Virus record (IMG/VR): IMGVR_UViG_3300043788_000060
Coordinates: 32,001 to 96,000 of that record
Direction: 5' to 3' (one strand)
Length of the DNA stretch: 64,000 nucleotides
Source of the DNA: a virus
Shown in pieces: positions 1-64,000 of the stretch. The notes beneath the pieces are model-generated. The model was not told where the DNA came from. It searched no databases and was given only the letters and a program-made list of their open reading frames with translations. How positions within the stretch are numbered: the stretch's first letter is position 1; every line of letters begins with the position of its first letter. The position numbers were made by a program, and so were the translations under genes.

Positions 1-14
1 CGAAACGGACTCAG

Positions 15-206
15 ATGAGGGACCCAGTATTCAGGTTTGAGGGAAGATACCACCGAAACAAGCTTATGACCCACTATGTTTGTCCAATGTGCGAGAAACC
101 CGACGGCAAAGAGTACGACGATTTCTTGTCGATTAGCAGCAGAAAAGGAATTTTGAGGTTCTGCGAATTTTGCAAACATACGTGGAGAGAAAAGTTTGCC
201 TCGTAA
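15..206 (+). CDS. small Zn-ribbon hypothetical protein
   Basis: 63-aa ORF with CPMC and CEFC pairs; its stop overlaps the first tRNA. Confidence 0.5.
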   Translation: MRDPVFRFEGRYHRNKLMTHYVCPMCEKPDGKEYDDFLSISSRKGILRFCEFCKHTWREKFAS

Positions 207-272
207 GCATTGGTGCTGATGCACCGGTCCTGTAAACCGGACAACTCAGTTGAACTCTGAGACGGGGCTCCA
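198..272 (+). tRNA. tRNA-Thr(UGU), atypical C33
   Basis: Acceptor GCCTCGT/ACGGGGC, anticodon stem CCGGT/ACCGG with loop CCTGTAA, T-arm CTCAG-TTGAACT-CTGAG, 3' TCCA. Confidence 0.75.
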
Positions 273-359
273 TACAAGCATCTTGTGACACCTACTCCAG
301 ATGCGCCTAACTAGGAAGGCTAAGTGGTGTGACTCCCGGGAGAGTACGGACAAATTTAT

Positions 360-435
360 GGTGGGATTGGCCGAGAGATTTAGGCGCGGGACTGTGACCC
401 CCGATACAGGAGTTTGATTCTCCTATCCTACCCCA
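360..435 (+). tRNA. tRNA-His(GUG)
   Basis: G-1:C73, acceptor GTGGGAT/ATCCTAC, loop CTGTGAC, encoded CCA. Confidence 0.9.
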
Positions 436-520
436 AGGTGCCAGAAAATTCCGGCTCGAATCCGGACCAACGGGTGCAAACGTTGAGTCGTCTAACGGGA
501 GGACATCTGGCTGTATTTTT

Positions 521-592
521 GGGCCGGGCTCCGAAGAGCAGATTTTCCTTGCAAGAAAGTCGCGGTGGGTTTAACTCCCACACGGTCCACCA
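521..592 (+). tRNA. tRNA-Ala(UGC)
   Basis: Loop CTTGCAA, G3:U70 alanine identity pair, 3' ACCA; D-arm is degenerate. Confidence 0.8.
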
Positions 593-646
593 ATGTATGA
601 ATGGGACCAACCGCTGCCGAGGCAAGTTGCCCATTCGCCCGTTTTA

Positions 647-722
647 GCCAACTGAGCAAGAGTGGTCTTTGCACCGGCTTGAAGCACCGAGGAGAGGCGT
701 TCGATTCGCCTAGTTGGCACCA
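647..722 (+). tRNA. tRNA-Phe(GAA)
   Basis: Acceptor GCCAACT/AGTTGGC, loop TTGAAGC, T-loop TTCGATT, 3' ACCA; weak anticodon stem. Confidence 0.8.
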
Positions 723-728
723 TAAAGT

Positions 729-800
729 TTTGCCTTGGTGTAATAGTGAGCACGAAGCCCCATAGGGGTTTATGATCCGGCTAAAATCCGGGAGGCAAAA
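729..800 (+). tRNA. tRNA-like cloverleaf, nominal anticodon AUA, no CCA (pseudo-tRNA?)
   Basis: TTTGCCT/AGGCAAA, D stem GTGT/GCAC, AAGCC-CCATAGG-GGTTT, TCCGG-CTAAAAT-CCGGG. Confidence 0.45.
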
Positions 801-808
801 AGTTTTAT

Positions 809-879
809 CAGTGACTGGGGTAGTGGTCGCCTCCGAGCCTCGGATGCTCGTGGAGAAAGTTCGATTCTTTCGTCGCTGA
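809..879 (+). tRNA. tRNA-Pro(CGG)
   Basis: Acceptor CAGTGAC/GTCGCTG, CGAGC-CTCGGAT-GCTCG, T-loop TTCGATT; CCA not encoded. Confidence 0.85.
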
Positions 880-967
880 CGGGGTGTAAAACCGTAAATA
901 GAAGCGGTCCTGCTTTGGAAGCAGGAGATTAAGATCACTGGACGTGCAAGTCGTCTCACCCCGACCA
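880..967 (+). tRNA. tRNA-Pro(UGG) with enlarged variable region
   Basis: CGGGGTG/CACCCCG, CCTGC-TTTGGAA-GCAGG, 3' ACCA. Confidence 0.85.
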
Positions 968-972
968 GTTAT

Positions 973-1047
973 GCCCGGTTCGTTCAACGTATAGGACCCA
1001 AGATTGCGAATCTTGAGACAGAAGTTAGACTCTTCTATCGGGCACCA
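973..1047 (+). tRNA. tRNA-Arg(GCG)
   Basis: GCCCGGT/ATCGGGC, CAAGA-TTGCGAA-TCTTG, 3' ACCA. Confidence 0.85.
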
Positions 1048-1052
1048 TTTAC

Positions 1053-1129
1053 GGCTCTATCGGCAACTGGAAAGTCGATCTCGCTTCGAACGAGAAACAG
1101 TGTAGGTTCGAGTCCTACTAGGGCTACCA
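1053..1129 (+). tRNA. tRNA-Arg(UCG)
   Basis: GGCTCTA/TAGGGCT, loop CTTCGAA, T-loop TTCGAGT, 3' ACCA. Confidence 0.85.
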
Positions 1130-1130
1130 C

Positions 1131-1204
1131 GCGAGTTTAATTTAGTGCCAGAATGTCGATCTCCAAAATCGAACGCAGGGGTTGAATTCCTCTAACTCGC
1201 GCCA
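1131..1204 (+). tRNA. tRNA-Trp(CCA)
   Basis: GCGAGTT/AACTCGC, TCGAT-CTCCAAA-ATCGA, 3' GCCA. Confidence 0.88.
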
Positions 1205-1209
1205 TTTTC

Positions 1210-1285
1210 GCCAACGAGGACGAAGCGGATAGTCGCCGCCCTCATAAAGCGGTTGTAGCTGATTCGAGTTCAGCCGTTGGCACCA
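1210..1285 (+). tRNA. tRNA-Met or Ile2 (CAU)
   Basis: GCCAACG/CGTTGGC, loop CTCATAA, 3' ACCA. Confidence 0.85.
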
Positions 1286-1430
1286 AGTTCAAAGAACAGG
1301 GGCAGAAATGTCAACTGTTCCTAGGCGGATAGAGCGCCCGGTCTAATAGCTGGCACATGGCGAGAGGAAGGAACAGGGTACCTTACGTCGTGCCGCCCTA
1401 TCCGTGACCCATTAGTCCGAATAATGGACT

Positions 1431-1525
1431 GCCGGAATTCTCAGGCGAGACGCTGGGTTTTATAAGCCCGGTTGTTGTCGGTCGATAGCCGATGCGCGAG
1501 AGATCGTCCCTCTCTTCCGGCCCCA
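1431..1525 (+). tRNA. tRNA with UAU anticodon (Ile) and long variable arm
   Basis: GCCGGAA/TTCCGGC, TGGGT-TTTATAA-GCCCG, variable hairpin GTCGGTCGATAGCCGAT, 3' CCCA. Confidence 0.7.
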
Positions 1526-1526
1526 C

Positions 1527-1601
1527 GGGTTGCAAGCTTTGATGGCGAAGCATCCGGCTCTTACCCGGAAGAACAGATTTCGATTATCTGGCAACCCACC
1601 A
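1527..1601 (+). tRNA. tRNA-Lys(CUU)
   Basis: GGGTTGC/GCAACCC, TCCGG-CTCTTAC-CCGGA, 3' ACCA. Confidence 0.9.
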
Positions 1602-1619
1602 ATTAAAAGTCAACACTGT

Positions 1620-1694
1620 GGGCCTCAAGCTTTAATGGTGAAGCAGTTGGCTTTTAACCTCCAGAACGGGGATCGTTACCCCGGGGGCCCACCA
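1620..1694 (+). tRNA. tRNA-Lys(UUU)
   Basis: GGGCCTC/GGGGCCC, loop CTTTTAA, 3' ACCA; mismatched anticodon stem. Confidence 0.82.
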
Positions 1695-1701
1695 AGTTTA
1701 T

Positions 1702-1779
1702 GCGCCAGTGGCTCGAAATGAACTAGGCCCCGAGCTTCTACCTCGGAGTATGCAGGTTTGAATCCTGTCTGGCGTTCCA
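1702..1779 (+). tRNA. tRNA-Arg(UCU)
   Basis: GCGCCAG/CTGGCGT, CCGAG-CTTCTAC-CTCGG, 3' TCCA. Confidence 0.85.
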
Positions 1780-1997
1780 TTTTGCGCAGGACCTCATCGT
1801 TGGCCCAGCAGAGATTTTGATATCCACGGGGTCTCACAGAAAGTAACCTGCGCAAATTTTTTCGAGGAGTTCAGATGAAAGTTGAATTCGCTTTTATGAA
1901 ACCTTGGTCCGGGATTTGGGTCGGGTTTCTCTGGGACGAACAAGTTAACGGATTATATATTAGTTTGTTACCTCCGTTTGTCATCAAGTTTCTATTT

Positions 1998-2073
1998 GGT
2001 CCCGTAGCTCAAGAGAACAGAGCGGTAGTTTCCTAAACTTCAGACCCGAGTTTAAGTCTCGGCGGGACCCCCA
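1998..2073 (+). tRNA. tRNA-Arg(CCU)
   Basis: GGTCCCG/CGGGACC, D stem GCTC/GAGC, loop TTCCTAA, 3' CCCA. Confidence 0.85.
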
Positions 2074-2163
2074 AGTTTGTGTGGTTAGCGAGGGAAGGGC
2101 AAGCTCCACCTCCCAAAGCGTTTGATGAGCAAAGGTAACAACAAACATCCACACAAAGTTTTT

Positions 2164-2238
2164 GCAGACGTAGTGAAACGGACATAATAAAACCCTCCGA
2201 AGGTTTAGTTGGCAGTTCGAATCTGCCCGTCTGCACCA
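2164..2238 (+). tRNA. tRNA-Arg(CCG)
   Basis: GCAGACG/CGTCTGC, AAACC-CTCCGAA-GGTTT, T-loop TTCGAAT, 3' ACCA. Confidence 0.88.
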
Positions 2239-2395
2239 TGTTTGTAACAGCAGCGAGAAATCGCAGGTAGGAACGCCCTTTCTGAGCGGTCAGCCGTCGT
2301 CCCGAGGCTTCCCATAATGGACCGGTGGGACATCACACAGATGTTAAACGCCCGCTATAATTTCGGGGCACTCAGAATCTGTTACAATTCGTTTT

Positions 2396-2473
2396 GCCGG
2401 GTTAACTCAGTCTGCTCAGAGTGCCTCTCTTACAAAGAGGAAGCCGAAGGTTGGAATCCTTCACCCGGTACCA
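2396..2473 (+). tRNA. tRNA-Val(UAC)
   Basis: GCCGGGT/ACCCGGT, CCTCT-CTTACAA-AGAGG, 3' ACCA. Confidence 0.88.
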
Positions 2474-2478
2474 TATTT

Positions 2479-2556
2479 CCCAGAGTAGCTCAAGTGGCTC
2501 AGAGCACTCGACCGATAATCGAGAGGTTGGGGATTCGATTACCCCCTCTGGGACCA
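2479..2556 (+). tRNA. tRNA-Ile(GAU), atypical C33
   Basis: CCCAGAG/CTCTGGG, CTCGA-CCGATAA-TCGAG, 3' ACCA. Confidence 0.85.
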
Positions 2557-2668
2557 TACAATTTATTTGCAGAATACTTGTGTATTGGCTTTCTGATGTC
2601 AAGAGCCGAATACGACAGCACATGGCAGTGCATAATAAATCGTCCTGCAAATGAGACATCAAATTTTC

Positions 2669-2746
2669 GCGGCCATAGCCAAGTCTGCTAAGGCAATAGT
2701 CTTCCAAACTATCATCACGCGGGTTGGAATCCCGCTGGCCGCTCCA
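2669..2746 (+). tRNA. tRNA-Gly(UCC)
   Basis: GCGGCCA/TGGCCGC, ATAGT-CTTCCAA-ACTAT, 3' TCCA. Confidence 0.9.
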
Positions 2747-2868
2747 TCGTTCCGCTACCATGTGTAGTCCGAATTGGCTCGACGGTTCCCGACGGGCCCC
2801 CAAAATTTTAGTCCGGATAATGGACTAATTCGATCCGAGCCCGAGCGCCGGAATCCCACGAGAACAAT

Positions 2869-3111
2869 ATGTCGAATGAATCCAAAATCACAGCCGAGTT
2901 GCGTGTGAAAAGCTGCGTAGTTAGCCAATTCCCCAAACCAAACAAACGATCATTTGCTCCAAGCAAACAACAGGGAGAAGAAGTTTGGGAAGTTAAAGCT
3001 GAAGGAGACGGAATACCCTACCCCATCTCTCTGCACTTCACGACTCTGCCCGGACACAAAGTTATTGCCCCTATGGGGAAAATCAAGATCACAATCGAGG
3101 CTTCGGCCTAA
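2869..3111 (+). CDS. hypothetical protein
   Basis: 80-aa ORF, first gene after the tRNA array, tightly followed by the next gene. Confidence 0.6.
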   Translation: MSNESKITAELRVKSCVVSQFPKPNKRSFAPSKQQGEEVWEVKAEGDGIPYPISLHFTTLPGHKVIAPMGKIKITIEASA

Positions 3112-3123
3112 AGGAATTTTAAC

Positions 3124-3771
3124 ATGGCACGTCAAGACACGTCAGTTGGCTATTACAATTATCCGGTAGCCACTACTACTTCCACCTCCGCTAATATCAT
3201 TCTTGCACCAACTGCTTCGGGTGTGTACCCCGGGTTCCCTTCCCCCCTATTCCCGTTGTCCACTTCGACCTATCCGGCTGCTCTGATTCTATCGGTTCCG
3301 CCTGATGTCGCTTTGAGCGAGTCGTGGGATGGACATCCATTTGAAATCGTAGTTGCTGGGCGTTTGACTACATCGGCTACTTCGAATTTCTTGCTCAATA
3401 TGTACAACGTGACCAATGCCGCTTCGTATGGGGCAACCCCAAGCGGTTCCGCGTATAAGGCAGCGTCCACTAGCGGTACAGGCGTAACTACTCTTATTAC
3501 CGGTACGGCGACGGCAGTTGGTTCGGGCGGTGCTTCGGTCAACTTTGTAGCTCGTGGCCAGTTTATTTGGGATTCGATTTCGAAAACACTGAACGCCGCA
3601 AACGCTGCTTCCACCTATCAAGCAGGATCGTCCGTTTCCACAGCGAATACTACTGCCTCAGTAACTAGCATCGCAGCCACCGATCTAAACTTCACGTTGG
3701 GGATTACGTATTCGTCCGCCACCGCCGCTCCCGCTCTAGTATTGACCGAGTGGGTAATCAACCGCATCTAA
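3124..3771 (+). CDS. putative virion structural protein, paralog of 24309..24989
   Basis: T/S/A-rich beta-type protein; shares WDGHPF/WSGRPF, WDSISK/WDPTSQ and EWVINRI/EFVIDQI with 24309..24989. Confidence 0.7.
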   Translation: MARQDTSVGYYNYPVATTTSTSANIILAPTASGVYPGFPSPLFPLSTSTYPAALILSVPPDVALSESWDGHPFEIVVAGRLTTSATSNFLLNMYNVTNAASYGATPSGSAYKAASTSGTGVTTLITGTATAVGSGGASVNFVARGQFIWDSISKTLNAANAASTYQAGSSVSTANTTASVTSIAATDLNFTLGITYSSATAAPALVLTEWVINRI

Positions 3772-3778
3772 CCAACAC

Positions 3779-3809
3779 AGGAGGGTCTTCGGGCCCTCCT
3801 AACTTCTTT
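3779..3809 (+). terminator. probable intrinsic terminator
   Basis: AGGAGGGTC-TTCG-GGCCCTCCT hairpin with a T-rich tail just after the stop codon. Confidence 0.6.
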
Positions 3810-3821
3810 AAGGGGTCCAGT

Positions 3822-4028
3822 ATGGAATGGTTAGTTCTTATTGGATTTCTGGTGCTGGCAGGCTGGGGAATCGACCGCCATCTTCGCCTGCGCGATATAG
3901 AAATCGCCCTCAAAGATCATCTAAGCGATCTCGAAACAGCTTCGCCTCTCACCAAAACCTGCGAATGCTGCCTGCAATCCCGGATCATGGAGATTAAACA
4001 CCTGATCAGGGAACATTTCAAGTTGTAA
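3822..4028 (+). CDS. small membrane protein
   Basis: MEWLVLIGFLVLAGWGI transmembrane start. Confidence 0.6.
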   Translation: MEWLVLIGFLVLAGWGIDRHLRLRDIEIALKDHLSDLETASPLTKTCECCLQSRIMEIKHLIREHFKL

Positions 4029-4036
4029 GGAACAAC

Positions 4037-4417
4037 ATGGCAACTACTGTAATCAAAACTCGGGTCGCGGTGAATTTGGGAAGCATCTCGGCGGTCAATA
4101 CTCCTGTGACGTTCGGTCTCGGCGATATGACTTTTAACTATCGCGGATTCCTGACTATAATGGGCGGCTCAGGCGGCGCGGTAACGACACCGACATATAT
4201 TCTGGAAGCCAGCCTCGATCAGGGAGTTAGCTGGTTTGCAATACCGGCCAACACTACCCAACCCGCCGTTGTTACCGGGACTTTCCTTACAGGAGACACC
4301 GCCGCGCTTTTTGTCAACCAGTATAATGTGTCCGGTCTGTCTGGAGCGTTATTTCATTTTGGTTTGACAGCAGGATCGGCTATAACTGCGATTCCGATTT
4401 GGGCGCTGGTAGGATAA
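4037..4417 (+). CDS. putative virion beta-sandwich protein
   Basis: LEASLDQGVSWF motif typical of small phage structural proteins; AAGGA SD. Confidence 0.65.
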   Translation: MATTVIKTRVAVNLGSISAVNTPVTFGLGDMTFNYRGFLTIMGGSGGAVTTPTYILEASLDQGVSWFAIPANTTQPAVVTGTFLTGDTAALFVNQYNVSGLSGALFHFGLTAGSAITAIPIWALVG

Positions 4418-4452
4418 ACTCGTCCGAATAACGGACAGAAAAGACAAATTCA

Positions 4453-4776
4453 ATGGCAGAAAAATCTCACACCGGTTCCCGCGCAAAGTCCGCGCTCTCC
4501 GGCAAGGGCAAGTCGAAATCGAAGTCCAGTGGCAAGAAACCACATCGCCTGACTATTCGCCACGGCAAGTCTGGTGGCCACGTGGTTACCCATCACTTTG
4601 AACCCGACGAAAGCGGAATGGCACAGCCGGACGAAGAACACGTATTACCAGATCAGCAATCCATGCTCCAACACGTAGCCGATAATACGGACAATAATCC
4701 TATTTCCCAACCTCTTCCTCAGCCAACTGTGACCCCTTCTCCCACAGCAGGAACAGCCCCTCCCGCCGGAATGTAA
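4453..4776 (+). CDS. K/H-rich hypothetical protein
   Basis: 107-aa ORF with basic N-terminus and GGHVVTHH. Confidence 0.65.
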   Translation: MAEKSHTGSRAKSALSGKGKSKSKSSGKKPHRLTIRHGKSGGHVVTHHFEPDESGMAQPDEEHVLPDQQSMLQHVADNTDNNPISQPLPQPTVTPSPTAGTAPPAGM

Positions 4777-4815
4777 AAGGACCGTAAACTCTAGTCCTAG
4801 AAGGTAATTTATCTT

Positions 4816-5076
4816 ATGTCTATTGGAAATGTCATCGTGGATCATTGGGGAGCAATTGCTGGAACGGGCGGCGGGTTTCTTGCCTTCAACGCGGCAGTAG
4901 CCGCCCTTCCGCCTAAAGACACCAAGATATCTTCTTTCAAACAATTCCTTGCGGTGTCTTACGGATTTGTCTACGATTTTCTGCATAACTTCGCGTCGTT
5001 CCGGAGTGGTGGTTCTTCCAACCCTTCGACCCTTCAAAACCCTACCCAGCCGGTATCCCCGGCCACGACCAAATAA
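4816..5076 (+). CDS. small membrane protein (holin-like)
   Basis: Two hydrophobic segments in 86 aa. Confidence 0.5.
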   Translation: MSIGNVIVDHWGAIAGTGGGFLAFNAAVAALPPKDTKISSFKQFLAVSYGFVYDFLHNFASFRSGGSSNPSTLQNPTQPVSPATTK

Positions 5077-5090
5077 CCAAGGAGATTCAA

Positions 5091-5522
5091 ATGGCAACAA
5101 CTTTCAAATCATTTCTTAGCGCAGTCGGCCACGACTTCGTGACTGCTCTAAACTGGATTGGCAGCACCAAGGGGCAAGCAGCTATCGCGGGTACAGAAAC
5201 TATTGTCAACTCGGTAGTGACTGCCATTAACCCAGCAGCCGGTCTGGCGTTGGACGGCGTGGAGGCTCTTGTTAATGCTGGCCTAAAGCAAGTCGTTGCA
5301 ATCGAAGCATCCGCCGCCGCGTTGAATGTACAGAGCGGAACAGGCGCTCAGAAGCTGGCCGCTGTGGTAGCTGCTTTGACACCGCAGGCTCAGGCTTTGC
5401 TGGTGAGTGTTGGAGTTTCTGCTCCGACAGCAGCAGAAGTTCAGACTCTGGCAAGCAATATTGCTAACGGTCTCGTGGCCATCCTCAATGCAATTCCGGC
5501 TTCTGCAACCGCAACAGCGTAA
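5091..5522 (+). CDS. Ala-rich hypothetical protein
   Basis: 143-aa ORF, AGGAG SD. Confidence 0.7.
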   Translation: MATTFKSFLSAVGHDFVTALNWIGSTKGQAAIAGTETIVNSVVTAINPAAGLALDGVEALVNAGLKQVVAIEASAAALNVQSGTGAQKLAAVVAALTPQAQALLVSVGVSAPTAAEVQTLASNIANGLVAILNAIPASATATA

Positions 5523-5541
5523 ATCGTCCGAATAGTGGACT

Positions 5542-6264
5542 ATGACCACTTGGTTAAGTAAAATTCGTTTATGGGAAGTAGCACTGACTGTGCTAGTAGC
5601 CTTCAGTTGCTACTTTCTGTGGACGGCTTCACAAACCGATAGACAGATCGCGCAACAGGCAACTGTTGTTCTCAAGCACGCTGACAAGTCTTTGTCTGGG
5701 ATTGACAAATCGGTTGCCCAAGTTGGAACGGCTTTTACTACCGCCGCAACTGCTGTAACTAAAACCCAGAAGTCTGTAGCAGCAGTATCGACGCAGTTGT
5801 CTGGGGTAGCGGTTGGTTTGCAAAAAACGGTAGCTTTGGTTAACGCCCCGTGCGCGCCCGGCCCATGCGGAACGGTCGCGGAGGTCGGAAAGACCCTGAA
5901 TACCGCTAGGCTTACTATGGGTCAAGTCGAGATCGCTACAAACTCCTTCGACAAGAACCAAGACAAGTTTTACCAGCAGGAAGCGCAGTTGTACGCCGAT
6001 TCGGATGGGGCGGCAAAAAATCTGAATTCCATTTTGACTTCACCAGATGTCTACGATTCTCTACACAACATAAATACTGTGACCGCCAATCTAGGACAAT
6101 CGACGACTGATTTCCAGAATAAATTCCACGATTTTTTGTATCCTCCGCCGTGTGCCGGATTCAAATGTTGGGTTAGGAAAACTTACGAGACAATCAAAGT
6201 TGGGTCGGACTTGTTAGAACCTGCGTATTATGGTTGGGCGTTAGTGGGGAACATCAGACCTTGA
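5542..6264 (+). CDS. membrane-anchored coiled-coil protein (spanin-like candidate)
   Basis: N-terminal TM segment followed by long helical region with Cys pairs (PCAPGPC, PCAGFKC). Confidence 0.55.
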   Translation: MTTWLSKIRLWEVALTVLVAFSCYFLWTASQTDRQIAQQATVVLKHADKSLSGIDKSVAQVGTAFTTAATAVTKTQKSVAAVSTQLSGVAVGLQKTVALVNAPCAPGPCGTVAEVGKTLNTARLTMGQVEIATNSFDKNQDKFYQQEAQLYADSDGAAKNLNSILTSPDVYDSLHNINTVTANLGQSTTDFQNKFHDFLYPPPCAGFKCWVRKTYETIKVGSDLLEPAYYGWALVGNIRP

Positions 6265-6438
6265 GCCCCGAATCCATAGAACGGATCAGACAATATGTCT
6301 CTGGTACCAGACGCGAGGATGTAGCTTCCGCTAGAAACAGTCGCGACAACGGGTACAAATCCATCGCTATGGAGCATGAAAACAGGGTCGCGCTAGCCGA
6401 TCAAATCTTGAAGGACCTCGCAGAATTTGGAGGGCAGA

Positions 6439-6576
6439 ATGCCGTATAAATCGAAAGCGCAAGAAGCCTATTTCAACGTCAACCGCAAGAAACTTGAGAA
6501 GCAAGGGGTCGATGTTGGCGAATGGAATAAGGCGTCTAAGGGAAAGAAACTCCCCAAGAAGGTCAAGAAGAAATAG
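6439..6576 (+). CDS. small basic phage protein (MPYKSKAQ type)
   Basis: MPYKSKAQEAYFNVNRKKLEKQGVDVGEWNKASKGKKLPKKVKKK; GGAGG SD; below the ORF-track size cutoff. Confidence 0.75.
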   Translation: MPYKSKAQEAYFNVNRKKLEKQGVDVGEWNKASKGKKLPKKVKKK

Positions 6577-6842
6577 TGCCAGACTCTCGCGCAAAATCCG
6601 TGCTTGGTAAATCTGAACCTCACGGACAGGGAACCCGGGTTGCGGAGTATATTGAAACGCCTCTTCGCATTCACTGCGGAACTTGCGAATATCTTGTTGG
6701 CAAAAAATTTTGTAGACAAGGGAACGTAGCTAAAGACAAACAGGTCCCGACCGACAAATCTACCGGACTGAAAATTGTTGATCCCGTAAAAGGATGCTGT
6801 CGTTTTTGGGAGCCGGAAGACAAGAAAGATTTGTCCAAATAA
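6576..6842 (+). CDS. small 4-Cys protein, HiPIP-like spacing
   Basis: CGTCEY...FC...GCCRFW. Confidence 0.55.
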   Translation: MPDSRAKSVLGKSEPHGQGTRVAEYIETPLRIHCGTCEYLVGKKFCRQGNVAKDKQVPTDKSTGLKIVDPVKGCCRFWEPEDKKDLSK

Positions 6843-6851
6843 TGGACGTTC

Positions 6852-8945
6852 ATGACGAGTAATTTTGACGAGATCGTATCCCAATTTGGAAAACCGTCTG
6901 AAATTCCTCACGATGTTTTGTATGAGTTTCTTGCGGCCAACAAGCAGAACATCGTCAATATGTCCAAATTGGGGGCCGACCATGTTCCCAATTCCTTGTT
7001 AGGTAGGGAAGTTCGGAGAAGAAGTCAGGCCGATCTCAAGTGGCTATCCAAATATTTTTTGTGGGATGCCTTATCCGCCAGCGACGGTGGAACCAAGCCA
7101 ATAAGTGAGAACATCTTCCTCGACCCTGTCTACGACATCTTTTCTGAGTTATTTGTCAAGAAAGACCCCAATGTTGCAATACAGGATTTGAGCCCAGTTA
7201 AGACTCGTCTTTTGCTGTGGCCCAGAGGCGGGGCAAAAAGCACTTACGACTGCATTGATACGGCTCAATGGATTCTCTGCTTTCCGACAATAAGAATCCT
7301 ATTTCTGACAGGCGAAGCCACTCTTTCGAAAGGTTTCATTTCAGAGCTAAAAGGCGTTTTTTCGCTGCGTGAGGAAGAACCCACTCTGATCAATTTGTTC
7401 TTCCCTGAGCACTGTTGCTTGCTGAAGGACATGGGCGCTGGAAATGTCTTTACAACACCAGCCTACAAGAAGAAGAAAACGGGACGCAAAGAACCCACAG
7501 TTGTAGCCTCTTCGGTTGGAAAGACAAAAAGCGGTTGGCATTACGAAGTCATCAAGGCCGACGACGCCGTTTCAGACAAGAATACAGAGACTTTGGAACA
7601 ATGCGTTTCGGTTTCTGAAAAACTATTCCTTGCTGAGAAACTTCTGATCCCCGGTGGATATTACAAAGATTACGTAGGAACTCGCTATGCCGAGGAAGAC
7701 CACTACGGCGTTCTGCTCGAAAAGTATCTAACCGTAGGAAAGATAGAAACTATCTCAGGAGTAGGCTGGGTTTTCACCCACAACGACACCTTCAACATCA
7801 ATATCTTGGTTGGACGGGCCTGTCAGATCAAATCGGAAGTCGAAGACAGACTCCGCAGAGAAGGTAAGATTGTAAATTACATAGAGGCGGGAGAAGATGG
7901 CTGTATCCTGCTCCTGCCTTTGAAGCAGCCCTACTCGTGGTTGATGGGTGAATTTACCAACAACGAGAAAGTTTTTGAAGGCCAGCTAAATCAGAATCCT
8001 AGAATCGCCAGTCAACGCGGCTTCAATCGAATCTCTCTTATCAAAGCCACAATTCCCTACAACATGCTCCCCCGGACCGGTCCTGTTTCGCAATTCTGGG
8101 ATTTGAGTTTTAGCCAAAAGAAGGGCACCGATTACTGCGTGGGTAGTTCGGTCATGTGGGGGGAAGAAGATGTCATCGATCTTCAAGGAAAGAAGACAGG
8201 CGGGAAGAAAACCGTCGGTTACGTCCGCAAGATAATTCGGGATCGGTTTAACCCGTTTACAGCCGCCCAAGCTATTGTCCAATTAGTTGTCGAGGAACGT
8301 CCTTTTGTTCTGGGCATCGAAGACGCGGGCGGCTCGAAGAACCTCGAACCGGCTATTCAGGCCGAGGCGTATAAGACCCAAGATTCGCACGTTATCGCAG
8401 TTTGTACCCACATCAATTGGGTAACCCCAAGTAACCAATTCGACGCCAAGCGAATTCGTATGGGCAGTTTGATTCCGTGGGTTGAAGAAGGCAGACTAAA
8501 ATTCGCCAACTTCTGCATGGAGCCAAAATACCCTACATTAGACATAATGTACGAGGAATTCATCGCTTGTCTGTCGAGTCATCATCACGATGACATTCCG
8601 GACAACTTGGGGTACCAACCGCTGTACGCCCCCCAAGCAACCCAAGCGATTGTCGAAAATAATGTCAGCATGTTTTACCGGGTCGATCAGCAAGGTTGGG
8701 GTCAGATTTACGATCAAGGATTTAATCCAGACGCCGGATCGGTCTACACTTTGGGCAATGACGGCAGTTTGCAACCCCACCAGAGAACTCAGGCCACGAA
8801 ATATATGCTGGATGACAGCGGCAAATTAGTTCCTTTGGATGAACCGTACCAACCAATCAATGATGATTGGTCGCCGGAGCCTGAAGTCAGGGGAGATACC
8901 CCGTATCAGATGCCAAATGTCTTGGGGATTGGAATTTTTGGATGA
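6852..8945 (+). CDS. terL: terminase large subunit
   Basis: Walker A PRGGAKST, Walker B IKADD, coupling motif VGTRY, nuclease residues WDLSF and HDDIPD. Confidence 0.93.
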   Translation: MTSNFDEIVSQFGKPSEIPHDVLYEFLAANKQNIVNMSKLGADHVPNSLLGREVRRRSQADLKWLSKYFLWDALSASDGGTKPISENIFLDPVYDIFSELFVKKDPNVAIQDLSPVKTRLLLWPRGGAKSTYDCIDTAQWILCFPTIRILFLTGEATLSKGFISELKGVFSLREEEPTLINLFFPEHCCLLKDMGAGNVFTTPAYKKKKTGRKEPTVVASSVGKTKSGWHYEVIKADDAVSDKNTETLEQCVSVSEKLFLAEKLLIPGGYYKDYVGTRYAEEDHYGVLLEKYLTVGKIETISGVGWVFTHNDTFNINILVGRACQIKSEVEDRLRREGKIVNYIEAGEDGCILLLPLKQPYSWLMGEFTNNEKVFEGQLNQNPRIASQRGFNRISLIKATIPYNMLPRTGPVSQFWDLSFSQKKGTDYCVGSSVMWGEEDVIDLQGKKTGGKKTVGYVRKIIRDRFNPFTAAQAIVQLVVEERPFVLGIEDAGGSKNLEPAIQAEAYKTQDSHVIAVCTHINWVTPSNQFDAKRIRMGSLIPWVEEGRLKFANFCMEPKYPTLDIMYEEFIACLSSHHHDDIPDNLGYQPLYAPQATQAIVENNVSMFYRVDQQGWGQIYDQGFNPDAGSVYTLGNDGSLQPHQRTQATKYMLDDSGKLVPLDEPYQPINDDWSPEPEVRGDTPYQMPNVLGIGIFG

Positions 8946-9307
8946 GACTAGAAGTCCGAATATACGATGACGCCGAACAAGTAGTAGCTGAATACAAAGG
9001 CGATCCCTGTCAACCGGGACAGTGGAGGGCACAAGTTGGTAAGACGGTGAAAGGCAAGATGCCCAGACAATCGGACCAAGATAACAGCGGAACCTACGAG
9101 TTGCACGGGTTTACTTACCAGCCGCACCTTCAGGTAGAAAGACCTAACGGATACACAGCCCCGCAACCCAATCCGAATAATGGACAGGTTCCGACGAATC
9201 CTTTTGCGGGTCTTCCAAAATATTTTCAACCAAAATCTTCGTGGGGTCCGGTTTCCCCGACAGCATCACCCGCGCCTAGCGCGAACAACTTAAACAGAGG
9301 TTTGTAA
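8942..9307 (+). CDS. hypothetical protein
   Basis: ATGA overlap with terL. Confidence 0.65.
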   Translation: MRLEVRIYDDAEQVVAEYKGDPCQPGQWRAQVGKTVKGKMPRQSDQDNSGTYELHGFTYQPHLQVERPNGYTAPQPNPNNGQVPTNPFAGLPKYFQPKSSWGPVSPTASPAPSANNLNRGL

Positions 9308-9308
9308 A

Positions 9309-9650
9309 ATGAGCACAGATAGCGCAATGGGCGGACTTATAAAACTTGGGGGCAACCTCGAAAATCCGCGTGATTCAAAAGCACAAGACTGGCCCAACGT
9401 TGGAGCCTCGGGTCCAGCCGGTCAAGAATCCGGTCGCAACCAACTCGTCAAGCAGACGACCGAACAAGAAGGTCCGATGCACACGCAGGACTCCGGAGAC
9501 ATGACGCCCAGCGTGTGGGGTAAGGCAGATTTTCCGGTAGGTAAGTCCAAAGGAGAATCCGGGTCGTCTCCGTCTGCGGTTTCGATTAAGGGCAGCATCG
9601 ATTGTTCTACAGGTCAGATGGTTCCGAACGCTGTAGACCAGACATACTAA
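9309..9650 (+). CDS. hypothetical protein
   Basis: 113-aa ORF contiguous with its neighbours. Confidence 0.65.
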   Translation: MSTDSAMGGLIKLGGNLENPRDSKAQDWPNVGASGPAGQESGRNQLVKQTTEQEGPMHTQDSGDMTPSVWGKADFPVGKSKGESGSSPSAVSIKGSIDCSTGQMVPNAVDQTY

Positions 9651-9779
9651 TGACATCAAAATCTACCCCATGTTCGGAGAAAACACCCAAGCAGCCTTGG
9701 TATAAGAAACTTATACAGGCTATTGGAACTGCGATTGGGAACGCGAAGTTTGGTCAATAACTCGAACGTGAAGGCATAA

Positions 9780-11855
9780 ATGGCGATACTTCCGGAACCA
9801 CAATTTAATGTCCATTCGGAGATTACTCCGAAAGAGGCAAAAGGATTTGTCGCTACTGGCGTATGGGCCGATGACCCAGCCGCTAAACTTGTGGTTCAAG
9901 ATGCCGAGAGAGCGGAAAAAGGAGAGCAGAGCCGCGCTTGGATAATGGCGTGGCAATCGGCTTCCACCCTCTATCAGTCACCTTTTTCGCCACGCTACTG
10001 GCCGGGGACGCAATCTGAAGCTGCCTCAATTAGCTTCTTCACGGTTGCCTGCGCGGTAAATGGAATCAATCCACAAGCCCTTGCGGGTTTATTCTATGAA
10101 AATCCGCCCTTTATGATACAAGAGCGCAGCGGAACAACCGCACAAGCTGCCCGCGCTGTATCTGCATTACTTCAGTATCAACTCGAAGATATCAATTTCA
10201 GAGAAGAACTGAGACTGGGTTCGATGAACTGTCTGCTTTTTGGAACAGCGATGTTCCAAGAAGGCTGGGAAAAGTTTACCTGCGAACGGAAGATCATCAA
10301 GAGGAAAAACCCCTCGGTTAAAATCCCGAGTTCGATTCCCGGGGTGCCTTCGTCTACAATCTCGGACGATGAGCTAGAAGAAGAAGTAATTGAAGAGGTC
10401 GTAGACCGGCCCACCTTCGAGCACATCGTAAATCTCAGAGAAGTTCTCGTCGATCCGGGTTTGCAAGTTCCGGATATCCGCAAGGCGAAGTACGTTGTCC
10501 GTCGTCGGTACATGACATGGGATGACCTCGACAAACTTCGCGACCGAGACGGATATACAATTCCTTCCCGGGACAAATTGATCGAACTGTTCCTGCCCCC
10601 GCAGGAACCAGTAGAGCCAGCCCTAAATGAAGAAGGCGGACGCAACCCGCTTTGGGAAGCAAAAGCCGAACCACGTTGGGAACCAACCACCGTCGATCCG
10701 ACTCAGCAACCATTAGAAGTCTTAGAACGGTGGGACAACAAAACCTACATCGTAGTCCTTCAAAAGAAGGTCGTGATTTTCAACGACCGGAATGTCTATG
10801 GTAAGATTCCGTTTCTCTCAATCGGCTGGTGGGATATCCCCGGTGCTTTTTGGTCGATGGGGCTGGGCCGTACTATCGGAACAGAGCAAAGACTCCAGTC
10901 CGGAATTACCAACCTTGTAATTGACAACGCCTCGCTGAACCTGAACATGCCGATGGTTCGCGTCCGTGGAAAATCGATCCCGACCCAGAACATCAGAATC
11001 GGTCCGGGCAAGATCATCGAAGTCGATGCTCAAGGAGACATGGCTCCGCTTATGCGGTCGGCCCCAGTCCCCGAGGCAGGTGAACTTCTGGCTATGTCCC
11101 AAGGCCGCGTGGACATGGTGTCCGGAAACCCGGTTACCTCAAGAGGCGACGTAGGCTCAAGCGGTCACTCCAACATGGCCCGTAGTTCCGCCGGGGCATC
11201 CGGAATTCTGGCAGGAGCGAACACCCCGATTTCGGATTTCATCGACAAACTTGCTAACCAAGTTATCATACCGTTCCTATATGATTGTCAAGAGATGAAC
11301 CGGTCGATGCTGCCGCTAAGTCAGCTTGACTACATCATGTCCGACGAGTTGAAACACGAGTATGTCACAAACGGCGGGGACCTGATTGACATCCTGAACG
11401 CCAAGGTGAAGTTCCAAATTCTGGCGGGCAGCAAAATGACTACTCGCCGGAACATGGCTCAGGGTCTACCACAACTTACAGCTTTTCTCGCCCAACCCGC
11501 TGTCTTAGAACAGCTAGCGGTAGAGGGAAAGAAAGTCGATGTAAACGAAATTGTAAGGATGTGGTTCGAGGCATCCGAGTGGAAGAACATGAACGACGTA
11601 GTCGTCCCGATGACCCCGCAGGACTTGCAGAGACAGCAGCAACAAAGTCAAGGAGGTCAGAATGAGCAGAAGTTCTTGCAGCAGCAGGCATTGATCGCGC
11701 AGAAAGCACAACTTCAATCTCAACAGGCAGATGCGGACAATATTGCAAGGGCCAGCAGGGACGTTTTAAGGGAAGGCTTTAAAAAGGCAGTCGAACCGGA
11801 GGAATTAACAGGAGAGGTAAATACCTCTGGTTCCGGCTTCGGAAGCGTACTATAA
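9780..11855 (+). CDS. portal protein
   Basis: 691 aa between terL and scaffold; GKIPF...PGAFWSMGLG, NLVIDNASL and RSSAGAS motifs of podovirus-type portals; Q-rich C-terminal barrel. Confidence 0.88.
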   Translation: MAILPEPQFNVHSEITPKEAKGFVATGVWADDPAAKLVVQDAERAEKGEQSRAWIMAWQSASTLYQSPFSPRYWPGTQSEAASISFFTVACAVNGINPQALAGLFYENPPFMIQERSGTTAQAARAVSALLQYQLEDINFREELRLGSMNCLLFGTAMFQEGWEKFTCERKIIKRKNPSVKIPSSIPGVPSSTISDDELEEEVIEEVVDRPTFEHIVNLREVLVDPGLQVPDIRKAKYVVRRRYMTWDDLDKLRDRDGYTIPSRDKLIELFLPPQEPVEPALNEEGGRNPLWEAKAEPRWEPTTVDPTQQPLEVLERWDNKTYIVVLQKKVVIFNDRNVYGKIPFLSIGWWDIPGAFWSMGLGRTIGTEQRLQSGITNLVIDNASLNLNMPMVRVRGKSIPTQNIRIGPGKIIEVDAQGDMAPLMRSAPVPEAGELLAMSQGRVDMVSGNPVTSRGDVGSSGHSNMARSSAGASGILAGANTPISDFIDKLANQVIIPFLYDCQEMNRSMLPLSQLDYIMSDELKHEYVTNGGDLIDILNAKVKFQILAGSKMTTRRNMAQGLPQLTAFLAQPAVLEQLAVEGKKVDVNEIVRMWFEASEWKNMNDVVVPMTPQDLQRQQQQSQGGQNEQKFLQQQALIAQKAQLQSQQADADNIARASRDVLREGFKKAVEPEELTGEVNTSGSGFGSVL

Positions 11856-11914
11856 CCGTCCGAATAATGGACCAACAACTTCCCGTAAGTGAGGATTTCA
11901 CTTAGGAGTTCAGA

Positions 11915-12229
11915 ATGTTTAAGTGGATCAGAAGAAAGTTTTTGGAACTAAACGCAGAGGCGCTTCGCACCAATAACGCCGAGCGTCTGGCCCAACGTTT
12001 TCCTTTAGAAGACCAAATAGATGACTACGCAGATCATCAAATAGCATGGTTGCTTCGTGCTTCCTCGGAATATCGAGCCGCTAAAAAAGACCCGAACGCT
12101 TTCGTTGAAAAATATTTCTCCGAAAAGATCAAACCAATCAAACCCTATGTCGATTCGTGGACGCAGGGTTTGTTAGTGGAGTATCCCGACAAATATACCC
12201 GGTATTACGAAGACCCGGAGGACGAGTAA
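11915..12229 (+). CDS. hypothetical protein
   Basis: AGGAG SD, 104 aa. Confidence 0.65.
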   Translation: MFKWIRRKFLELNAEALRTNNAERLAQRFPLEDQIDDYADHQIAWLLRASSEYRAAKKDPNAFVEKYFSEKIKPIKPYVDSWTQGLLVEYPDKYTRYYEDPEDE

Positions 12230-12412
12230 ATGACCGGTTTCGTCCAAGCCAAACCCGACAAATTCAACAGCTTCTCATCCTCGGAATATGACAACCTTAC
12301 CGATGACCAACTTGCCGAACTTCTTCGCCAATGCAAAGTCAACGTTTCCCCGCAGCTAAAACCGCAGTCCCCGAAATACACGGACCTAGACAGGCTGGTG
12401 GGCAGTGAGTGA
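12230..12412 (+). CDS. hypothetical protein
   Basis: Fills the gap between adjacent genes. Confidence 0.5.
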   Translation: MTGFVQAKPDKFNSFSSSEYDNLTDDQLAELLRQCKVNVSPQLKPQSPKYTDLDRLVGSE

Positions 12413-12779
12413 AACTCCTAATGGCCTGCCGATTTTCGCCGATCCAGAGCAGGATTTATCCCAACTCGAAGCCCAGCTAGACCTGTTTGAAAAAGGCCGC
12501 AAATTGCGGAAGTTCGTGCTCGATCCTGACTGGGAAATTGTCGTGCAGGTTCTCAGAGACTACCGGGACAAATATCGGGACGCGCTGATTGCTCTGCCGC
12601 CCGGGACTCCGCATGTTTTGCAGTCCCACGCCGCTGCGTCTGCTTCAAACGATATGTTTACCTTTTTCCAGCAGGACATAGACAACGCGATTGAAATCGC
12701 CAATAACCCCCCACCGGAATTGAAGAACCATATACGGGGAATTCGCAAGGCTGTAGAAGAAGCGCAGGGCGGCATTTAA
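12405..12779 (+). CDS. small helical head-module protein
   Basis: Position after the portal; PDWEIV motif; helical composition. Confidence 0.6.
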   Translation: MSETPNGLPIFADPEQDLSQLEAQLDLFEKGRKLRKFVLDPDWEIVVQVLRDYRDKYRDALIALPPGTPHVLQSHAAASASNDMFTFFQQDIDNAIEIANNPPPELKNHIRGIRKAVEEAQGGI

Positions 12780-12997
12780 TGAGGTCGCATACACATTGCT
12801 GCTTTTGCGGAGCGTACAACGCAAAGGACCCGGTAGGATATGCCGGAGAACGCGCTTGTTACGTATGTGGGCACGGGGGTCAAGGGGAGGGTAGACTCCC
12901 CGTAATGGCCTCGGATTCTTGGGAAAAAGTTGATTTCTACGGATACGTCCCCAACTATCTACCACCTCTCGAAGGCAACGAAAATAAAATCTATTAG
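12779..12997 (+). CDS. Zn-finger hypothetical protein
   Basis: CCFC and CYVC; TAATG overlap with the previous gene. Confidence 0.55.
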   Translation: MRSHTHCCFCGAYNAKDPVGYAGERACYVCGHGGQGEGRLPVMASDSWEKVDFYGYVPNYLPPLEGNENKIY

Positions 12998-13017
12998 TCC
13001 GCTCCTCGGAAGGAAAA

Positions 13018-13239
13018 ATGAAAGCACCATTAGCATATCTTGGACATTGGAGAGACAAAGAAGTATCTCGTTTAACCCTTTTGGCCCAGAAAACCGAGAA
13101 TGGCTATGAGTTCGAATATCATATCGCAGAAGACCTCGGAACAGCCTCTGGCAACCACGAAGTTGCTTCCTTTTTCGGATCAATAGTTCCTGCTATCGAG
13201 AAAGAATTTTCAAAACAATTTAGTAAACCGTCCGAATAA
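13018..13239 (+). CDS. hypothetical protein
   Basis: AAGGA SD; its stop lies within a copy of the 15-bp motif. Confidence 0.55.
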   Translation: MKAPLAYLGHWRDKEVSRLTLLAQKTENGYEFEYHIAEDLGTASGNHEVASFFGSIVPAIEKEFSKQFSKPSE

Positions 13240-13287
13240 TGGACAAACCACACCCCGTGATAGAGGATTTCTATCGAGGAGCAAGTA

Positions 13288-14436
13288 ATGGCAAAACCTG
13301 TAATCGATCCGTGGCTTCTAAACGCCGACGGAACCCCAGACCCCTTTTCACAAGCCGTAGACTACGGCATGACCGCGAAAGACGAAGTCGATCCGGACCT
13401 ACAACCTATTGAACCGCACGGCGGGCTCGATCCACAGATCATCGCCAACCAGCCACCAGCCCCGAGCGAAGAAACACCAGTAGAAACACCGCCCGCTCCC
13501 GTCGTTGAACCGGAGCCAGAAGGTCCCGAAGTTTTCGAACTGCCGAACGGCGGCACGGTAACCCGCACCAAGGAAAAAGGACAATGGAAGGCCGTCCTCG
13601 ACCCGGGCACCGGAGCAAACCCCGAAGTATTCTGGGGCAAGAACAAGGATGAGCTTTTGGTAAGCGTACTCACGGGGAAGCTAGAGGCTACCAAAAAGAT
13701 TAGGGAGTTGAACAAAAAGGTAAAGCTGACCGCTCCCGCTGCTCCGAGACAAGTTCAACAGCCGCCCCAACCGTCTGTCCGCGATCTTACCGCCGACGAA
13801 TCATTTGAGATCAAGGCCCTCTGGGACTCAAACCCCGCCGCCGCCCTCGATCTTCTTGTCAAAAAGCGGACAAACCTCACTCTTGAAGACTTGGTGGCAA
13901 AAGCCAATAGGGGCGACCAAGCCAACATCAGTCTGGAAACCGAGGCAATTACTCGGGAATTCATCGAAAAGAATCCAGACTACTACACTGACCCAAGGAA
14001 CGCCGATGCGTTTCTCAAATGGTTGGCAAAATTCAAACTCGGCAAGAACGTCACGGAAACCAACTCGGGAGAAATACTTACCGAACTTTGGACATCCGGT
14101 AACTTCACTGTCGAAAATCTTGAGGAAGCGTTCCAAGACCTGACCGACGATGGATTATTGGTCAAGCCACGTCTTCCCAAAACACCTCCGCCGGTAGAGG
14201 TTCTACCAGAACCGGTACCTGCGCCAGCGCCCCCGAACACACGGATTGTGAAGACGGAGACGCGCCCGCGAGCGGCACTAGGAATCAGGAACAGCGATGT
14301 ATCAGCTACACCGCCTCCTCAAACTCCGACTGCGCCCACAGACGAGGACCTAGAGAATCTTCCTGACGAACAGATCAGCGCATTGCTGAGAGGCGTTCGC
14401 AAGATGAAAGCTCAACAGGCCCGGCGCTCTAACTAA
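13288..14436 (+). CDS. capsid scaffolding protein (putative)
   Basis: Acidic/Pro-rich protein directly upstream of the major capsid gene; GAGGAG SD. Confidence 0.72.
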   Translation: MAKPVIDPWLLNADGTPDPFSQAVDYGMTAKDEVDPDLQPIEPHGGLDPQIIANQPPAPSEETPVETPPAPVVEPEPEGPEVFELPNGGTVTRTKEKGQWKAVLDPGTGANPEVFWGKNKDELLVSVLTGKLEATKKIRELNKKVKLTAPAAPRQVQQPPQPSVRDLTADESFEIKALWDSNPAAALDLLVKKRTNLTLEDLVAKANRGDQANISLETEAITREFIEKNPDYYTDPRNADAFLKWLAKFKLGKNVTETNSGEILTELWTSGNFTVENLEEAFQDLTDDGLLVKPRLPKTPPPVEVLPEPVPAPAPPNTRIVKTETRPRAALGIRNSDVSATPPPQTPTAPTDEDLENLPDEQISALLRGVRKMKAQQARRSN

Positions 14437-14452
14437 ACAACAAGGAGTAACC

Positions 14453-16933
14453 ATGAGTTACTCTCCTACAAGTATCGTCACGAGCGGGGCGCTTCCGAAC
14501 TTAGTCGCAATTCACTATGAGCGCGAAGCTGTTCCCAACCTCAAGGCGCAAACTCCTTTCCTTTCCATGACCAAGCAGCGTCCGCTGCCGTTGCGGCAAG
14601 GTAACCAGATTCAGTTCTACACCTACGCGATCTTGGCTGCAAACCTGAACCAAGCCGCTGAGGGAACCGTGAATAAACCTGCGGTTCTAAAATTCGCCCA
14701 AATCCGTCAATACCTGTTTGCAGAAGCCGCCTAGTGTGGTATAATGTGAATAGACAAGACGGAGGAAAATTCTTGCGAAGCGACATCCATCCCAAGCGTT
14801 GGGCTTTCATAGCCGGTCTAATTGACGGTGATGGAAGTTTCAGTATCCGATATGACAAAGAGTCCGGATATCAATTAACTGTTAACATATATTCGACATC
14901 GAGAAATCTGATGAACTGGTTGGTCAAGCTGATTGGTGGCCAGTATCGAAAGATGCCTACGAAGGGCAATCGTAAACAGCGGTATGCTTGGTATTCAGGG
15001 AATTCAGAAATTCCCACCAATGTTGCTCCGTATCTCATTCTCAAGAAAAGTCAGGCAGAGTCTTCCGTTCTATTCTTTAATCTTGGCTCAGAGAGAAATC
15101 CTCAAGCTAGAGAAGAATTGATGAGAGACATTCAAAATGCTAATGACTTTTATGTACCAGCCAATAAAAAAGATGTACAGGATAGTCGAAAAAATCCGAT
15201 AGAACCCACCAAACTGGATTGGGCCTATCTCTCCGGATTGTTTGATGCTGAGGGGTCTTTCGGCCTCCAAAGGCGCAGCAAAAAGGGCAACGGTTCCTAT
15301 ACATCTTACGCACGAATTTCAAACACAGATAATCGGGTATTCTTGTGGATCGCGCCCCGCTTCGGCGGTCGGTTTTCGGTTACTACCAAGGAACACGATA
15401 AAGATGAAGGCGCATGGACGTTGTCCGGCTCCATCGGTTTAGAAGGAAGAAAAGATCGAGAGAACAAACTCTTGGCTTTGGTTCCTTATCTGGTTGCTAA
15501 GAAAGAACGTGCGGTGCTCTTTATGGAGTGGATTAGAAATAACCACCTATTGACCAAAGAGCAAAAATTGGATTATTTTCTGAGAATGAAGGCGTTGAAC
15601 AAACGCGGAATCTCTCTAGAGACTAATACGGCGAACTGTCCAGAAAATGGACAGATGATAGAGTCCGATCCTGATAGCGATATCAGGTGCGACCCAGCAG
15701 TGATGTTGGAGTCCTAAAACACAAATAAGGAAGCCCGATCTCCGAATCGAGCACCAAGATCGTTGCTACCATCGGGCAGTATGCCGATTTTATCAACAGT
15801 TCTGACTTGGCTCTCGACGTAGCAATCGACGATCCGGGTTTGCTCCAGAATCTGGCAAACGAACTCAACTACCGGCTTGCTCTTACCCTCAACTCTCTTG
15901 TCCAGATCACAGCGGACTCGGCAGTTGCGGTGGACTCGCTGGTCAACACACAACTGGCCAACGGCTCGTATCTGACGGCGAACAACCTTCGTTCGGCAGT
16001 TCAGTCGCTGGTATCGGTCAACGCACGGCCTCTCGTAAATAACTCCTACGGTGGAATCATTCACCCGAACGTGGTACGAGACATCCTCAACGACACGTCT
16101 TTCAATGGTCTAACCGACATTGTAAAGCGCGATCCTGAGATGGCGAAGATGCTGTACGAACTCCCGAAGAATGATGATGTTATCAAGTTCGCCGGGGTCA
16201 CGTTCAAGCAAACAAGCACTGCGCCGACGGTGACCATCAGTTCGAACACGTATTACAACACTTACATCTTCGGGGACGACGCGATTTTCAGCGTCTTCTT
16301 GGGCAAGAATCCCGAGGATGGATCGAAGAACTATTTGCAAAAAGTAGCTTGAGCGGGCAACTGCTCTCGAACAGACCGTAAATTCGGTGGAACCCTCACA
16401 GAGGCAATACCGAGCCAAGTCGCGAAAGCGGAAGGTGTAGAGACTAGAGACGGTCCTCCCTATGGGATGATAGTATAGTCCGGACTGCACAGCGATGTGC
16501 AGAGGCAAACAGAAATGATTTGCCCGTCCGAATAATGGACAGTAACAAAACGAAACTCTTCATCCAGAGTGCGCCTGAGCAGGGAAGTGTAAGTGATCCA
16601 GCACGTCAACTTTAGGCGTCACTAAGGCGAAATCCTTAGAAGAAAATTCTATCTAATTGACTTGGAAGCTGAGAAGCCAACAAGGCGGAACCCAGAAATC
16701 GGGACCGTGAGAGACTAAACGATAGAACACCCTTTGGGGTGATGCGATAGTCCGGCCTCATACGAAATGAAGTATGAGAGGTGTGCAGAAATGACGCACC
16801 CCGTCCATTTTAGACGAGTAACATTCCGCAAATTGGAGGCTGGGTTTCTTACAATGTACGGTACACAAACACTTTGCGTCCGGGCAGCACAATGACGCTA
16901 AGACGTTTGCAATCAGAGACATCCAGTTCATAG
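14453..16933 (+). CDS. major capsid protein, N4-gp56 family, 4 exons: 14453-14670, 15728 or 15731-16334, 16553-16606, 16829-16933 (326-327 aa)
   Basis: Spliced product reads ...PLRQGNQIQF...EGTV(G)SP...ATIGQYADF...GIIHP...SKNY|KLFIQ...SDPAR|QIGGWVSY...SSS*, matching the N4-gp56-type motifs EG-x-QYG, IHP and DP..Q..GW. Confidence 0.88.
14717..14746 (+). promoter_or_regulatory. sigma70-type extended -10 promoter inside intron 1
   Basis: TTTGCA-17-TATAAT with TGTGG extension, upstream of the LAGLIDADG ORF. Confidence 0.7.
14773..15717 (+). CDS. double-motif LAGLIDADG homing endonuclease (intron encoded)
   Basis: FIAGLIDGDGSF and YLSGLFDAEGSF; GGAGG SD at 14761 before TTG. Confidence 0.93.
   Translation: MRSDIHPKRWAFIAGLIDGDGSFSIRYDKESGYQLTVNIYSTSRNLMNWLVKLIGGQYRKMPTKGNRKQRYAWYSGNSEIPTNVAPYLILKKSQAESSVLFFNLGSERNPQAREELMRDIQNANDFYVPANKKDVQDSRKNPIEPTKLDWAYLSGLFDAEGSFGLQRRSKKGNGSYTSYARISNTDNRVFLWIAPRFGGRFSVTTKEHDKDEGAWTLSGSIGLEGRKDRENKLLALVPYLVAKKERAVLFMEWIRNNHLLTKEQKLDYFLRMKALNKRGISLETNTANCPENGQMIESDPDSDIRCDPAVMLES
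16335..16552 (+). mobile_element. group I intron 2 of the capsid gene (ORF-less, 218 nt)
   Basis: 5' exon ends CTAT pairing with GTAG; core AATTCGGTGGAA..GCAATACCGAGCC, GAGACTA/ATAGTCC; terminal G16552 restores the frame. Confidence 0.9.
16607..16828 (+). mobile_element. group I intron 3 of the capsid gene (ORF-less, 222 nt)
   Basis: P1 ACGT/GCGT, P3 TTCTATC/GATAGAA, GAGACTA/ATAGTCC; terminal G16828 restores the frame. Confidence 0.9.
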
Positions 16934-16962
16934 GAGTCTTTGAAAAAATAGTTTCGAAATTC

Positions 16963-16994
16963 TTTACACAAAGCCATTAAACTGTGGTATAATG
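16963..16994 (+). promoter_or_regulatory. extended -10 promoter for the GIY-YIG gene
   Basis: TTTACA...TGTGGTATAATG. Confidence 0.7.
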
Positions 16995-17073
16995 TATTTG
17001 AGTTTCGAAATTCAAACCGGGAAGGGCGGTACCTCACTACCGCCCAACTCGACTCATGTGAGGATGAGAGAAC

Positions 17074-17853
17074 ATGTATTACATCTATTTGGTAACGAAT
17101 AAAGTCAACGGAAAGATTTATGTTGGTCAGACTGGGTTGACCATAGAGGAACGTTTTAAAAGTCACATCTGGTCTCGGAACAAGGACGATCATTTTCATG
17201 CGGCAATCCGAAAGTATGGAGAAGACGCTTTCGTCATCCAAGAGTTGGGCAAGTTCGAATCTCTCGAAGAAGCCAACAACGCAGAATCTTTGTGGATAAT
17301 CTCCCTTCGATCCTACGACAGCAAAATTGGCTACAACACGAAATTTGGTGGCGAAAACGGAGGAGCCCCCACCGAAGAAACAAGAATCAAAATCGGATTA
17401 GCAAGCAGCCAAAGAGTTCATGCTGCTGAGACTCGGGAAAAGATGCGAAATTCTCATCTCAAACGCCAAGGAAAAACTACTTCCCACGAGGGAGTGGGGG
17501 TTTTTAAAGGACGTTTTCGGGCGAGAATCAAGATTCACGGAAAAGAAATTTCTTTGGGACAACACGATACCATTGAAGAGGCGGTTGAGTTTCGAAAAAA
17601 GAGTTTAGAACGGCTGAGCCAAATCGGACTAGAAGCTTTCACGGGAGAACTAGAAATCTTCCGTAAAGAAGTAAACAAGAAAAGAATCGCAAACCGGCCT
17701 CACAGAGGACCTTTATCTGACGAAGAAAAGGAACAGATTAGTATTCGCACCAAGAAACGATGGGCGAAGAACTTTAATTGGATGGACGCTCAATTCGTTT
17801 CTCCCTTTGTAACGGACGCCCAAACCCAGCAGAACGATCAGGTTGCATCATGA
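17074..17853 (+). CDS. free-standing GIY-YIG homing endonuclease with NUMOD3 and AP2-like domains
   Basis: YIYLVTN..GKIYVGQT..R, GYN; HAAETREKMRNSH; GVGVFKGRFRARIKIHGKEISLG..TIEEA. Confidence 0.9.
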   Translation: MYYIYLVTNKVNGKIYVGQTGLTIEERFKSHIWSRNKDDHFHAAIRKYGEDAFVIQELGKFESLEEANNAESLWIISLRSYDSKIGYNTKFGGENGGAPTEETRIKIGLASSQRVHAAETREKMRNSHLKRQGKTTSHEGVGVFKGRFRARIKIHGKEISLGQHDTIEEAVEFRKKSLERLSQIGLEAFTGELEIFRKEVNKKRIANRPHRGPLSDEEKEQISIRTKKRWAKNFNWMDAQFVSPFVTDAQTQQNDQVAS

Positions 17854-18119
17854 GCTACGAAACTTGGTTTCACGGCACGAACGAGGATTCGGCTCGTCTA
17901 ATTATTCAAACCGGATTTCAACCCGGAACATATTTTGCAAAACACATGGAAGACGCAATCATATTTGGCGGTCCCTGCGTTTTCTGGATTAGAGTAGAAT
18001 GGGAGCGAAAGAGTTTGGACGGATGGCAGCAGATAAGTTCTAACCATATTCCATCCAAGGCAATTGTAGGATTTTTCCTTGGAGAAGGTTGGTTCGAAGA
18101 AGCCAAGGAGGCCGCATGA
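17850..18119 (+). CDS. small ADP-ribosyltransferase-fold protein (putative)
   Basis: WFHGT...IIQTGF..GTYFA; ATGA overlap with the upstream gene. Confidence 0.55.
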   Translation: MSYETWFHGTNEDSARLIIQTGFQPGTYFAKHMEDAIIFGGPCVFWIRVEWERKSLDGWQQISSNHIPSKAIVGFFLGEGWFEEAKEAA

Positions 18120-18364
18120 TCGCCTGTTGCGGGAGCCGGGCTATTGCGGATTATTGCAAACGGTGCGGTCGGAATTTAACGGCTCTTGGGCAATACCGAG
18201 ATTATGTTCACTATGTCCCCGGAACTCAGACCCCATGTTTGACCATCGAAGAAGCCCTCGGAATGACCGAAGAGGAATTTGACGAGATAATAAATCCTCT
18301 TCAAGAAGAACTCGCAAGAAAGCTATCCGAAACCATTGACCTTTTAGTAAAGGATTTCACCTAA
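18116..18364 (+). CDS. hypothetical protein
   Basis: GGAGG SD, ATGA overlap, CKRC. Confidence 0.55.
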   Translation: MIACCGSRAIADYCKRCGRNLTALGQYRDYVHYVPGTQTPCLTIEEALGMTEEEFDEIINPLQEELARKLSETIDLLVKDFT

Positions 18365-18703
18365 TGCCCGTCTCCCCAGCATCCTCCAGTACCGGCCTGA
18401 CAACTACCACAGCGGTTTTCTACGGCGCGAAAAAGAAACCCAAGCCGAGGAAGAAGCCAAAGAAGAAATGACGGCGCTTTGGATAGTCGGGATAAGTTTA
18501 GGATGCCTTCTTGTAGCCACAATTGCAGCGGCGGTCGTCATCGGCATTGCTAAACAAGCTATCAACTATTTCATTGGTCGCTCTCGATGACGACGATCTA
18601 GTAGCCGACGGAACCCTGTCCGAAGAAGAACTGAAAGAAGCGGTCGAGAAATTCAGGCGGCTGCGGTCGGCGCACTCCGAAGTTTGGGAAGAAGAGGAGT
18701 CCG

Positions 18704-18970
18704 ATGTTTAAAAAGGTCCGCCTGAGCCTGCCTGCCTATTATTGCGTTCTTGGACAGTTCCCGCATTGTGACCAAAGAATTCTTCACGCCCGGGGCGAGT
18801 GCCAATATTGTGATAAGCACCCAGACTGGCAAGCTCTTCGGGAGGCGTGGGGAATATCCTTTACTGGATACGAACCGGAAGACAAAGAATTGCCCTGTCC
18901 GGCGGATTATGCACGAGGAGATTCTCATAAGCTCTGGTATGGAAACGTAGCAGCGAAGGAGTCCGAATAA
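18704..18970 (+). CDS. Cys/His-rich hypothetical protein
   Basis: PHCD..ILH..GECQYC; AGGAG SD; stop lies inside the 15-bp motif. Confidence 0.65.
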   Translation: MFKKVRLSLPAYYCVLGQFPHCDQRILHARGECQYCDKHPDWQALREAWGISFTGYEPEDKELPCPADYARGDSHKLWYGNVAAKESE

Positions 18971-19206
18971 TGGACAAATTCAACCCATTTCGCAAGCTGG
19001 TCCCAAAGTCCAACCGAGTTGTCGGCGCAGTCAAAGCAATCCCGCTGTGGTTCCGGCCTAACATCAAACCGTGGGGTTACTACTCCGGAAGATTGGAAAG
19101 TCGTCCGGATTTCCGGAGACCGAACAGGGTACATCGAATCGAGATTTGTGCAGTAGTTTTTTACTGCATTTGCAGTAAAATGCCCGAGAGGGCCAAAACC
19201 AACTGA
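18970..19206 (+). CDS. hypothetical protein
   Basis: Start ATG supplied by the 15-bp motif (TAATG overlap). Confidence 0.45.
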   Translation: MDKFNPFRKLVPKSNRVVGAVKAIPLWFRPNIKPWGYYSGRLESRPDFRRPNRVHRIEICAVVFYCICSKMPERAKTN

Positions 19207-19251
19207 CTTTAATTCTGAGCACCTAGTCAGTGTGCTGTTCAAGGAGAACAC

Positions 19252-20196
19252 ATGATGTACACGCAGGGATACATAGCATCTTTGAAGGTCGGAGGTAAAA
19301 TCCTCCGGGAATCAAACGGAACAGTTTCGCTCCCATTTGGGTCTGAATATTCCGTGCTCCTCAAAAACAAACTCTCCCGTCGGGCTCAAGTCAAAGTCGA
19401 AGTAGACGGCCAAGACGCGACCGAGGGAACCAAGCTGATCCTGCCCGCAAACGGATCGCTGGAGCTAGAACGCTTTATCAAGTCTGGCAACCTAAAAGCG
19501 GGCAACAAGTTCAAGTTTATCGAACGGACTTCGAAGATCGAAGAACACCGGGGAATCAAAGAAGACGACGGCTTGATCCGAATCGAATTCTGGGCTGAGA
19601 AAGAAGTCGTAGATGTACCGGTTGTCCGGCATCATTATTACGATGATTGGGTTCCAGTCCGCAGATATTACTGGGATCGCCCGTGGTATGATCCGTACTA
19701 CCCGACATGGCCTCAACCGACGATTACTTGGAATTCCAATTCCGGTATCCAAACTTCCTGCTATAATACAAGCGGAAGTTTAGGAGAGGCACAAAGCGAT
19801 AATCTGGGCTCGGCGCAAAATTTTTCTGGCAGTTTGCAAAAATCTTCTGCGAGACAGACCAGAAGTCTACACCCGCAAGCGTCTAGCGGCATCACTCGCG
19901 ATTCAGGTCAGCAAGTTCATGCTCAGAACTGCATGATGGCGGAAACCAGTTTCAACGACGCAGGAATCACGGTCCCGGGAAGTCACTCAAACCAAGAGTT
20001 CCAAAGCACTTACGGGTTTGAAACCGAATCGAACAGTCACGTGATTGTACTTCAGTTGCGGGGTGTGGTTGGGGACAAACCAGTCGTAGTTCCGGTTACC
20101 GTAGACCACAAGCCGGTCTGCCCAACCTGCGGAACTACAAACAAGGCGCAAAATAAATTCTGCAAAGAATGCGGAACGGCCTTGCAATTAGTCTAA
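19252..20196 (+). CDS. conserved phage protein with C-terminal zinc ribbon
   Basis: 314 aa; CPTC...KFCKECG; AAGGAG SD. Confidence 0.8.
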   Translation: MMYTQGYIASLKVGGKILRESNGTVSLPFGSEYSVLLKNKLSRRAQVKVEVDGQDATEGTKLILPANGSLELERFIKSGNLKAGNKFKFIERTSKIEEHRGIKEDDGLIRIEFWAEKEVVDVPVVRHHYYDDWVPVRRYYWDRPWYDPYYPTWPQPTITWNSNSGIQTSCYNTSGSLGEAQSDNLGSAQNFSGSLQKSSARQTRSLHPQASSGITRDSGQQVHAQNCMMAETSFNDAGITVPGSHSNQEFQSTYGFETESNSHVIVLQLRGVVGDKPVVVPVTVDHKPVCPTCGTTNKAQNKFCKECGTALQLV

Positions 20197-20210
20197 AGTG
20201 TGGTATAATG
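20182..20210 (+). promoter_or_regulatory. sigma70-type promoter upstream of the large ncRNA
   Basis: TTGCAA-16-TATAAT with TGTGG extension. Confidence 0.72.
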
Positions 20211-20214
20211 TATT

Positions 20215-21005
20215 TGTTAGGTAGCGGGTTTCACCGGCCAAGGCGGAGTCTTTAAGCGAGAACAAAAACGGGAATGACTCTAACCGGTAGAGTGACCTTG
20301 GTTTGCAGATAGCAACATAACCGCCCAGAGCGTGATTATGCTGCCTATAAATTTCGAGTTTGCGTAAATCGAGGGATGCTGGCTACTGAGGAGCGAAGGT
20401 AGCTGGATCGGGAACTTCCCAAACCACCCCGATCTTTGCCCTCCTTGCTCAGAAATGACGATTTACGCAATGAAGGTGAGGGCCACGGTTGGTCATACGT
20501 CCAAACTGTTGGGTAGGTACTGGATGGGACAGCCTCCAACAGCCCGTGGCCTGATTCCCAAAGGACAACATGATTGATTCAGAGTTTGGTTGGTGGCGTA
20601 GTTGGATTAGTGAGCTTCTTTCCTAGATCGATCTGGGAAAGATGAACCAGAGGTAGTTTCAGTTCAGCCCTCTCACCCCCGGAAGTCATGAGCCGGACTC
20701 GGGTGCTTATTAGAACTGAAGCGGGGATGGGGCTCGGGTTTGGCCTCAACGCATACCCACGGGGTTCATTACCCAACAGGCCCAACATTTTAGGTTTGAC
20801 CCTCTTCGGAGGAGAACAGCAACAAGCGGAACTTTAGTTCACACAAACTTGAGTTTTGACGCATCCCCCTCGCCCGGTACCTGCTTGTTTGGGGTGGCCC
20901 CTGAATTCCTAGGAATTCAGTAATCCGGTGGTCAAATGGTGGTGACACCTACCAGCCTGTGTGGGCAAAGTGGTGTGACTCTAGCATTCTCAGAGTAGAA
21001 GCTTA
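20215..21005 (+). ncRNA. large structured ncRNA candidate (~800 nt; GOLLD/ROOL size class)
   Basis: No credible ORF; nested helices TAGGTAGC/GCTGCCTA, TTGCGTAAATCG/CGATTTACGCAA, GATCGGG/CCCGATC, GGCCACGG/CCGTGGCC, TTCAGTTC/GAACTGAA, CTGAATTCCTAGGAATTCAG. Confidence 0.75.
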
Positions 21006-21038
21006 ATTTCGTCCAGATAATGGACTAGGGAGAAAACG

Positions 21039-21194
21039 ATGGCACCAAAGCATCCGGGGTTCAAAGCAGTTCAATCGAAGATCGCAGGAGAAGGCTATAG
21101 CAAGAAAGCAGCCGGAGCGATCCTCGCAAACGCGACACGAAATGCCAGCAAGTCTGCGAAGGCAAAGAACCCCAAACTCCGCAAAGTCAAGTAG
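21039..21194 (+). CDS. small basic phage protein
   Basis: MAPKHPGFKAVQSKIAGEGYSKKAAGAILANATRNASKSAKAKNPKLRKVK; GGGAG SD. Confidence 0.75.
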   Translation: MAPKHPGFKAVQSKIAGEGYSKKAAGAILANATRNASKSAKAKNPKLRKVK

Positions 21195-21422
21195 ATGGAA
21201 GAATCTCTTCAAATCCACCACAGCGAGCAGATTCACTGGGCTTCCTACGATCCGGACACCCAGCAATTGAACCTGACGCTCAACGACCGGAGAAAGCACG
21301 GGTATTCGCCGGTCCCCCAAAAGGTGGTTAACGGATTTGTCCGCGCTAAATCCCACGGGGATTTTTTCCACAAGAACATCAGAAACAACCCGAATTACCG
21401 ATACCACGGAAAGGTAGAATGA
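21195..21422 (+). CDS. KTSC domain protein
   Basis: SEQIHWASYDPDTQQL...Y..VP...A.S.G.FF..NIR. Confidence 0.82.
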   Translation: MEESLQIHHSEQIHWASYDPDTQQLNLTLNDRRKHGYSPVPQKVVNGFVRAKSHGDFFHKNIRNNPNYRYHGKVE

Positions 21423-21748
21423 ACATGAAACTGGCTTTACTTTCAGTGTTCCTAGCGTTACCACTTTTGCTTCCGGCGCAAGTCGTGGTTTCTCCCGCCC
21501 CGGAAACGACCGTGACCTTGTCTGGAGCGGGCACAATTTCCTCCTACAGTATTTTGGTTTCAACGGGGGACCCATGTGCGCTATACGGGGGAAAACAACT
21601 CAAGGATGGAACCTGTCAAACGACCTTTGATTTTCATATGGGTCCGGACAATTCCGTTTGTCTCTTGCATTTTTCTCTAAAACTCTGGCACGATCCGAAG
21701 GTAATTTGCACTTGGACTCCCAACACCTCGAAAGGAAACACCAAATGA
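21419..21748 (+). CDS. secreted hypothetical protein
   Basis: Signal peptide MKLALLSVFLALPLLLPA-Q; 4 Cys. Confidence 0.65.
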   Translation: MNMKLALLSVFLALPLLLPAQVVVSPAPETTVTLSGAGTISSYSILVSTGDPCALYGGKQLKDGTCQTTFDFHMGPDNSVCLLHFSLKLWHDPKVICTWTPNTSKGNTK

Positions 21749-22056
21749 AGAAAGTATCCGGCCTACTGGCGGTACTGTTCGCCGCAACACTCGTAGCACA
21801 AACACCGCTTCCGCCTAAGATTCCGGTGGAAGTTCTCAAACAGTTTTATGCGGCAGACGCCGCCCAGCAAAGGGCCCAGCGCGAATTGGATTCAGCGCAG
21901 AGAGATATCCAATCAGCAAACGACGGCTGGAAGCAGGCTGTTAGTTCTCTACAAAAGATTTGTGGAGATAAATTTGCTCTGAAACAGGATACAGTCAACA
22001 CCGACCCGTATTGTGTGGCCAAACCTGAACCAGAGAAACCATCTGAAAAGAAATAA
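21745..22056 (+). CDS. secreted coiled-coil protein
   Basis: Signal peptide MKKVSGLLAVLFAATLVA-Q; 2 Cys. Confidence 0.7.
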   Translation: MKKVSGLLAVLFAATLVAQTPLPPKIPVEVLKQFYAADAAQQRAQRELDSAQRDIQSANDGWKQAVSSLQKICGDKFALKQDTVNTDPYCVAKPEPEKPSEKK

Positions 22057-22060
22057 GCTC

Positions 22061-22132
22061 GGCTCGGCGCTTTATCCTCCTTTCTCGCCGAGTCACCGGG
22101 GACGGAATAATTCCTCCTTCCTCCGTCCCCGG
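22061..22132 (+). ncRNA. twin hairpins with anti-Shine-Dalgarno (UCCUCCU) loops
   Basis: GGCTCGGCG/CGCCGAGTC with loop CTTTATCCTCCTTTCT; CCGGGGACGGA/TCCGTCCCCGG with loop ATAATTCCTCCTTCC. Confidence 0.55.
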
Positions 22133-22155
22133 AGTTCTTCAATCGAAAGGCTTTT

Positions 22156-22521
22156 ATGACAAACTGGCGCACTTTCCAACCGGTGTCGAAAGAAGAACAC
22201 CTGATTCTCATTAACGAAATTCAACTTCTCCGAAAGGAAATTAAAGAACTCATGAGCACCGTACCTACTGGACTAGCAGCACTTACCCAAGCCGATGCCG
22301 ATCTCGCGGCAGCAATCACAGCTAACACCACCGAAACCACCGCAGTTGTTGCGGCAATTGCAGCACTTAGCGCACAGCTTACTGCGCTGAATAGCGAGGA
22401 CCCGCAGGTAGCGACTATCGCCGCCGATCTCGAAACCAAAGTTGCTGCCCTGACAGCGAATACAACCGCGTTGACAGCCGCTATTGCTCCGCCCGCATCG
22501 ACAACCCCAGCAGCTTCCTAA
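22156..22521 (+). CDS. Ala/Thr-rich coiled-coil protein
   Basis: 121-aa ORF; alternative start at 22252. Confidence 0.7.
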   Translation: MTNWRTFQPVSKEEHLILINEIQLLRKEIKELMSTVPTGLAALTQADADLAAAITANTTETTAVVAAIAALSAQLTALNSEDPQVATIAADLETKVAALTANTTALTAAIAPPASTTPAAS

Positions 22522-23179
22522 CCATGCGCCGTCTACTGTTTGACCTTTCGCTTCCGTTCGTTATCTGTTGGGGATTACTTATCTGGTTTATCGCCAACTG
22601 CGGAAATGGGGGCGATTGGCAAACATGGATGGAAGACCATCTTTCGTAGTTTGCGCGGGGAGCCTAAATACACCGGCCAAGACTCTGAGAGGGCCGGACG
22701 CGCAAAGTTTTAATGTCCGAATAATGGACAGCAGGTTGCCTTTCACAGAGGAGTCGAACCGCTGGTTTACTAGCCCTAATCTGGCGGCAAGGTTACTTTA
22801 ACAGGTTGTTCCAAGGAGCAGGACTCGCCGCAGACGATCTCTACGGAGGAGCAGTTTCTGAAGCGCAACCGGGCAACGTCATCGTAATATCCGAAACGAA
22901 TCGCGACCTGCCCTTTTTACTTCCATGCCAAATCATATCAAAAATCTCGGTATATGTGCTCTTTGCAGACAAGAGGTATTGTCAGTAATGGACCTAAAGG
23001 AGCATGTCATGGGAGATGTTAATAAAAATGGTTTGATTGGCTGGTCCGAAGGGAAAGATTTATCTCCTCTTTGAAAGCAACTTTGGTGCAGCAAATGTAT
23101 TGCTCGCATCCACCCACGGATATGTATCTGTCCACATTGCAAAGCCGCCAAACTATCCGAATAATGGACTAAGGAACTC

Positions 23180-23650
23180 ATGCCAATCGATCCGCTCGAT
23201 AGTATCCACATCACCAAAAACTTCCCAGACCACGTCCTCTTAGATATTGCTCGCAACGGTTCCGCCCAGCAAGATTACCGGTTACTCGCTGTTGAAATCC
23301 TGAACGCCCGCAAGTCTCCCAAACTACAGCATCCGGACATACAATTTCTGGTTCGTGATTTGGAAATCGAGTTGGAAGGAATTGTGTTTGAGCACCCGGC
23401 CCCCTCGGGACCGGGGCCGCTGACTGCTGGTGTGACGACCGCGACTATGTTTGCGGACGTGCCGATTCAAAACGAGTTTACGGGGTTTGAGTCCATCGAT
23501 ATGGACTCCTTGCGTGAGGATGGAATTCTTGTAGATGCTGTAACAACGGAGGTCATCTCTGACATTCCGCCGACAGAGCCCGAAGCCGTTTCGACCAAGC
23601 CGAAGAGAAATCCAAAGCCACCAAAGGATAAACCCGATGCCGCCGAATGA
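23180..23650 (+). CDS. hypothetical protein
   Basis: AAGGA SD immediately after a 15-bp motif copy. Confidence 0.7.
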   Translation: MPIDPLDSIHITKNFPDHVLLDIARNGSAQQDYRLLAVEILNARKSPKLQHPDIQFLVRDLEIELEGIVFEHPAPSGPGPLTAGVTTATMFADVPIQNEFTGFESIDMDSLREDGILVDAVTTEVISDIPPTEPEAVSTKPKRNPKPPKDKPDAAE

Positions 23651-24263
23651 TCCCGCAGTATATGTCGTCCGGCACGGGCGAACTGAACTCAACGCAACCC
23701 AAAAATTTAGAGGAAACGCCAATCCCCCTCTTGATAGTGTCGGAATAAAGCAAGCCCATAAATTAGCCAGCCTGTTCTCAAACATTCCAATCTCCCACAT
23801 CTTCTGCTCCGATAAACAGCGAGCAACTAAAACAGCCGAAATCATAGCGCAAGCCAAGGGTGGTCAGATTCACCAGTCCGAAGCCTTACGGGCTCTTAAT
23901 GTAGGAGAATTCTCCGGCAAACCCCGCAACAAAGAATCCGAAGCAGAACTTCAGCAGTATCTCGATGACCCTGATTGCTGCATACCCGGTGGAGAGTCGT
24001 TAAACGACTTTAGAGCCCGCATCAGACCCTGTCTACTAGAAGCGATAGATATTTATCTTGAGTGCGGAGTGCCTCCCATGTTGGTCGCGCATTCCTCGGT
24101 GGTTCATGAGGTTTCGAATATCGCAACAGGTAATCATAAAAAGATTCTAGTAGAGCCCGGCGGAGCAATCGCTGTGTACTGCGATGGCGGAAAAATTACC
24201 GCCGAACCAATTTTCAAACCAGTCAAGATTGAGCACGGAACACCCGCTCAGATTATCACATAA
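23637..24263 (+). CDS. histidine phosphatase (phosphoglycerate mutase family)
   Basis: VRHGRT..N, SDKQRATKTA, PGGES, LVAHS. Confidence 0.9.
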   Translation: MPPNDPAVYVVRHGRTELNATQKFRGNANPPLDSVGIKQAHKLASLFSNIPISHIFCSDKQRATKTAEIIAQAKGGQIHQSEALRALNVGEFSGKPRNKESEAELQQYLDDPDCCIPGGESLNDFRARIRPCLLEAIDIYLECGVPPMLVAHSSVVHEVSNIATGNHKKILVEPGGAIAVYCDGGKITAEPIFKPVKIEHGTPAQIIT

Positions 24264-24308
24264 TTCACAAACCCGCTCTGCGGGCATAATCAAACAAAGG
24301 AAACAATC

Positions 24309-24989
24309 ATGTCCAATCCAGCATCAATAGCGGGTTTCACGGGTTCCGGTACTGTACGCAATACGTGGCCCACGCAAACTGTGGCTACCGTCACGGAAAC
24401 AATTTTACAGATCAACACCGACGGATCGGCGGTAGGAGCCTACATAACGGTGCCTACTGGCGGTCAGTATTTGGGTGCCCAAACCAACCTTAACGTAAAC
24501 GCTAACGCCTCCATTACGGGACGTTCAGGCCGTCATTACGGCCTAGCCGCAGGCGTATCAAACGATCAATTCTCTTCTGAATCTTGGAGCGGTCGCCCGT
24601 TCTTTGTCCGGGTATCCGGAATAGGTAATGCAGGCGCTAACGCTGCTCAGTCAATTCAGGTTAACCTATATCAGGGTTCATCGGCAACCGTAGCTTCGAA
24701 CAAGAAGGTTGGAACGACCGGAACGGGCCTTGCAGCAGTGGCTGGCGGCGCGTTCAACTTCTATGTGGAAGCGGAGATGCTGTGGGACCCAACATCGCAG
24801 ATTTTGTCCGGTTCGTACACAGCAAACATTGCCTTCGGAACTACGTCACAGTTCACAACTACGACTGTTTCTCCAAGCGTTGTGGCTTCGGTAACCGCAG
24901 CAAACTTGGTGTTCAACGCAACGTTGGTTCTTGGTAACGGTGCGTCGAGCACTATCACGGTCAAGGAATTTGTGATCGACCAAATCTAA
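24309..24989 (+). CDS. putative virion structural protein, paralog of 3124..3771
   Basis: Motifs shared with 3124..3771; T/G/A-rich. Confidence 0.72.
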   Translation: MSNPASIAGFTGSGTVRNTWPTQTVATVTETILQINTDGSAVGAYITVPTGGQYLGAQTNLNVNANASITGRSGRHYGLAAGVSNDQFSSESWSGRPFFVRVSGIGNAGANAAQSIQVNLYQGSSATVASNKKVGTTGTGLAAVAGGAFNFYVEAEMLWDPTSQILSGSYTANIAFGTTSQFTTTTVSPSVVASVTAANLVFNATLVLGNGASSTITVKEFVIDQI

Positions 24990-25051
24990 AGTAACCGAGT
25001 TTCCGGCCTCGACAAAACCGGATTGTCCGAATAATGGACTACGGAGTCAAA

Positions 25052-25372
25052 ATGTCAGTTGTTATTAAGATTCTCCATGAACGGGACTGGAACGGAAGAG
25101 AGTACGCGGAAGCGGCTATCAGGGACCCCAGACTTACGTCTGACGCGATTTCCGGAGTCATCGGTTACGTTGTCGCGGCCCTTGTCAAACATCCTTCGGA
25201 TGGGGCAGTTACCCTTGAAAGGGCTATCGCTGTAACCGCCGATAACTCCGAAGACAATGAACTCGCCGAGTCAGTCGTCAAAACCATCGAACGCAAACTG
25301 AACGAGGCTTTTCCTGACCCAAATCAACAGGAAGTTCCCGAAGTCTCGCTCTGGGTACCCGATGGCAATTGA
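25052..25372 (+). CDS. hypothetical protein
   Basis: GGAG SD after a motif copy; alternative start at 25034 lies within the motif. Confidence 0.65.
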   Translation: MSVVIKILHERDWNGREYAEAAIRDPRLTSDAISGVIGYVVAALVKHPSDGAVTLERAIAVTADNSEDNELAESVVKTIERKLNEAFPDPNQQEVPEVSLWVPDGN

Positions 25373-26078
25373 GTCTGATTACGACGTACTTGACTACGAA
25401 GCTGGAGCGGACAACGAAGTTCGTGGACAAGAATGTTGTAGCTGCTTTCGACTACTCCGGTGGGAGTTCTTCGATAGAAATTCTGCCTATAAAAACGGCT
25501 ACTCTCCGCAATGTAGCTGGTGCAAGCAACAGCCCGTTCTTAGCGTAGCCGAGCACACCGCTCGTTTACGGCAGATGAACTACAACTCCGATGGAACCAA
25601 ACGTCAGAGGCACATAGATCAAGACGAGTTCCATAAAGAGCGCAAGGGCGAAGTCGTGGACTTTTCCTTGTTCCTTCAGAAACTCCACCACATCTATCCA
25701 AATCTCTATATCACCCCCGGAGCAGTAACCGTAAACGGTAAAATCGCCGATATCTCACTGTTCGCCACCAGCGGCGTAGCCAAATCCGAATGGAGAGGCC
25801 AAACCGCAAAATACATGGGATACATTACCATAGGCCCCATGCCCGAGTACAACGAGTACGAGTTCGATTCGAGAGATATTATGCTACGAGCAACTCGGAT
25901 TGGATGGAGAGATGTCCTTCTTCGGTTTATCAAGAACGGAATTTTGACCGAAGAACAATGTAACAGAGAATTTGGACCCCCGTCTGGGTTCGCAGATTCG
26001 ACCTACTGGTACAAGAAATTGCATCAGTTTAGAAATTCCAAGAAACTCGTAAACACACCTTCCGTTAGTTCGGATTGA
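25362..26078 (+). CDS. hypothetical protein with N-terminal Zn finger
   Basis: CCSC..F....GY.PQCSWC. Confidence 0.75.
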   Translation: MAIESDYDVLDYEAGADNEVRGQECCSCFRLLRWEFFDRNSAYKNGYSPQCSWCKQQPVLSVAEHTARLRQMNYNSDGTKRQRHIDQDEFHKERKGEVVDFSLFLQKLHHIYPNLYITPGAVTVNGKIADISLFATSGVAKSEWRGQTAKYMGYITIGPMPEYNEYEFDSRDIMLRATRIGWRDVLLRFIKNGILTEEQCNREFGPPSGFADSTYWYKKLHQFRNSKKLVNTPSVSSD

Positions 26079-26092
26079 ACTAGGAGCCCGAA

Positions 26093-26695
26093 ATGTCCAT
26101 AAAACCCATCAAGCCCAAATCAGATTCACCCGAAGAGCCAGTTTCAGCAAACGTTGAAATTCCCCCAGTCGTTGAAACTGCTGTAGATACTAGCGCGAAG
26201 CCCTTGTCTACCGAGCAGTTGCTTCAGATCATCGTTTCCCTGCAACAGGACAACGCCAAAGCGAACGCCGCTCTGGCCAACGCTATCTTGGAAACCACCA
26301 AGCCCCGCGAAGTTCTCAAGACTAAAGAGCAACTCGCTCGGGAAGCCAACGACAAGATTTTCGAAGAGCAAGCCAAAGAAACCAGACGGCGTCAGAGGCA
26401 AACCAAGCAAACCGAGCAAGAACAGTGCGACCACATCGCCGGTAGTCTTGGAGAGACCCGAGACGTTCACCAACGTACCTCGATTGTCTGGCACCGCACA
26501 GACGCTCAAGTGGACATCGGAATTTGCTCAACCTGCCAGCGATTGTTCCACCCCGAAGACCCGGTCGATGCCCAAGGCCACAACTATTCGTATTGGCGTC
26601 GTAAGGGCTCGTTCAACCGCATCTCCGCAGCCGGTGTCCGCCAGTTTATGGACCCGCTCCGAGCCCAACACGATTCGTTTTTGCGCGACAGCTAA
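26093..26695 (+). CDS. hypothetical protein (coiled coil plus Zn-binding)
   Basis: CDH...CSTC; AGGAG SD. Confidence 0.75.
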   Translation: MSIKPIKPKSDSPEEPVSANVEIPPVVETAVDTSAKPLSTEQLLQIIVSLQQDNAKANAALANAILETTKPREVLKTKEQLAREANDKIFEEQAKETRRRQRQTKQTEQEQCDHIAGSLGETRDVHQRTSIVWHRTDAQVDIGICSTCQRLFHPEDPVDAQGHNYSYWRRKGSFNRISAAGVRQFMDPLRAQHDSFLRDS

Positions 26696-26705
26696 CTGAG
26701 GATAT

Positions 26706-27119
26706 ATGGAAGAACTTCTTGATTATGAAAGCTGGGTACGCCAGTTCATAGAGAACCTGTTCTCCTATTTTGATATTGTTGGATGGGAACTCCGCATTGA
26801 ATTTGCTAACGCTCCATCGGAAAAACACGGGGGAAATGCCTACGCAAGTATCGATGTGGAGCCCACCTATCAAATGGCCACCATTACCTGCTTTCCAATC
26901 GTAAAAGAAGATTTTGACGAGAAGAAGATAGATGACATGGTCCAACGCCTGACTCACGAAGTCGTGCATGTTTTCCTCTCTCCGTTTCAAGAATTTGTAG
27001 AACCCCACCTCTCGACAACCACTTCTCCTTATTTCAATAAAATCCTAGAACAGCAGACGCAAAAGCTGACGATGGTTTTCTTGAAAACCCTTCCTAAAAA
27101 TCTAATCCCACCAAGGTAG
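26706..27119 (+). CDS. zincin-like metallopeptidase (HEXXH)
   Basis: LTHEVVH. Confidence 0.65.
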   Translation: MEELLDYESWVRQFIENLFSYFDIVGWELRIEFANAPSEKHGGNAYASIDVEPTYQMATITCFPIVKEDFDEKKIDDMVQRLTHEVVHVFLSPFQEFVEPHLSTTTSPYFNKILEQQTQKLTMVFLKTLPKNLIPPR

Positions 27120-27120
27120 C

Positions 27121-27837
27121 ATGGCTTCCTCCACGATCCAACTTCAGCGGACGATCAACCGCTCCTCGCAATACGCCCGCTTGGAGCCACTGACGTTTGT
27201 CTCAAATACCGCTAATGACCCGGCGTTTTCAAACGCCGATTGGGTGATGCAGACTATTTTGGCTCCCCCGTTTGCGTGGAGATGGAACAGGACCTCGGAA
27301 GGAACTCCGTCGGCCCCTGCGTTTGTCACTGAAATCGGCGTAACGGACTATCAAGTTAATCTCCCAACTTTTGGTTGGCTCGAAAAGGCTACTTTGTACG
27401 ATCCAACTTCTGGATACGCGGCTCTGGAATTGCAAGTAGAACTGATCAAGGCTATCGAAACCAACCCTATCCAACCCCAGCGTATCGCAACACAACTTGA
27501 CGACGGACAAGGAAACATAACGTTCCGATTATTCGGGTCCCCGGATCAGGTCTATAATGTTTGTCTGGAATTTCAAAACGCGGCCCAATTATTCACCGAT
27601 CCAACAAATACGTGGGCTCCTATTCCGGACTACTTATCATACATCTACAACGAAGGCATGGATTATAAGACGTTTGAATATTTGTCGGACCCCCGTATGC
27701 AGACATCTGGACAGTTGTTCTTTCAATCCCTCGCTGCGGCTTCTGAAGGGCTGACGGAATCTCAGAAAAATCTTTGGCTAAGTGACAAAATGAATACGCT
27801 CCGTCAGACTGCATCCGTTCAATCGGGGAGGGCCTAA
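27121..27837 (+). CDS. head-tail adaptor-like protein
   Basis: PFAWRWNR, PDQVY and APIPDY motifs; paralog of 40352..41443. Confidence 0.7.
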   Translation: MASSTIQLQRTINRSSQYARLEPLTFVSNTANDPAFSNADWVMQTILAPPFAWRWNRTSEGTPSAPAFVTEIGVTDYQVNLPTFGWLEKATLYDPTSGYAALELQVELIKAIETNPIQPQRIATQLDDGQGNITFRLFGSPDQVYNVCLEFQNAAQLFTDPTNTWAPIPDYLSYIYNEGMDYKTFEYLSDPRMQTSGQLFFQSLAAASEGLTESQKNLWLSDKMNTLRQTASVQSGRA

Positions 27838-28136
27838 TGGGAACAGCAACTACCGGGTTTCATCGCTTTAGTAACGTCACTGCTCGGGCTCCATACTCAA
27901 CTACCCAAGAGGTGGTTCCCGGGGCTACTATTTATGTAACTTTGACGACGACCGGAGCCGGGGCTGTTATTTATTCGGACCCGGGACTGTCTGTAGTTAT
28001 ACCGGGGTCGTTGATTACTGCCGACCCCTCGGGGTGGTACGAATATTATATTCCCCTGAATTACAACGTGACAGAAACCATTACCTCGGTTTCCGGATTG
28101 AATTTTACGATCACGAACATCGTGTCTAACACATAG
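27837..28136 (+). CDS. stand-alone fiber-attachment domain, paralog of the N-terminus of 28144..35031
   Basis: ATTGFHR..VVPGATI..IYSDP..TAD..G.Y.YYIPLNY.VTETIT aligns with the mature N-terminus of the next gene. Confidence 0.8.
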   Translation: MGTATTGFHRFSNVTARAPYSTTQEVVPGATIYVTLTTTGAGAVIYSDPGLSVVIPGSLITADPSGWYEYYIPLNYNVTETITSVSGLNFTITNIVSNT

Positions 28137-28143
28137 GATTGGA

Positions 28144-31100
28144 ATGAAGAAATTTCTTCTCATCGTCGCTTTGTTCCTCGCAATCTGTCCATTATCCGGA
28201 CTGAATGCTCAAGCCACGACCGGCTATCATCGGGTAAATCAGGTGCTGTCCCGAGCCTCTACCGGGATCAACGCTCAGGTGGTCCCCAACGCCAGAATCA
28301 CGGTTACCCAAACGGCTACCGGAACTGCGGCAACTATCTATTCCGACCCCCTGTTGTCCAACCTTATAACTCCGTCTGTAGTCACTGCCGATAACGCAGG
28401 GAACTATTCATATTATGTCCCTCTGAACTATTGTGTAACAGAAACAATCACTGCCCCCGGTCAGGGGACTCAGATAATCCCTAACATCTGTTCAAACAGC
28501 GCCAGCAGCAGTACCTTTCCTTCCCCTCCGTCATTTTCTGTACAATTCGCAAACAGCGGGTCATCGGCTTTTGATAGTGATTCGACTATTAACGTCACTC
28601 CCTCTACTCATACCCTTACTTCTCCAACGGTACAACCGGGTCAGGATGTTACCCAGAGTTCTCCTGTTATAGACATTCGCAACACTGCCTTTGCGGGCGG
28701 TGCGGTGATCGACGGCCACACCGATATTAGCCCCGCAGTGTGCGCCGCCCGTGAAAGTTGGAGCGCCTCACATCCGGGTCAAAGTCAGACAATTTTATTG
28801 GCCTGCGGCGGCGGTGGTTCATCCGCTTCTTGCTGGTGGGCTAACCCTTTGGCGAGTTGTTCTGGAAGCATAGGCAGTGATTTTAAGTACGTCCTGCAAG
28901 GCACTCTCAATGTAGGTACCACGTTGTCCGTTGGTGCGGGTGGGGCTTCTATAGGCGCGTCAGAGTTCGATGGGGAATCGGGAGAGTTTGGAACTCAATT
29001 CCAAGGCACTTTGGCGACAGCAGTAGTCAACGGTCCTCTATGTTTTGGTACGCTCGGCACCGCAATCACAACGATCAACACCCCGGTCACGGTGACGCCG
29101 ACATTTTCCGGAACGACTATCGGCGGTGCATGTTCGATTGCAAATCTTCCGGTAAATTCCGCGCTGACTATGCGCGGCATGGAAACGTCAGCGGCTACGG
29201 GTACGCGGTCTTCAACTTCACTCAGCGGAAGCGGTGGGTACGCGGTACTGACCTTATCTTCTGCCGTGCGTATTTCGGCGGGGTCGAACATTCAGGTAAC
29301 TGGCTGCTCAGACACAGCGTTCAATACCGGTACTCTGGGAACGCTGTCACAAAGCGTAGTCGCCACTCCGGATTATCCCAATCAGCAACTCGGCTATTAC
29401 ATCTCGACATCTGGTACCGGGTCATCAACAGGATGCACGGTGAAGGGGGCCAGTGACGACCGTTTTGAGACAGAGCTAGTGCAGTGCTCAAACGGCACGG
29501 CTAATCCCGGATACTCCTGCGGCGCGGGACAGATCACTTTCGTAAACGCCCATACATACGCATCGACTGACCAGTGGGGCGAAGTGGCGATGGAAAGCCC
29601 GTTCAACGACGGGGCCGGTGGAACTGGGTTGGTAATGAAGCGGATTCTAGTCCAAGGTTCCGCAGGAGCAGAATTCTTCTCCGATGAGTCCATCCATGAG
29701 ACGTTCGAGGATGATGGGTTTATTGCCTTTGGGACGCCCACTTCGATTCCTTTCGAGGCAGATTACCCGCAGAACCTCACAGTCCATTCATCGGCTTTTA
29801 ATTCGGTCAACAATGGGTATAGCACTTGCCAATCCGGTAACTGTGGGAACGTGAGTTACCCGTTCGGATTTCGCTGTACCATGATCCCGCCCAGTATCAG
29901 TTCTTATCAGGCGGGAACGTGTAACAACTCGAAAATTGATACTTACTCTCAGGTTCGCGGTGGAATCAAAGTCGATACCAACGGATTCTCTCTGAACTTC
30001 GGTATTGAGGCAGCAGCCCCGGAACTTGACCGTGTTTTAATCGAGGAGCCTGTATGGGGTGGAATTACTTTCGATACCCGAGATGGAGTCACAGGCCCGG
30101 TTTACATCAAGGATAGCTACTTACAGGATTTCGTTTCTGGGAGCACCGATCAGGCTTTTATTGCTGCGGAAAATCCGGGGGGCACTGGATATATTTTTGA
30201 GAACAATACCTACTCAGAAAATCCTTTTCTCGTCAATAAATATTGGTATAGTCCAGCAATCAGTGTGCGCGGAAACATCTCTGATCAGCTTTATACTCCG
30301 TGGCCTTATCAAGGGATAGGGGCTGTAGGGCTATTTGAGGACAATGGATTTCTCAAGGGTGAAGTTGAAGCTCCCGCATTTACTGGTTTCGAGAGTTTGC
30401 CCTTCGGTTCGCTCGCTGTAAATCAGTCGCCTGCATCTTGGACTTCGGCTTGCAGCACGAACTGTACGGTAACAACGGTTCAAGACCCCACAGGCGGTCA
30501 GAACGGCGCTAATATCGCCTCAAACTCAACCACTCATCAAACGATCCTGATTAGCATACAATCCGTATCCACCTACCCCGGCGATCAGTTTATCTTTATG
30601 GATTGGTTGCGTCCCGGTACCGGACAACTCATACCTAATGACTGGCGAGGTAACTATCCATTCCAACTCCAAACTTTGGGCACGGATACCTTTCAGAACA
30701 ACGGATGCGAAAGCGGCATTGGGTCAAATACAGCCTGCGCTACTAATTACGGACTTCCTATGTTGAACGACGACTGGGCACCTTACGTGGCTACCGCCAC
30801 TATCGGGACAGGCGAGTCAGCAGCGCACTTCATGGAGTTTAATCTCGAAAGCGGCCAATGCACGAATGGTTCGATCCTCAACTGCGGAACACAGCATTTC
30901 TGCCCGCAGTGGGCTTTTGTACCGGGGCCTAATAACCCCTCCTACACAGGTGTTTCTACGTTCGACGTGCAAATCGCCCGCATGTACAACTATCACGGTT
31001 GTGCGCCGGGCGGGTTACTTGCCGGACAGGTGGCGACTAATCAAACTGTTGTAGCCGCCCAGATTATCGATTCAGGAACCCCATCCAGCACAGCCCCGCT

Positions 31101-34100
31101 ATGTCCAAACGGTCCTAACGGTCAATTCACTACTTCTGGTTGCGTAGCTGGTGCGGTAACCTCCGTCTCCAACTCCGATGGAACTTTAACTATCTTCCCA
31201 ACAACGAGTGCGGTAGTAGCCTCTCTAAACACAAGCCACGCGAATTCATGGACCGGGTTACAGACGTTTGGAACAGATATCTCTATAGGCGGTGTAACAG
31301 CTACAGGGGCCACAGGAACTGGTAACGTCGTATTCTCGGCTGCTCCGACCTTTACCGGAACAATCACGGGGGTAAATCTTACGTTGACCGGTATTGAGTC
31401 GGGCAGCGGAAGTTCTTGCTTGCAGATCAGCACTGCCGGAGTCATCAGCAATACAGGAGCCCCCTGCGGATCGGGAAGCGGCGCGGTTAATTCTATCACC
31501 GGAGACGGCGGTATAATCACCAACAGCCTATCTACCGGTGCCGTTACTCTGACTTTAGGAGCTACAGAAGCAGGCCAGTTTATAGTGGCTTCTGGGTCGG
31601 GAACCGCCGTATGGGGAAAGCAAGTCACGCTTGGTCACCAAAATGATAGCGGCGCTTTAGCTAACGGCTCTCTTACGATTGCCGGTAGCACAACTGCGTC
31701 TGGAAATTTAACTCTTAACGGAACAGGGTCTTCTCCCGGACAGATGTCGTTATTCCTTAATTCTGCCGGAACTATTATGGATTTGGGAAGCACCAACGCC
31801 ACGGTATCGGCAGCCGGGGCCTATGTTGGAACGAATGTAACTGATTCAGCACTAAACGTGGCTGGATTGGTAACTAACTCGTCTGCTGGACTTCTAGGAA
31901 CAGAAGCTAATTGTACTATCGCACAAGGATGTACGAACGCAACTAGTGCGACGGCGGGTACAGTTCCTAACGCTACTAGCGGGACTGCGTCTAGCTGGAC
32001 CCCAACTCCTGCGTTGGGAACAGACAACAGTGTGTCCGGAACTCTACAACTTTCGAATAACACCGCAAACGCCCACTCAATTCTCGGAAGCGCGGCTACG
32101 ACAAGCAACACGGTCAAGTTATTTGCTACCACTCCTACAAATCTGGATTTGATCTATTGTGCCAGTTCTGGAGGAGTATGCACGCTAACCGACGCCGGTT
32201 ATGCCTACAACTCAATTCCATTAGCTGATATTGCTTCACAATCAGCCAATATCATAGTTGGAACCACAACCAGCGGTAGTCCCGTAGCTCTGTCCGCTCC
32301 TTCTTGTTCAGGGGCAACTAACGCTCTAATTTGGACAACTGGAACGGGTTTTGGTTGCAACACAATCACCACAAGCAGTGTTGCTTTCTCTGGGCTCACC
32401 TCCTCGACCAATACCACAGCAGCTATGGTCGTTGGAACCGGAGCAAGTCTGTCTACCTCCGGATCGGGAACTATCGTAGCCACAAGCAGTCCATTTTCCG
32501 GACTAACTACCTCTACAAATACTACGGCTACCATGACTGTCGGAACTGGGGCAACTATTACCTATTCCGGGTCGGCGGTGATAAACTCCACCGCAGTAGA
32601 ATCGGCTGGAGCTATTACAACTAACGCAACTTATTATTTCCCGATTATATCTTCAAGTTCGTCCGGAAACTACGAGTTGAATGCTGTAGCTGGTCTAACA
32701 ATTAACCCGTCAACCGGGTCTATGGATGTTCCTTCGGGCATCGCAACTGGCGGACTATCCAACACAATCTCCGGGGGAACAGCAGGATTCTATGGTCCAA
32801 TAGAAGGAACCGCTCCCACTGCTATAACGGGCTCTGGCAATTTTGATATCATCTATGCGGATTCGACTCTGCACGCCGACATGGAGTGCCCGGAGTCTAA
32901 TTCAACCGCCGTGACTACATGCCTGCCCGTTGCCTTGATGCCAGCTACGAGCACGGCTGGGGATGTGGTGTATAGCACTAACTCAAACGGGTATAACCTA
33001 TCGGATGCTGGATACCCATACAACGCAATCCCCAACGCCGATCTTGCTCATTCTGCAATAACCATCGCAGGCACCTCAGTATCTTTGGGTGGATCAACTA
33101 CTTCGCTCCCGAGTCCCGGCGTAATCGGCGGAACAACCCCGGCGGCGGCTACCTTCACGGCTCTGACCGCCAACACGAGTCTCGTAATCAACGGCGGAAC
33201 GGCTCAAACTGGAACACAAGGCACTGATACAAAGCTACTGACAGCCGGAACTATAAGCGGTACCAGTATACTTCTTTGCACGGATGCAAACGGCGGAGCA
33301 ACCACCACAAGCTGCCCGAGCGGTGGTTCTGGGGTTGTGTCAGCCGCTGCACAATACGATATCGCATACTACACTCAGTCGGGGACTACAGCACAAGTCG
33401 GCGGAGCGGCAATTAGTGGTTTCCAATTCGATTCAACTTCCGGAGCACCAGCCGCGGCTACCGCAGCGCAACTTGGAACTCTGGCTGCTATTGCAACTGG
33501 AGATTTGGTCTACAGCGGAGGAACGTCATCGGCGCTCCAAGGAAGCGCAGACTTCACGATTTCATCGCATACTCTGACTGGAGGATCAAACGCTATCTTC
33601 GATATGAGTGCTGGCGTGAACGTGAAACTGCCGGTCACCGCTTCTTACACTAGCGCAGCCAATGGCGAACAGGGTTACGACTCAACAAATAAGAATTGGC
33701 ATATATGGGGAAACGCTGTTGATAATTTCAATGTGATCGTACCGGTATCAACATCGATCACGAACGGCCACTGTTCTCAATGGTCTCTATCAGGCGGTGT
33801 GCTGACGCTCATCGATGCTGGTTCAACGTGTGGCTCGGACTCCGGTGGAGGAATATCGGGGTGGTCTGGAACACCGTTAACCTTTATTTCAAGCACTACA
33901 CAATATGCTCCCCCAGTGGGCGGAGGCTTGACCGCCACTTCCGAATCGACGGCAGACGTAGCTGCGCCTGCTGCCGAAACTATCTCCAGCCTTGCTGTAA
34001 GTCTTAGTGCGGCCTTGGGCGCTGGTGCAACACTCCAAGTCACCTTCCGAGATAACGGCGCGTCAACGGCGCTTACTTGCACTACAGCATCGGGTGGAAC

Positions 34101-35031
34101 GTCCTGTACCGACACGACGCACAGCGTGAACATCGCTAAGGGCGATTTGATCGATCTATTGTTGGTCTCTTCCGGCACGGTAACCGCTGGTGTTCCTCAA
34201 ATTATCGCAAACTATGCAGTCGGCACGAGTGGTGTCGGTGTGACTAGTATTGCCACTACAGGCCCCATCACTGGCGGGACAATCACTTCGACGGGTACCA
34301 TCGCCTGCGCGACGTGCGTTACCAGCGCCGCGTCACTGACGGCCAACGGCATCGTAATTGGCGCAGGGAGTCAAGGGGCACAAACCTTGGCTTTAGTGGC
34401 GAACGCGGTCCTCAGCACAAACAGTATCGGCGTGCCATCGGAAAGCACAACGTTGCCTATCGCGCTGACGATTCCCGACGCTGCATCGATTCAGGCGCAG
34501 ACGGTTCTTCCGCTCACGCAAGTTGGCATCTACAATACAGCGGCTCTGCCGGTAACGACTACCAATCCGGCATTGACTTCTTACACTGTCTCAAAGAATC
34601 GTCGCGCCTGCGTGATCGATAACGATACGCAGTCAGCGACCGCACTGACAGCGGCGCAGTTCTCAGGGAAATGCGTCATTCCGTTTGCGGCGACCATCGT
34701 CGAAGTAGACGTTTCGGGCGGAACGCAGACCTTGAACGGAACCGCGACGGCTCCGACTTACACAGGTACAAGTTCGATCCAGATCGGCAAATCTGGAGCG
34801 CAAAACGTAACCGGAATTCTTTCGGGAGTTCTTGCTACGGCTTCGGGCAGGGCCTGTGCGGTTGCGGGAACTTCGGGAACCTGCATTTTCGATAACGGTA
34901 TGACCAGCAGCACGACAGTACAACTGTCTGATACCTCGGTCGCAGCCGGAGATCAACTTTACATTTCTGCCGCAACGGCGGACGCAACACAGACGTGGTA
35001 CGACGTAACCATTGTCTACACGGTAAATTAA
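28144..35031 (+). CDS. giant tail fiber/tailspike-like protein with Sec-type signal peptide
   Basis: MKKFLLIVALFLAICPLSGLNA-Q; attachment domain; beta-helix entry motif VIDIRNTAFAGGAVIDGHTD; many GxVTSV and PCGSG fiber repeats; Cys-rich. Confidence 0.8.
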   Translation: MKKFLLIVALFLAICPLSGLNAQATTGYHRVNQVLSRASTGINAQVVPNARITVTQTATGTAATIYSDPLLSNLITPSVVTADNAGNYSYYVPLNYCVTETITAPGQGTQIIPNICSNSASSSTFPSPPSFSVQFANSGSSAFDSDSTINVTPSTHTLTSPTVQPGQDVTQSSPVIDIRNTAFAGGAVIDGHTDISPAVCAARESWSASHPGQSQTILLACGGGGSSASCWWANPLASCSGSIGSDFKYVLQGTLNVGTTLSVGAGGASIGASEFDGESGEFGTQFQGTLATAVVNGPLCFGTLGTAITTINTPVTVTPTFSGTTIGGACSIANLPVNSALTMRGMETSAATGTRSSTSLSGSGGYAVLTLSSAVRISAGSNIQVTGCSDTAFNTGTLGTLSQSVVATPDYPNQQLGYYISTSGTGSSTGCTVKGASDDRFETELVQCSNGTANPGYSCGAGQITFVNAHTYASTDQWGEVAMESPFNDGAGGTGLVMKRILVQGSAGAEFFSDESIHETFEDDGFIAFGTPTSIPFEADYPQNLTVHSSAFNSVNNGYSTCQSGNCGNVSYPFGFRCTMIPPSISSYQAGTCNNSKIDTYSQVRGGIKVDTNGFSLNFGIEAAAPELDRVLIEEPVWGGITFDTRDGVTGPVYIKDSYLQDFVSGSTDQAFIAAENPGGTGYIFENNTYSENPFLVNKYWYSPAISVRGNISDQLYTPWPYQGIGAVGLFEDNGFLKGEVEAPAFTGFESLPFGSLAVNQSPASWTSACSTNCTVTTVQDPTGGQNGANIASNSTTHQTILISIQSVSTYPGDQFIFMDWLRPGTGQLIPNDWRGNYPFQLQTLGTDTFQNNGCESGIGSNTACATNYGLPMLNDDWAPYVATATIGTGESAAHFMEFNLESGQCTNGSILNCGTQHFCPQWAFVPGPNNPSYTGVSTFDVQIARMYNYHGCAPGGLLAGQVATNQTVVAAQIIDSGTPSSTAPLCPNGPNGQFTTSGCVAGAVTSVSNSDGTLTIFPTTSAVVASLNTSHANSWTGLQTFGTDISIGGVTATGATGTGNVVFSAAPTFTGTITGVNLTLTGIESGSGSSCLQISTAGVISNTGAPCGSGSGAVNSITGDGGIITNSLSTGAVTLTLGATEAGQFIVASGSGTAVWGKQVTLGHQNDSGALANGSLTIAGSTTASGNLTLNGTGSSPGQMSLFLNSAGTIMDLGSTNATVSAAGAYVGTNVTDSALNVAGLVTNSSAGLLGTEANCTIAQGCTNATSATAGTVPNATSGTASSWTPTPALGTDNSVSGTLQLSNNTANAHSILGSAATTSNTVKLFATTPTNLDLIYCASSGGVCTLTDAGYAYNSIPLADIASQSANIIVGTTTSGSPVALSAPSCSGATNALIWTTGTGFGCNTITTSSVAFSGLTSSTNTTAAMVVGTGASLSTSGSGTIVATSSPFSGLTTSTNTTATMTVGTGATITYSGSAVINSTAVESAGAITTNATYYFPIISSSSSGNYELNAVAGLTINPSTGSMDVPSGIATGGLSNTISGGTAGFYGPIEGTAPTAITGSGNFDIIYADSTLHADMECPESNSTAVTTCLPVALMPATSTAGDVVYSTNSNGYNLSDAGYPYNAIPNADLAHSAITIAGTSVSLGGSTTSLPSPGVIGGTTPAAATFTALTANTSLVINGGTAQTGTQGTDTKLLTAGTISGTSILLCTDANGGATTTSCPSGGSGVVSAAAQYDIAYYTQSGTTAQVGGAAISGFQFDSTSGAPAAATAAQLGTLAAIATGDLVYSGGTSSALQGSADFTISSHTLTGGSNAIFDMSAGVNVKLPVTASYTSAANGEQGYDSTNKNWHIWGNAVDNFNVIVPVSTSITNGHCSQWSLSGGVLTLIDAGSTCGSDSGGGISGWSGTPLTFISSTTQYAPPVGGGLTATSESTADVAAPAAETISSLAVSLSAALGAGATLQVTFRDNGASTALTCTTASGGTSCTDTTHSVNIAKGDLIDLLLVSSGTVTAGVPQIIANYAVGTSGVGVTSIATTGPITGGTITSTGTIACATCVTSAASLTANGIVIGAGSQGAQTLALVANAVLSTNSIGVPSESTTLPIALTIPDAASIQAQTVLPLTQVGIYNTAALPVTTTNPALTSYTVSKNRRACVIDNDTQSATALTAAQFSGKCVIPFAATIVEVDVSGGTQTLNGTATAPTYTGTSSIQIGKSGAQNVTGILSGVLATASGRACAVAGTSGTCIFDNGMTSSTTVQLSDTSVAAGDQLYISAATADATQTWYDVTIVYTVN

Positions 35032-35044
35032 CCAAGGAGAATCT

Positions 35045-35836
35045 ATGAAGAAGTTTATTTTTGTGATCGCGATGCTGGTAATTGCCGCCGTGATTGGGGG
35101 TGCCCAGAACCAAGCTCCTGTTACAGGTCCAATTGCTCCTAACGGGTTTGCCATACCAAACGTCAATTTGATAGACGATTTTCTCGGCAATACTCCAGCG
35201 ACTTCGACGACAATCGGGCAATTGGGGTGGGATTCTACCGTTGTTTCTGGTGGAACCAACCCAGTTGCTGCTACGGCTTCTGTAGCCAATCATCCGGGGC
35301 TGATTACCCTCACTACTGCTGCAACAACTGGTGACGGTGTATATGTGTCGTTGGGTCACGCGGTGGGAGTTCTATTTCCCGGTAACACAACCAACTGGCA
35401 AGCGGAATGGATTCAGGAGTACAACCAGATATCCACAGGTTCAACTAGAATCGGTTTTGGTACTGTCGATTCGTCTTCTGCTATTCCGACAAACGGCATC
35501 TATATCCGATATCTTCAAGGCACGGACTCTTTCTTGAATGTCTGCTCGGATACTTCTTCAACAGAGACCTGCGGGGCGACGACCATTCTTCCAACCGCAG
35601 CGGACTACGTTGACATCATTATGAGTTCGTCTGCTACCGGGACGATCAGCGTCACGGTAAACGACATCACGACTCCGGCGACTTCTACGATAAGGGTATG
35701 CTCAAGCGGCTGCAACGTTACAGCGACTCCTCCAACAGGAGTCCTATCACCTATGTTCTCAATCGTTTCAACCAGCAACACGGCGGATGTCCTGACTGTG
35801 GATTATTGGAACTATCAACAAATCGCCGCCAGATAA
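35045..35836 (+). CDS. secreted beta-sandwich fiber-tip-like protein
   Basis: Signal peptide MKKFIFVIAMLVIAAVIGGA; DDFLG..GQLGW..HPG..LTVDY motif pattern. Confidence 0.7.
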   Translation: MKKFIFVIAMLVIAAVIGGAQNQAPVTGPIAPNGFAIPNVNLIDDFLGNTPATSTTIGQLGWDSTVVSGGTNPVAATASVANHPGLITLTTAATTGDGVYVSLGHAVGVLFPGNTTNWQAEWIQEYNQISTGSTRIGFGTVDSSSAIPTNGIYIRYLQGTDSFLNVCSDTSSTETCGATTILPTAADYVDIIMSSSATGTISVTVNDITTPATSTIRVCSSGCNVTATPPTGVLSPMFSIVSTSNTADVLTVDYWNYQQIAAR

Positions 35837-35840
35837 TATA

Positions 35841-37373
35841 ATGAAACGACTTATCCTATTTTTGTTCTTTCTGTTCTCGGTACCTACGTGGGCGGTTACC
35901 CCAGTTGTTCTTCAGTATTTCGGCGGTCCGAATGAGTCAAACGAGTTTGCGCTTACGACCAGTTTGACAAAGAATGTTCCGTTGGCTAGAGCCGCGACTG
36001 CTGGGGATACGCTCGTCTGGTGCATGTACTACAACACCGGAAGCGGCTGGGCTGTCAAGACAGATGCAGGCGCTGAGACTTTTACCGAAGGCGTTCATGG
36101 AACCGATTCGGGTGTCGGAACATTGGACTGCTACTACTTCATCAACTTGGCAGGCGGTGAAACTAGTATCCAGATCACGCACACGTCAGGGAGTCCTACC
36201 TATGTGGGCGGAGTGGGATACGAAGTGAACAACATCACCGCTCATCACGTCGCCGGAACCTGTACGTCGGGGTCAGGGGCACTAGGACAGGCAGCTTCTA
36301 CGACAGTTACTTCCGGCACTACAGGGACAGTCGCATCGGGAGATTGGCTTTCTGTCTACACCTTTCAATTCTCGACGCCGCAATTGACGGTTGCCTACGC
36401 TCCTGTGACCCACGCGAACATCACTTGGCAGATGATTCATTCGGAACTGATGGTCGCGCAAGCCATGATGGTAGGTCAATATAGCACTACCACAGCCTTC
36501 CAGCCTTCAATGACTCAAGCCAACGTGCAGACCTCGAATATGTGTACGGATGCTTTCACGACGGGCACCAGTGGAGCGGCGGGATTCCCGACAGGCGAAG
36601 TTGTGGCTGGAGTGCAGGCCGAGACGTTCTTGAACGGTGGCACGAATCCGATGGATATAGAAATAACGCCTATCGGAAACACGCTCGTGGTAATGGGACC
36701 AACGGGGTTTGGTGGATATTTCACGTCGGTCACGAGCAGTCCAAGTGCAACGTGGAAGTGGAATGACGGGTCGGGCAGCGACCCGGCTAGGTGTTTCGAT
36801 TCAGGCGATGTTACCGAGACGCCTTACTTCTACGCTACGGGTCTGACTCCGGGCACGACCTACACCATCACGGTAACTTCTAATACGGCGGCAGTCGATA
36901 CAGCCTTCGCTGAGTTCGATATTGCTAAAGGGTCAACCCCGAACATCGGTAGCGCCGGTTCATGTAATACCGGTGTTTTTTCTGCGACCAGTGGAAATCT
37001 GAATATCAGCCTTACCACAGGAGGCGGTGCGGCGACCAATGCGGCCTTTGTACCAACGAGCGCCAATGGGATCGTTATTTCCAGCGACAGCGTATCGTTC
37101 GATACAAACTCTGGCACTACAACCTCCGGCGCATTTGTCAATATGGGCTACAACAGCGGAGCGACCCAGATTGGAAACAGCCCGTGGTACGAGAATGACG
37201 GAGATTTAAGCTATCCGCATAGTTCAACGTCGAGTGTGGCCTTCATCTACACAATCACCAGTTCTCCCCCCAACACATCAAGTGATGTAAGTGATTGGTC
37301 CGCTTCTACCATCGATGTTCCCGCAGCGTCATCACCGAGCACTTCCATACACCATAAGGTTACATCGGAATGA
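35841..37373 (+). CDS. secreted T/S/G-rich repeat protein
   Basis: Signal peptide MKRLILFLFFLFSVPTWA; repeated beta-sandwich modules. Confidence 0.7.
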   Translation: MKRLILFLFFLFSVPTWAVTPVVLQYFGGPNESNEFALTTSLTKNVPLARAATAGDTLVWCMYYNTGSGWAVKTDAGAETFTEGVHGTDSGVGTLDCYYFINLAGGETSIQITHTSGSPTYVGGVGYEVNNITAHHVAGTCTSGSGALGQAASTTVTSGTTGTVASGDWLSVYTFQFSTPQLTVAYAPVTHANITWQMIHSELMVAQAMMVGQYSTTTAFQPSMTQANVQTSNMCTDAFTTGTSGAAGFPTGEVVAGVQAETFLNGGTNPMDIEITPIGNTLVVMGPTGFGGYFTSVTSSPSATWKWNDGSGSDPARCFDSGDVTETPYFYATGLTPGTTYTITVTSNTAAVDTAFAEFDIAKGSTPNIGSAGSCNTGVFSATSGNLNISLTTGGGAATNAAFVPTSANGIVISSDSVSFDTNSGTTTSGAFVNMGYNSGATQIGNSPWYENDGDLSYPHSSTSSVAFIYTITSSPPNTSSDVSDWSASTIDVPAASSPSTSIHHKVTSE

Positions 37374-39793
37374 AGAAACTCTTTCTTCTTGCATTTGCTA
37401 TCGTGCTGACGGCACCGTTATGCGCCCAATCGTGGTCGAACGTACTATCTTCTTCGCGGGCCATAAACTGGACCAACGCCGGATTACCTGCCACGTTGCC
37501 TGATGGGGAAACGACTCCCAATCCGTGGACCCCTCCGACTCGTCCCGCATGTACCACGGGGCAGGCCGGAACAACCGTTCCCATTCCCTCGGGTGCTTCG
37601 GTTACGACGATCAACTCGGCCATTGCTTCCTGTGCAGCAGCCAACCCAAACGGATCATACCTGCTGCTTGGTGGGTCTACAGCCAGTCCTGCGACGTTCA
37701 CTGTCGCGTCCACGCAGTTAAGACTCGTTGATACCTCGGGCGGCATTTCGCACAACGCTGTCACCCTGCGAGGTGGCGGAGCAATGGCAACGAAGATTGT
37801 AGTGACAGGTACAGGTGTAGTTGTCTTTGGAAATGCTTGGAGTTCTGGATCGGCTCCGTGGACCGCCGGGTTTAGTCAAGGCACAACATCAATCACCGTT
37901 GGAACTCCTACATCAGGAACTATTCCTGTGGCAGGCAATTTGGTTCTATTACAGATGTGCAACACCGGGTTTTCTGGAGCGGGCTGCTCTACCGGATCAG
38001 TTGCAGATAACGGCAATGTGTTTCTGTGTGGTGGATCAACTTTCTGCGCAAATCAGGCAGGCAACGATACTCTTCAGGGTCAGATGGTAAGAGTCACCAG
38101 CGTAACCGGCTCAGGCCCATACACAGTTAATTTCACACCCGGTCTTTACATGCAAAATTGGACTTCTACCGGAGGGGGTTCGACGATGAGTTGGACCGGG
38201 GCTGGGTCGATTAACTCTCCTTATGGTATAGGTCTGGAAGATTTGACGGTTGATGAGACGGGAATATGGAACACAGAAAACTTTGGCATTCAATTTGATT
38301 ATGTCTACGCATCGTGGATGAAAGGCGTCCGCGTAGTGGGGTCAGGAGAAGCGGATTCGGTCGAGTTCGAGGATTGCAAAAATAGTCTGATATTCAACTC
38401 TATGTTTGATGACTATTCCTACAATCGTGGAGATTTATCTCTTTCTATTCAGGAAACCAACGATTCCGATAATCTAATCCTAAATACTCAGATGCTCCAC
38501 GGACTGTCTTGGGAAGGTCATGGACCCAACGAGGGGGATATTCTGGCGTACAACTTCATTGGCCAGACTCATACCCTTTATTATGAAGCAAATCCGTTTC
38601 AGCACACCCCGGGCACGGCGTTTACTCTTTATGAAGGAAATGAAACCGGCCATATCACAGACGATGACACTTGGGGAACCGCAAACCTGAATACGTTTTT
38701 CCGGAACTATATGTCGGGATGGGACCCGCCGTATCTTCTCTCAAGCCAGTGCGCTTCTTTATCATGTGTGGCAATGAAAGTGGATGGGGGGCACCGATTC
38801 GCTAATGTCATTGGTAATGCTATTGGAAGCCCGTTCCTGACGAACTATCAGGCTACATTGTCAACCCCAACTAACGGGATCACCAATAACGCTGTCTATC
38901 GATGGTCAGCAGACATGAACGACCCCCTCGTTTTGCTCACAGTCATGAGATGGGGAAATGTTTCTTCAGTAACGCAATCGTCAGACACTCCTGCTAATTC
39001 AGGTATCCGGTTTGTATCGTCAGAAGTTCCCTCTTCGATCAACGTCAATGGGCAGTGTTCTGCTAGCGCCAGTCCATATTCCTGTTGCACAGGATCGGGA
39101 ACAGGAACATGCTCTGCTTCGACGTGGGCGAATTCAGTACCTTCCAATGACAATCTGCCGTGTTCGTTTTTCCTTGCCGGATATACTGGAACCAGTTGTA
39201 CTCCTACCCACACAGGTGGTACTGGGCTAAGCTGGTGGAAAGTATGCAAAACATGGGCGACTTTTCCCACTTCCTGCTCCGCCACCCAAACCCAAGCCTT
39301 TCCGATTGCCGGTCCAGACATCACGAGCGGTCCATACGTTGGGGGAACGGCTTATGATGTTCCGGCCTACGTTGCGTTTACCACTCTGCCGGTTGATACG
39401 ACCTACGAGAATTCCTACTCGATCACCGGCTCCAGCTGGTCGGGGACTTGCGCAAACCAACCATCGGGAACCTATGCTTGTGAAACCCTGACTGTCACCG
39501 GATTACCTTCCGGCAGCGCCCACATTATGGGCGATATCCAGATATCAGGGACTTCCGGATGCAACACGTCTACGAACGGTGTATTTACCATGACAGCGTC
39601 AAGTCTTAGCGGCACTACAGGAACCATAGTGTATCCTTTGGCTTCTAACCCCGGTTCATGTTCTGGCGGAACCATGCTATTTCCGGTGGTACGTCAGTTC
39701 GATGAAGCAGTCTATCAAAACGATCCTGCGGGAAACCCAATCGGATCAGTCCTATCCCCCTCAAACATATTTGGAAAATCAGTAATTCAATAA
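37370..39793 (+). CDS. secreted pectin-lyase-like beta-helix protein (depolymerase candidate)
   Basis: Signal peptide MKKLFLLAFAIVLTAPLCA-Q; TINSAIASC, VTLRGGG, GIGLEDL and LYEGN beta-helix motifs. Confidence 0.72.
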   Translation: MKKLFLLAFAIVLTAPLCAQSWSNVLSSSRAINWTNAGLPATLPDGETTPNPWTPPTRPACTTGQAGTTVPIPSGASVTTINSAIASCAAANPNGSYLLLGGSTASPATFTVASTQLRLVDTSGGISHNAVTLRGGGAMATKIVVTGTGVVVFGNAWSSGSAPWTAGFSQGTTSITVGTPTSGTIPVAGNLVLLQMCNTGFSGAGCSTGSVADNGNVFLCGGSTFCANQAGNDTLQGQMVRVTSVTGSGPYTVNFTPGLYMQNWTSTGGGSTMSWTGAGSINSPYGIGLEDLTVDETGIWNTENFGIQFDYVYASWMKGVRVVGSGEADSVEFEDCKNSLIFNSMFDDYSYNRGDLSLSIQETNDSDNLILNTQMLHGLSWEGHGPNEGDILAYNFIGQTHTLYYEANPFQHTPGTAFTLYEGNETGHITDDDTWGTANLNTFFRNYMSGWDPPYLLSSQCASLSCVAMKVDGGHRFANVIGNAIGSPFLTNYQATLSTPTNGITNNAVYRWSADMNDPLVLLTVMRWGNVSSVTQSSDTPANSGIRFVSSEVPSSINVNGQCSASASPYSCCTGSGTGTCSASTWANSVPSNDNLPCSFFLAGYTGTSCTPTHTGGTGLSWWKVCKTWATFPTSCSATQTQAFPIAGPDITSGPYVGGTAYDVPAYVAFTTLPVDTTYENSYSITGSSWSGTCANQPSGTYACETLTVTGLPSGSAHIMGDIQISGTSGCNTSTNGVFTMTASSLSGTTGTIVYPLASNPGSCSGGTMLFPVVRQFDEAVYQNDPAGNPIGSVLSPSNIFGKSVIQ

Positions 39794-39801
39794 GGAAAAC
39801 A

Positions 39802-40317
39802 ATGAAAAAGTTTGTTCTTTCGCTTATCTTTTCGGCATCGGCGTTATTAGCTGGAGTCGGTTGCGCACACGCAGGTCAGCTTCCTCCAACGCCCGGATAC
39901 AACACCGTGTGGACATGGACGGCCCCTAGCCCGTGTAGCGGGTGTACCTATGTTGTGTCCACGCTCGTTCTGTCCAGTGGGACGACTTGCCCCGCGTCAA
40001 CAGGATCGAATTACATCCCTCAACAAACTGTGACCACAGGAGTAACTGGGACGACTTGGACCCAGACAAACACAACTGGGTTGACGTTGTGTGCTGTTGC
40101 CCAGACAATTCAGGGGGGAAATACTTCCACTGCTTCAGCACAAAGCGCAGCGGTAATTAACCCGACCCTGCCATCAGCCCCCGGAGTACCAAGCGGAAAT
40201 TCGGCGGTATCTGCGTTGGCTCCCCCTGTCTCCCCAAACTCCCTGCCAGTGCCTAGCTCCCAGATGGCAATGAATATTCCTATGCAGATTGTAGGACATT
40301 CGGTTCCGAGACAATAA
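39802..40317 (+). CDS. secreted FN3-like protein
   Basis: Signal peptide ending AHA (or lipobox-like VGC); WTWTAP..Y.V..S..S pattern. Confidence 0.62.
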   Translation: MKKFVLSLIFSASALLAGVGCAHAGQLPPTPGYNTVWTWTAPSPCSGCTYVVSTLVLSSGTTCPASTGSNYIPQQTVTTGVTGTTWTQTNTTGLTLCAVAQTIQGGNTSTASAQSAAVINPTLPSAPGVPSGNSAVSALAPPVSPNSLPVPSSQMAMNIPMQIVGHSVPRQ

Positions 40318-40351
40318 TTAGCAATTAGTCCATTATTCGGACGGAGAAACG

Positions 40352-41443
40352 ATGCCTGTATTACCCGGGAACCAAGCTAATTCGCCGACAGTTCAGCAGA
40401 TAGCTCAACAACTAAAAGCGGACCCCTCTTTCTATAACATATTAGGAGGGGCTGCTGGTTGGGCTACCGAACCAATCCTGACTATCGCCAACGAAGTTCT
40501 GTCGCGAATTCTCGCCGAGAACATGCCTTGGATTTGGAATCGGGCAATCGTTCCTCCGTTCTTAACTGTCAGCCTTCAGCAGGATTATTGCACTCAGCTT
40601 ACGGATATTGGGTGGTTGGAAGATGGCTGGCGTATAGACATCAACAACTCGACATCGAATAACAACGGGGCCCCGAAACCTATCTTTAGCCTCGAAACGG
40701 TCAGGTACACCCCGCAGGCGTCCGCCCAATCCGTACCATTCAACATTAGCTTCGTCCCTAACTCACAGGCGTTTCTAGGATCGTGGCAGGCTAATACTGC
40801 TTATGGTTGTGGGTATGGAGTTCCTATGACTCCTCGAACCCCCATCCAGCAGTTCATGGATGTAAATGGCAACATCCTATACATCGACTCGACCCAACTA
40901 GGATTGACCATTTCTTCTCCGGGGTACACTGGAACTACCATCCTTCCCCCCGGAACAGTGTTTCCTTACGGCACATCTGGGGCTACTCAACCCGCCGCTC
41001 CTCCTAACGCTACTCCCGGAACTTTAGTTCAGGATGGTTCGGTCATTTGGGCAGTCGCTGATCCAAATGGTTATGCGATACGGCTATTTCCTCTTCCGGC
41101 GTTGAACGGTCTCTGTTGGTGGATCGTAACTCAGTATCAGGTAGCTCCCCCGGTTATCGCAAGATTGCAAGATTCGATTGCTCCTATTCCTAACTACATG
41201 GCGTACCTCTTCCGTCAAGGGTGCCGGGCGATGCTCTATCAGTTTCAAGGAAACCAGCAAGGTACTCAAATGTATCAGGAGTGGGAAGAGCAACTTTTTA
41301 AGGCTTTGAGAGCGGGGGACCGCCAGCAATCAGACGAGCGTCTATACCCTGATCATTCAATTATGGGAAGCTACAACCCGTGGATGGACCCTGCTGGCAT
41401 TGGCGCAGCTTGGCCTTATGGCCCCGGCCCGTATGCCTATTGA
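40352..41443 (+). CDS. head-tail adaptor-like protein 2
   Basis: PWIWNR, IRLFPLP and APIPNY motifs; paralog of 27121..27837 with a W-repeat insert. Confidence 0.7.
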   Translation: MPVLPGNQANSPTVQQIAQQLKADPSFYNILGGAAGWATEPILTIANEVLSRILAENMPWIWNRAIVPPFLTVSLQQDYCTQLTDIGWLEDGWRIDINNSTSNNNGAPKPIFSLETVRYTPQASAQSVPFNISFVPNSQAFLGSWQANTAYGCGYGVPMTPRTPIQQFMDVNGNILYIDSTQLGLTISSPGYTGTTILPPGTVFPYGTSGATQPAAPPNATPGTLVQDGSVIWAVADPNGYAIRLFPLPALNGLCWWIVTQYQVAPPVIARLQDSIAPIPNYMAYLFRQGCRAMLYQFQGNQQGTQMYQEWEEQLFKALRAGDRQQSDERLYPDHSIMGSYNPWMDPAGIGAAWPYGPGPYAY

Positions 41444-42165
41444 TATTGGTCTGTGATTGATGGTCTCATTTTGATTCCGGCCTTTTTGAGCCTGTGCCGC
41501 ACCCCAGCTTCCGTTAAAGGAAATAGTTTGGAAATTTGTGGGCAACTTTTTCCTTCCAAATAAAGCTTAATCAGGTCTTCCGTTTTTACTTCTTGGTTGA
41601 AGGAAGTACTCTTATCTCCAGAAAATCTTTCCCTAAGTTTCTGTCGAGTTTCTTCGGATAAAGAAGGACGATTCTTTTGGGCTTCCCCGATCTTTTTCCT
41701 TGTTATTTCTGATACGGGCGGTCGAGGATTGATGAGCAAAGATTTTTTAATGGCTTCGCTCATCTTCTTTCGAGATTCTAAGCTGTGTTTGAATCCTTTT
41801 GGAAGACCGCCGCTTTCCCTCACTTCTTCCGATGGTTTTCCATTAGCTCCCCCTCTTTTTAGGTTATAACCTTTGGATTTATTCATCGAATCATAAGCCG
41901 CTATGTAGAGGTCTTCCATCAAGTCTAATTCCTCTTTTGATTGGCAAGAACAAAGAAGTTCGATTTTGAATGATTCTTTTCCATACCGACGAATTGCCCG
42001 GAAAAGAGGCGTATCCTGCCCCTTGTATTTTCCCGACAGATATGCCACGGCGTGGGATACGTGATTGCGAAACCGCAGTTTTAGGGACGACACTGTCTGG
42101 CCAACATAAATCTTTTTGTTGACTAAGCATGTAATCAAGTAAATTCTACCGTAAACCAAAATCAT
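41437..42165 (-). CDS. free-standing GIY-YIG homing endonuclease with NUMOD3 repeats and terminal HTH
   Basis: GRIYLITC..KIYVGQT..RF..H, GYNL, HSLESRKKMSEA repeats. Confidence 0.9.
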   Translation of the reverse strand: MILVYGRIYLITCLVNKKIYVGQTVSSLKLRFRNHVSHAVAYLSGKYKGQDTPLFRAIRRYGKESFKIELLCSCQSKEELDLMEDLYIAAYDSMNKSKGYNLKRGGANGKPSEEVRESGGLPKGFKHSLESRKKMSEAIKKSLLINPRPPVSEITRKKIGEAQKNRPSLSEETRQKLRERFSGDKSTSFNQEVKTEDLIKLYLEGKSCPQISKLFPLTEAGVRHRLKKAGIKMRPSITDQYQ

Positions 42166-42171
42166 AGTTTT

Positions 42172-42199
42172 ATTATACCACACTTCCCCAGTTTGTCAA
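42172..42199 (-). promoter_or_regulatory. consensus sigma70 promoter for the GIY-YIG gene
   Basis: TTGACA-16-TATAAT with TGTGG extension on the minus strand. Confidence 0.85.
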
Positions 42200-42229
42200 C
42201 ACCCAACGTAAAAATTTCTTTAGAGGACC

Positions 42230-45200
42230 ATGCCCAATAACCTTCAAAAAGTCGGAGCACAGCCCAGCAGGCCCGCACGGTTTGGCGTTCTCTGGCACAA
42301 CAATTTCTATCTCGGCATGGTTACTCAGCGGAATCCGCTGCACAGCTACCTGCAACACATCGAAGAGGAGTTTTACGGAAACCAACCGGCGCTGATTGGC
42401 GGGTCTAATACCGAGGTCTCTACCAAGCTGACGTTAATCCGCAGACCGGGACACTCTGTCTACAACTCAAGTACCTTTCCGACAATAAACCGGTTCTACG
42501 AAAACCGGTTGTCGATTTTCAATGCCACCCAAACGACGACCACCGAGTCAATTCAGATCGTCGCAGATTGCGCACCTGTCACACAAGGACCGTTTACCTT
42601 CAATATTTCCAGTGTACAGGTTCTGAAAATTCAAACGAATTTCAGCATCATCCATCCTACATATACCTACTACGCTCTGGTAACTTTCTCGACGACTCTA
42701 CCAAGCGTTGTCTATGGACAAACTTTTACCTTTTCCGGTCTTACTGGATATACCGCCTTAAACGGACATGCGTTAATCGGCGTATCGTCCGTAATTAGAT
42801 ATCATTTGTCTGCTGGACCCAATCAGGCGCTTTTCTCGTTTGGGTCTGCTGCTTATCCAAATACCCCGGATACCGGAATAGCGACGGTTCCTGCTGTAAC
42901 CGGAGTAGGAACCGTAAGAGATGTTACCGGCCCTTCGACTAACAAAGTTCTGTTTTCTAAAACAGCGGGGGCCGGAACCGCGAGTTTTCAATCGGTCGGA
43001 AACACTCTATATTTTTCGGACGGCCCCGATCAGGAAAAACTGATTACCCCTAATCTAATCTGGTCGGCTAATCAGACTTTCAATACCGGAAACCAAGTTT
43101 TAGACACCAACGGAAATCTTCAGATCGTCCAAGGAACCGGAACAGCCACGATAACGGAAATCGCAGTTATCAGTTCTACTCTAGGAGTAGTCGGCGGTCC
43201 TACCCAATATTTCTTACAGATAACTTTCTCTTCCGAAGTGTTCTGGACTCAAGGAACACTCGTTACTTTCTCCGGGGTTACAACTTATACGTCTATAAAC
43301 GGTCAGACCCAGACCGTTGTGGTGAATCCTACCTATCTTCCTCCGGGAGTTAACACAGCTTATTTCACGACAGCAGCAATCACTACCTACGGTCCGGCGG
43401 TGGATACAGGCACAGCCACTTCTACGAATTCTACCGGCAGTGGAACCAGCGGAGGCACAACTCCTTCTTGGAGTCCAACAATAGGCGGATTTACTACCGA
43501 CGGAGATTTGACGTGGCAAAACTTCGGAATCCCTCTTTATAACTGGGCAGTACCCCCTCCGACTCTCCCCCCCACTTTAAGCATACCGTCTGGAAACAGA
43601 TACTGGCAGCCAAATTTTTCGGTTCCTCAGTGGTACTCCGTTTTAGACCAGAACAATCATATTCAGTTTGTATCCTCCCCGGGAATCACAGGAACCCAAC
43701 AACCTGTTTGGAGTAGCTTATACGATACCGGGTCTTCGTCCAACGGAGTTGTAGCGGGGTCTACTACAGACGGGACTGTAACTTGGCTAAACGCCGGTCC
43801 ATTAGGCACGTGGCAGGCCGACACGACGTATTATGTTTTCCAGTGTATCTTGGATTCAAACGGGAATATTCAAATCGCAGAAAGCGGAGGAACCAGCGGA
43901 GGCTCCGCGCCTGTCTGGAACACAACTATTGGAGTAACTACCACAGACAACACTATTACTTGGGTTTGTGCAGGTCCCGGTCACGTTATCATAACCGGAA
44001 ATGTATATTACGGGTATAGTTGGGTCTCTACGGACGGAAGTGTAACCACCTCCTCGCCAGTAGTTTCTCTAAATATCAACAGTGCGGTTTTAGGCCCCGC
44101 AGGAAACCCGATAGCGACAGTGTCCGGAAGTTTCCCGGCTGATCAACAGGTAACGCAGGCATGGGTATGGAGATCGGTTCAAGGTGGGTCAGCAGCAGAG
44201 TTATTCTTCGACTCTGCCCAGTACAACCCCACTCCCGGTGCCGGGTCTAACTGGTCGTTCAACGATGTAATCCCAGATGTTTATCTGAACGAACTAATTC
44301 AGGCACCTCTGGATGACCAAAACGATCCTCCTCCTGTAGGACTAACGGCTCTTGCCTATCACCTCAACCGCGTGTGGGGCTCCGTCGGAAATATTGTTTT
44401 CAGTTCTCAGACCTCCGGTATCGTCGGAAACCCCTACACAGCTTGGGACCCGGGAGTGTTCTTCACTTTCCCGGACACCGTGGTACGATTGTGGCCTACC
44501 TCAAACGGTCTGCTCGTATTTACGGTCGCCGATATTTTTGTCATTCAAGGATTGGGAGATGCTTCTAGTTCCTTCTTTTCGACACCGTTCTTACAAGGAA
44601 CGGGGCTTGCGAATTACGATGCTTTTACAGTAAAAGGCGCGATTCCGTATTTTTATACCACAGACAATCAGGTACTTACAATCGACCCAAGCACTGGACT
44701 ATCAGAAGTAGGGGCCCCGGTCGGAGATCAATTTGGTCCGAATAATGGAACAAACACCTTTCTTCCTTCTACGGCTCGGTTGACTTGGAATTTCTCCGGG
44801 TCGCAGGAAAAGGCGTTGTACGTTTCGGATTTCTCTCAGAACTGGTGGAGGATGTTACCCACCCCGTCTCCAGAAACCGGAACAACGTGGTGCCCAATGG
44901 CAACTATTGTCGGCGGGTTCTCCGCTGTTCAGTCGGTAGAAACTTCCCCGGGAATTCATAACTTGTTGCTGGGTCCACAGACGACCGGTCCGATTCTTAT
45001 GAGAGACCCGTCTGTCTATTCCGACAACGGTTCGTCGTACAGCGCCTATACCATAATCGGCAGCATAGTTCTGGCCCAGCCGGGACAATTGGCGTACATC
45101 AAATTGTTAACAACAGACTGTCAGGCAGTAGGAACTCCGATAACCCTTGAAGTTCAATTGGATGAGATAGCTCCGTTGTCTTCCGGGTATTTCGAACCCT

Positions 45201-45394
45201 TAACTTTGTATGTTCCTGATCCGACCCAGTTAACCGCCCCTAACAGCTTATATGCACAACGATTCTATATGTCGCAGACGCAACAACCGGCGGTATGCAG
45301 GCACTTCCAAGTTCTAGTTTCTTTTGGAACCGATGTTGTTAAGAACGAATTACTTAGCCTGTCTATTTTCGGTGCCTACGATCAAGAGGACTAA
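42230..45394 (+). CDS. tail nozzle / stabilization protein (P22 gp10 or T7 gp12-like) with inserted W-rich repeats
   Basis: LTLIRRPG N-terminus, propeller-like C-half (YHLNRVW, LLVFT), position before the ejection genes. Confidence 0.68.
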   Translation: MPNNLQKVGAQPSRPARFGVLWHNNFYLGMVTQRNPLHSYLQHIEEEFYGNQPALIGGSNTEVSTKLTLIRRPGHSVYNSSTFPTINRFYENRLSIFNATQTTTTESIQIVADCAPVTQGPFTFNISSVQVLKIQTNFSIIHPTYTYYALVTFSTTLPSVVYGQTFTFSGLTGYTALNGHALIGVSSVIRYHLSAGPNQALFSFGSAAYPNTPDTGIATVPAVTGVGTVRDVTGPSTNKVLFSKTAGAGTASFQSVGNTLYFSDGPDQEKLITPNLIWSANQTFNTGNQVLDTNGNLQIVQGTGTATITEIAVISSTLGVVGGPTQYFLQITFSSEVFWTQGTLVTFSGVTTYTSINGQTQTVVVNPTYLPPGVNTAYFTTAAITTYGPAVDTGTATSTNSTGSGTSGGTTPSWSPTIGGFTTDGDLTWQNFGIPLYNWAVPPPTLPPTLSIPSGNRYWQPNFSVPQWYSVLDQNNHIQFVSSPGITGTQQPVWSSLYDTGSSSNGVVAGSTTDGTVTWLNAGPLGTWQADTTYYVFQCILDSNGNIQIAESGGTSGGSAPVWNTTIGVTTTDNTITWVCAGPGHVIITGNVYYGYSWVSTDGSVTTSSPVVSLNINSAVLGPAGNPIATVSGSFPADQQVTQAWVWRSVQGGSAAELFFDSAQYNPTPGAGSNWSFNDVIPDVYLNELIQAPLDDQNDPPPVGLTALAYHLNRVWGSVGNIVFSSQTSGIVGNPYTAWDPGVFFTFPDTVVRLWPTSNGLLVFTVADIFVIQGLGDASSSFFSTPFLQGTGLANYDAFTVKGAIPYFYTTDNQVLTIDPSTGLSEVGAPVGDQFGPNNGTNTFLPSTARLTWNFSGSQEKALYVSDFSQNWWRMLPTPSPETGTTWCPMATIVGGFSAVQSVETSPGIHNLLLGPQTTGPILMRDPSVYSDNGSSYSAYTIIGSIVLAQPGQLAYIKLLTTDCQAVGTPITLEVQLDEIAPLSSGYFEPLTLYVPDPTQLTAPNSLYAQRFYMSQTQQPAVCRHFQVLVSFGTDVVKNELLSLSIFGAYDQED

Positions 45395-45624
45395 TGCCGT
45401 CAATCGCCTCCAGACTTCGTCCTAGTCTTCCCCGCATATCGGCAGTTCCCCCGGTTGCTCTTCAGCCGAAGCCCCCGATTCCTCCCCCGTCTCCGGGAAT
45501 TAGCTCCACTCTCCGGTCGCCACTTCCAAATATTGTTGTTACTCAACCAGACTCTCTTCGCCAGTATTACGCCGGAGGTAAAGTCCCTCAATACCGTTTT
45601 CCGCCTCTCAAACCAATTTCATAG
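45394..45624 (+). CDS. Pro-rich hypothetical protein
   Basis: TAATG overlap with the previous gene. Confidence 0.6.
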   Translation: MPSIASRLRPSLPRISAVPPVALQPKPPIPPPSPGISSTLRSPLPNIVVTQPDSLRQYYAGGKVPQYRFPPLKPIS

Positions 45625-45631
45625 GATATTT

Positions 45632-45934
45632 ATGCAATTCTTTCAGTGGATAGTTTCAAACTGGCAGGTAGTGTGCGGGTGGGTGACGGGAATTTTCGTT
45701 CTCAGTAAATTACTCAGAGGTTTTACTCGTCTTATTTCTTCCGTTCTGGCTGTAGTGACACGGTTCGAAAAAGCCGAAGGGACTTTAACTTCTTTGGCCA
45801 TCAATCATATCCCTCACTTACAAATGGAACTTGAGCGAGTTAACAAAGCATTAGATTCTCAAAGCTCACTACTTGAAAGTATGGACGAGATTCTGAAGAA
45901 AAGCTACGAGAAGCAGTTCGGAGATTATGTCTAA
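45632..45934 (+). CDS. membrane protein (holin-like)
   Basis: N-terminal TM segment plus coiled coil. Confidence 0.55.
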   Translation: MQFFQWIVSNWQVVCGWVTGIFVLSKLLRGFTRLISSVLAVVTRFEKAEGTLTSLAINHIPHLQMELERVNKALDSQSSLLESMDEILKKSYEKQFGDYV

Positions 45935-46331
45935 ACCTGTTTTTGTCAGATCGGTGAAACCGGACGAAGGTAAAATTTTTCTGGATTGGGTTCGAGAAAA
46001 TCCGGTCAATGAGTTCGATCCGGATGTTGCTTTGTTTCCGTCCAGCATTACGTGGTGCGCCTACGACAAAGATGGGCCCCTTGCGTACCAAACGGTACAG
46101 CGCCCTCTAATGTTGGAGTCTCTCGCCCCAAGACCCGGCGCAACAAAACAGCAGGTAGCTTCGGCCCTAAAAGAGCTAACTCAAAATGCTGTTACTCAAG
46201 CCGGATTGTCTGGGGCTGGTGAGATTTATTTCTTGGGCAGCGATTCGGCCACGAGCGAGTTTGCAACCAATCATATCTTCGAAGAAGTCAAGATGAAGGT
46301 ATATCGCGTTAAGATCAAGGATTTGGAATGA
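45927..46331 (+). CDS. GNAT-like virion assembly protein (putative)
   Basis: 134 aa in the position where podoviruses usually carry an acetyltransferase-like gene, before the ejection genes. Confidence 0.5.
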   Translation: MSKPVFVRSVKPDEGKIFLDWVRENPVNEFDPDVALFPSSITWCAYDKDGPLAYQTVQRPLMLESLAPRPGATKQQVASALKELTQNAVTQAGLSGAGEIYFLGSDSATSEFATNHIFEEVKMKVYRVKIKDLE

Positions 46332-47131
46332 GAATAACCACGTCAGCACAGTTTGTCTGGAGCGAGAAGCAGAATAAATATCTGCTCGTTAAAAAGTCGT
46401 CCATTATCTGGACTGGCGATATTTTGTATTGCAAGGGCGCGTCTGCCGCACAGGAGAATTTGGCGAATCAGCAGGCGCAATTCTACCAAACACTGACTTC
46501 GGATTACGGACAGCAATTCGCAAATCAATCAGCAATTCTTAATACTCTTCAGAATTCTTTGAACCCTATCGTCCAAGCCGGACCAAACCAGTTCGGCTTC
46601 AGCCAAGCAGAGACCAACAACCTCAACGCGCAGGCTATCCAAGGAACCGGGGCGCAATACGCCAACGCCTCGAAAGCTTTGGGTGCCCAGCAGGCCGCAC
46701 AGGGCGGGGGAAATTCATATCTTCCAACCGGGGCGCAAGCCGCACAGCAAGGAGCGTTAGCTTCGTCTGCTGCAAATCAAGCTTCGAATCAACTTATGGG
46801 GGTTCAGCAGGCGGGTTACCAGCAAGGCTATAACCAATATCAATCTGCTATCGGCCAACTCGGCGGAGTAGCTTCTCAATACAATCCAACCGGATACGCC
46901 GGACAGGCAACTGGTGCCGGATCGTCTGCCTTCAATTCTGCAACTCAAGTTCAGCAAATGAACAACGCAGCAAGTCCGTGGAATGTAGTCGGCGGAATCC
47001 TCGGAGGAGCCGTAGGCGCAGGACTCGATGCGTTTACTGGCGGTCTTGGCGGGGCTGGGGCCAGCGCGTTAGGTGGCATGTTCAGTGGAGGTAATGGGGG
47101 ACCATCGACCGGCGGCGGACTAGATGACTAA
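46328..47131 (+). CDS. DNA ejection (pilot) protein
   Basis: Q/A/G/N-rich with a Gly-rich hydrophobic C-terminus. Confidence 0.7.
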   Translation: MRITTSAQFVWSEKQNKYLLVKKSSIIWTGDILYCKGASAAQENLANQQAQFYQTLTSDYGQQFANQSAILNTLQNSLNPIVQAGPNQFGFSQAETNNLNAQAIQGTGAQYANASKALGAQQAAQGGGNSYLPTGAQAAQQGALASSAANQASNQLMGVQQAGYQQGYNQYQSAIGQLGGVASQYNPTGYAGQATGAGSSAFNSATQVQQMNNAASPWNVVGGILGGAVGAGLDAFTGGLGGAGASALGGMFSGGNGGPSTGGGLDD

Positions 47132-47143
47132 CAGGAAAAAACA

Positions 47144-47539
47144 ATGAATGAAAAACGGATTGAGGCGTTAGTAGATGCAATCGCGAATTTGAAGGGGTCC
47201 ACGACCAACCCAGACGGCGTTTTGTATCAGATAAAGAACCCGACAGGAATACTCAGTTTTTCCCGTCCGGGTAAAAATGAAATAGACTCTGAAGGCCGAC
47301 GGATTTTCAAAAGCTGGCTTGCCGGATACAGGGCTGCGTGTTTTGACGCCGGTATTAAAATCGAGGGAAGGTCTCGTGCCGGAATCAAAGAAGAAGATCG
47401 CTTAGAAAACTTCCTTCGTGTAATGGGAATCGACCAACGACTTGGGCAACAGCAGGTTGTGAAGTTCCTACGCAGAGCCCTCAAGGATCAAAATATTACA
47501 CCAGAAACCCCGCTTTCGTATTTTCGTGAGGAGAACTAA
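47144..47539 (+). CDS. lysozyme-fold virion protein (divergent)
   Basis: KNPTGI...RIFKSWLAGYRA resembles the NNPGNI...F.S...G.RA motif family. Confidence 0.5.
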   Translation: MNEKRIEALVDAIANLKGSTTNPDGVLYQIKNPTGILSFSRPGKNEIDSEGRRIFKSWLAGYRAACFDAGIKIEGRSRAGIKEEDRLENFLRVMGIDQRLGQQQVVKFLRRALKDQNITPETPLSYFREEN

Positions 47540-49113
47540 TGCCTGATCCAGTTCCAAATCCCGTAGCCTCCGCAATAGTCACTCCTCCTCCGTCTCCTGT
47601 TCCTCCACAGGTTCAGAATCCTCCTGCGCCCGACCAACTACAACAGGGACCCGGTCCACAGAACGTTACACCTCCAACTCAAAATCAGCCGGTAAAACCC
47701 CCAAGCCCGTGGCAAAGAGCGGTTCACGCTTTACTGGGAAGTCAAACCGAATATCAGCAAACGCCTAACGGCCCGGTTCCTGTCCAAGTTCAGAACAAAC
47801 CCGGACAGCTATTTCGCAGCATTTTAGCCGGAGCTATTTTGGGTGCTGGAGCCGGGTCGGCAAACGCCGAACATGATGCAGGCAGCGGTTGGTCTGCTGC
47901 TGGTCGCGGTGCGGCTGCTGCGGCACAAAACCAGCAACAGCAGCAACAGCAACGTGCGGCGCAGGCCCAGAAACAGTGGGAGAACCAGAGGCAGGCACAA
48001 CAGGATAATCAGGAAGAAATGGTGCGTAAGGCACAAATTGCCGAGGCCAACGCCAACACCCTCCGGATTAACAAAGAGAGTAACGGTCTCGATTATACCC
48101 AACACAAAGAAATAGCCGATGCCGGAAAGGCCGCAGTTCAGGCTTACGATGACGCGGGAATACACCCGGTAGCTGAATCCATACCTGAGTCTCAAATGCA
48201 GCAGTATATCCAAGACCACCCCGGGTCGTCTTCCTTAGATTGGGAACACACCGGAGTAAAAACGGTTATTGGTGCTGACGGAACTCCCACCTACGAATAC
48301 ACTTTGTCCGCATACGATCCGAAAGGAAAAGTATCGGTTCCTCCGGTACTTTATGATCAATGGAAGAAAGACGGGGTTTTTGACAGATATCCGGAGTATG
48401 GTCAGATTCTAAAGGACGGTAAAACTCTGACCGCTAGTCAATATATTCAGGTCAAAAGGGATGCCGAAAAGGTTCAGGCAGATAATTTAGCCAAAACCAA
48501 TCAAGGACTCGAAACCACTCTGAAGCAGACTCAAATAGACGCAGCTAAGGCGGAGATCACGGAACGCAGAGCAGCGGCTTGGAACGATAGTTTGTCCGCA
48601 AAGGAAAAACAGGATCAGGAAAAAGAGAAGAACGAACTTAATACCGCTTGGGATCATTTGGCTAAAGCGGATAACGATCCTTCTAAATCTCCTATGACTG
48701 CCGAAGATCGGGTGGCTATTGCCAGAAACGCACAGCCCCTCATCCAAGATTCTTTGAATGCGATTAAAGTCGCAGCGGCGGACCCGTCTCAGGCCGATCA
48801 GCTTCCACAGCTTTGGGAAACCTACCACTCTCTGTCTAGGTTGGCTAATCTGGGCGGAGGAGGGTCCGCAGCCGATCCTATCCAAAAAACCGTGGATACC
48901 CTGAAAGGTAAAACTCCGCAGGAAATCCAAGCAGCACTCGACGACCCTAAGAACGGAGTTCCCGATGCAGCTAAAACGGAAATCTGGAAAAGGCTGGGAA
49001 TGGCTCCTCCGGCTTCTAAATCAGCCATTGCTCTTAACCCAGCAGGAAAAGCGGTATCTAATTTTGTTCAAACAGCCGCACCTGTCGTTGCCAATATCCC
49101 AGTAATACCATAA
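47539..49113 (+). CDS. DNA ejection protein
   Basis: P/Q-rich N-terminus, glycine-zipper segment, coiled coils. Confidence 0.68.
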   Translation: MPDPVPNPVASAIVTPPPSPVPPQVQNPPAPDQLQQGPGPQNVTPPTQNQPVKPPSPWQRAVHALLGSQTEYQQTPNGPVPVQVQNKPGQLFRSILAGAILGAGAGSANAEHDAGSGWSAAGRGAAAAAQNQQQQQQQRAAQAQKQWENQRQAQQDNQEEMVRKAQIAEANANTLRINKESNGLDYTQHKEIADAGKAAVQAYDDAGIHPVAESIPESQMQQYIQDHPGSSSLDWEHTGVKTVIGADGTPTYEYTLSAYDPKGKVSVPPVLYDQWKKDGVFDRYPEYGQILKDGKTLTASQYIQVKRDAEKVQADNLAKTNQGLETTLKQTQIDAAKAEITERRAAAWNDSLSAKEKQDQEKEKNELNTAWDHLAKADNDPSKSPMTAEDRVAIARNAQPLIQDSLNAIKVAAADPSQADQLPQLWETYHSLSRLANLGGGGSAADPIQKTVDTLKGKTPQEIQAALDDPKNGVPDAAKTEIWKRLGMAPPASKSAIALNPAGKAVSNFVQTAAPVVANIPVIP

Positions 49114-49125
49114 CCATAGGAAAGC

Positions 49126-52100
49126 ATGGCTACCGACTCAGTAGACCTAAGCAGCATCTGGGGGAATACCTCCGCTTCGGCTCCTCAATCTAGCTCGACC
49201 GACTTGAGCAAAATTTGGGGTTCGGGAGGGGGTGTTCCTCCTGTTGTGTCTCGGGCGCAAGAAACCCCTTCGTCCAGCATAGACCTCAGTTCAATCTGGG
49301 GCGGAGGAGAAGCTCGTCCGAATAATGGACAAACCGCCCCGTTACCGGTTCAGCACCTCTACCAAGACTCTTCGCAGCCGTGGTATAAACGGGCATGGGA
49401 TTTCGCGAATACACCACTGACCGAGAGCCTGTTCGGCCTACCCGAAGAACGCCAAGGCGCGGGTGGTTTTGAACGCGGGGTCGAACACATTGTTTCCGGA
49501 TTGACAAGTCCGCTTTCCGTGGCTCTAACCGCTGCTACGTTTGGGACCGGTGGAATCATTGAATCAGCCGGAGCTTCTGCACTCAAGGAAGCCGGTTTGA
49601 CGGCTGCTGAGATTGCGGACGCTACCAAGGCTTCCCAAGTCGCGGTGGACGCGGCTAAAGCCGTCCCAGAGGGCGCTACAGCTATTACTGACGCTGTCAA
49701 GGACGCTGGACTCGATCCGGCTCTCTGGAAGCGGGCACAGGGCATTTTGTATGACAACGGCCTGACCGAGCATGACCTGCTGGGGGGCAATGCTGTCGAG
49801 CGCGGGGCGTTCCAAGTTCTACGCAATACCGTACCCGATCTACCAATTGCCGTAACTGCGAGGGCCGCTAAAACCGCCAATACCCTGTTGAACGCAGGAT
49901 TCACCCTCCAACAATTGGAATCAGCATCCGCGATGTCCCCCCGGTTTTTGGATGCTCTTAAAGAGGGGGACTACGACCACGCCCTAGAATACGGCACAGA
50001 GATGTTTGCTTCGGGGGCCCTCGGAGTTCTGGGAGCAAGTCATGCCCTGCACTCCGCTGGCGAATTATTCAAACCCCTAGTTGAAAACAACGCCGTTCGT
50101 CCTTCCGACGAATGGAACGCGATTACCCGGGCCAACCAAGAGCGCGAAGCCCAGCACGCCGAAGCCGAACAACACGCCATCAATTTGTCCAAGCAAGCCA
50201 AGGATTTGCTAGGGCACGCGGAACCACGTCCGATTTTGGGTGATACCGCCGAAGTGAAATCCCAGAAGAATCTGGAACTGGCTACGGTTCTACATCAGAT
50301 TGTAACCGGCGGAGACCAGACGAAAGCTGCAACTTGGCATGACGCATTGGCCGAAGCCGCTGGCCGCACCGAAGAACCAACGCTGGTTCATCCGAATAAT
50401 GGACCGGTCGGCAACCCCGACGTTCAATCGCTGGCCGAAAGCTATACCAAATCCGCAGGCATCGACAAAACTCCACACGAAGGTCTGGTCACCGTAGACC
50501 CGGAAGCCGCGAAACGGGTTGCTGACGCCTACGAGGAGATGCAACATAACCCGAACGACCCGAAGGTCAAGGCGTCCTACGACGCTTTAATCCGGGAAAC
50601 CAAGGCCCAGTGGGATGCCGCTAAAGCCGCCGGATACAAACTAGAGCCGTGGCCGGAAGCTGGACAGCCCTACGCCAATTCCGCAGAAATGGCTGCGGAT
50701 GTTCGGGACAACAAGCACCTCTACTACTTCCAAGGCGGAGAAGTCCCAGAAGGGCACCCGCTCGCGCAGATAGACCCAGAAACCGGAGAAACCTACAACA
50801 ACATTTTCAGAGCGGTCCACGATTTATTGGGACACGCCAAAAACGGCTACGAGTTCGGCCCTCGTGGTGAAGAGAATGCTTTCTTAGCTCACAGCCGGAT
50901 GTACTCGGACGAAGCCATCCCCGCGCTGCTATCCGAAACCAAAGGCCAGAATTCATGGGTAAACTTCGGTAAGCACCTCCGCGACGAGAACGGAAATCTG
51001 CCCGCCAAAGGTGAGAAGGGTTTTATCCCACCGCCGGAAAGGCCCTACGCCGATCAGAAAGCTGGCATCCTACCTCCCGAGATCGTCAACCCGCATCTCG
51101 GCAAAGAACCTCAAGTAGGAACCCCGATTGAAACACCGAGTCGTGCCAACACCCAAGTCGTTCACTCGAACGCTGCGGGTGAAGTGCGTGTCGGCGCAGA
51201 CGGCAGACCGATTGTCTGGTTGAGCCCGGAGGCGTGGGAAGCGTATAATAGAATCGCGCACCCGGGTGCCATAATTCTAGGGGTCAGCTACTCTCCGGAC
51301 GAAGCTGCTGACATTGCCAAGAAACTGCTCAAAGCAAACGAACCGGGAGACGCCCAACAAGTTCTCGATTTGTTCTGGAAAGCCCAGAATGTTTCAAAAC
51401 AAGGATTGCTCACAGCGGCTAAAACCGGAACGGATGTCACGGTTGCTGCCGAGGAACTCCACCATACATGGGCCCGAGAATTGTCTAAGGACGGAGAAAT
51501 TGCAAACCATCTAAAACCCAAGCAGTGGATCAAACTAAATGATATAATACCCCCAGCTTGGACTGCGGACATGGATCGGCTGGGGTACGAAAAAGACCCG
51601 ATCTCCCGTGTCATAGAAACCGCACACCAGTTTAGGGCTGGAAAAGCAAAGGGTATAGTTCCAGATACCGATATTGTTCGGTTTTTGGACTCCTACTATT
51701 CCGAAGTTGAAGCAACCCACGGGAAGAATGTTCTTGAAGAAGCAAACAAAATCAATGACATTGCTGCCCAACACATAAAGGACATTTATGAAAACAGAAG
51801 AACGAGACAAACTACTCCAGAAGGTGGGCTGGCCGACCGACAAACAGACAACGGACAGCTACCTAGCGTGGAAGCAGGGCGGGAAACTGGGCCTCCTAAA
51901 GTGGGTTCAGGAGAACCACCAGAAGGCTTAACCGCCCGCGAAGACAAAGAATTCAGCAAACTTTCCGGTCTAAAACTCCGTGTAGGAATGGGAGACGCGG
52001 GGAGTGCCGGTTTAGTAACTGGGGACAACGATGTATTGATTGGTAGAGACCACGCCGAACTCGCAAGAGAAGCTGGGTACAAAGCTACGCCTGCTGTCGG

Positions 52101-55100
52101 AAACAAACCCGGAGAAGACCTCTACTCCAAGTTCTTCAGAGATGGTGGTGTCAGAATCCGGTCGTTTGGCGGAACTGTCAATATCGACTTCATGGAACCG
52201 AACGCCGATACTTGGGACAGAGTCTATCGCTCGATAGCCTCGGTTCCGGACGCAAATTATTATCGGGTAGAATTCCGTCCACTAAAAGGTGGAACCGGTT
52301 TCAATATCGATGCCTACGACAAAGACAACCTGTTATTCAAACTCAAGGATTTGGAAAACGGCGGAACTCGCCCGGCTCCTGCGGGAAGTGTGCAATATTT
52401 CAGGCAAGGATTGTTATCTCGCGAAGGGGAATACAGGAATAAAGAACCCAGATTTCCCGGGTTGGCCGCTCGGGGCTCCGTAGACTTCGAAGACATCAAG
52501 CCATATCTAACGGATGAAGAGCTTACCAAACATGACTCTCCCGAAAAGAAAGCTCTGCTTACCGCCGCATTTAACGCGATGCCCGACGCCGACGAATGGA
52601 AAGAAGCAATTAAAGCTGGACGTGCCGGACAGATGTGGTATGAAAGATCGTCCCGCGCCTTCGATGCCCTGCTCGATTCCGGTGCTGACTTCATCTCGAA
52701 GAAAGATAAATCGAAATTCCTGAATTTCGTCGCCGCTCTTTCTCCGGTTCAGCCGGTCCGTCAAAACCTGCTCATGGCTTTGAACCTTTGGTCAAAGTGG
52801 GACAAAGCCGGTCGTCCGACAGACGTTGAATGGAAAGACGGAGCCCCGAATAAGAACGCTTCGCTCTGGAGAATTCTCAAGGGACGAGGAAACACACAGG
52901 GAGTAGACCTGCCAGCAAGAATGAACAACGCAATTCGTGCGTTGCAGGGCGAGCCCCTGTCCGGACCCAAAGTATCGGCGTTTACCACCAACTTGGGTAA
53001 GGATGTCAACCGGGTCACCAACGACACATGGATGGCCGTGTTCGGCGGTCACGATCCGAACCGGATCAACAAGCCCGCCGTTTACGACGCCATGTCCGCC
53101 AAGGTCCGCGAAGCGGCTAAATCGGAAGGCATCGCCCCGCGTCAAGCCCAAGCTGCGATCTGGAGCTTCATCAAGTCCCTAGCCGAACTATCAGGCTGGG
53201 GCAATGACCGCTGGATTCCGCCCCAAGAAATCATCAAGCAAGGTCTGCTCACGCCAGAGTTAGTTGGTATGCACTCGGCGGATTTCGCAGACATGCTTCA
53301 GAACGATCCCGAAATCCGGGAAGCTATCCGGAAAATAGGAGGAGACCTAAATGCCCTCGACTCAAAACTCAAATCTTACGTCCCCGGAAAGCCTGCCGAG
53401 GGAGAAGCTGCGGTCGCTAGTCCTCAACTTCTTAACGCGGCTCAAAGACTCGAAGCCGCCCGCACCGACTCAAGAATAGCAGCGCACCTCGCACGCAAAC
53501 AAGAACCCGGTTTGTTCGATACGGAATTCCGTCCGAATAATGGACTATTTGCGCGAAACCCAGAACTCACCCAGCAGATCGATTCGAACGTCTTCAAAAA
53601 CCAGCCCAAGGAATATCAGGACCTTGTCCTCAACTCGTTACGTAGAGTAGCGAACGGAGAACTGTCTGACCGCGAGCAAGCGGCAGCGAAATTCCTGCGC
53701 GACGAACAGGATAAGAACTTTGAAATCGGCTCGTCGAACGACCTGCTCCATCACTACCTCGAAGACTATATGACCCGCGTGTACAAGGACACCAACCCAC
53801 AGGGCAAGGTGATTTTGTCGGACGCCAAGGGCGGCAGATTCGCGACCAATGTTTCGATGGCCAAGCAGCGGGTGTACGACTCGAACCTGACTGCGTTGCT
53901 CAAATCTCCGAAGCAGATGCTGCTGGACCCGGTAGACATCACGGCCAGAGGTCGGGCTATGCTCATTAAAGCAGCGGCGAACCGGCAGTTGATTGATACG
54001 CTTCGGGATAAGTTTACTCGTGCGTCAGACGGTCGGCCTGCGGTTGTATTGTCTGGGGCCGGACAGGTTGTCTCTGGCGCAAACGGCGAGGACCCGAAGA
54101 CGTTCATCGATCCGAACCGCGTTCGTAAAATCAACATCTCACCGAATGTCGTAGAGCAGTTATCAAAATCCGGCGACTTACAGAGATTTTTGGACGAGGG
54201 TACGATCCGGGATATCACACCGTATGTCCGCCCAAACAATATTTCTGCTGCAATCGAAAAGTTGGAAGCGCAATACGATGAAGTGGGTAACAACAAACTT
54301 CGCACAGATATCATGTATCTGAAGTCGGTGTTGAACAACAAAGATTTCTCGGGACTCAAAGATTTCAACGACAAACAGCCGAAGCAATACGCTTGGGACC
54401 CGCAGGACTATATCAGCTTGGCGAACGGCGCGATGAAGGGCTGGAATTTTGTTACAAACGACTCCGCCGGGAACGGTGTGTATGTCCGTAGCGATATCAA
54501 GGTACATCCTGAATTTGCCGAGTATCTCCAGAATCGTTTGGGTCTAGCTCCGTCCGACATTGCAAAGCACCCTGTGGGTAAAGCGTTACTCGGAGCAGGA
54601 ACTAAGTTGAAGGAAACCCTGCTATCGCTGTCACCATTCCACATGGTGCAGGAAGCTCTGCGTGGAATTATGGTGGGAGTGAATCCGTTCCATATCACCG
54701 GTCCAGACATTCTGACCGGCGAGAAAGTAGACCCCACCGATCCGAATTCGCCGACGATCATCCGCAAGGCCGTCGAGCATGGGTTTACGACCGGCACGGA
54801 TTACAATGCCTTACAAGCACACAGCGAGGGCGTGGCGTCTGGTGGCGGTGGATTGCTTTCGAAAATTCCGGGAGTAGGCAAAGTCCTGTCTAATTCTCTA
54901 GATTGGTACCAGAACTTCCTCTTCAAGCGGTACATACCGGCGCTCAAGGCCCGCTCTGTTGAATTGATGTACCACGAATATCAGAATGCTCACCCTGATT
55001 GGTCGGTAGATAAGATCGCCAAAGCTGCTGCTATGCACACAAACGATACGTTCGGCGGAATCAACTGGAAGGCAATGGGCCGGTCTGCTACTACTCAGGA

Positions 55101-56094
55101 TTGGGGCCGGTTAATGTTACTCGCGCCCGACTGGCTCGAATCCGAAATGCGGTCTGGTGCAAGACTATTTAACAAGGACGAAGGCGGACTGGGCCGGGCA
55201 CAAGTAGCTAAGATGGCTTTGGGACTTTGGGGAATTGCCAGAGTTCTCAACTTAGTAACTACAGGTAAGCCGCACTTAGAAGCACCATTCGGGCTGGCTG
55301 TGAAAAATAAGGAAGGCAAGGAAACGGTATTTTCTATCCGGACTTTGCCAACCGATTTGTTACATGCCGCGAGCGATCCTGTCGGATTCGTTCAAGGTCG
55401 TCTATCTCCTGTTGTTCGCTCCGGAACCGAGTTAGTAACTCAGCGCGATCAATTTGGCCGCAAGTTACAGCCACAGGATTTATGGGCTGACGTGTTCAGA
55501 AATATGGCACCCATCCCGCTACAGGCCGTAAACCAAGCTATATCTGGGACTGGCCCGCAAGTCGGAAACGTCGGACAAGCCGTAAAGGCCGTAGGCGGAA
55601 CTGCGCAAACTTACCAGACCCCTGCACAGAAATTAGCCGCCGATCTGGCTAGTTCTCATACCGAATCGGGACCGGTAGACCCGGCCCAGATGGCAAGGCA
55701 CTCCCGGATAATTCAACTCGAAGATCAGGCAAGGGCCGGAGAAATTTCTTGGCCGGACCTCTACAAGCTGGCCTACCAGACGGATCAGATTTCTGAGTCC
55801 GAGTTGAAAACCATAGAGGCAAATGTCAAGTCCACCCAAGGTATGGACCCGAGCATGGCCGCGCTTTACACCAGAGCTTCGCGCCTACCTGCCAAGGAGT
55901 ATCTGGACCTCTTGGATATCGCTAATCCCTCGGAGAAAGCCGCACTGGTTCCTCTAACTATCAAAGTTCAGAAGCGGTACCTGACCAAAGCGAAAAAGGA
56001 AGAAACCCCGGAAGAGCGGGCCCATGATCCTGTGTTTATGCGGCTATTAAACATGATCCCCCAATCGCTCCAACAGAAACAAACCCAGAAATAA
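49126..56094 (+). CDS. large internal virion / polyvalent protein (2322 aa)
   Basis: FRAVHDLLGH..GEENA and EELHH zincin-like motifs; WYERS..AALSP..GPKVSAF..VTNDTWM glycosylase-like domain; helical C-terminal third. Confidence 0.75.
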   Translation: MATDSVDLSSIWGNTSASAPQSSSTDLSKIWGSGGGVPPVVSRAQETPSSSIDLSSIWGGGEARPNNGQTAPLPVQHLYQDSSQPWYKRAWDFANTPLTESLFGLPEERQGAGGFERGVEHIVSGLTSPLSVALTAATFGTGGIIESAGASALKEAGLTAAEIADATKASQVAVDAAKAVPEGATAITDAVKDAGLDPALWKRAQGILYDNGLTEHDLLGGNAVERGAFQVLRNTVPDLPIAVTARAAKTANTLLNAGFTLQQLESASAMSPRFLDALKEGDYDHALEYGTEMFASGALGVLGASHALHSAGELFKPLVENNAVRPSDEWNAITRANQEREAQHAEAEQHAINLSKQAKDLLGHAEPRPILGDTAEVKSQKNLELATVLHQIVTGGDQTKAATWHDALAEAAGRTEEPTLVHPNNGPVGNPDVQSLAESYTKSAGIDKTPHEGLVTVDPEAAKRVADAYEEMQHNPNDPKVKASYDALIRETKAQWDAAKAAGYKLEPWPEAGQPYANSAEMAADVRDNKHLYYFQGGEVPEGHPLAQIDPETGETYNNIFRAVHDLLGHAKNGYEFGPRGEENAFLAHSRMYSDEAIPALLSETKGQNSWVNFGKHLRDENGNLPAKGEKGFIPPPERPYADQKAGILPPEIVNPHLGKEPQVGTPIETPSRANTQVVHSNAAGEVRVGADGRPIVWLSPEAWEAYNRIAHPGAIILGVSYSPDEAADIAKKLLKANEPGDAQQVLDLFWKAQNVSKQGLLTAAKTGTDVTVAAEELHHTWARELSKDGEIANHLKPKQWIKLNDIIPPAWTADMDRLGYEKDPISRVIETAHQFRAGKAKGIVPDTDIVRFLDSYYSEVEATHGKNVLEEANKINDIAAQHIKDIYENRRTRQTTPEGGLADRQTDNGQLPSVEAGRETGPPKVGSGEPPEGLTAREDKEFSKLSGLKLRVGMGDAGSAGLVTGDNDVLIGRDHAELAREAGYKATPAVGNKPGEDLYSKFFRDGGVRIRSFGGTVNIDFMEPNADTWDRVYRSIASVPDANYYRVEFRPLKGGTGFNIDAYDKDNLLFKLKDLENGGTRPAPAGSVQYFRQGLLSREGEYRNKEPRFPGLAARGSVDFEDIKPYLTDEELTKHDSPEKKALLTAAFNAMPDADEWKEAIKAGRAGQMWYERSSRAFDALLDSGADFISKKDKSKFLNFVAALSPVQPVRQNLLMALNLWSKWDKAGRPTDVEWKDGAPNKNASLWRILKGRGNTQGVDLPARMNNAIRALQGEPLSGPKVSAFTTNLGKDVNRVTNDTWMAVFGGHDPNRINKPAVYDAMSAKVREAAKSEGIAPRQAQAAIWSFIKSLAELSGWGNDRWIPPQEIIKQGLLTPELVGMHSADFADMLQNDPEIREAIRKIGGDLNALDSKLKSYVPGKPAEGEAAVASPQLLNAAQRLEAARTDSRIAAHLARKQEPGLFDTEFRPNNGLFARNPELTQQIDSNVFKNQPKEYQDLVLNSLRRVANGELSDREQAAAKFLRDEQDKNFEIGSSNDLLHHYLEDYMTRVYKDTNPQGKVILSDAKGGRFATNVSMAKQRVYDSNLTALLKSPKQMLLDPVDITARGRAMLIKAAANRQLIDTLRDKFTRASDGRPAVVLSGAGQVVSGANGEDPKTFIDPNRVRKINISPNVVEQLSKSGDLQRFLDEGTIRDITPYVRPNNISAAIEKLEAQYDEVGNNKLRTDIMYLKSVLNNKDFSGLKDFNDKQPKQYAWDPQDYISLANGAMKGWNFVTNDSAGNGVYVRSDIKVHPEFAEYLQNRLGLAPSDIAKHPVGKALLGAGTKLKETLLSLSPFHMVQEALRGIMVGVNPFHITGPDILTGEKVDPTDPNSPTIIRKAVEHGFTTGTDYNALQAHSEGVASGGGGLLSKIPGVGKVLSNSLDWYQNFLFKRYIPALKARSVELMYHEYQNAHPDWSVDKIAKAAAMHTNDTFGGINWKAMGRSATTQDWGRLMLLAPDWLESEMRSGARLFNKDEGGLGRAQVAKMALGLWGIARVLNLVTTGKPHLEAPFGLAVKNKEGKETVFSIRTLPTDLLHAASDPVGFVQGRLSPVVRSGTELVTQRDQFGRKLQPQDLWADVFRNMAPIPLQAVNQAISGTGPQVGNVGQAVKAVGGTAQTYQTPAQKLAADLASSHTESGPVDPAQMARHSRIIQLEDQARAGEISWPDLYKLAYQTDQISESELKTIEANVKSTQGMDPSMAALYTRASRLPAKEYLDLLDIANPSEKAALVPLTIKVQKRYLTKAKKEETPEERAHDPVFMRLLNMIPQSLQQKQTQK

Positions 56095-56111
56095 ACATCC
56101 CCACAAACACG

Positions 56112-56142
56112 AAGGCCCTCCTGATTTCTCGGGAGGGCTTTT
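56112..56142. terminator. bidirectional terminator between the convergent gene blocks
   Basis: AAGGCCCTCC-loop-GGAGGGCTTTT between stops at 56094 (+) and 56161 (-). Confidence 0.75.
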
Positions 56143-56160
56143 CTGTGTCCATTATTCGGA

Positions 56161-56529
56161 TTAAATTTGATCTGTTGGGTCTCGCAGGATGTTTGCTTCT
56201 CGTTGCGCGGCTCCTTGGGCCTTGGCTTGGTTACTGCGCTCCTCCAAAATCTTCTCTGCGACCGCGCAAGCTCTCCACGCCATAGCCCCGGCATGGCTCA
56301 CCCCGTTTTCGTCTGGGTCGTTTCGCTGTATGGCGTGTCTAATCATGGCATCGAAGTCGTCTTTACTTTTTGATCTGTCCCAGTGAAGCGGGGTTCCCGG
56401 AACGTGCTGTTTGTTTCCGGCTACACTCGCTTTCGCTATCTCAGTCATTGTCAGAGGAAAGTAATCCAGCACTCCGGTTCCGATAGGAATCTCCTTTCGT
56501 TCTTTTGCGTCAGTCGGCAACAACGGCAT
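56161..56529 (-). CDS. dATP/dGTP diphosphohydrolase-like protein (DUF5664)
   Basis: GVLDYFP..GNKQH..LHWDRSKS..DAMIRH..AWRA. Confidence 0.8.
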   Translation of the reverse strand: MPLLPTDAKERKEIPIGTGVLDYFPLTMTEIAKASVAGNKQHVPGTPLHWDRSKSKDDFDAMIRHAIQRNDPDENGVSHAGAMAWRACAVAEKILEERSNQAKAQGAAQREANILRDPTDQI

Positions 56530-56923
56530 TTTGAATCCCTCCAGTTATAAATTCCGCGATCTCGCTCCAATTTTCTTGATACCGAATCGCTTTGTCGTCG
56601 ATATAGTAGGCGGCGTAGACTTTGCCCATTGTGCCGTCGTCCACGTCATCGTAAGGCACTTGGTTCTCGTCCAGATAGGCAATCATCTGCTTAACTGTTG
56701 GGCGGCTCATATCCAAAATCTCCCCGGTCGGGTTGAATATTTCCGGATAGAATTTGCAAGTTCGACAGGACCAAACGATGATCCAATATCCAGATTCCTT
56801 TATTTTGGACAAAGCCTCTCGAACTCCGGGTTTCAATGACCCCAAAGTTGGGTAAGTAGAATCGCAGATCGTCTTGTCAAAATCGACGGCGACAATCCTT
56901 TCGATATTTGGAGGTTGGATCAT
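56510..56923 (-). CDS. HAD-superfamily hydrolase
   Basis: VAVDFDKTI, IVWSCR, K..A.YYIDDKA. Confidence 0.85.
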   Translation of the reverse strand: MIQPPNIERIVAVDFDKTICDSTYPTLGSLKPGVREALSKIKESGYWIIVWSCRTCKFYPEIFNPTGEILDMSRPTVKQMIAYLDENQVPYDDVDDGTMGKVYAAYYIDDKAIRYQENWSEIAEFITGGIQNAVVAD

Positions 56924-56961
56924 ATTATCCGTCCATTATTCGGACAAATCGTGTGAAAAGG

Positions 56962-57471
56962 CTAAACTTGATTGAATTCCACTAAAGGTCCGTACCCCAA
57001 CATCACGGGATGGCTGGGGTGCCCTTGCTTCGTTTTATTCAAGCACCAAAGTTTTCGGTTCAGTAGCTCTATGGTTTTCCGTACCCGATCCTCCACCCAA
57101 GGCTTGTTGGCAAAAGTTGCACCCCACGCTACGCATACGGTTTCTTCCGGCGGCAAGTCTCGAACATAGGCATCGTTATCCGGACCCACGATGTCTGCCC
57201 GGTAGTTCACATATTCTCGTTGCAACACCTTCGGGTCGGTCGAGCGAAAAGCGAAGAGATTGACGATCCGGATCGCGTTGAAATCGTTCAACTTGGCAAA
57301 TCCTATACACTTACGCACAGTTGCATCGTCCTGCAATCCGTCTGCCGTGCTGGGATTCAACATACAAAAATTTAGAACACGGACTCCGACAAAGATGGGG
57401 TTTTCGGCCCATTCCCGGTACAACGTGTATCGGTATTTCCGGTCATCACTGATTACGGCTTCCCGAATCAC
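56962..57471 (-). CDS. DUF1643 family protein
   Basis: YRYTL.R.W, MLNPSTAD, NLFAFRSTDP, AWG, GHPSHP. Confidence 0.9.
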   Translation of the reverse strand: MIREAVISDDRKYRYTLYREWAENPIFVGVRVLNFCMLNPSTADGLQDDATVRKCIGFAKLNDFNAIRIVNLFAFRSTDPKVLQREYVNYRADIVGPDNDAYVRDLPPEETVCVAWGATFANKPWVEDRVRKTIELLNRKLWCLNKTKQGHPSHPVMLGYGPLVEFNQV

Positions 57472-57722
57472 AACCTAATTACCTGCCCATTCGATTTAAC
57501 TCCGTACTTCTCCCCGAGTTCGTACTGCCTTGGTTGCCGGTCTTTATCCCTACGCCCTGTAAGGGGTTTCGTCTCGTCCAGATTTCGGACGGGTTCGTAG
57601 GTGCCGTCGAGGTCTTTCAACCATTGACGCCATACGGCAAAGAGCCCGGGATCACGTTGTCTGAATAATGGACTTCCTCCGGAGGCGTGGCCATAGATTG
57701 AGGTTCCGATGTTTTGGTTCAT
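57468..57722 (-). CDS. hypothetical protein
   Basis: 4-nt overlaps with both neighbours. Confidence 0.6.
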   Translation of the reverse strand: MNQNIGTSIYGHASGGSPLFRQRDPGLFAVWRQWLKDLDGTYEPVRNLDETKPLTGRRDKDRQPRQYELGEKYGVKSNGQVIRL

Positions 57723-58555
57723 ATTGGTCTCACTGGAAAACCGGTTTTGAATCCGGCGGCGTGTTTATGGCCCCCGCCCCCGTACTGTTTTGCGATTTCG
57801 GACACATCAATCCCGTCATCAGTCGATCTCAAACTGAAGTGGGCGTAGTTTCCGTCGAGATAAAACGTCGATCCAAATGGTTGTCCTTGTGCCAGAATAT
57901 GTCCGGCGTCCGACGAAAACGTGTATGGTAAGTTACAGGTCCAAGTCTCGTATCCGCCAATTGTAATCCGGAATTTGTTTTGTAGAAGTTCCTTGGTGTC
58001 CTTCTCCTGTTTCCGAATAATGGATTTTCCAGCTAACAAGAGTTCGTTGGGTAATTCGCCTCGCTCTGCATCATACTCAACTTCTGTGTGGGTTACTTCC
58101 CAGAGGCTGAAATCGTACTCAAGACTGAAAAGGTAAGCAGAGAACGCTTTAGTTTCCGGGTACACAAATCTCCACAAATCCCGATCTTCTACATATCTCA
58201 CAAGATTCGGAACATCGACGTAAGAGTGAAAATGCTCCCAAGCCAGACGTGCTCCGGACTTTCCCAGATCGAAATGCACGAAAACATTATCGGGCAAATT
58301 GACTAGATCAGCCTCGGCGGTTTTGTGGTGGTCCAAGATTGTGATGTCTTGGGCCTGTTTTGCTAATTCCAAAATCACCGGTCGCTTGTAAGAGAAGTCC
58401 ACCATGTAGACGATTCTATCTGTCACATCAGGCGGCGGGTCTCCGTGTTTAGCGGGATAGAAATCCCATCCCGGATGCGCCCGCCATACGGCCCAAGCTG
58501 CGGTAAATCCGTCCTGACAGTTGCCGTGATATATGACGATAGGTTTGTCAGTCAT
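57719..58555 (-). CDS. DHH/DHHA1 phosphoesterase
   Basis: IYHGNCQDG, VDFS, LDHH, DRDLW, SLRS, GGGHKHAAGF. Confidence 0.92.
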   Translation of the reverse strand: MTDKPIVIYHGNCQDGFTAAWAVWRAHPGWDFYPAKHGDPPPDVTDRIVYMVDFSYKRPVILELAKQAQDITILDHHKTAEADLVNLPDNVFVHFDLGKSGARLAWEHFHSYVDVPNLVRYVEDRDLWRFVYPETKAFSAYLFSLEYDFSLWEVTHTEVEYDAERGELPNELLLAGKSIIRKQEKDTKELLQNKFRITIGGYETWTCNLPYTFSSDAGHILAQGQPFGSTFYLDGNYAHFSLRSTDDGIDVSEIAKQYGGGGHKHAAGFKTGFPVRPI

Positions 58556-59112
58556 GCCGCCCTCATTTCTCGAAAATCTCGTATTGCTTTTCCAATATGC
58601 TTCCATTCTTCATAAGAAAAAGAATCTCCTTTTCCCATGTTACATCGGCTACAACATACCACACAGTTGGCTGGGGTATATCCAACATTGTTATCTATCC
58701 GGTCTAGATAGTACGCTTCTCTTTCTGGTCCCTTGCTACGGCTGTATTCGGGCCACTCTATCGGAAACGAACAATAGTGACACGAATTGATTTTTGTAAA
58801 AATTAGGAAATCTTCATACGTTAGAGAATGGGGGATATCTCTTCTGTCAGACGCAGAAGTAAAGATATTAAACAACCATTCAAAAGGTCTTAACCTGTTT
58901 CTGTCTCGAAGAGATTCAAAACGCAAACACCCACAAGACAAGCACGCCCCAGCAGTAAGCCTGCTTCCCTCTGTTGTTATTTTATTCCCGCACTCACACT
59001 GGCAAAGGTACCTCGATCTTCTTCTTTTGGGGCCACCCTCGGAAGGAATTATTCTTTCTATGGCGGTTAAACGACCAAACACTTGTCCAGTAAGATTCTT
59101 CCTTTTCCCCAA
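58552..59112 (-). CDS. HNH homing endonuclease
   Basis: LTGQVFGRLT, CQCECG, CHYC, LDRIDNNVGYTPANCVVCC..CN. Confidence 0.88.
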   Translation of the reverse strand: MGKRKNLTGQVFGRLTAIERIIPSEGGPKRRRSRYLCQCECGNKITTEGSRLTAGACLSCGCLRFESLRDRNRLRPFEWLFNIFTSASDRRDIPHSLTYEDFLIFTKINSCHYCSFPIEWPEYSRSKGPEREAYYLDRIDNNVGYTPANCVVCCSRCNMGKGDSFSYEEWKHIGKAIRDFREMRAA

Positions 59113-59114
59113 GA

Positions 59115-60251
59115 TTAAGAAAACCTCTTTTCATAGAATTTTCTGTCGAAGAAAGGACACCACTGAACCTGAAACCCGGCTATTGCCCCAGATTCTTCTT
59201 GTTTTATCCTGACAATCGAGTACCCGACGTGGGCTTGTAATCTTTTCTTGCGCATAAACAAACTCTGGTCGGTCGTACAGCCACCCTGCAATGTGTGGAC
59301 CTCTCGTGGGTATCCGTAGTTGAATTTGTGATAATGTCCGACGAGTTCGATCTGAGGTTTCTCTCCGCCCTGATAACTTTCCACGCGCTTCTGATCGGTG
59401 TATGAAATTGCGTAGGCAGAACCTCCGCCCGGATGGACAACGCGCATCACCGAGGAACCCCGTCCGAACGAAAGTTGGACATCTGCTTCCCCGTATCCCA
59501 AATACTTGAGATCAGTCCTACCCGCGTCTTCTGCCCGGTTCTGGAGGTATCTTCCAACTTCCAAACCTTCGCGCTGCTGGTACCAGCCCTCGTGATCGTC
59601 TCCAGCAATGTAGTGCGTCTCGATACCTTCGCGGATCGGGAAATTGTCAATCATGTAGTCCAATTGGTTGTCAAGCCCCGGAGCCACGATCAGTTCGGTC
59701 TTGTTAAATCGGGCTTCTCCGTCGATCCAGTTGCCCGCGTTATAAACGATGTTTATACCCTCCCGCTCGAAGTGGTCGTAGGCCGCGTTCAAAACGTCGA
59801 GTCTGGAGTGTCGGTTGCACAAATGGTTGTCGGTCGTAAACCCGAATATATGTGTCCAGTCTCCCTTCTCGCCCCGGACCTCGCTCTTGCCGGGCTCCAA
59901 TAATACTGAGTCGCCAAGATCGTGCTTGCCATCCACGGTTGTGAGCAGGAGCACGCCCTTGGACTTCATCTCCTTAATGGCGTCTCGCACTAGCTTGACA
60001 GGGGCATCCAAAGATTTGGCCAGTTGCTCAGTTGAAGCCGGGCCCTTCTTGAGCAGCTTGCGAATATCGTCGTGCCCAATTGATTTTACCCCAGCGATTT
60101 CGATCTCGGGCTCTCGAAGAATCTTGTTAACCGTCTTTTGATGGTATCCGACGAACCCCGCTATCTCGCGTCCGGACTTCTCCGGGTGGAGTTGCTTGAT
60201 CCTGCGTATCGCTTTCTTGTCTACTTCAGGTACCTGTGTGGTTTTAGGCAT
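59115..60251 (-). CDS. calcineurin-like metallophosphoesterase with N-terminal HTH domains
   Basis: TDNH, AGNWIDG, AGDDHE, HPGGG, GHYH. Confidence 0.85.
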   Translation of the reverse strand: MPKTTQVPEVDKKAIRRIKQLHPEKSGREIAGFVGYHQKTVNKILREPEIEIAGVKSIGHDDIRKLLKKGPASTEQLAKSLDAPVKLVRDAIKEMKSKGVLLLTTVDGKHDLGDSVLLEPGKSEVRGEKGDWTHIFGFTTDNHLCNRHSRLDVLNAAYDHFEREGINIVYNAGNWIDGEARFNKTELIVAPGLDNQLDYMIDNFPIREGIETHYIAGDDHEGWYQQREGLEVGRYLQNRAEDAGRTDLKYLGYGEADVQLSFGRGSSVMRVVHPGGGSAYAISYTDQKRVESYQGGEKPQIELVGHYHKFNYGYPREVHTLQGGCTTDQSLFMRKKRLQAHVGYSIVRIKQEESGAIAGFQVQWCPFFDRKFYEKRFS

Positions 60252-60445
60252 TAGTCTGGTTGTCCTTCCCACGGATTTTCGCCCGTGACTGCTACGAATC
60301 CTTGTTTCAGTTCTCGAACCACTTCGGGCAGAATAGATTTCAATTGCACGATGTGAAAAGTATCTGACATCGGGAGTTGCAGTCCGTGTGTCAAATTATC
60401 AAGTCGATCTATAGCCTGCCCCAGAATCTCTTTCGCGTCGTCCAT
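60251..60445 (-). CDS. hypothetical protein
   Basis: Start supplied by the TAATG of the 15-bp motif. Confidence 0.6.
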   Translation of the reverse strand: MDDAKEILGQAIDRLDNLTHGLQLPMSDTFHIVQLKSILPEVVRELKQGFVAVTGENPWEGQPD

Positions 60446-60636
60446 TATTCGGACTCCAATTCCGCCGGAACTTCCACATCCGGCTTCAACTCTCCCAGAA
60501 TGTCTTGGGCCAGCAAAGTCTGCCCGTCCTCAAGACCCTTGGCATAAATCCACTGGTCTTCCGAATCGATTTTCCTTGCCAAGGCTCGGGTTGCGTATTT
60601 GTTCAACAAACCCACGGCGGCGTCTGAAATTTTCAC
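60445..60636 (-). CDS. hypothetical protein
   Basis: Ends ESE* inside the motif. Confidence 0.6.
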   Translation of the reverse strand: MKISDAAVGLLNKYATRALARKIDSEDQWIYAKGLEDGQTLLAQDILGELKPDVEVPAELESE

Positions 60637-60932
60637 TTGACCTCCTTGAGGCAGACAATGTCGTAACTGAGTTTTGATCCAACGGTCGATGTCATGATTT
60701 TTCCGGGCGCAACGTAATATAAATCTCTGTCCTCCGGAATTTTACCCCGGACAGCCACGTACACGTCAAACCCTTCCGGACATCCGCGCAGCTTCTTGTC
60801 CGGTCCTATCACAAACGCTTTCGAGGACAGTTCCCCGGAATCGACATACGCCGGTTTGGTTTCGAGACGTAGTTCCTGCGGTAAAGCCAAAGCGGTCCCG
60901 AGCAGGAATAGAACGACTAAAGCAAATCGCAT
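60633..60932 (-). CDS. secreted hypothetical protein
   Basis: Signal peptide MRFALVVLFLLGTALA; GGAGG SD. Confidence 0.65.
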   Translation of the reverse strand: MRFALVVLFLLGTALALPQELRLETKPAYVDSGELSSKAFVIGPDKKLRGCPEGFDVYVAVRGKIPEDRDLYYVAPGKIMTSTVGSKLSYDIVCLKEVK

Positions 60933-61262
60933 TGAGCCTCCGGGTCATGGGCCGCGCACCGGGGTTGCACAGACGATTTGTCCGGGCTCCCGAAAATATC
61001 TTTGGATGCCAGTACCCAGACAGTCGCCGGTTGTTGGCAAACCGTGCATTTTCTCGGCGTTGAATATTGGGAAATCGGTCGGCTCATTTTGTTCCTTCAC
61101 TAAGACAATAGAGTAGGAAAAGAAATTCTATTGCACATATTACGGAGTGAAAAATAGACTCAGAAAACTCTCCTGTAAATATTGGGTGGGGTACAGGAAC
61201 AATCAGATCGCGGAATCCAATAAAGAACATGATAGCCCACGCAAAACGCATTACTAGCTTTT

Positions 61263-61445
61263 TCATTGCTCCTCCTCCTCTTCGATATCTGCCCGCTCCT
61301 GAATAAACAAAGCGGCTCCGGCAGCTATCACTAATACCCCCGCGATCCAAGATTTCTGGACAACAGAGACCACCAACGCACCACCTAAAATCGAGGCGAG
61401 AATATCTCGTAATACGTGGCGCTCAACTCGGATGGTGTGTTTCAT
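61263..61445 (-). CDS. small two-TM membrane protein
   Basis: Two hydrophobic segments; AAGGAG SD. Confidence 0.6.
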   Translation of the reverse strand: MKHTIRVERHVLRDILASILGGALVVSVVQKSWIAGVLVIAAGAALFIQERADIEEEEEQ

Positions 61446-61879
61446 ATTTTTACTCCTTGGTGCTTTTCCAGATAATCAGCAGCAGACCGCAGAATTTTGG
61501 GGTCATCCTGAAATTTTTGAAGACCCGCGTTGTGTGTATAGCACAAAAGGCCCCGGACACTGGCTCGTTTGAGCCTGCTCTTCACTTCTTTCAATGCCGC
61601 TGACTTCGTCCGTTCAGTAGCGTAGAACTCCGTTCCGTTATATACAGCTACCGCTTGCCAGCAATCCGGATAGTTGGTCGATTCAATCTTAACTTTCTTC
61701 CAGCCATGGTCGTGATCCACGTGCAATCTCTTTGCTCCGGGAGGCCGGTGACAGATGTAACACCCCCCTCGTCCCTCGCGCAACAAAACTTCGTATTCAG
61801 CCAGTGTGATGCCGTATTTGTTCCTGAGCCTCCGGTCGGTTTCTCTATCGAGTTGTTCCTGTGTCTTGGGTGTGGTCAT
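61442..61879 (-). CDS. endonuclease VII-like protein
   Basis: YGITLAEY, CYIC, LHVDHDH, VRGLLC..HN.GL. Confidence 0.88.
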   Translation of the reverse strand: MTTPKTQEQLDRETDRRLRNKYGITLAEYEVLLREGRGGCYICHRPPGAKRLHVDHDHGWKKVKIESTNYPDCWQAVAVYNGTEFYATERTKSAALKEVKSRLKRASVRGLLCYTHNAGLQKFQDDPKILRSAADYLEKHQGVKI

Positions 61880-62040
61880 AAAGAACCTTTACTGCATTTC
61901 CAAACCGCTGGACTCGGCGTACTCCAGACCTGCACGGTCTTTTTCCCGCACCCCGGACACTCAGGCGGTTCGTCCATTTTTCGGACTAACCGGTCGAACT
62001 TGGTGTTGCAGTGGGCACATGAATACGAATAGACGGGCAT
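61876..62040 (-). CDS. FmdB-family zinc ribbon protein
   Basis: MPVYSYSCAHCNTKFDRL...CPGCG; 54 aa, not in the ORF track. Confidence 0.8.
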   Translation of the reverse strand: MPVYSYSCAHCNTKFDRLVRKMDEPPECPGCGKKTVQVWSTPSPAVWKCSKGSL

Positions 62041-62042
62041 GG

Positions 62043-62264
62043 TTACTCGTTGATGAAAATCGTCCGGATTTCCGGGTCTTGACTGTCGTAATGATCGCCT
62101 TGGATATCGATGAAGTCGTCAATTTTTAGTTCTTGAGCCTTGGACACAGCCTCCTCCCAAGAGGACGCAGAGATATCTATTCCAATGTCGGCTCGGATTC
62201 GCCCAGTTACATTATAAGACTTTGTGCCTGTCGTTGCTTTCTTCGTCGCCATGTTTCTCCTCAT
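62043..62264 (-). CDS. hypothetical protein
   Basis: ISASSWEEAV motif; contiguous with neighbours. Confidence 0.6.
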   Translation of the reverse strand: MRRNMATKKATTGTKSYNVTGRIRADIGIDISASSWEEAVSKAQELKIDDFIDIQGDHYDSQDPEIRTIFINE

Positions 62265-62626
62265 TTGCAGAAAATCATTTGTCCGATTTCCGCAGTTCTT
62301 GTGAATGGTTTAAGCAAGTCCGGGGTCAGCTTGTCTTTCGATACAAACCATAGTGCCCCGTCAGTTTTGTCCGGCACTCTACCATCGAGCACCGATTCGA
62401 TTTTTGAAATCAAGTTCTGAAATTGCGGGTCCCGGATATCAGGAAAATCGCCGTCTGGATTTTCATCAATGTAAGAGGCGGCTACTCGGTAGATATCTTG
62501 TTGTATAGCCCGAGCCCTGTTCATGAACGTCTGGCAGACCGCCAGCATCACCGAATGAAGTTCGGTTCTGGCCGCCCTCCAGCAGGCCAAAGCGATGATC
62601 GAAGTGGTAAAGTCGTTAGGCGTCAT
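62261..62626 (-). CDS. SleB/Hydrolase_2-like cell wall hydrolase, catalytic Glu apparently lost
   Basis: LACWRAARTE..MLAV...MNR..DKTDGALWF..IGQMIF. Confidence 0.68.
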   Translation of the reverse strand: MTPNDFTTSIIALACWRAARTELHSVMLAVCQTFMNRARAIQQDIYRVAASYIDENPDGDFPDIRDPQFQNLISKIESVLDGRVPDKTDGALWFVSKDKLTPDLLKPFTRTAEIGQMIFCK

Positions 62627-63017
62627 GCGGCTCGCCCCCCGGGTCGTCAGAACTATACCCGTCCGGTTGGGGAATTGGATCGTTCTCCGATCTCATTTGC
62701 ATCGGTTGATCCAATTTATGTGCCAGCCACGGAGGTAATGTAGATTTTTCCTCGGCATCTTTGGGAAATTCGATTACCTTCTTCTGTACTGCTTCGTATC
62801 CGGGCGGTAGGAAGTATTGAGCGGCGTGCAACTGGCAGCAGAAGGCCATCTGGTTCCCGTTGATGTTGAGCAGTACCAAGTATTTTGATTCATCTGGGGC
62901 CTGCTGCCTGCCCGCCTCGACTTCGGTCATGTTCCACGAAACAACTGCCGGAACCCCTTGTGGGGTCTTACATCCGGAGTAATCGCAAGTAACCATTACT
63001 GATTTCGAAACGCCCAT
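62616..63017 (-). CDS. Zn-binding hypothetical protein
   Basis: TCDYSGC...FCCQLH. Confidence 0.65.
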   Translation of the reverse strand: MGVSKSVMVTCDYSGCKTPQGVPAVVSWNMTEVEAGRQQAPDESKYLVLLNINGNQMAFCCQLHAAQYFLPPGYEAVQKKVIEFPKDAEEKSTLPPWLAHKLDQPMQMRSENDPIPQPDGYSSDDPGGEPHDA

Positions 63018-63518
63018 TTACACCTCAAACTTTTGACGCAATTTCATTATACCACACTTTTGTCTCCAGCGCACAGCATCAACCGAAATTCCTAATTTTT
63101 CTGCGGTTTTTGCTTGGGTGAGACCTTCGATGAATAAGCTCCGGATCACGGATTGTTCCTCCCCGGGCAACGAATCGATAGCCTGATATAATTCCGATTC
63201 CGAAACTTCGCCTTCGATTTCTGCTGCGATTCTTTCTAGATGCCGGGCCATCGACGGATCATCTGCTGACACCAGTTTGGGGGGTTTGCTGTACCCTGTC
63301 CACGGTCTCAGAATATTTCGAACCTGCTTTTGACAAATCTCCAGTGCTATGTCTTCGTGGTCGGGCCCAGTAAGTTTGTCCTGATTCTCAAGTAACGCCA
63401 CATAACAATCTTGAGTCAGGTCTTCTTTCTGAGTTTTGTTGAGCCTGATTTTGCCCAGCCCTATTCTCGATGTGAGAGCGATTTTGATTACCGGTGCGTA
63501 TTGAGTAACGTCTGCCAT
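63018..63518 (-). CDS. sigma70-family (ECF-like) sigma factor
   Basis: Region 2-like EDLTQDCYVALL; region 4 AIDSLPGEEQSVI..EGLTQAKTAEKLGIS. Confidence 0.8.
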   Translation of the reverse strand: MADVTQYAPVIKIALTSRIGLGKIRLNKTQKEDLTQDCYVALLENQDKLTGPDHEDIALEICQKQVRNILRPWTGYSKPPKLVSADDPSMARHLERIAAEIEGEVSESELYQAIDSLPGEEQSVIRSLFIEGLTQAKTAEKLGISVDAVRWRQKCGIMKLRQKFEV

Positions 63519-63526
63519 TTTGTCCT

Positions 63527-63901
63527 TTAGGACTTGATTTTTGCTGTGTGCCAACGCCGATTCCCATGAGCAGAATCCGGACTTCCTGTGTGGCATTGGT
63601 GGCACAACGCCTCACAATTTTTCATCGAAACTTCGCCTCCACTGCCTTTGGGAATTGTTTCGTGCATCTCGAACGTTTCCCACCGAATATTTCTACCGCA
63701 TCTCTCGCATTCACTGGTTTCTCCGCCTGCGGGGGAATCTCCGGTTGCCCTAGCGAAAACCTGAGCCCGGATTGCCCCTACCGCGTGTGCTCTGTCCATT
63801 ATTCGGACTTCGTCTACGGGCAGGTCTCGCCAACTGCGGTCTCGGAAAATCCGGATTGGCAGGCCATTCAATCCGATTTGGACGTGGACTTGCTTAGACA
63901 T
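63527..63901 (-). CDS. HNH endonuclease domain protein
   Basis: CERCG..EMHE.IPKGSGG...NCEALCHQCH. Confidence 0.78.
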   Translation of the reverse strand: MSKQVHVQIGLNGLPIRIFRDRSWRDLPVDEVRIMDRAHAVGAIRAQVFARATGDSPAGGETSECERCGRNIRWETFEMHETIPKGSGGEVSMKNCEALCHQCHTGSPDSAHGNRRWHTAKIKS

Positions 63902-64000
63902 TAGAGAGAAACCACCCTAGATAGCATAATAAGGGATTCCAAAGCCGAGTTATGATGAATGAATACTCCTCCCATTTCTTCCCACAGATGTTTATACTTA

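Follow-up and report, generated by a model that had tools for sequence, protein, structure and literature searches.

A phage tail-fibre cassette whose five proteins carry predicted Sec leaders: a possible periplasmic branch of virion assembly

Introduction

Tailed phages assemble in the cytoplasm, and the fibres of model phages fold and attach there. A run of five consecutive genes at a fibre locus whose products all begin like exported proteins raises the question of whether these proteins leave the cytoplasm and, if they do, whether they end up on the virion. The genes lie in a window of 64,000 nucleotides (positions 32,001 to 96,000 of the IMG/VR record IMGVR_UViG_3300043788_000060) from a large, podovirus-like soil phage of 110 kb, whose host is probably among the Acidobacteriota. 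The original prediction, made from the sequence alone, held that the phage exports its receptor-binding apparatus for disulfide-dependent folding in the periplasm and attaches it at or after lysis, or else that the proteins decorate the surface of the infected cell. We found no paper in the literature describing leader-bearing phage tail-fibre cassettes.

Results and Discussion

Five consecutive proteins with Sec-type leaders

The cassette (28,144-40,317, plus strand) comprises the tightly packed genes P0002 to P0006, which are separated by 4-14 nt or joined by an ATGA overlap; it takes up 11% of the genome and lies, translationally coupled, within the late structural operon. All five ORFs carry the predicted MKK/MKR start, hydrophobic core and small-residue cleavage site, and their N-termini fit the Sec/signal peptidase I layout of a positive n-region, an h-region some 7-15 residues long and a c-region with small -3/-1 residues, the whole lying inside the first ~35 residues. 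Cleavage (marked by a slash) is predicted at MKKFLLIVALFLAICPLSGLNA/Q in P0002, MKKFIFVIAMLVIAAVIGGA/Q in P0003, MKRLILFLFFLFSVPTWA/V in P0004, MKKLFLLAFAIVLTAPLCA/Q in P0005 and MKKFVLSLIFSASALLAGVGCAHA/G in P0006, placing Gln at +1 in P0002, P0003 and P0005 and at +2 in P0006. By a home-made heuristic requiring a net positive n-region, an uncharged h-region run of at least 10 residues with an 8-residue mean Kyte-Doolittle value of 2.0 or more, and small residues at -3/-1 in the c-region, 7 of the 191 ORFs in the whole 110-kb genome are positive, namely all five in the cassette versus 2 of the other 186 (Fisher p = 1e-8).

This distribution is far from chance, which argues against an annotation artefact, whereby the real starts would lie downstream of the leaders or the resemblance to signal peptides would be fortuitous. 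The public gene call for P0004 does begin at an internal Met (449 aa), as such an artefact would have it, but the P0004 homologues conserve the longer, leader-bearing N-terminus. Further, a check of the starts found no in-frame ATG just past the hydrophobic segments, the first internal Met of P0002 lying at about residue 340, and Shine-Dalgarno-like sites (AAGGAG, AAGGA, AGGA) stand ahead of 35,045, 39,802 and 28,144. Given these sites, the small gaps or ATGA overlap and the lack of a nearby downstream ATG, the annotated starts are credible, and an artefact can be given almost no weight.

The predicted abundance of cysteines is likewise borne out, Cys making up 2.1% of the cassette proteins compared with 0.6% in the remaining structural-arm ORFs. 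The mature forms of P0002 to P0006 contain, in order, 48, 4, 6, 21 and 4 cysteines, while neighbouring proteins of 524 and 2322 aa have none.

A hypervariable slot among tail genes

To the left of the cassette lies a gene for a tail protein (27,121-27,837, plus strand) homologous to gp13 of the phage Tunturi 3 (BLASTP 30% over 280 aa, E 7e-33), whose 23 IMG/VR relatives are 58-81% identical; to the right lies a gene for a structural protein (40,352-41,443, plus strand) homologous to Tunturi 3 gp12 (32% over 348 aa, E 3e-33). A conserved, leaderless structural protein of 1054 aa, homologous to gp19 (40% over 591 aa, E 2e-115), is encoded further on (42,230-45,394, plus strand). The flanking genes had been taken for two adaptor paralogues: they are indeed related, if weakly (29% over 89 aa, E 1e-4), while their Tunturi 3 matches are named 'tail protein' (gp13) and 'structural protein' (gp12).

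Tunturi 3 (PP885686), a podovirus of the Acidobacteriota host Tunturiibacter (PMC11924767), is the nearest cultured relative, with a terminase of 26% identity and homologous gp12, gp13, gp19 and gp23. Its slot is built alike, a short gp14 consisting only of the N-domain being followed by fibres that share the gp14 N-terminus, and the synteny of the cassette with these fibre genes, gp14-gp18, bears out its placement where fibres belong. Unlike the cassette proteins, gp14-gp18 have no signal peptides, and no sequence similarity could be detected between the Tunturi 3 fibre N-domain and the anchor domain described below.

Among the 23 relatives the slot is hypervariable, being empty or holding a leaderless stub or one to four leader-bearing proteins. 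The leader was kept in each homologue family examined. The cassette is best explained as a hypervariable host-recognition and polysaccharide-depolymerase module.

Leader-bearing and leaderless forms of the anchor domain

P0002 (28,144-35,031, plus strand) is a fibre of 2295 aa in which a predicted signal peptide (residues 1-22, 28,144-28,209) is followed by an anchor domain (about residues 23-120, 28,210-28,503) and a mosaic, Gly/Ser/Thr-rich body with patches common to other anchor-domain proteins. Just upstream, P0001 (27,837-28,136, plus strand; 99 aa) is a leaderless, Cys-free copy of the anchor domain with 53% identity to P0002 residues 24-118; it is a truncated version of the stub in relatives, which is 171 aa long and has a C-terminal knob of ~75 aa. 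The anchor domain starts at predicted mature residue 2-3 of P0002.

A profile search against 1.84 billion representatives returned 253 matches, and the family, when clustered at 50% identity, comprises over 250 clusters in a large group of uncultured phages. Among the best 150 of the 253 matches, the domain is immediately preceded by a leader in 140 and starts at residue 4-5 in 8; a Cys pair in the domain is found in 128 of the 140 leader-bearing representatives versus none of the 8 leaderless ones. The same holds for close relatives, with the pair in 11/11 proteins with a leader versus 0/8 without. As the two forms are paralogous clades, this association may reflect few evolutionary events. 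None of the 150 representatives fuses the domain to P0003-P0006, and within the cassette five only P0002 has it.

P0005 and the smaller cassette proteins

P0005 (37,370-39,793, plus strand) is an 807-aa, depolymerase-like signal-peptide protein with a predicted right-handed beta-helix. Its AF2 model (pLDDT 83.5, pTM 0.89) is a long parallel beta-helix, for which the Foldseek matches include the Klebsiella K1 capsule lyase 7w1c (E 1.7e-12), with the tailspikes 4ru4, 4y9v and 9k4a among the top ones. With E from 1.7e-12 to 1e-4, the model resembles both depolymerase tailspikes (K1 lyase 7W1C, LKA1 gp49, AP22 gp54) and secreted beta-helix enzymes from polysaccharide operons, the AlgE epimerases, but P0005 differs from them in having neither the anchor domain nor a match to any Pfam family and in its nearest relatives (41-60% identity), which are leader-bearing chromosomal proteins from Acidobacteriaceae polysaccharide-synthesis clusters. 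The family has at least 408 homologues, hundreds of them full-length and leader-bearing; among those inspected with the N-terminus present, 12/12 have a leader. Cellular homologues come from Acidobacteriota MAGs, and the glutaminyl cyclase family PF05096 is present in 2/5 of the Acidobacteriota genomes with P0005 homologues. P0005 represents a family of secreted, putatively enzymatic beta-helix proteins that the hosts encode in exopolysaccharide clusters of their own, and it most likely cuts host polysaccharide.

The remaining proteins are shorter. P0003 (35,045-35,836, plus strand; 263 aa) has a signal peptide and a fold like the C-terminal tips of tailspikes and fibres, its ESM Atlas model matching mostly viral SO2946-like_C, DUF2793 and Mtd_N clusters; nearly all full-length members among its 44-45 homologues have a leader ending in AQ/NQAPV. 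P0004 (35,841-37,373, plus strand; 510 aa), also a signal-peptide protein, has no match in Pfam or PHROG and five database matches, namely the gene call from its own genome and four homologues at 29-85% identity, the leader and longer N-terminus being kept in 4/4 of these. P0006 (39,802-40,317, plus strand; 171 aa) combines a signal peptide with a Thr/Ser/Pro-rich sequence of only 1.8% charged residues, and a leader-bearing homologue of 40% identity occupies the same last cassette position in L015-L017.

Are the leaders export signals?

A 15-bp motif, GTCCGAATAATGGAC, recurs genome-wide, and a reverse-oriented copy with one mismatch (28,187-28,201, minus strand) sits inside the P0002 signal-peptide codons reading CPLSG. 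In L003, L006, L011, L012, L014, L015, L019 and L023, too, the leader codons of the anchor-domain fibre contain the motif at this place; an exact reverse-oriented copy (40,328-40,342, minus strand) directly follows the cassette, as one likewise does in L023.

For the P0002 leader, conservation may thus in part concern the DNA rather than the protein, a point that favours a reading in which no export occurs during infection. Folding and attachment would then take place in the cytoplasm, following the textbook assembly route of model phages, and the segment would either stay on as a hydrophobic helix that nucleates trimers, contacts the membrane or helps in docking, or be cut by another protease. 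A cultured podovirus, Cellulophaga phi18:3, is pertinent here: its gp085-gp087 (NC_021794) are three consecutive proteins with canonical leaders and Gln at the predicted cut (SQ/V, AQ/T and AQ/T), which the record, on the basis of MS/MS, lists as virion or tail proteins, an annotation silent on leader cleavage. They differ from the cassette proteins in their unrelated sequences, Bacteroidota host and few cysteines (0, 1 and 3); no paper discussing their leaders was found in the literature. Several observations speak against a purely cytoplasmic route. The leaders before anchor domains vary in sequence while keeping canonical n/h/c character across hundreds of clusters. Gln after the predicted cut is invariant in 69 anchor-domain proteins, and the leader with Gln20 is invariant in 63 sequences of the P0005 family, chromosomal host homologues included. 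The Cys pair occurs only with the leader; P0005 retains cysteines conserved in its secreted host relatives; and the leaderless anchor-domain paralogue begins exactly at the predicted mature start of the leader-bearing form. We consider the cytoplasmic route improbable and the signal peptides very probably genuine, as they are kept in each family, are followed by Gln after the predicted cut and are tracked by the Cys pair.

The Gln is reminiscent of the Q-rule, a Gln following the signal peptidase I cut that was described as Bacteroidetes-specific (Bochtler et al. 2018, PMC5837995). Four of the five cassette proteins and nearly all their homologues resemble the host's secreted proteins in this respect, but the cellular relatives here belong to the Acidobacteriota, not the Bacteroidetes. 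On this sequence evidence, the cassette proteins are very probably exported, processed by signal peptidase I, in most cases to a Gln end, and disulfide-folded in the periplasm, the last step being suggested by the coincidence of export signals and paired cysteines on host-recognition proteins.

Virion or envelope?

The destination of the exported proteins hinges on the anchor domain, modelled as a beta-sandwich (pLDDT 87). Its best Foldseek matches are a component of the Pam1 tail machine (7eeq_A, TM 0.64) and the Pan3 'Tail spike protein'. VIA scores 7eeq_A at Z 9.4, the N-domain of the P22 tailspike at 7.3 and 6.8, and Sf6 gp14N at 6.6, with the P22, Sf6 and Pan3 N-domain alignments reaching 6.6-7.3 over 78-87 residues, although generic transthyretin-like sandwiches score nearly as high (Z 7-8). 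The sole match of the anchor profile in the PDB is the Pan3 tail spike, at a marginal E of 0.04 over 48 residues. Like the anchor domain, the podophage N-domains (P22 gp9N, Sf6 gp14N, Pam1 7EEQ chain A, Pan3 9VYG) are N-terminal beta-sandwiches of ~100 residues that head long, variable receptor-binding proteins encoded beside tail genes. They differ in being leaderless and folding in the cytoplasm, whereas here a predicted cleavable leader precedes the domain, a Cys pair lies in it, and a separate leaderless, Cys-free paralogue stands alongside. Together with the tail-fibre and depolymerase Pfam domains of leader-bearing anchor-domain proteins (Gp53-like_C, K1-lyase_C, GDSL esterase, Laminin_G_3 and GH43), the tailspike-type fold gives further backing to the fibre location.

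The same proteins might nevertheless be exported without ever becoming virion parts, acting in the envelope, on the infected-cell surface or in soluble form after lysis, with the conserved N-terminal domain as an envelope anchor. They could cut host exopolysaccharide so that progeny escape, destroy or mask receptors in superinfection exclusion, or form surface fibres like the MAT fibres of Bdellovibrio bacteriovorus. These combine a signal peptide, a conserved beta-rich N-domain of ~130 aa and a mosaic tail-fibre-like trimer with variable tips, some with disulfides, and the cell that exports them is diderm (Caulton et al. 2024, PMC10769870). Compared at the level of layout only, they are analogous to P0002 and are displayed on the predator surface (PMC10769870), but they are cell-encoded and many have S74 chaperone domains, for which there is no Pfam match in P0002-P0006 or in 69 anchor-domain relatives. 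Porphyromonas phages, too, encode Q-rule signal-peptide proteins, suggested to be host-envelope modifiers with no link made to tails (Matrishin et al. 2023, PMC10367356), and the anchor model has a further structural match in a periplasmic domain, the NTE of SusC-type transporters (9hfj). Within the cassette, P0003 to P0006 have no anchor domain; P0005 belongs to a host family of secreted proteins from polysaccharide-synthesis clusters, in whose tree the phage copies occupy two or more separate positions; and in the relative G004 a P0005 homologue is encoded, along with a second leader-bearing protein, upstream of the terminase gene and outside the tail slot.

Other evidence points away from the envelope and to the particle: the top structural matches of the N-domain are particle-binding domains of tailspikes, the leaderless paralogue adjoins the tail gene in most relatives, the cassette is embedded in the late structural operon, a leaderless fibre of the L007 type (the only type searched for) is absent from this complete genome and a 97%-complete relative, and the phi18:3 record names its leader-bearing proteins as virion components on the basis of MS/MS. 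With the anchor in P0002 alone, the host-type P0005 and the G004 location, an envelope role persists for part or all of the cassette as a serious possibility, though distinctly short of an even chance. The anchor-domain fold, the result for the two near-complete genomes and the phi18:3 precedent lead us to put attachment of the exported proteins to the virion at lysis just under an even chance.

A possible route to the virion

All five cassette proteins would very probably be translated as Sec substrates with cleavable leaders, which signal peptidase I would remove, mostly leaving Gln, with disulfide folding in the periplasm. P0002 has, right at its predicted mature N-terminus, the same modelled beta-sandwich as the stub P0001, resembling the particle-binding domain of podophage tailspikes. 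For attachment at lysis, we posit that P0002, possibly preloaded with P0003 to P0006, would dock on finished particles once the two compartments are joined by holin lesions and lysis, which would equip the virion with fibres folded under oxidizing conditions. Counting against this route, the leaderless stub could occupy the docking sites already in the cytoplasm, and the fibres of the nearest isolate, Tunturi 3, are leaderless.

Tentatively, and at somewhat less than an even chance, this group of uncultured tailed phages may have a periplasmic branch of virion assembly comprising Sec export, trimming, disulfide formation and docking at lysis, with roles for the stub and the motif. If so, signal peptidase I would trim its receptor-binding fibres and depolymerases before docking, probably leaving a pyroglutamate end; the leaderless, Cys-free anchor paralogue would be a cytoplasmic occupant or socket; and the left edge of an exchangeable cassette would be marked by the 15-bp motif within the leader codons.

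The leader-bearing cassette and its genomic setting

Five consecutive ORFs, P0002 (28144–35031, 2295 aa), P0003 (35045–35836, 263 aa), P0004 (35841–37373, 510 aa), P0005 (37370–39793, 807 aa) and P0006 (39802–40317, 171 aa), hereinafter the cassette, all begin with MKK or MKR followed by a hydrophobic core and a small-residue cleavage site, as the original prediction held. They are separated by 4–14 nt gaps or joined by an ATGA overlap, with clear Shine-Dalgarno sites preceding three of the five, and no alternative ATG follows the hydrophobic segment that would place the true starts downstream of it. When a simple n/h/c-region rule was applied to the 191 ORFs of the whole genome, seven were positive, five of them being those of the cassette (p = 1e-8), while one of the other two adjoins a glucosaminidase-like lysis gene. 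The cysteine richness that had been noted also holds, with 2.1% Cys in the cassette proteins as compared to 0.6% in the remaining structural arm. Thus, the coordinates, N-termini, packing and starts, rule counts and Cys content together confirm the observation. The public gene call for P0004 begins at an internal Met, yielding a 449-aa product that has lost the signal peptide; judging by its homologues, the 510-aa form is the correct one. A lipoprotein signal was considered for P0006 and set aside, as the G-V-G before the Cys does not match a lipobox and a predicted cut between AHA and G fits better.

The window covers bases 32001–96000 of an IMG/VR virus record that is 110,256 bp long and complete by CheckV; among the products of the window are a large terminase, an SU10/P22-type portal, homing endonucleases and a giant protein of 2322 aa. 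The nearest cultured relative is the Tunturiibacter phage Tunturi 3 (26% terminase identity), a podovirus infecting an Arctic-soil Acidobacteriota host (PMC11924767). Based on synteny and homology, counterparts of its gp13 (“tail protein”; 27121–27837), gp12 (“structural protein”; 40352–41443) and gp19 (42230–45394) can be recognized, which places the cassette in the tail region. The fibre genes gp14–gp18 of Tunturi 3 come after gp12 and gp13, a position matched here by the interval between the gp13-like and gp12-like genes (hereinafter the slot); unlike the cassette proteins, gp14–gp18 all lack a hydrophobic leader. Moreover, hhalign comparisons of a profile of the P0002 N-terminal domain (see below) with the N-termini of gp14 and gp15 recovered no similarity; hence, the parallel is positional only.

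Several other features of the genome are of note. The capsid-gene region contains LAGLIDADG and GIY-YIG homing endonuclease genes (14734–15717 and 17074–17853), and an ORF with a GIY-YIG-like N-terminus is found on the minus strand between the gp12-like and gp19-like genes (41437–42183). The 524-aa (47539–49113) and 2322-aa (49126–56094) proteins adjoining the tail module are entirely devoid of cysteine, in sharp contrast to the cassette, the latter displaying one DUF7178 segment and two PHROGs of unknown function. A likely lysis region about 8 kb before the window (locus L054 of the source record, G000:C1:23852–25057) codes, besides a weak glucosaminidase-type endolysin, for two small proteins, one of 95 aa whose N-terminus is hydrophobic and one of 118 aa that starts with a twin-arginine-like leader (MNRRDLVAG...). 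Within the window, a 103-aa ORF (21745–22056) shows a leader ending in VA before Q if read from an internal ATG.

A 15-bp motif, GTCCGAATAATGGAC, recurs genome-wide, with 25 copies in the window versus 0 expected, and is oriented with transcription in the rightward arm (to about 56 kb) with two exceptions. Reverse copies lie within the leader codons of P0002 (28187–28201, encoding CPLSG) and directly after P0006 (40328–40342). A reverse copy is found at the same leader spot of an anchor-domain fibre in eight related loci (L003:4630, L006:10764, L011:10753, L012:12390, L014:11051, L015:10736 and L019:11198, with L023 showing copies at 11971 and 14980, in the fibre leader and after the cassette). 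These reverse copies may be recombination or exchange borders of the cassette, and given that the motif falls inside leader codons, part of the leader conservation could act at the DNA level.

Predicted folds of the cassette proteins

Neither P0001–P0006 nor the two flanking proteins show a Pfam or PHROGs match, P0001 being a leaderless 99-aa ORF (27837–28136) immediately before the cassette. P0001 is 53% identical to residues 24–118 of P0002, and both are modelled as a β-sandwich (pLDDT 87), hereinafter the anchor domain. In Foldseek searches the domain pairs best with a 102-residue chain from the tail machine of cyanophage Pam1 and with the N-terminus of the Pan3 “Tail spike protein” (TM 0.64); the latter is also matched, marginally, by the anchor-domain profile at the sequence level (E 0.04). 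VIA-align likewise recovers Pam1 first (Z 9.4), along with the head-binding domain of the P22 tailspike (Z 7.3, 7.2, 6.8) and Sf6 gp14N (Z 6.6), although generic transthyretin-like sandwiches also score Z 7–8. The remainder of P0002 has patches in common, mosaic-fashion, with other anchor-domain proteins, and leader-bearing members of this class elsewhere carry Gp53-like_C tail-fibre, K1-lyase_C, GDSL esterase, Laminin_G_3 and GH43 domains.

In P0003 the resemblance is to tip regions at the C-termini of viral tailspikes and fibres (SO2946-like_C, DUF2793 and Mtd_N clusters). P0005 is modelled as a right-handed β-helix (pLDDT 83.5) that structurally comes closest to the Klebsiella K1 capsule lyase and to the LKA1, AP22 and K64-1 tailspikes. 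PDB sequence searches with P0002, P0005 and a P0005 profile gave no useful match, and tblastn searches with the anchor domain and P0005 found none in 50,697 GenBank phage records. Based on these folds and the domains of their relatives, the cassette is predicted to encode receptor-binding and depolymerase-type proteins, in agreement with what had been supposed.

Conservation of leaders, glutamines and cysteines

The leaders are retained across deep divergences. P0005 has at least 408 full-length homologues (41–60% identity); of 13 inspected, one lacks its N-terminus and the other 12 show a leader, after which come Gln and a conserved W-S motif, and Gln20 is invariant across an alignment of 63. 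Among 44 P0003 homologues, nearly all full-length versions have leaders ending in AQ or GQ before N, and all four P0004 homologues keep the leader at identities down to 29%. A search with an anchor-domain profile built from 19 phage sequences (alignment A2) recovered 253 cluster representatives among 1.84 billion proteins. The best 150 of these range from about 100 to 1843 aa; in 140 a leader, usually ending in Gln, directly precedes the domain, while in eight the domain starts at residue 4–5.

The cysteines track the leader. In close relatives, the NYC...NIC pair is present in 11/11 leader-bearing copies of the anchor domain, whereas 0/8 leaderless copies have both Cys; among the above representatives, two or four domain cysteines occur in 128/140 leader forms and 0/8 leaderless ones (p = 3e-8), an association that may reflect few events, as the two forms are paralogous clades. 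Nevertheless, over a very wide divergence the Cys pair is retained only where a leader is present. The conservation of the leaders, the comparison of leaderless and leader-bearing anchor domains and the leader-linked cysteines together indicate that the leaders are functional, as judged from sequence. A leaderless twin starting exactly at the predicted mature end and a predicted disulfide linked to the leader are what export would lead one to expect, and go unexplained by a cytoplasmic route. Hence, the predicted export for disulfide-dependent folding is supported by the conserved leaders, the Gln and the leader-linked Cys, whereas the attachment at lysis proposed along with it is conjectural. 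We consider it highly probable that the cassette proteins are exported, cleaved before Gln and folded oxidatively.

The Gln after the predicted signal-peptidase cut is almost invariable in the anchor-domain family (Gln21 in 69 proteins) and in those of P0003 and P0005, and is also seen in chromosomal proteins of Acidobacteriota MAGs (L026–L052). This “Q-rule” was described as Bacteroidetes-specific (Bochtler et al. 2018, PMC5837995). A PF05096 glutaminyl cyclase is present in 2/5 of these Acidobacteriota genomes.

Chromosomal homologues of P0005

P0005 homologues lie on contigs of hundreds of kb to Mb in Acidobacteriaceae, Terriglobales and Bryobacterales MAGs. One such locus (L026) is flanked by genes for Wzy_C, a Polysacc_synt_3 flippase, GT1/GT4 and GT2 glycosyltransferases, methyltransferases, an asparagine synthase and a nucleotidyl transferase, and two others (L036 and L041) have a similar gene order. 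A prophage origin was rejected, for the flanks have nothing in common with the phage except a cellular-type SSB, and instead encode Wzx, Wzy, glycosyltransferases and sugar-nucleotide enzymes. In a maximum-likelihood tree, P0005 and four close metagenomic copies form a long branch (support 100), while the copy from a related phage, G004, lies apart among chromosomal sequences (support 100); thus, the phage copies have at least two placements. Accordingly, we read P0005 as a predicted secreted enzyme of the host exopolysaccharide machinery that phages took up, leader included. The host-to-phage direction is suggested by the abundance and conserved context of the chromosomal versions rather than by a rooted tree.

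Variation of the slot and possible fates of the predicted exported proteins

The contents of the slot vary among 23 IMG/VR loci encoding a gp13-like protein (58–81% identity). It is empty in L009 and L010; holds only a leaderless 170–171-aa protein, with the anchor domain and a ~75-aa knob, in L007/8, L018 and L021; combines a leaderless anchor-domain protein (hereinafter stub) with leader-bearing proteins in L003, L004–6, L019, L020 and L022–24; and has leader-bearing proteins alone in L011, L012 and L015–17. Thus, the proposed survey of related phages finds the pattern in many loci and none of it in others. Such variability flanked by conserved tail genes is typical of host-range determinants. 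In most relatives the stub is 171 aa long with one of two C-terminal knob types (e.g., L003:1826–2341, L006:10198–10713, L007:10708–11223), with the bare domain being all that is found in the present phage (99 aa) and L014 (101 aa).

L007 and L010, neither of which has leader proteins, carry a gene for a leaderless fibre following the gp19-like one. A fibre of this type was not found in the present complete genome or the 97%-complete G004; however, it co-occurs with leader proteins in G002, another relative, making the complementarity partial. In G004, a second leader-protein pair is encoded upstream of the terminase gene (L059, G004:C1:43667–48980), made up of a fibre-like protein of 777 aa and a P0005 homologue of 747 aa, both with signal peptides, and flanked by homologues of window ORFs 3124–3771 and 5091–5522.

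We tentatively infer, at somewhat short of an even chance, that the exported proteins would attach to the virion at lysis. This is favoured by the tailspike-like anchor fold and its strong conservation in exported forms, the location of the cassette inside a translationally coupled late operon and the absence of the sole leaderless fibre type searched for from two near-complete genomes. A precedent is offered by the cultured Cellulophaga podovirus phi18:3, whose gp085, gp086 and gp087 likewise begin with canonical leaders followed by Gln and are annotated in GenBank as virion/tail proteins “based on experimental MS/MS proteomics analysis”. Alternatively, the proteins might be exported for non-virion roles, which we regard as somewhat less likely: only P0002 among the cassette proteins has the anchor domain (none of the best 150 of 253 representatives fuses it to P0003–P0006), the docking sites could already be filled by the stub, and genes of the P0005 type are also found away from the tail module, as in G004. 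Further, the Bdellovibrio MAT fibres, among the nearest published parallels, indicate that a cell can use the same architecture for surface display (PMC10769870). Against this, the anchor fold, the late-operon position, the absent L007/L010-type fibre and the phi18:3 precedent favour joining the particle. All remaining readings taken together are improbable.

Implications

Tailed-phage morphogenesis is taught as wholly cytoplasmic. A literature search, which reached few subscription journals, found no paper describing tail fibres or receptor-binding proteins of tailed phages that carry signal peptides. Sec-exported endolysins are known in phages and are among the nearest published parallels. 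Also close are signal-peptide proteins of Porphyromonas phages that conform to the Q-rule and have no known function (Matrishin et al. 2023, PMC10367356). If host-recognition parts are indeed channelled via Sec, signal peptidase and the disulfide-forming machinery of the periplasm, these host functions would be infection factors, the final assembly step would occur at lysis, and producing fibres or depolymerases of such phages recombinantly would call for expression in the periplasm. Such proteins are mis-annotated when a gene caller clips the leader, as with P0004, and automatic annotation may hide the pattern elsewhere. The leader style, with Gln at +1, could aid host assignment of uncultured soil phages. 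Finally, we have here a phage, probably of the little-studied Acidobacteriota, with a copy of a predicted secreted enzyme from host exopolysaccharide clusters.
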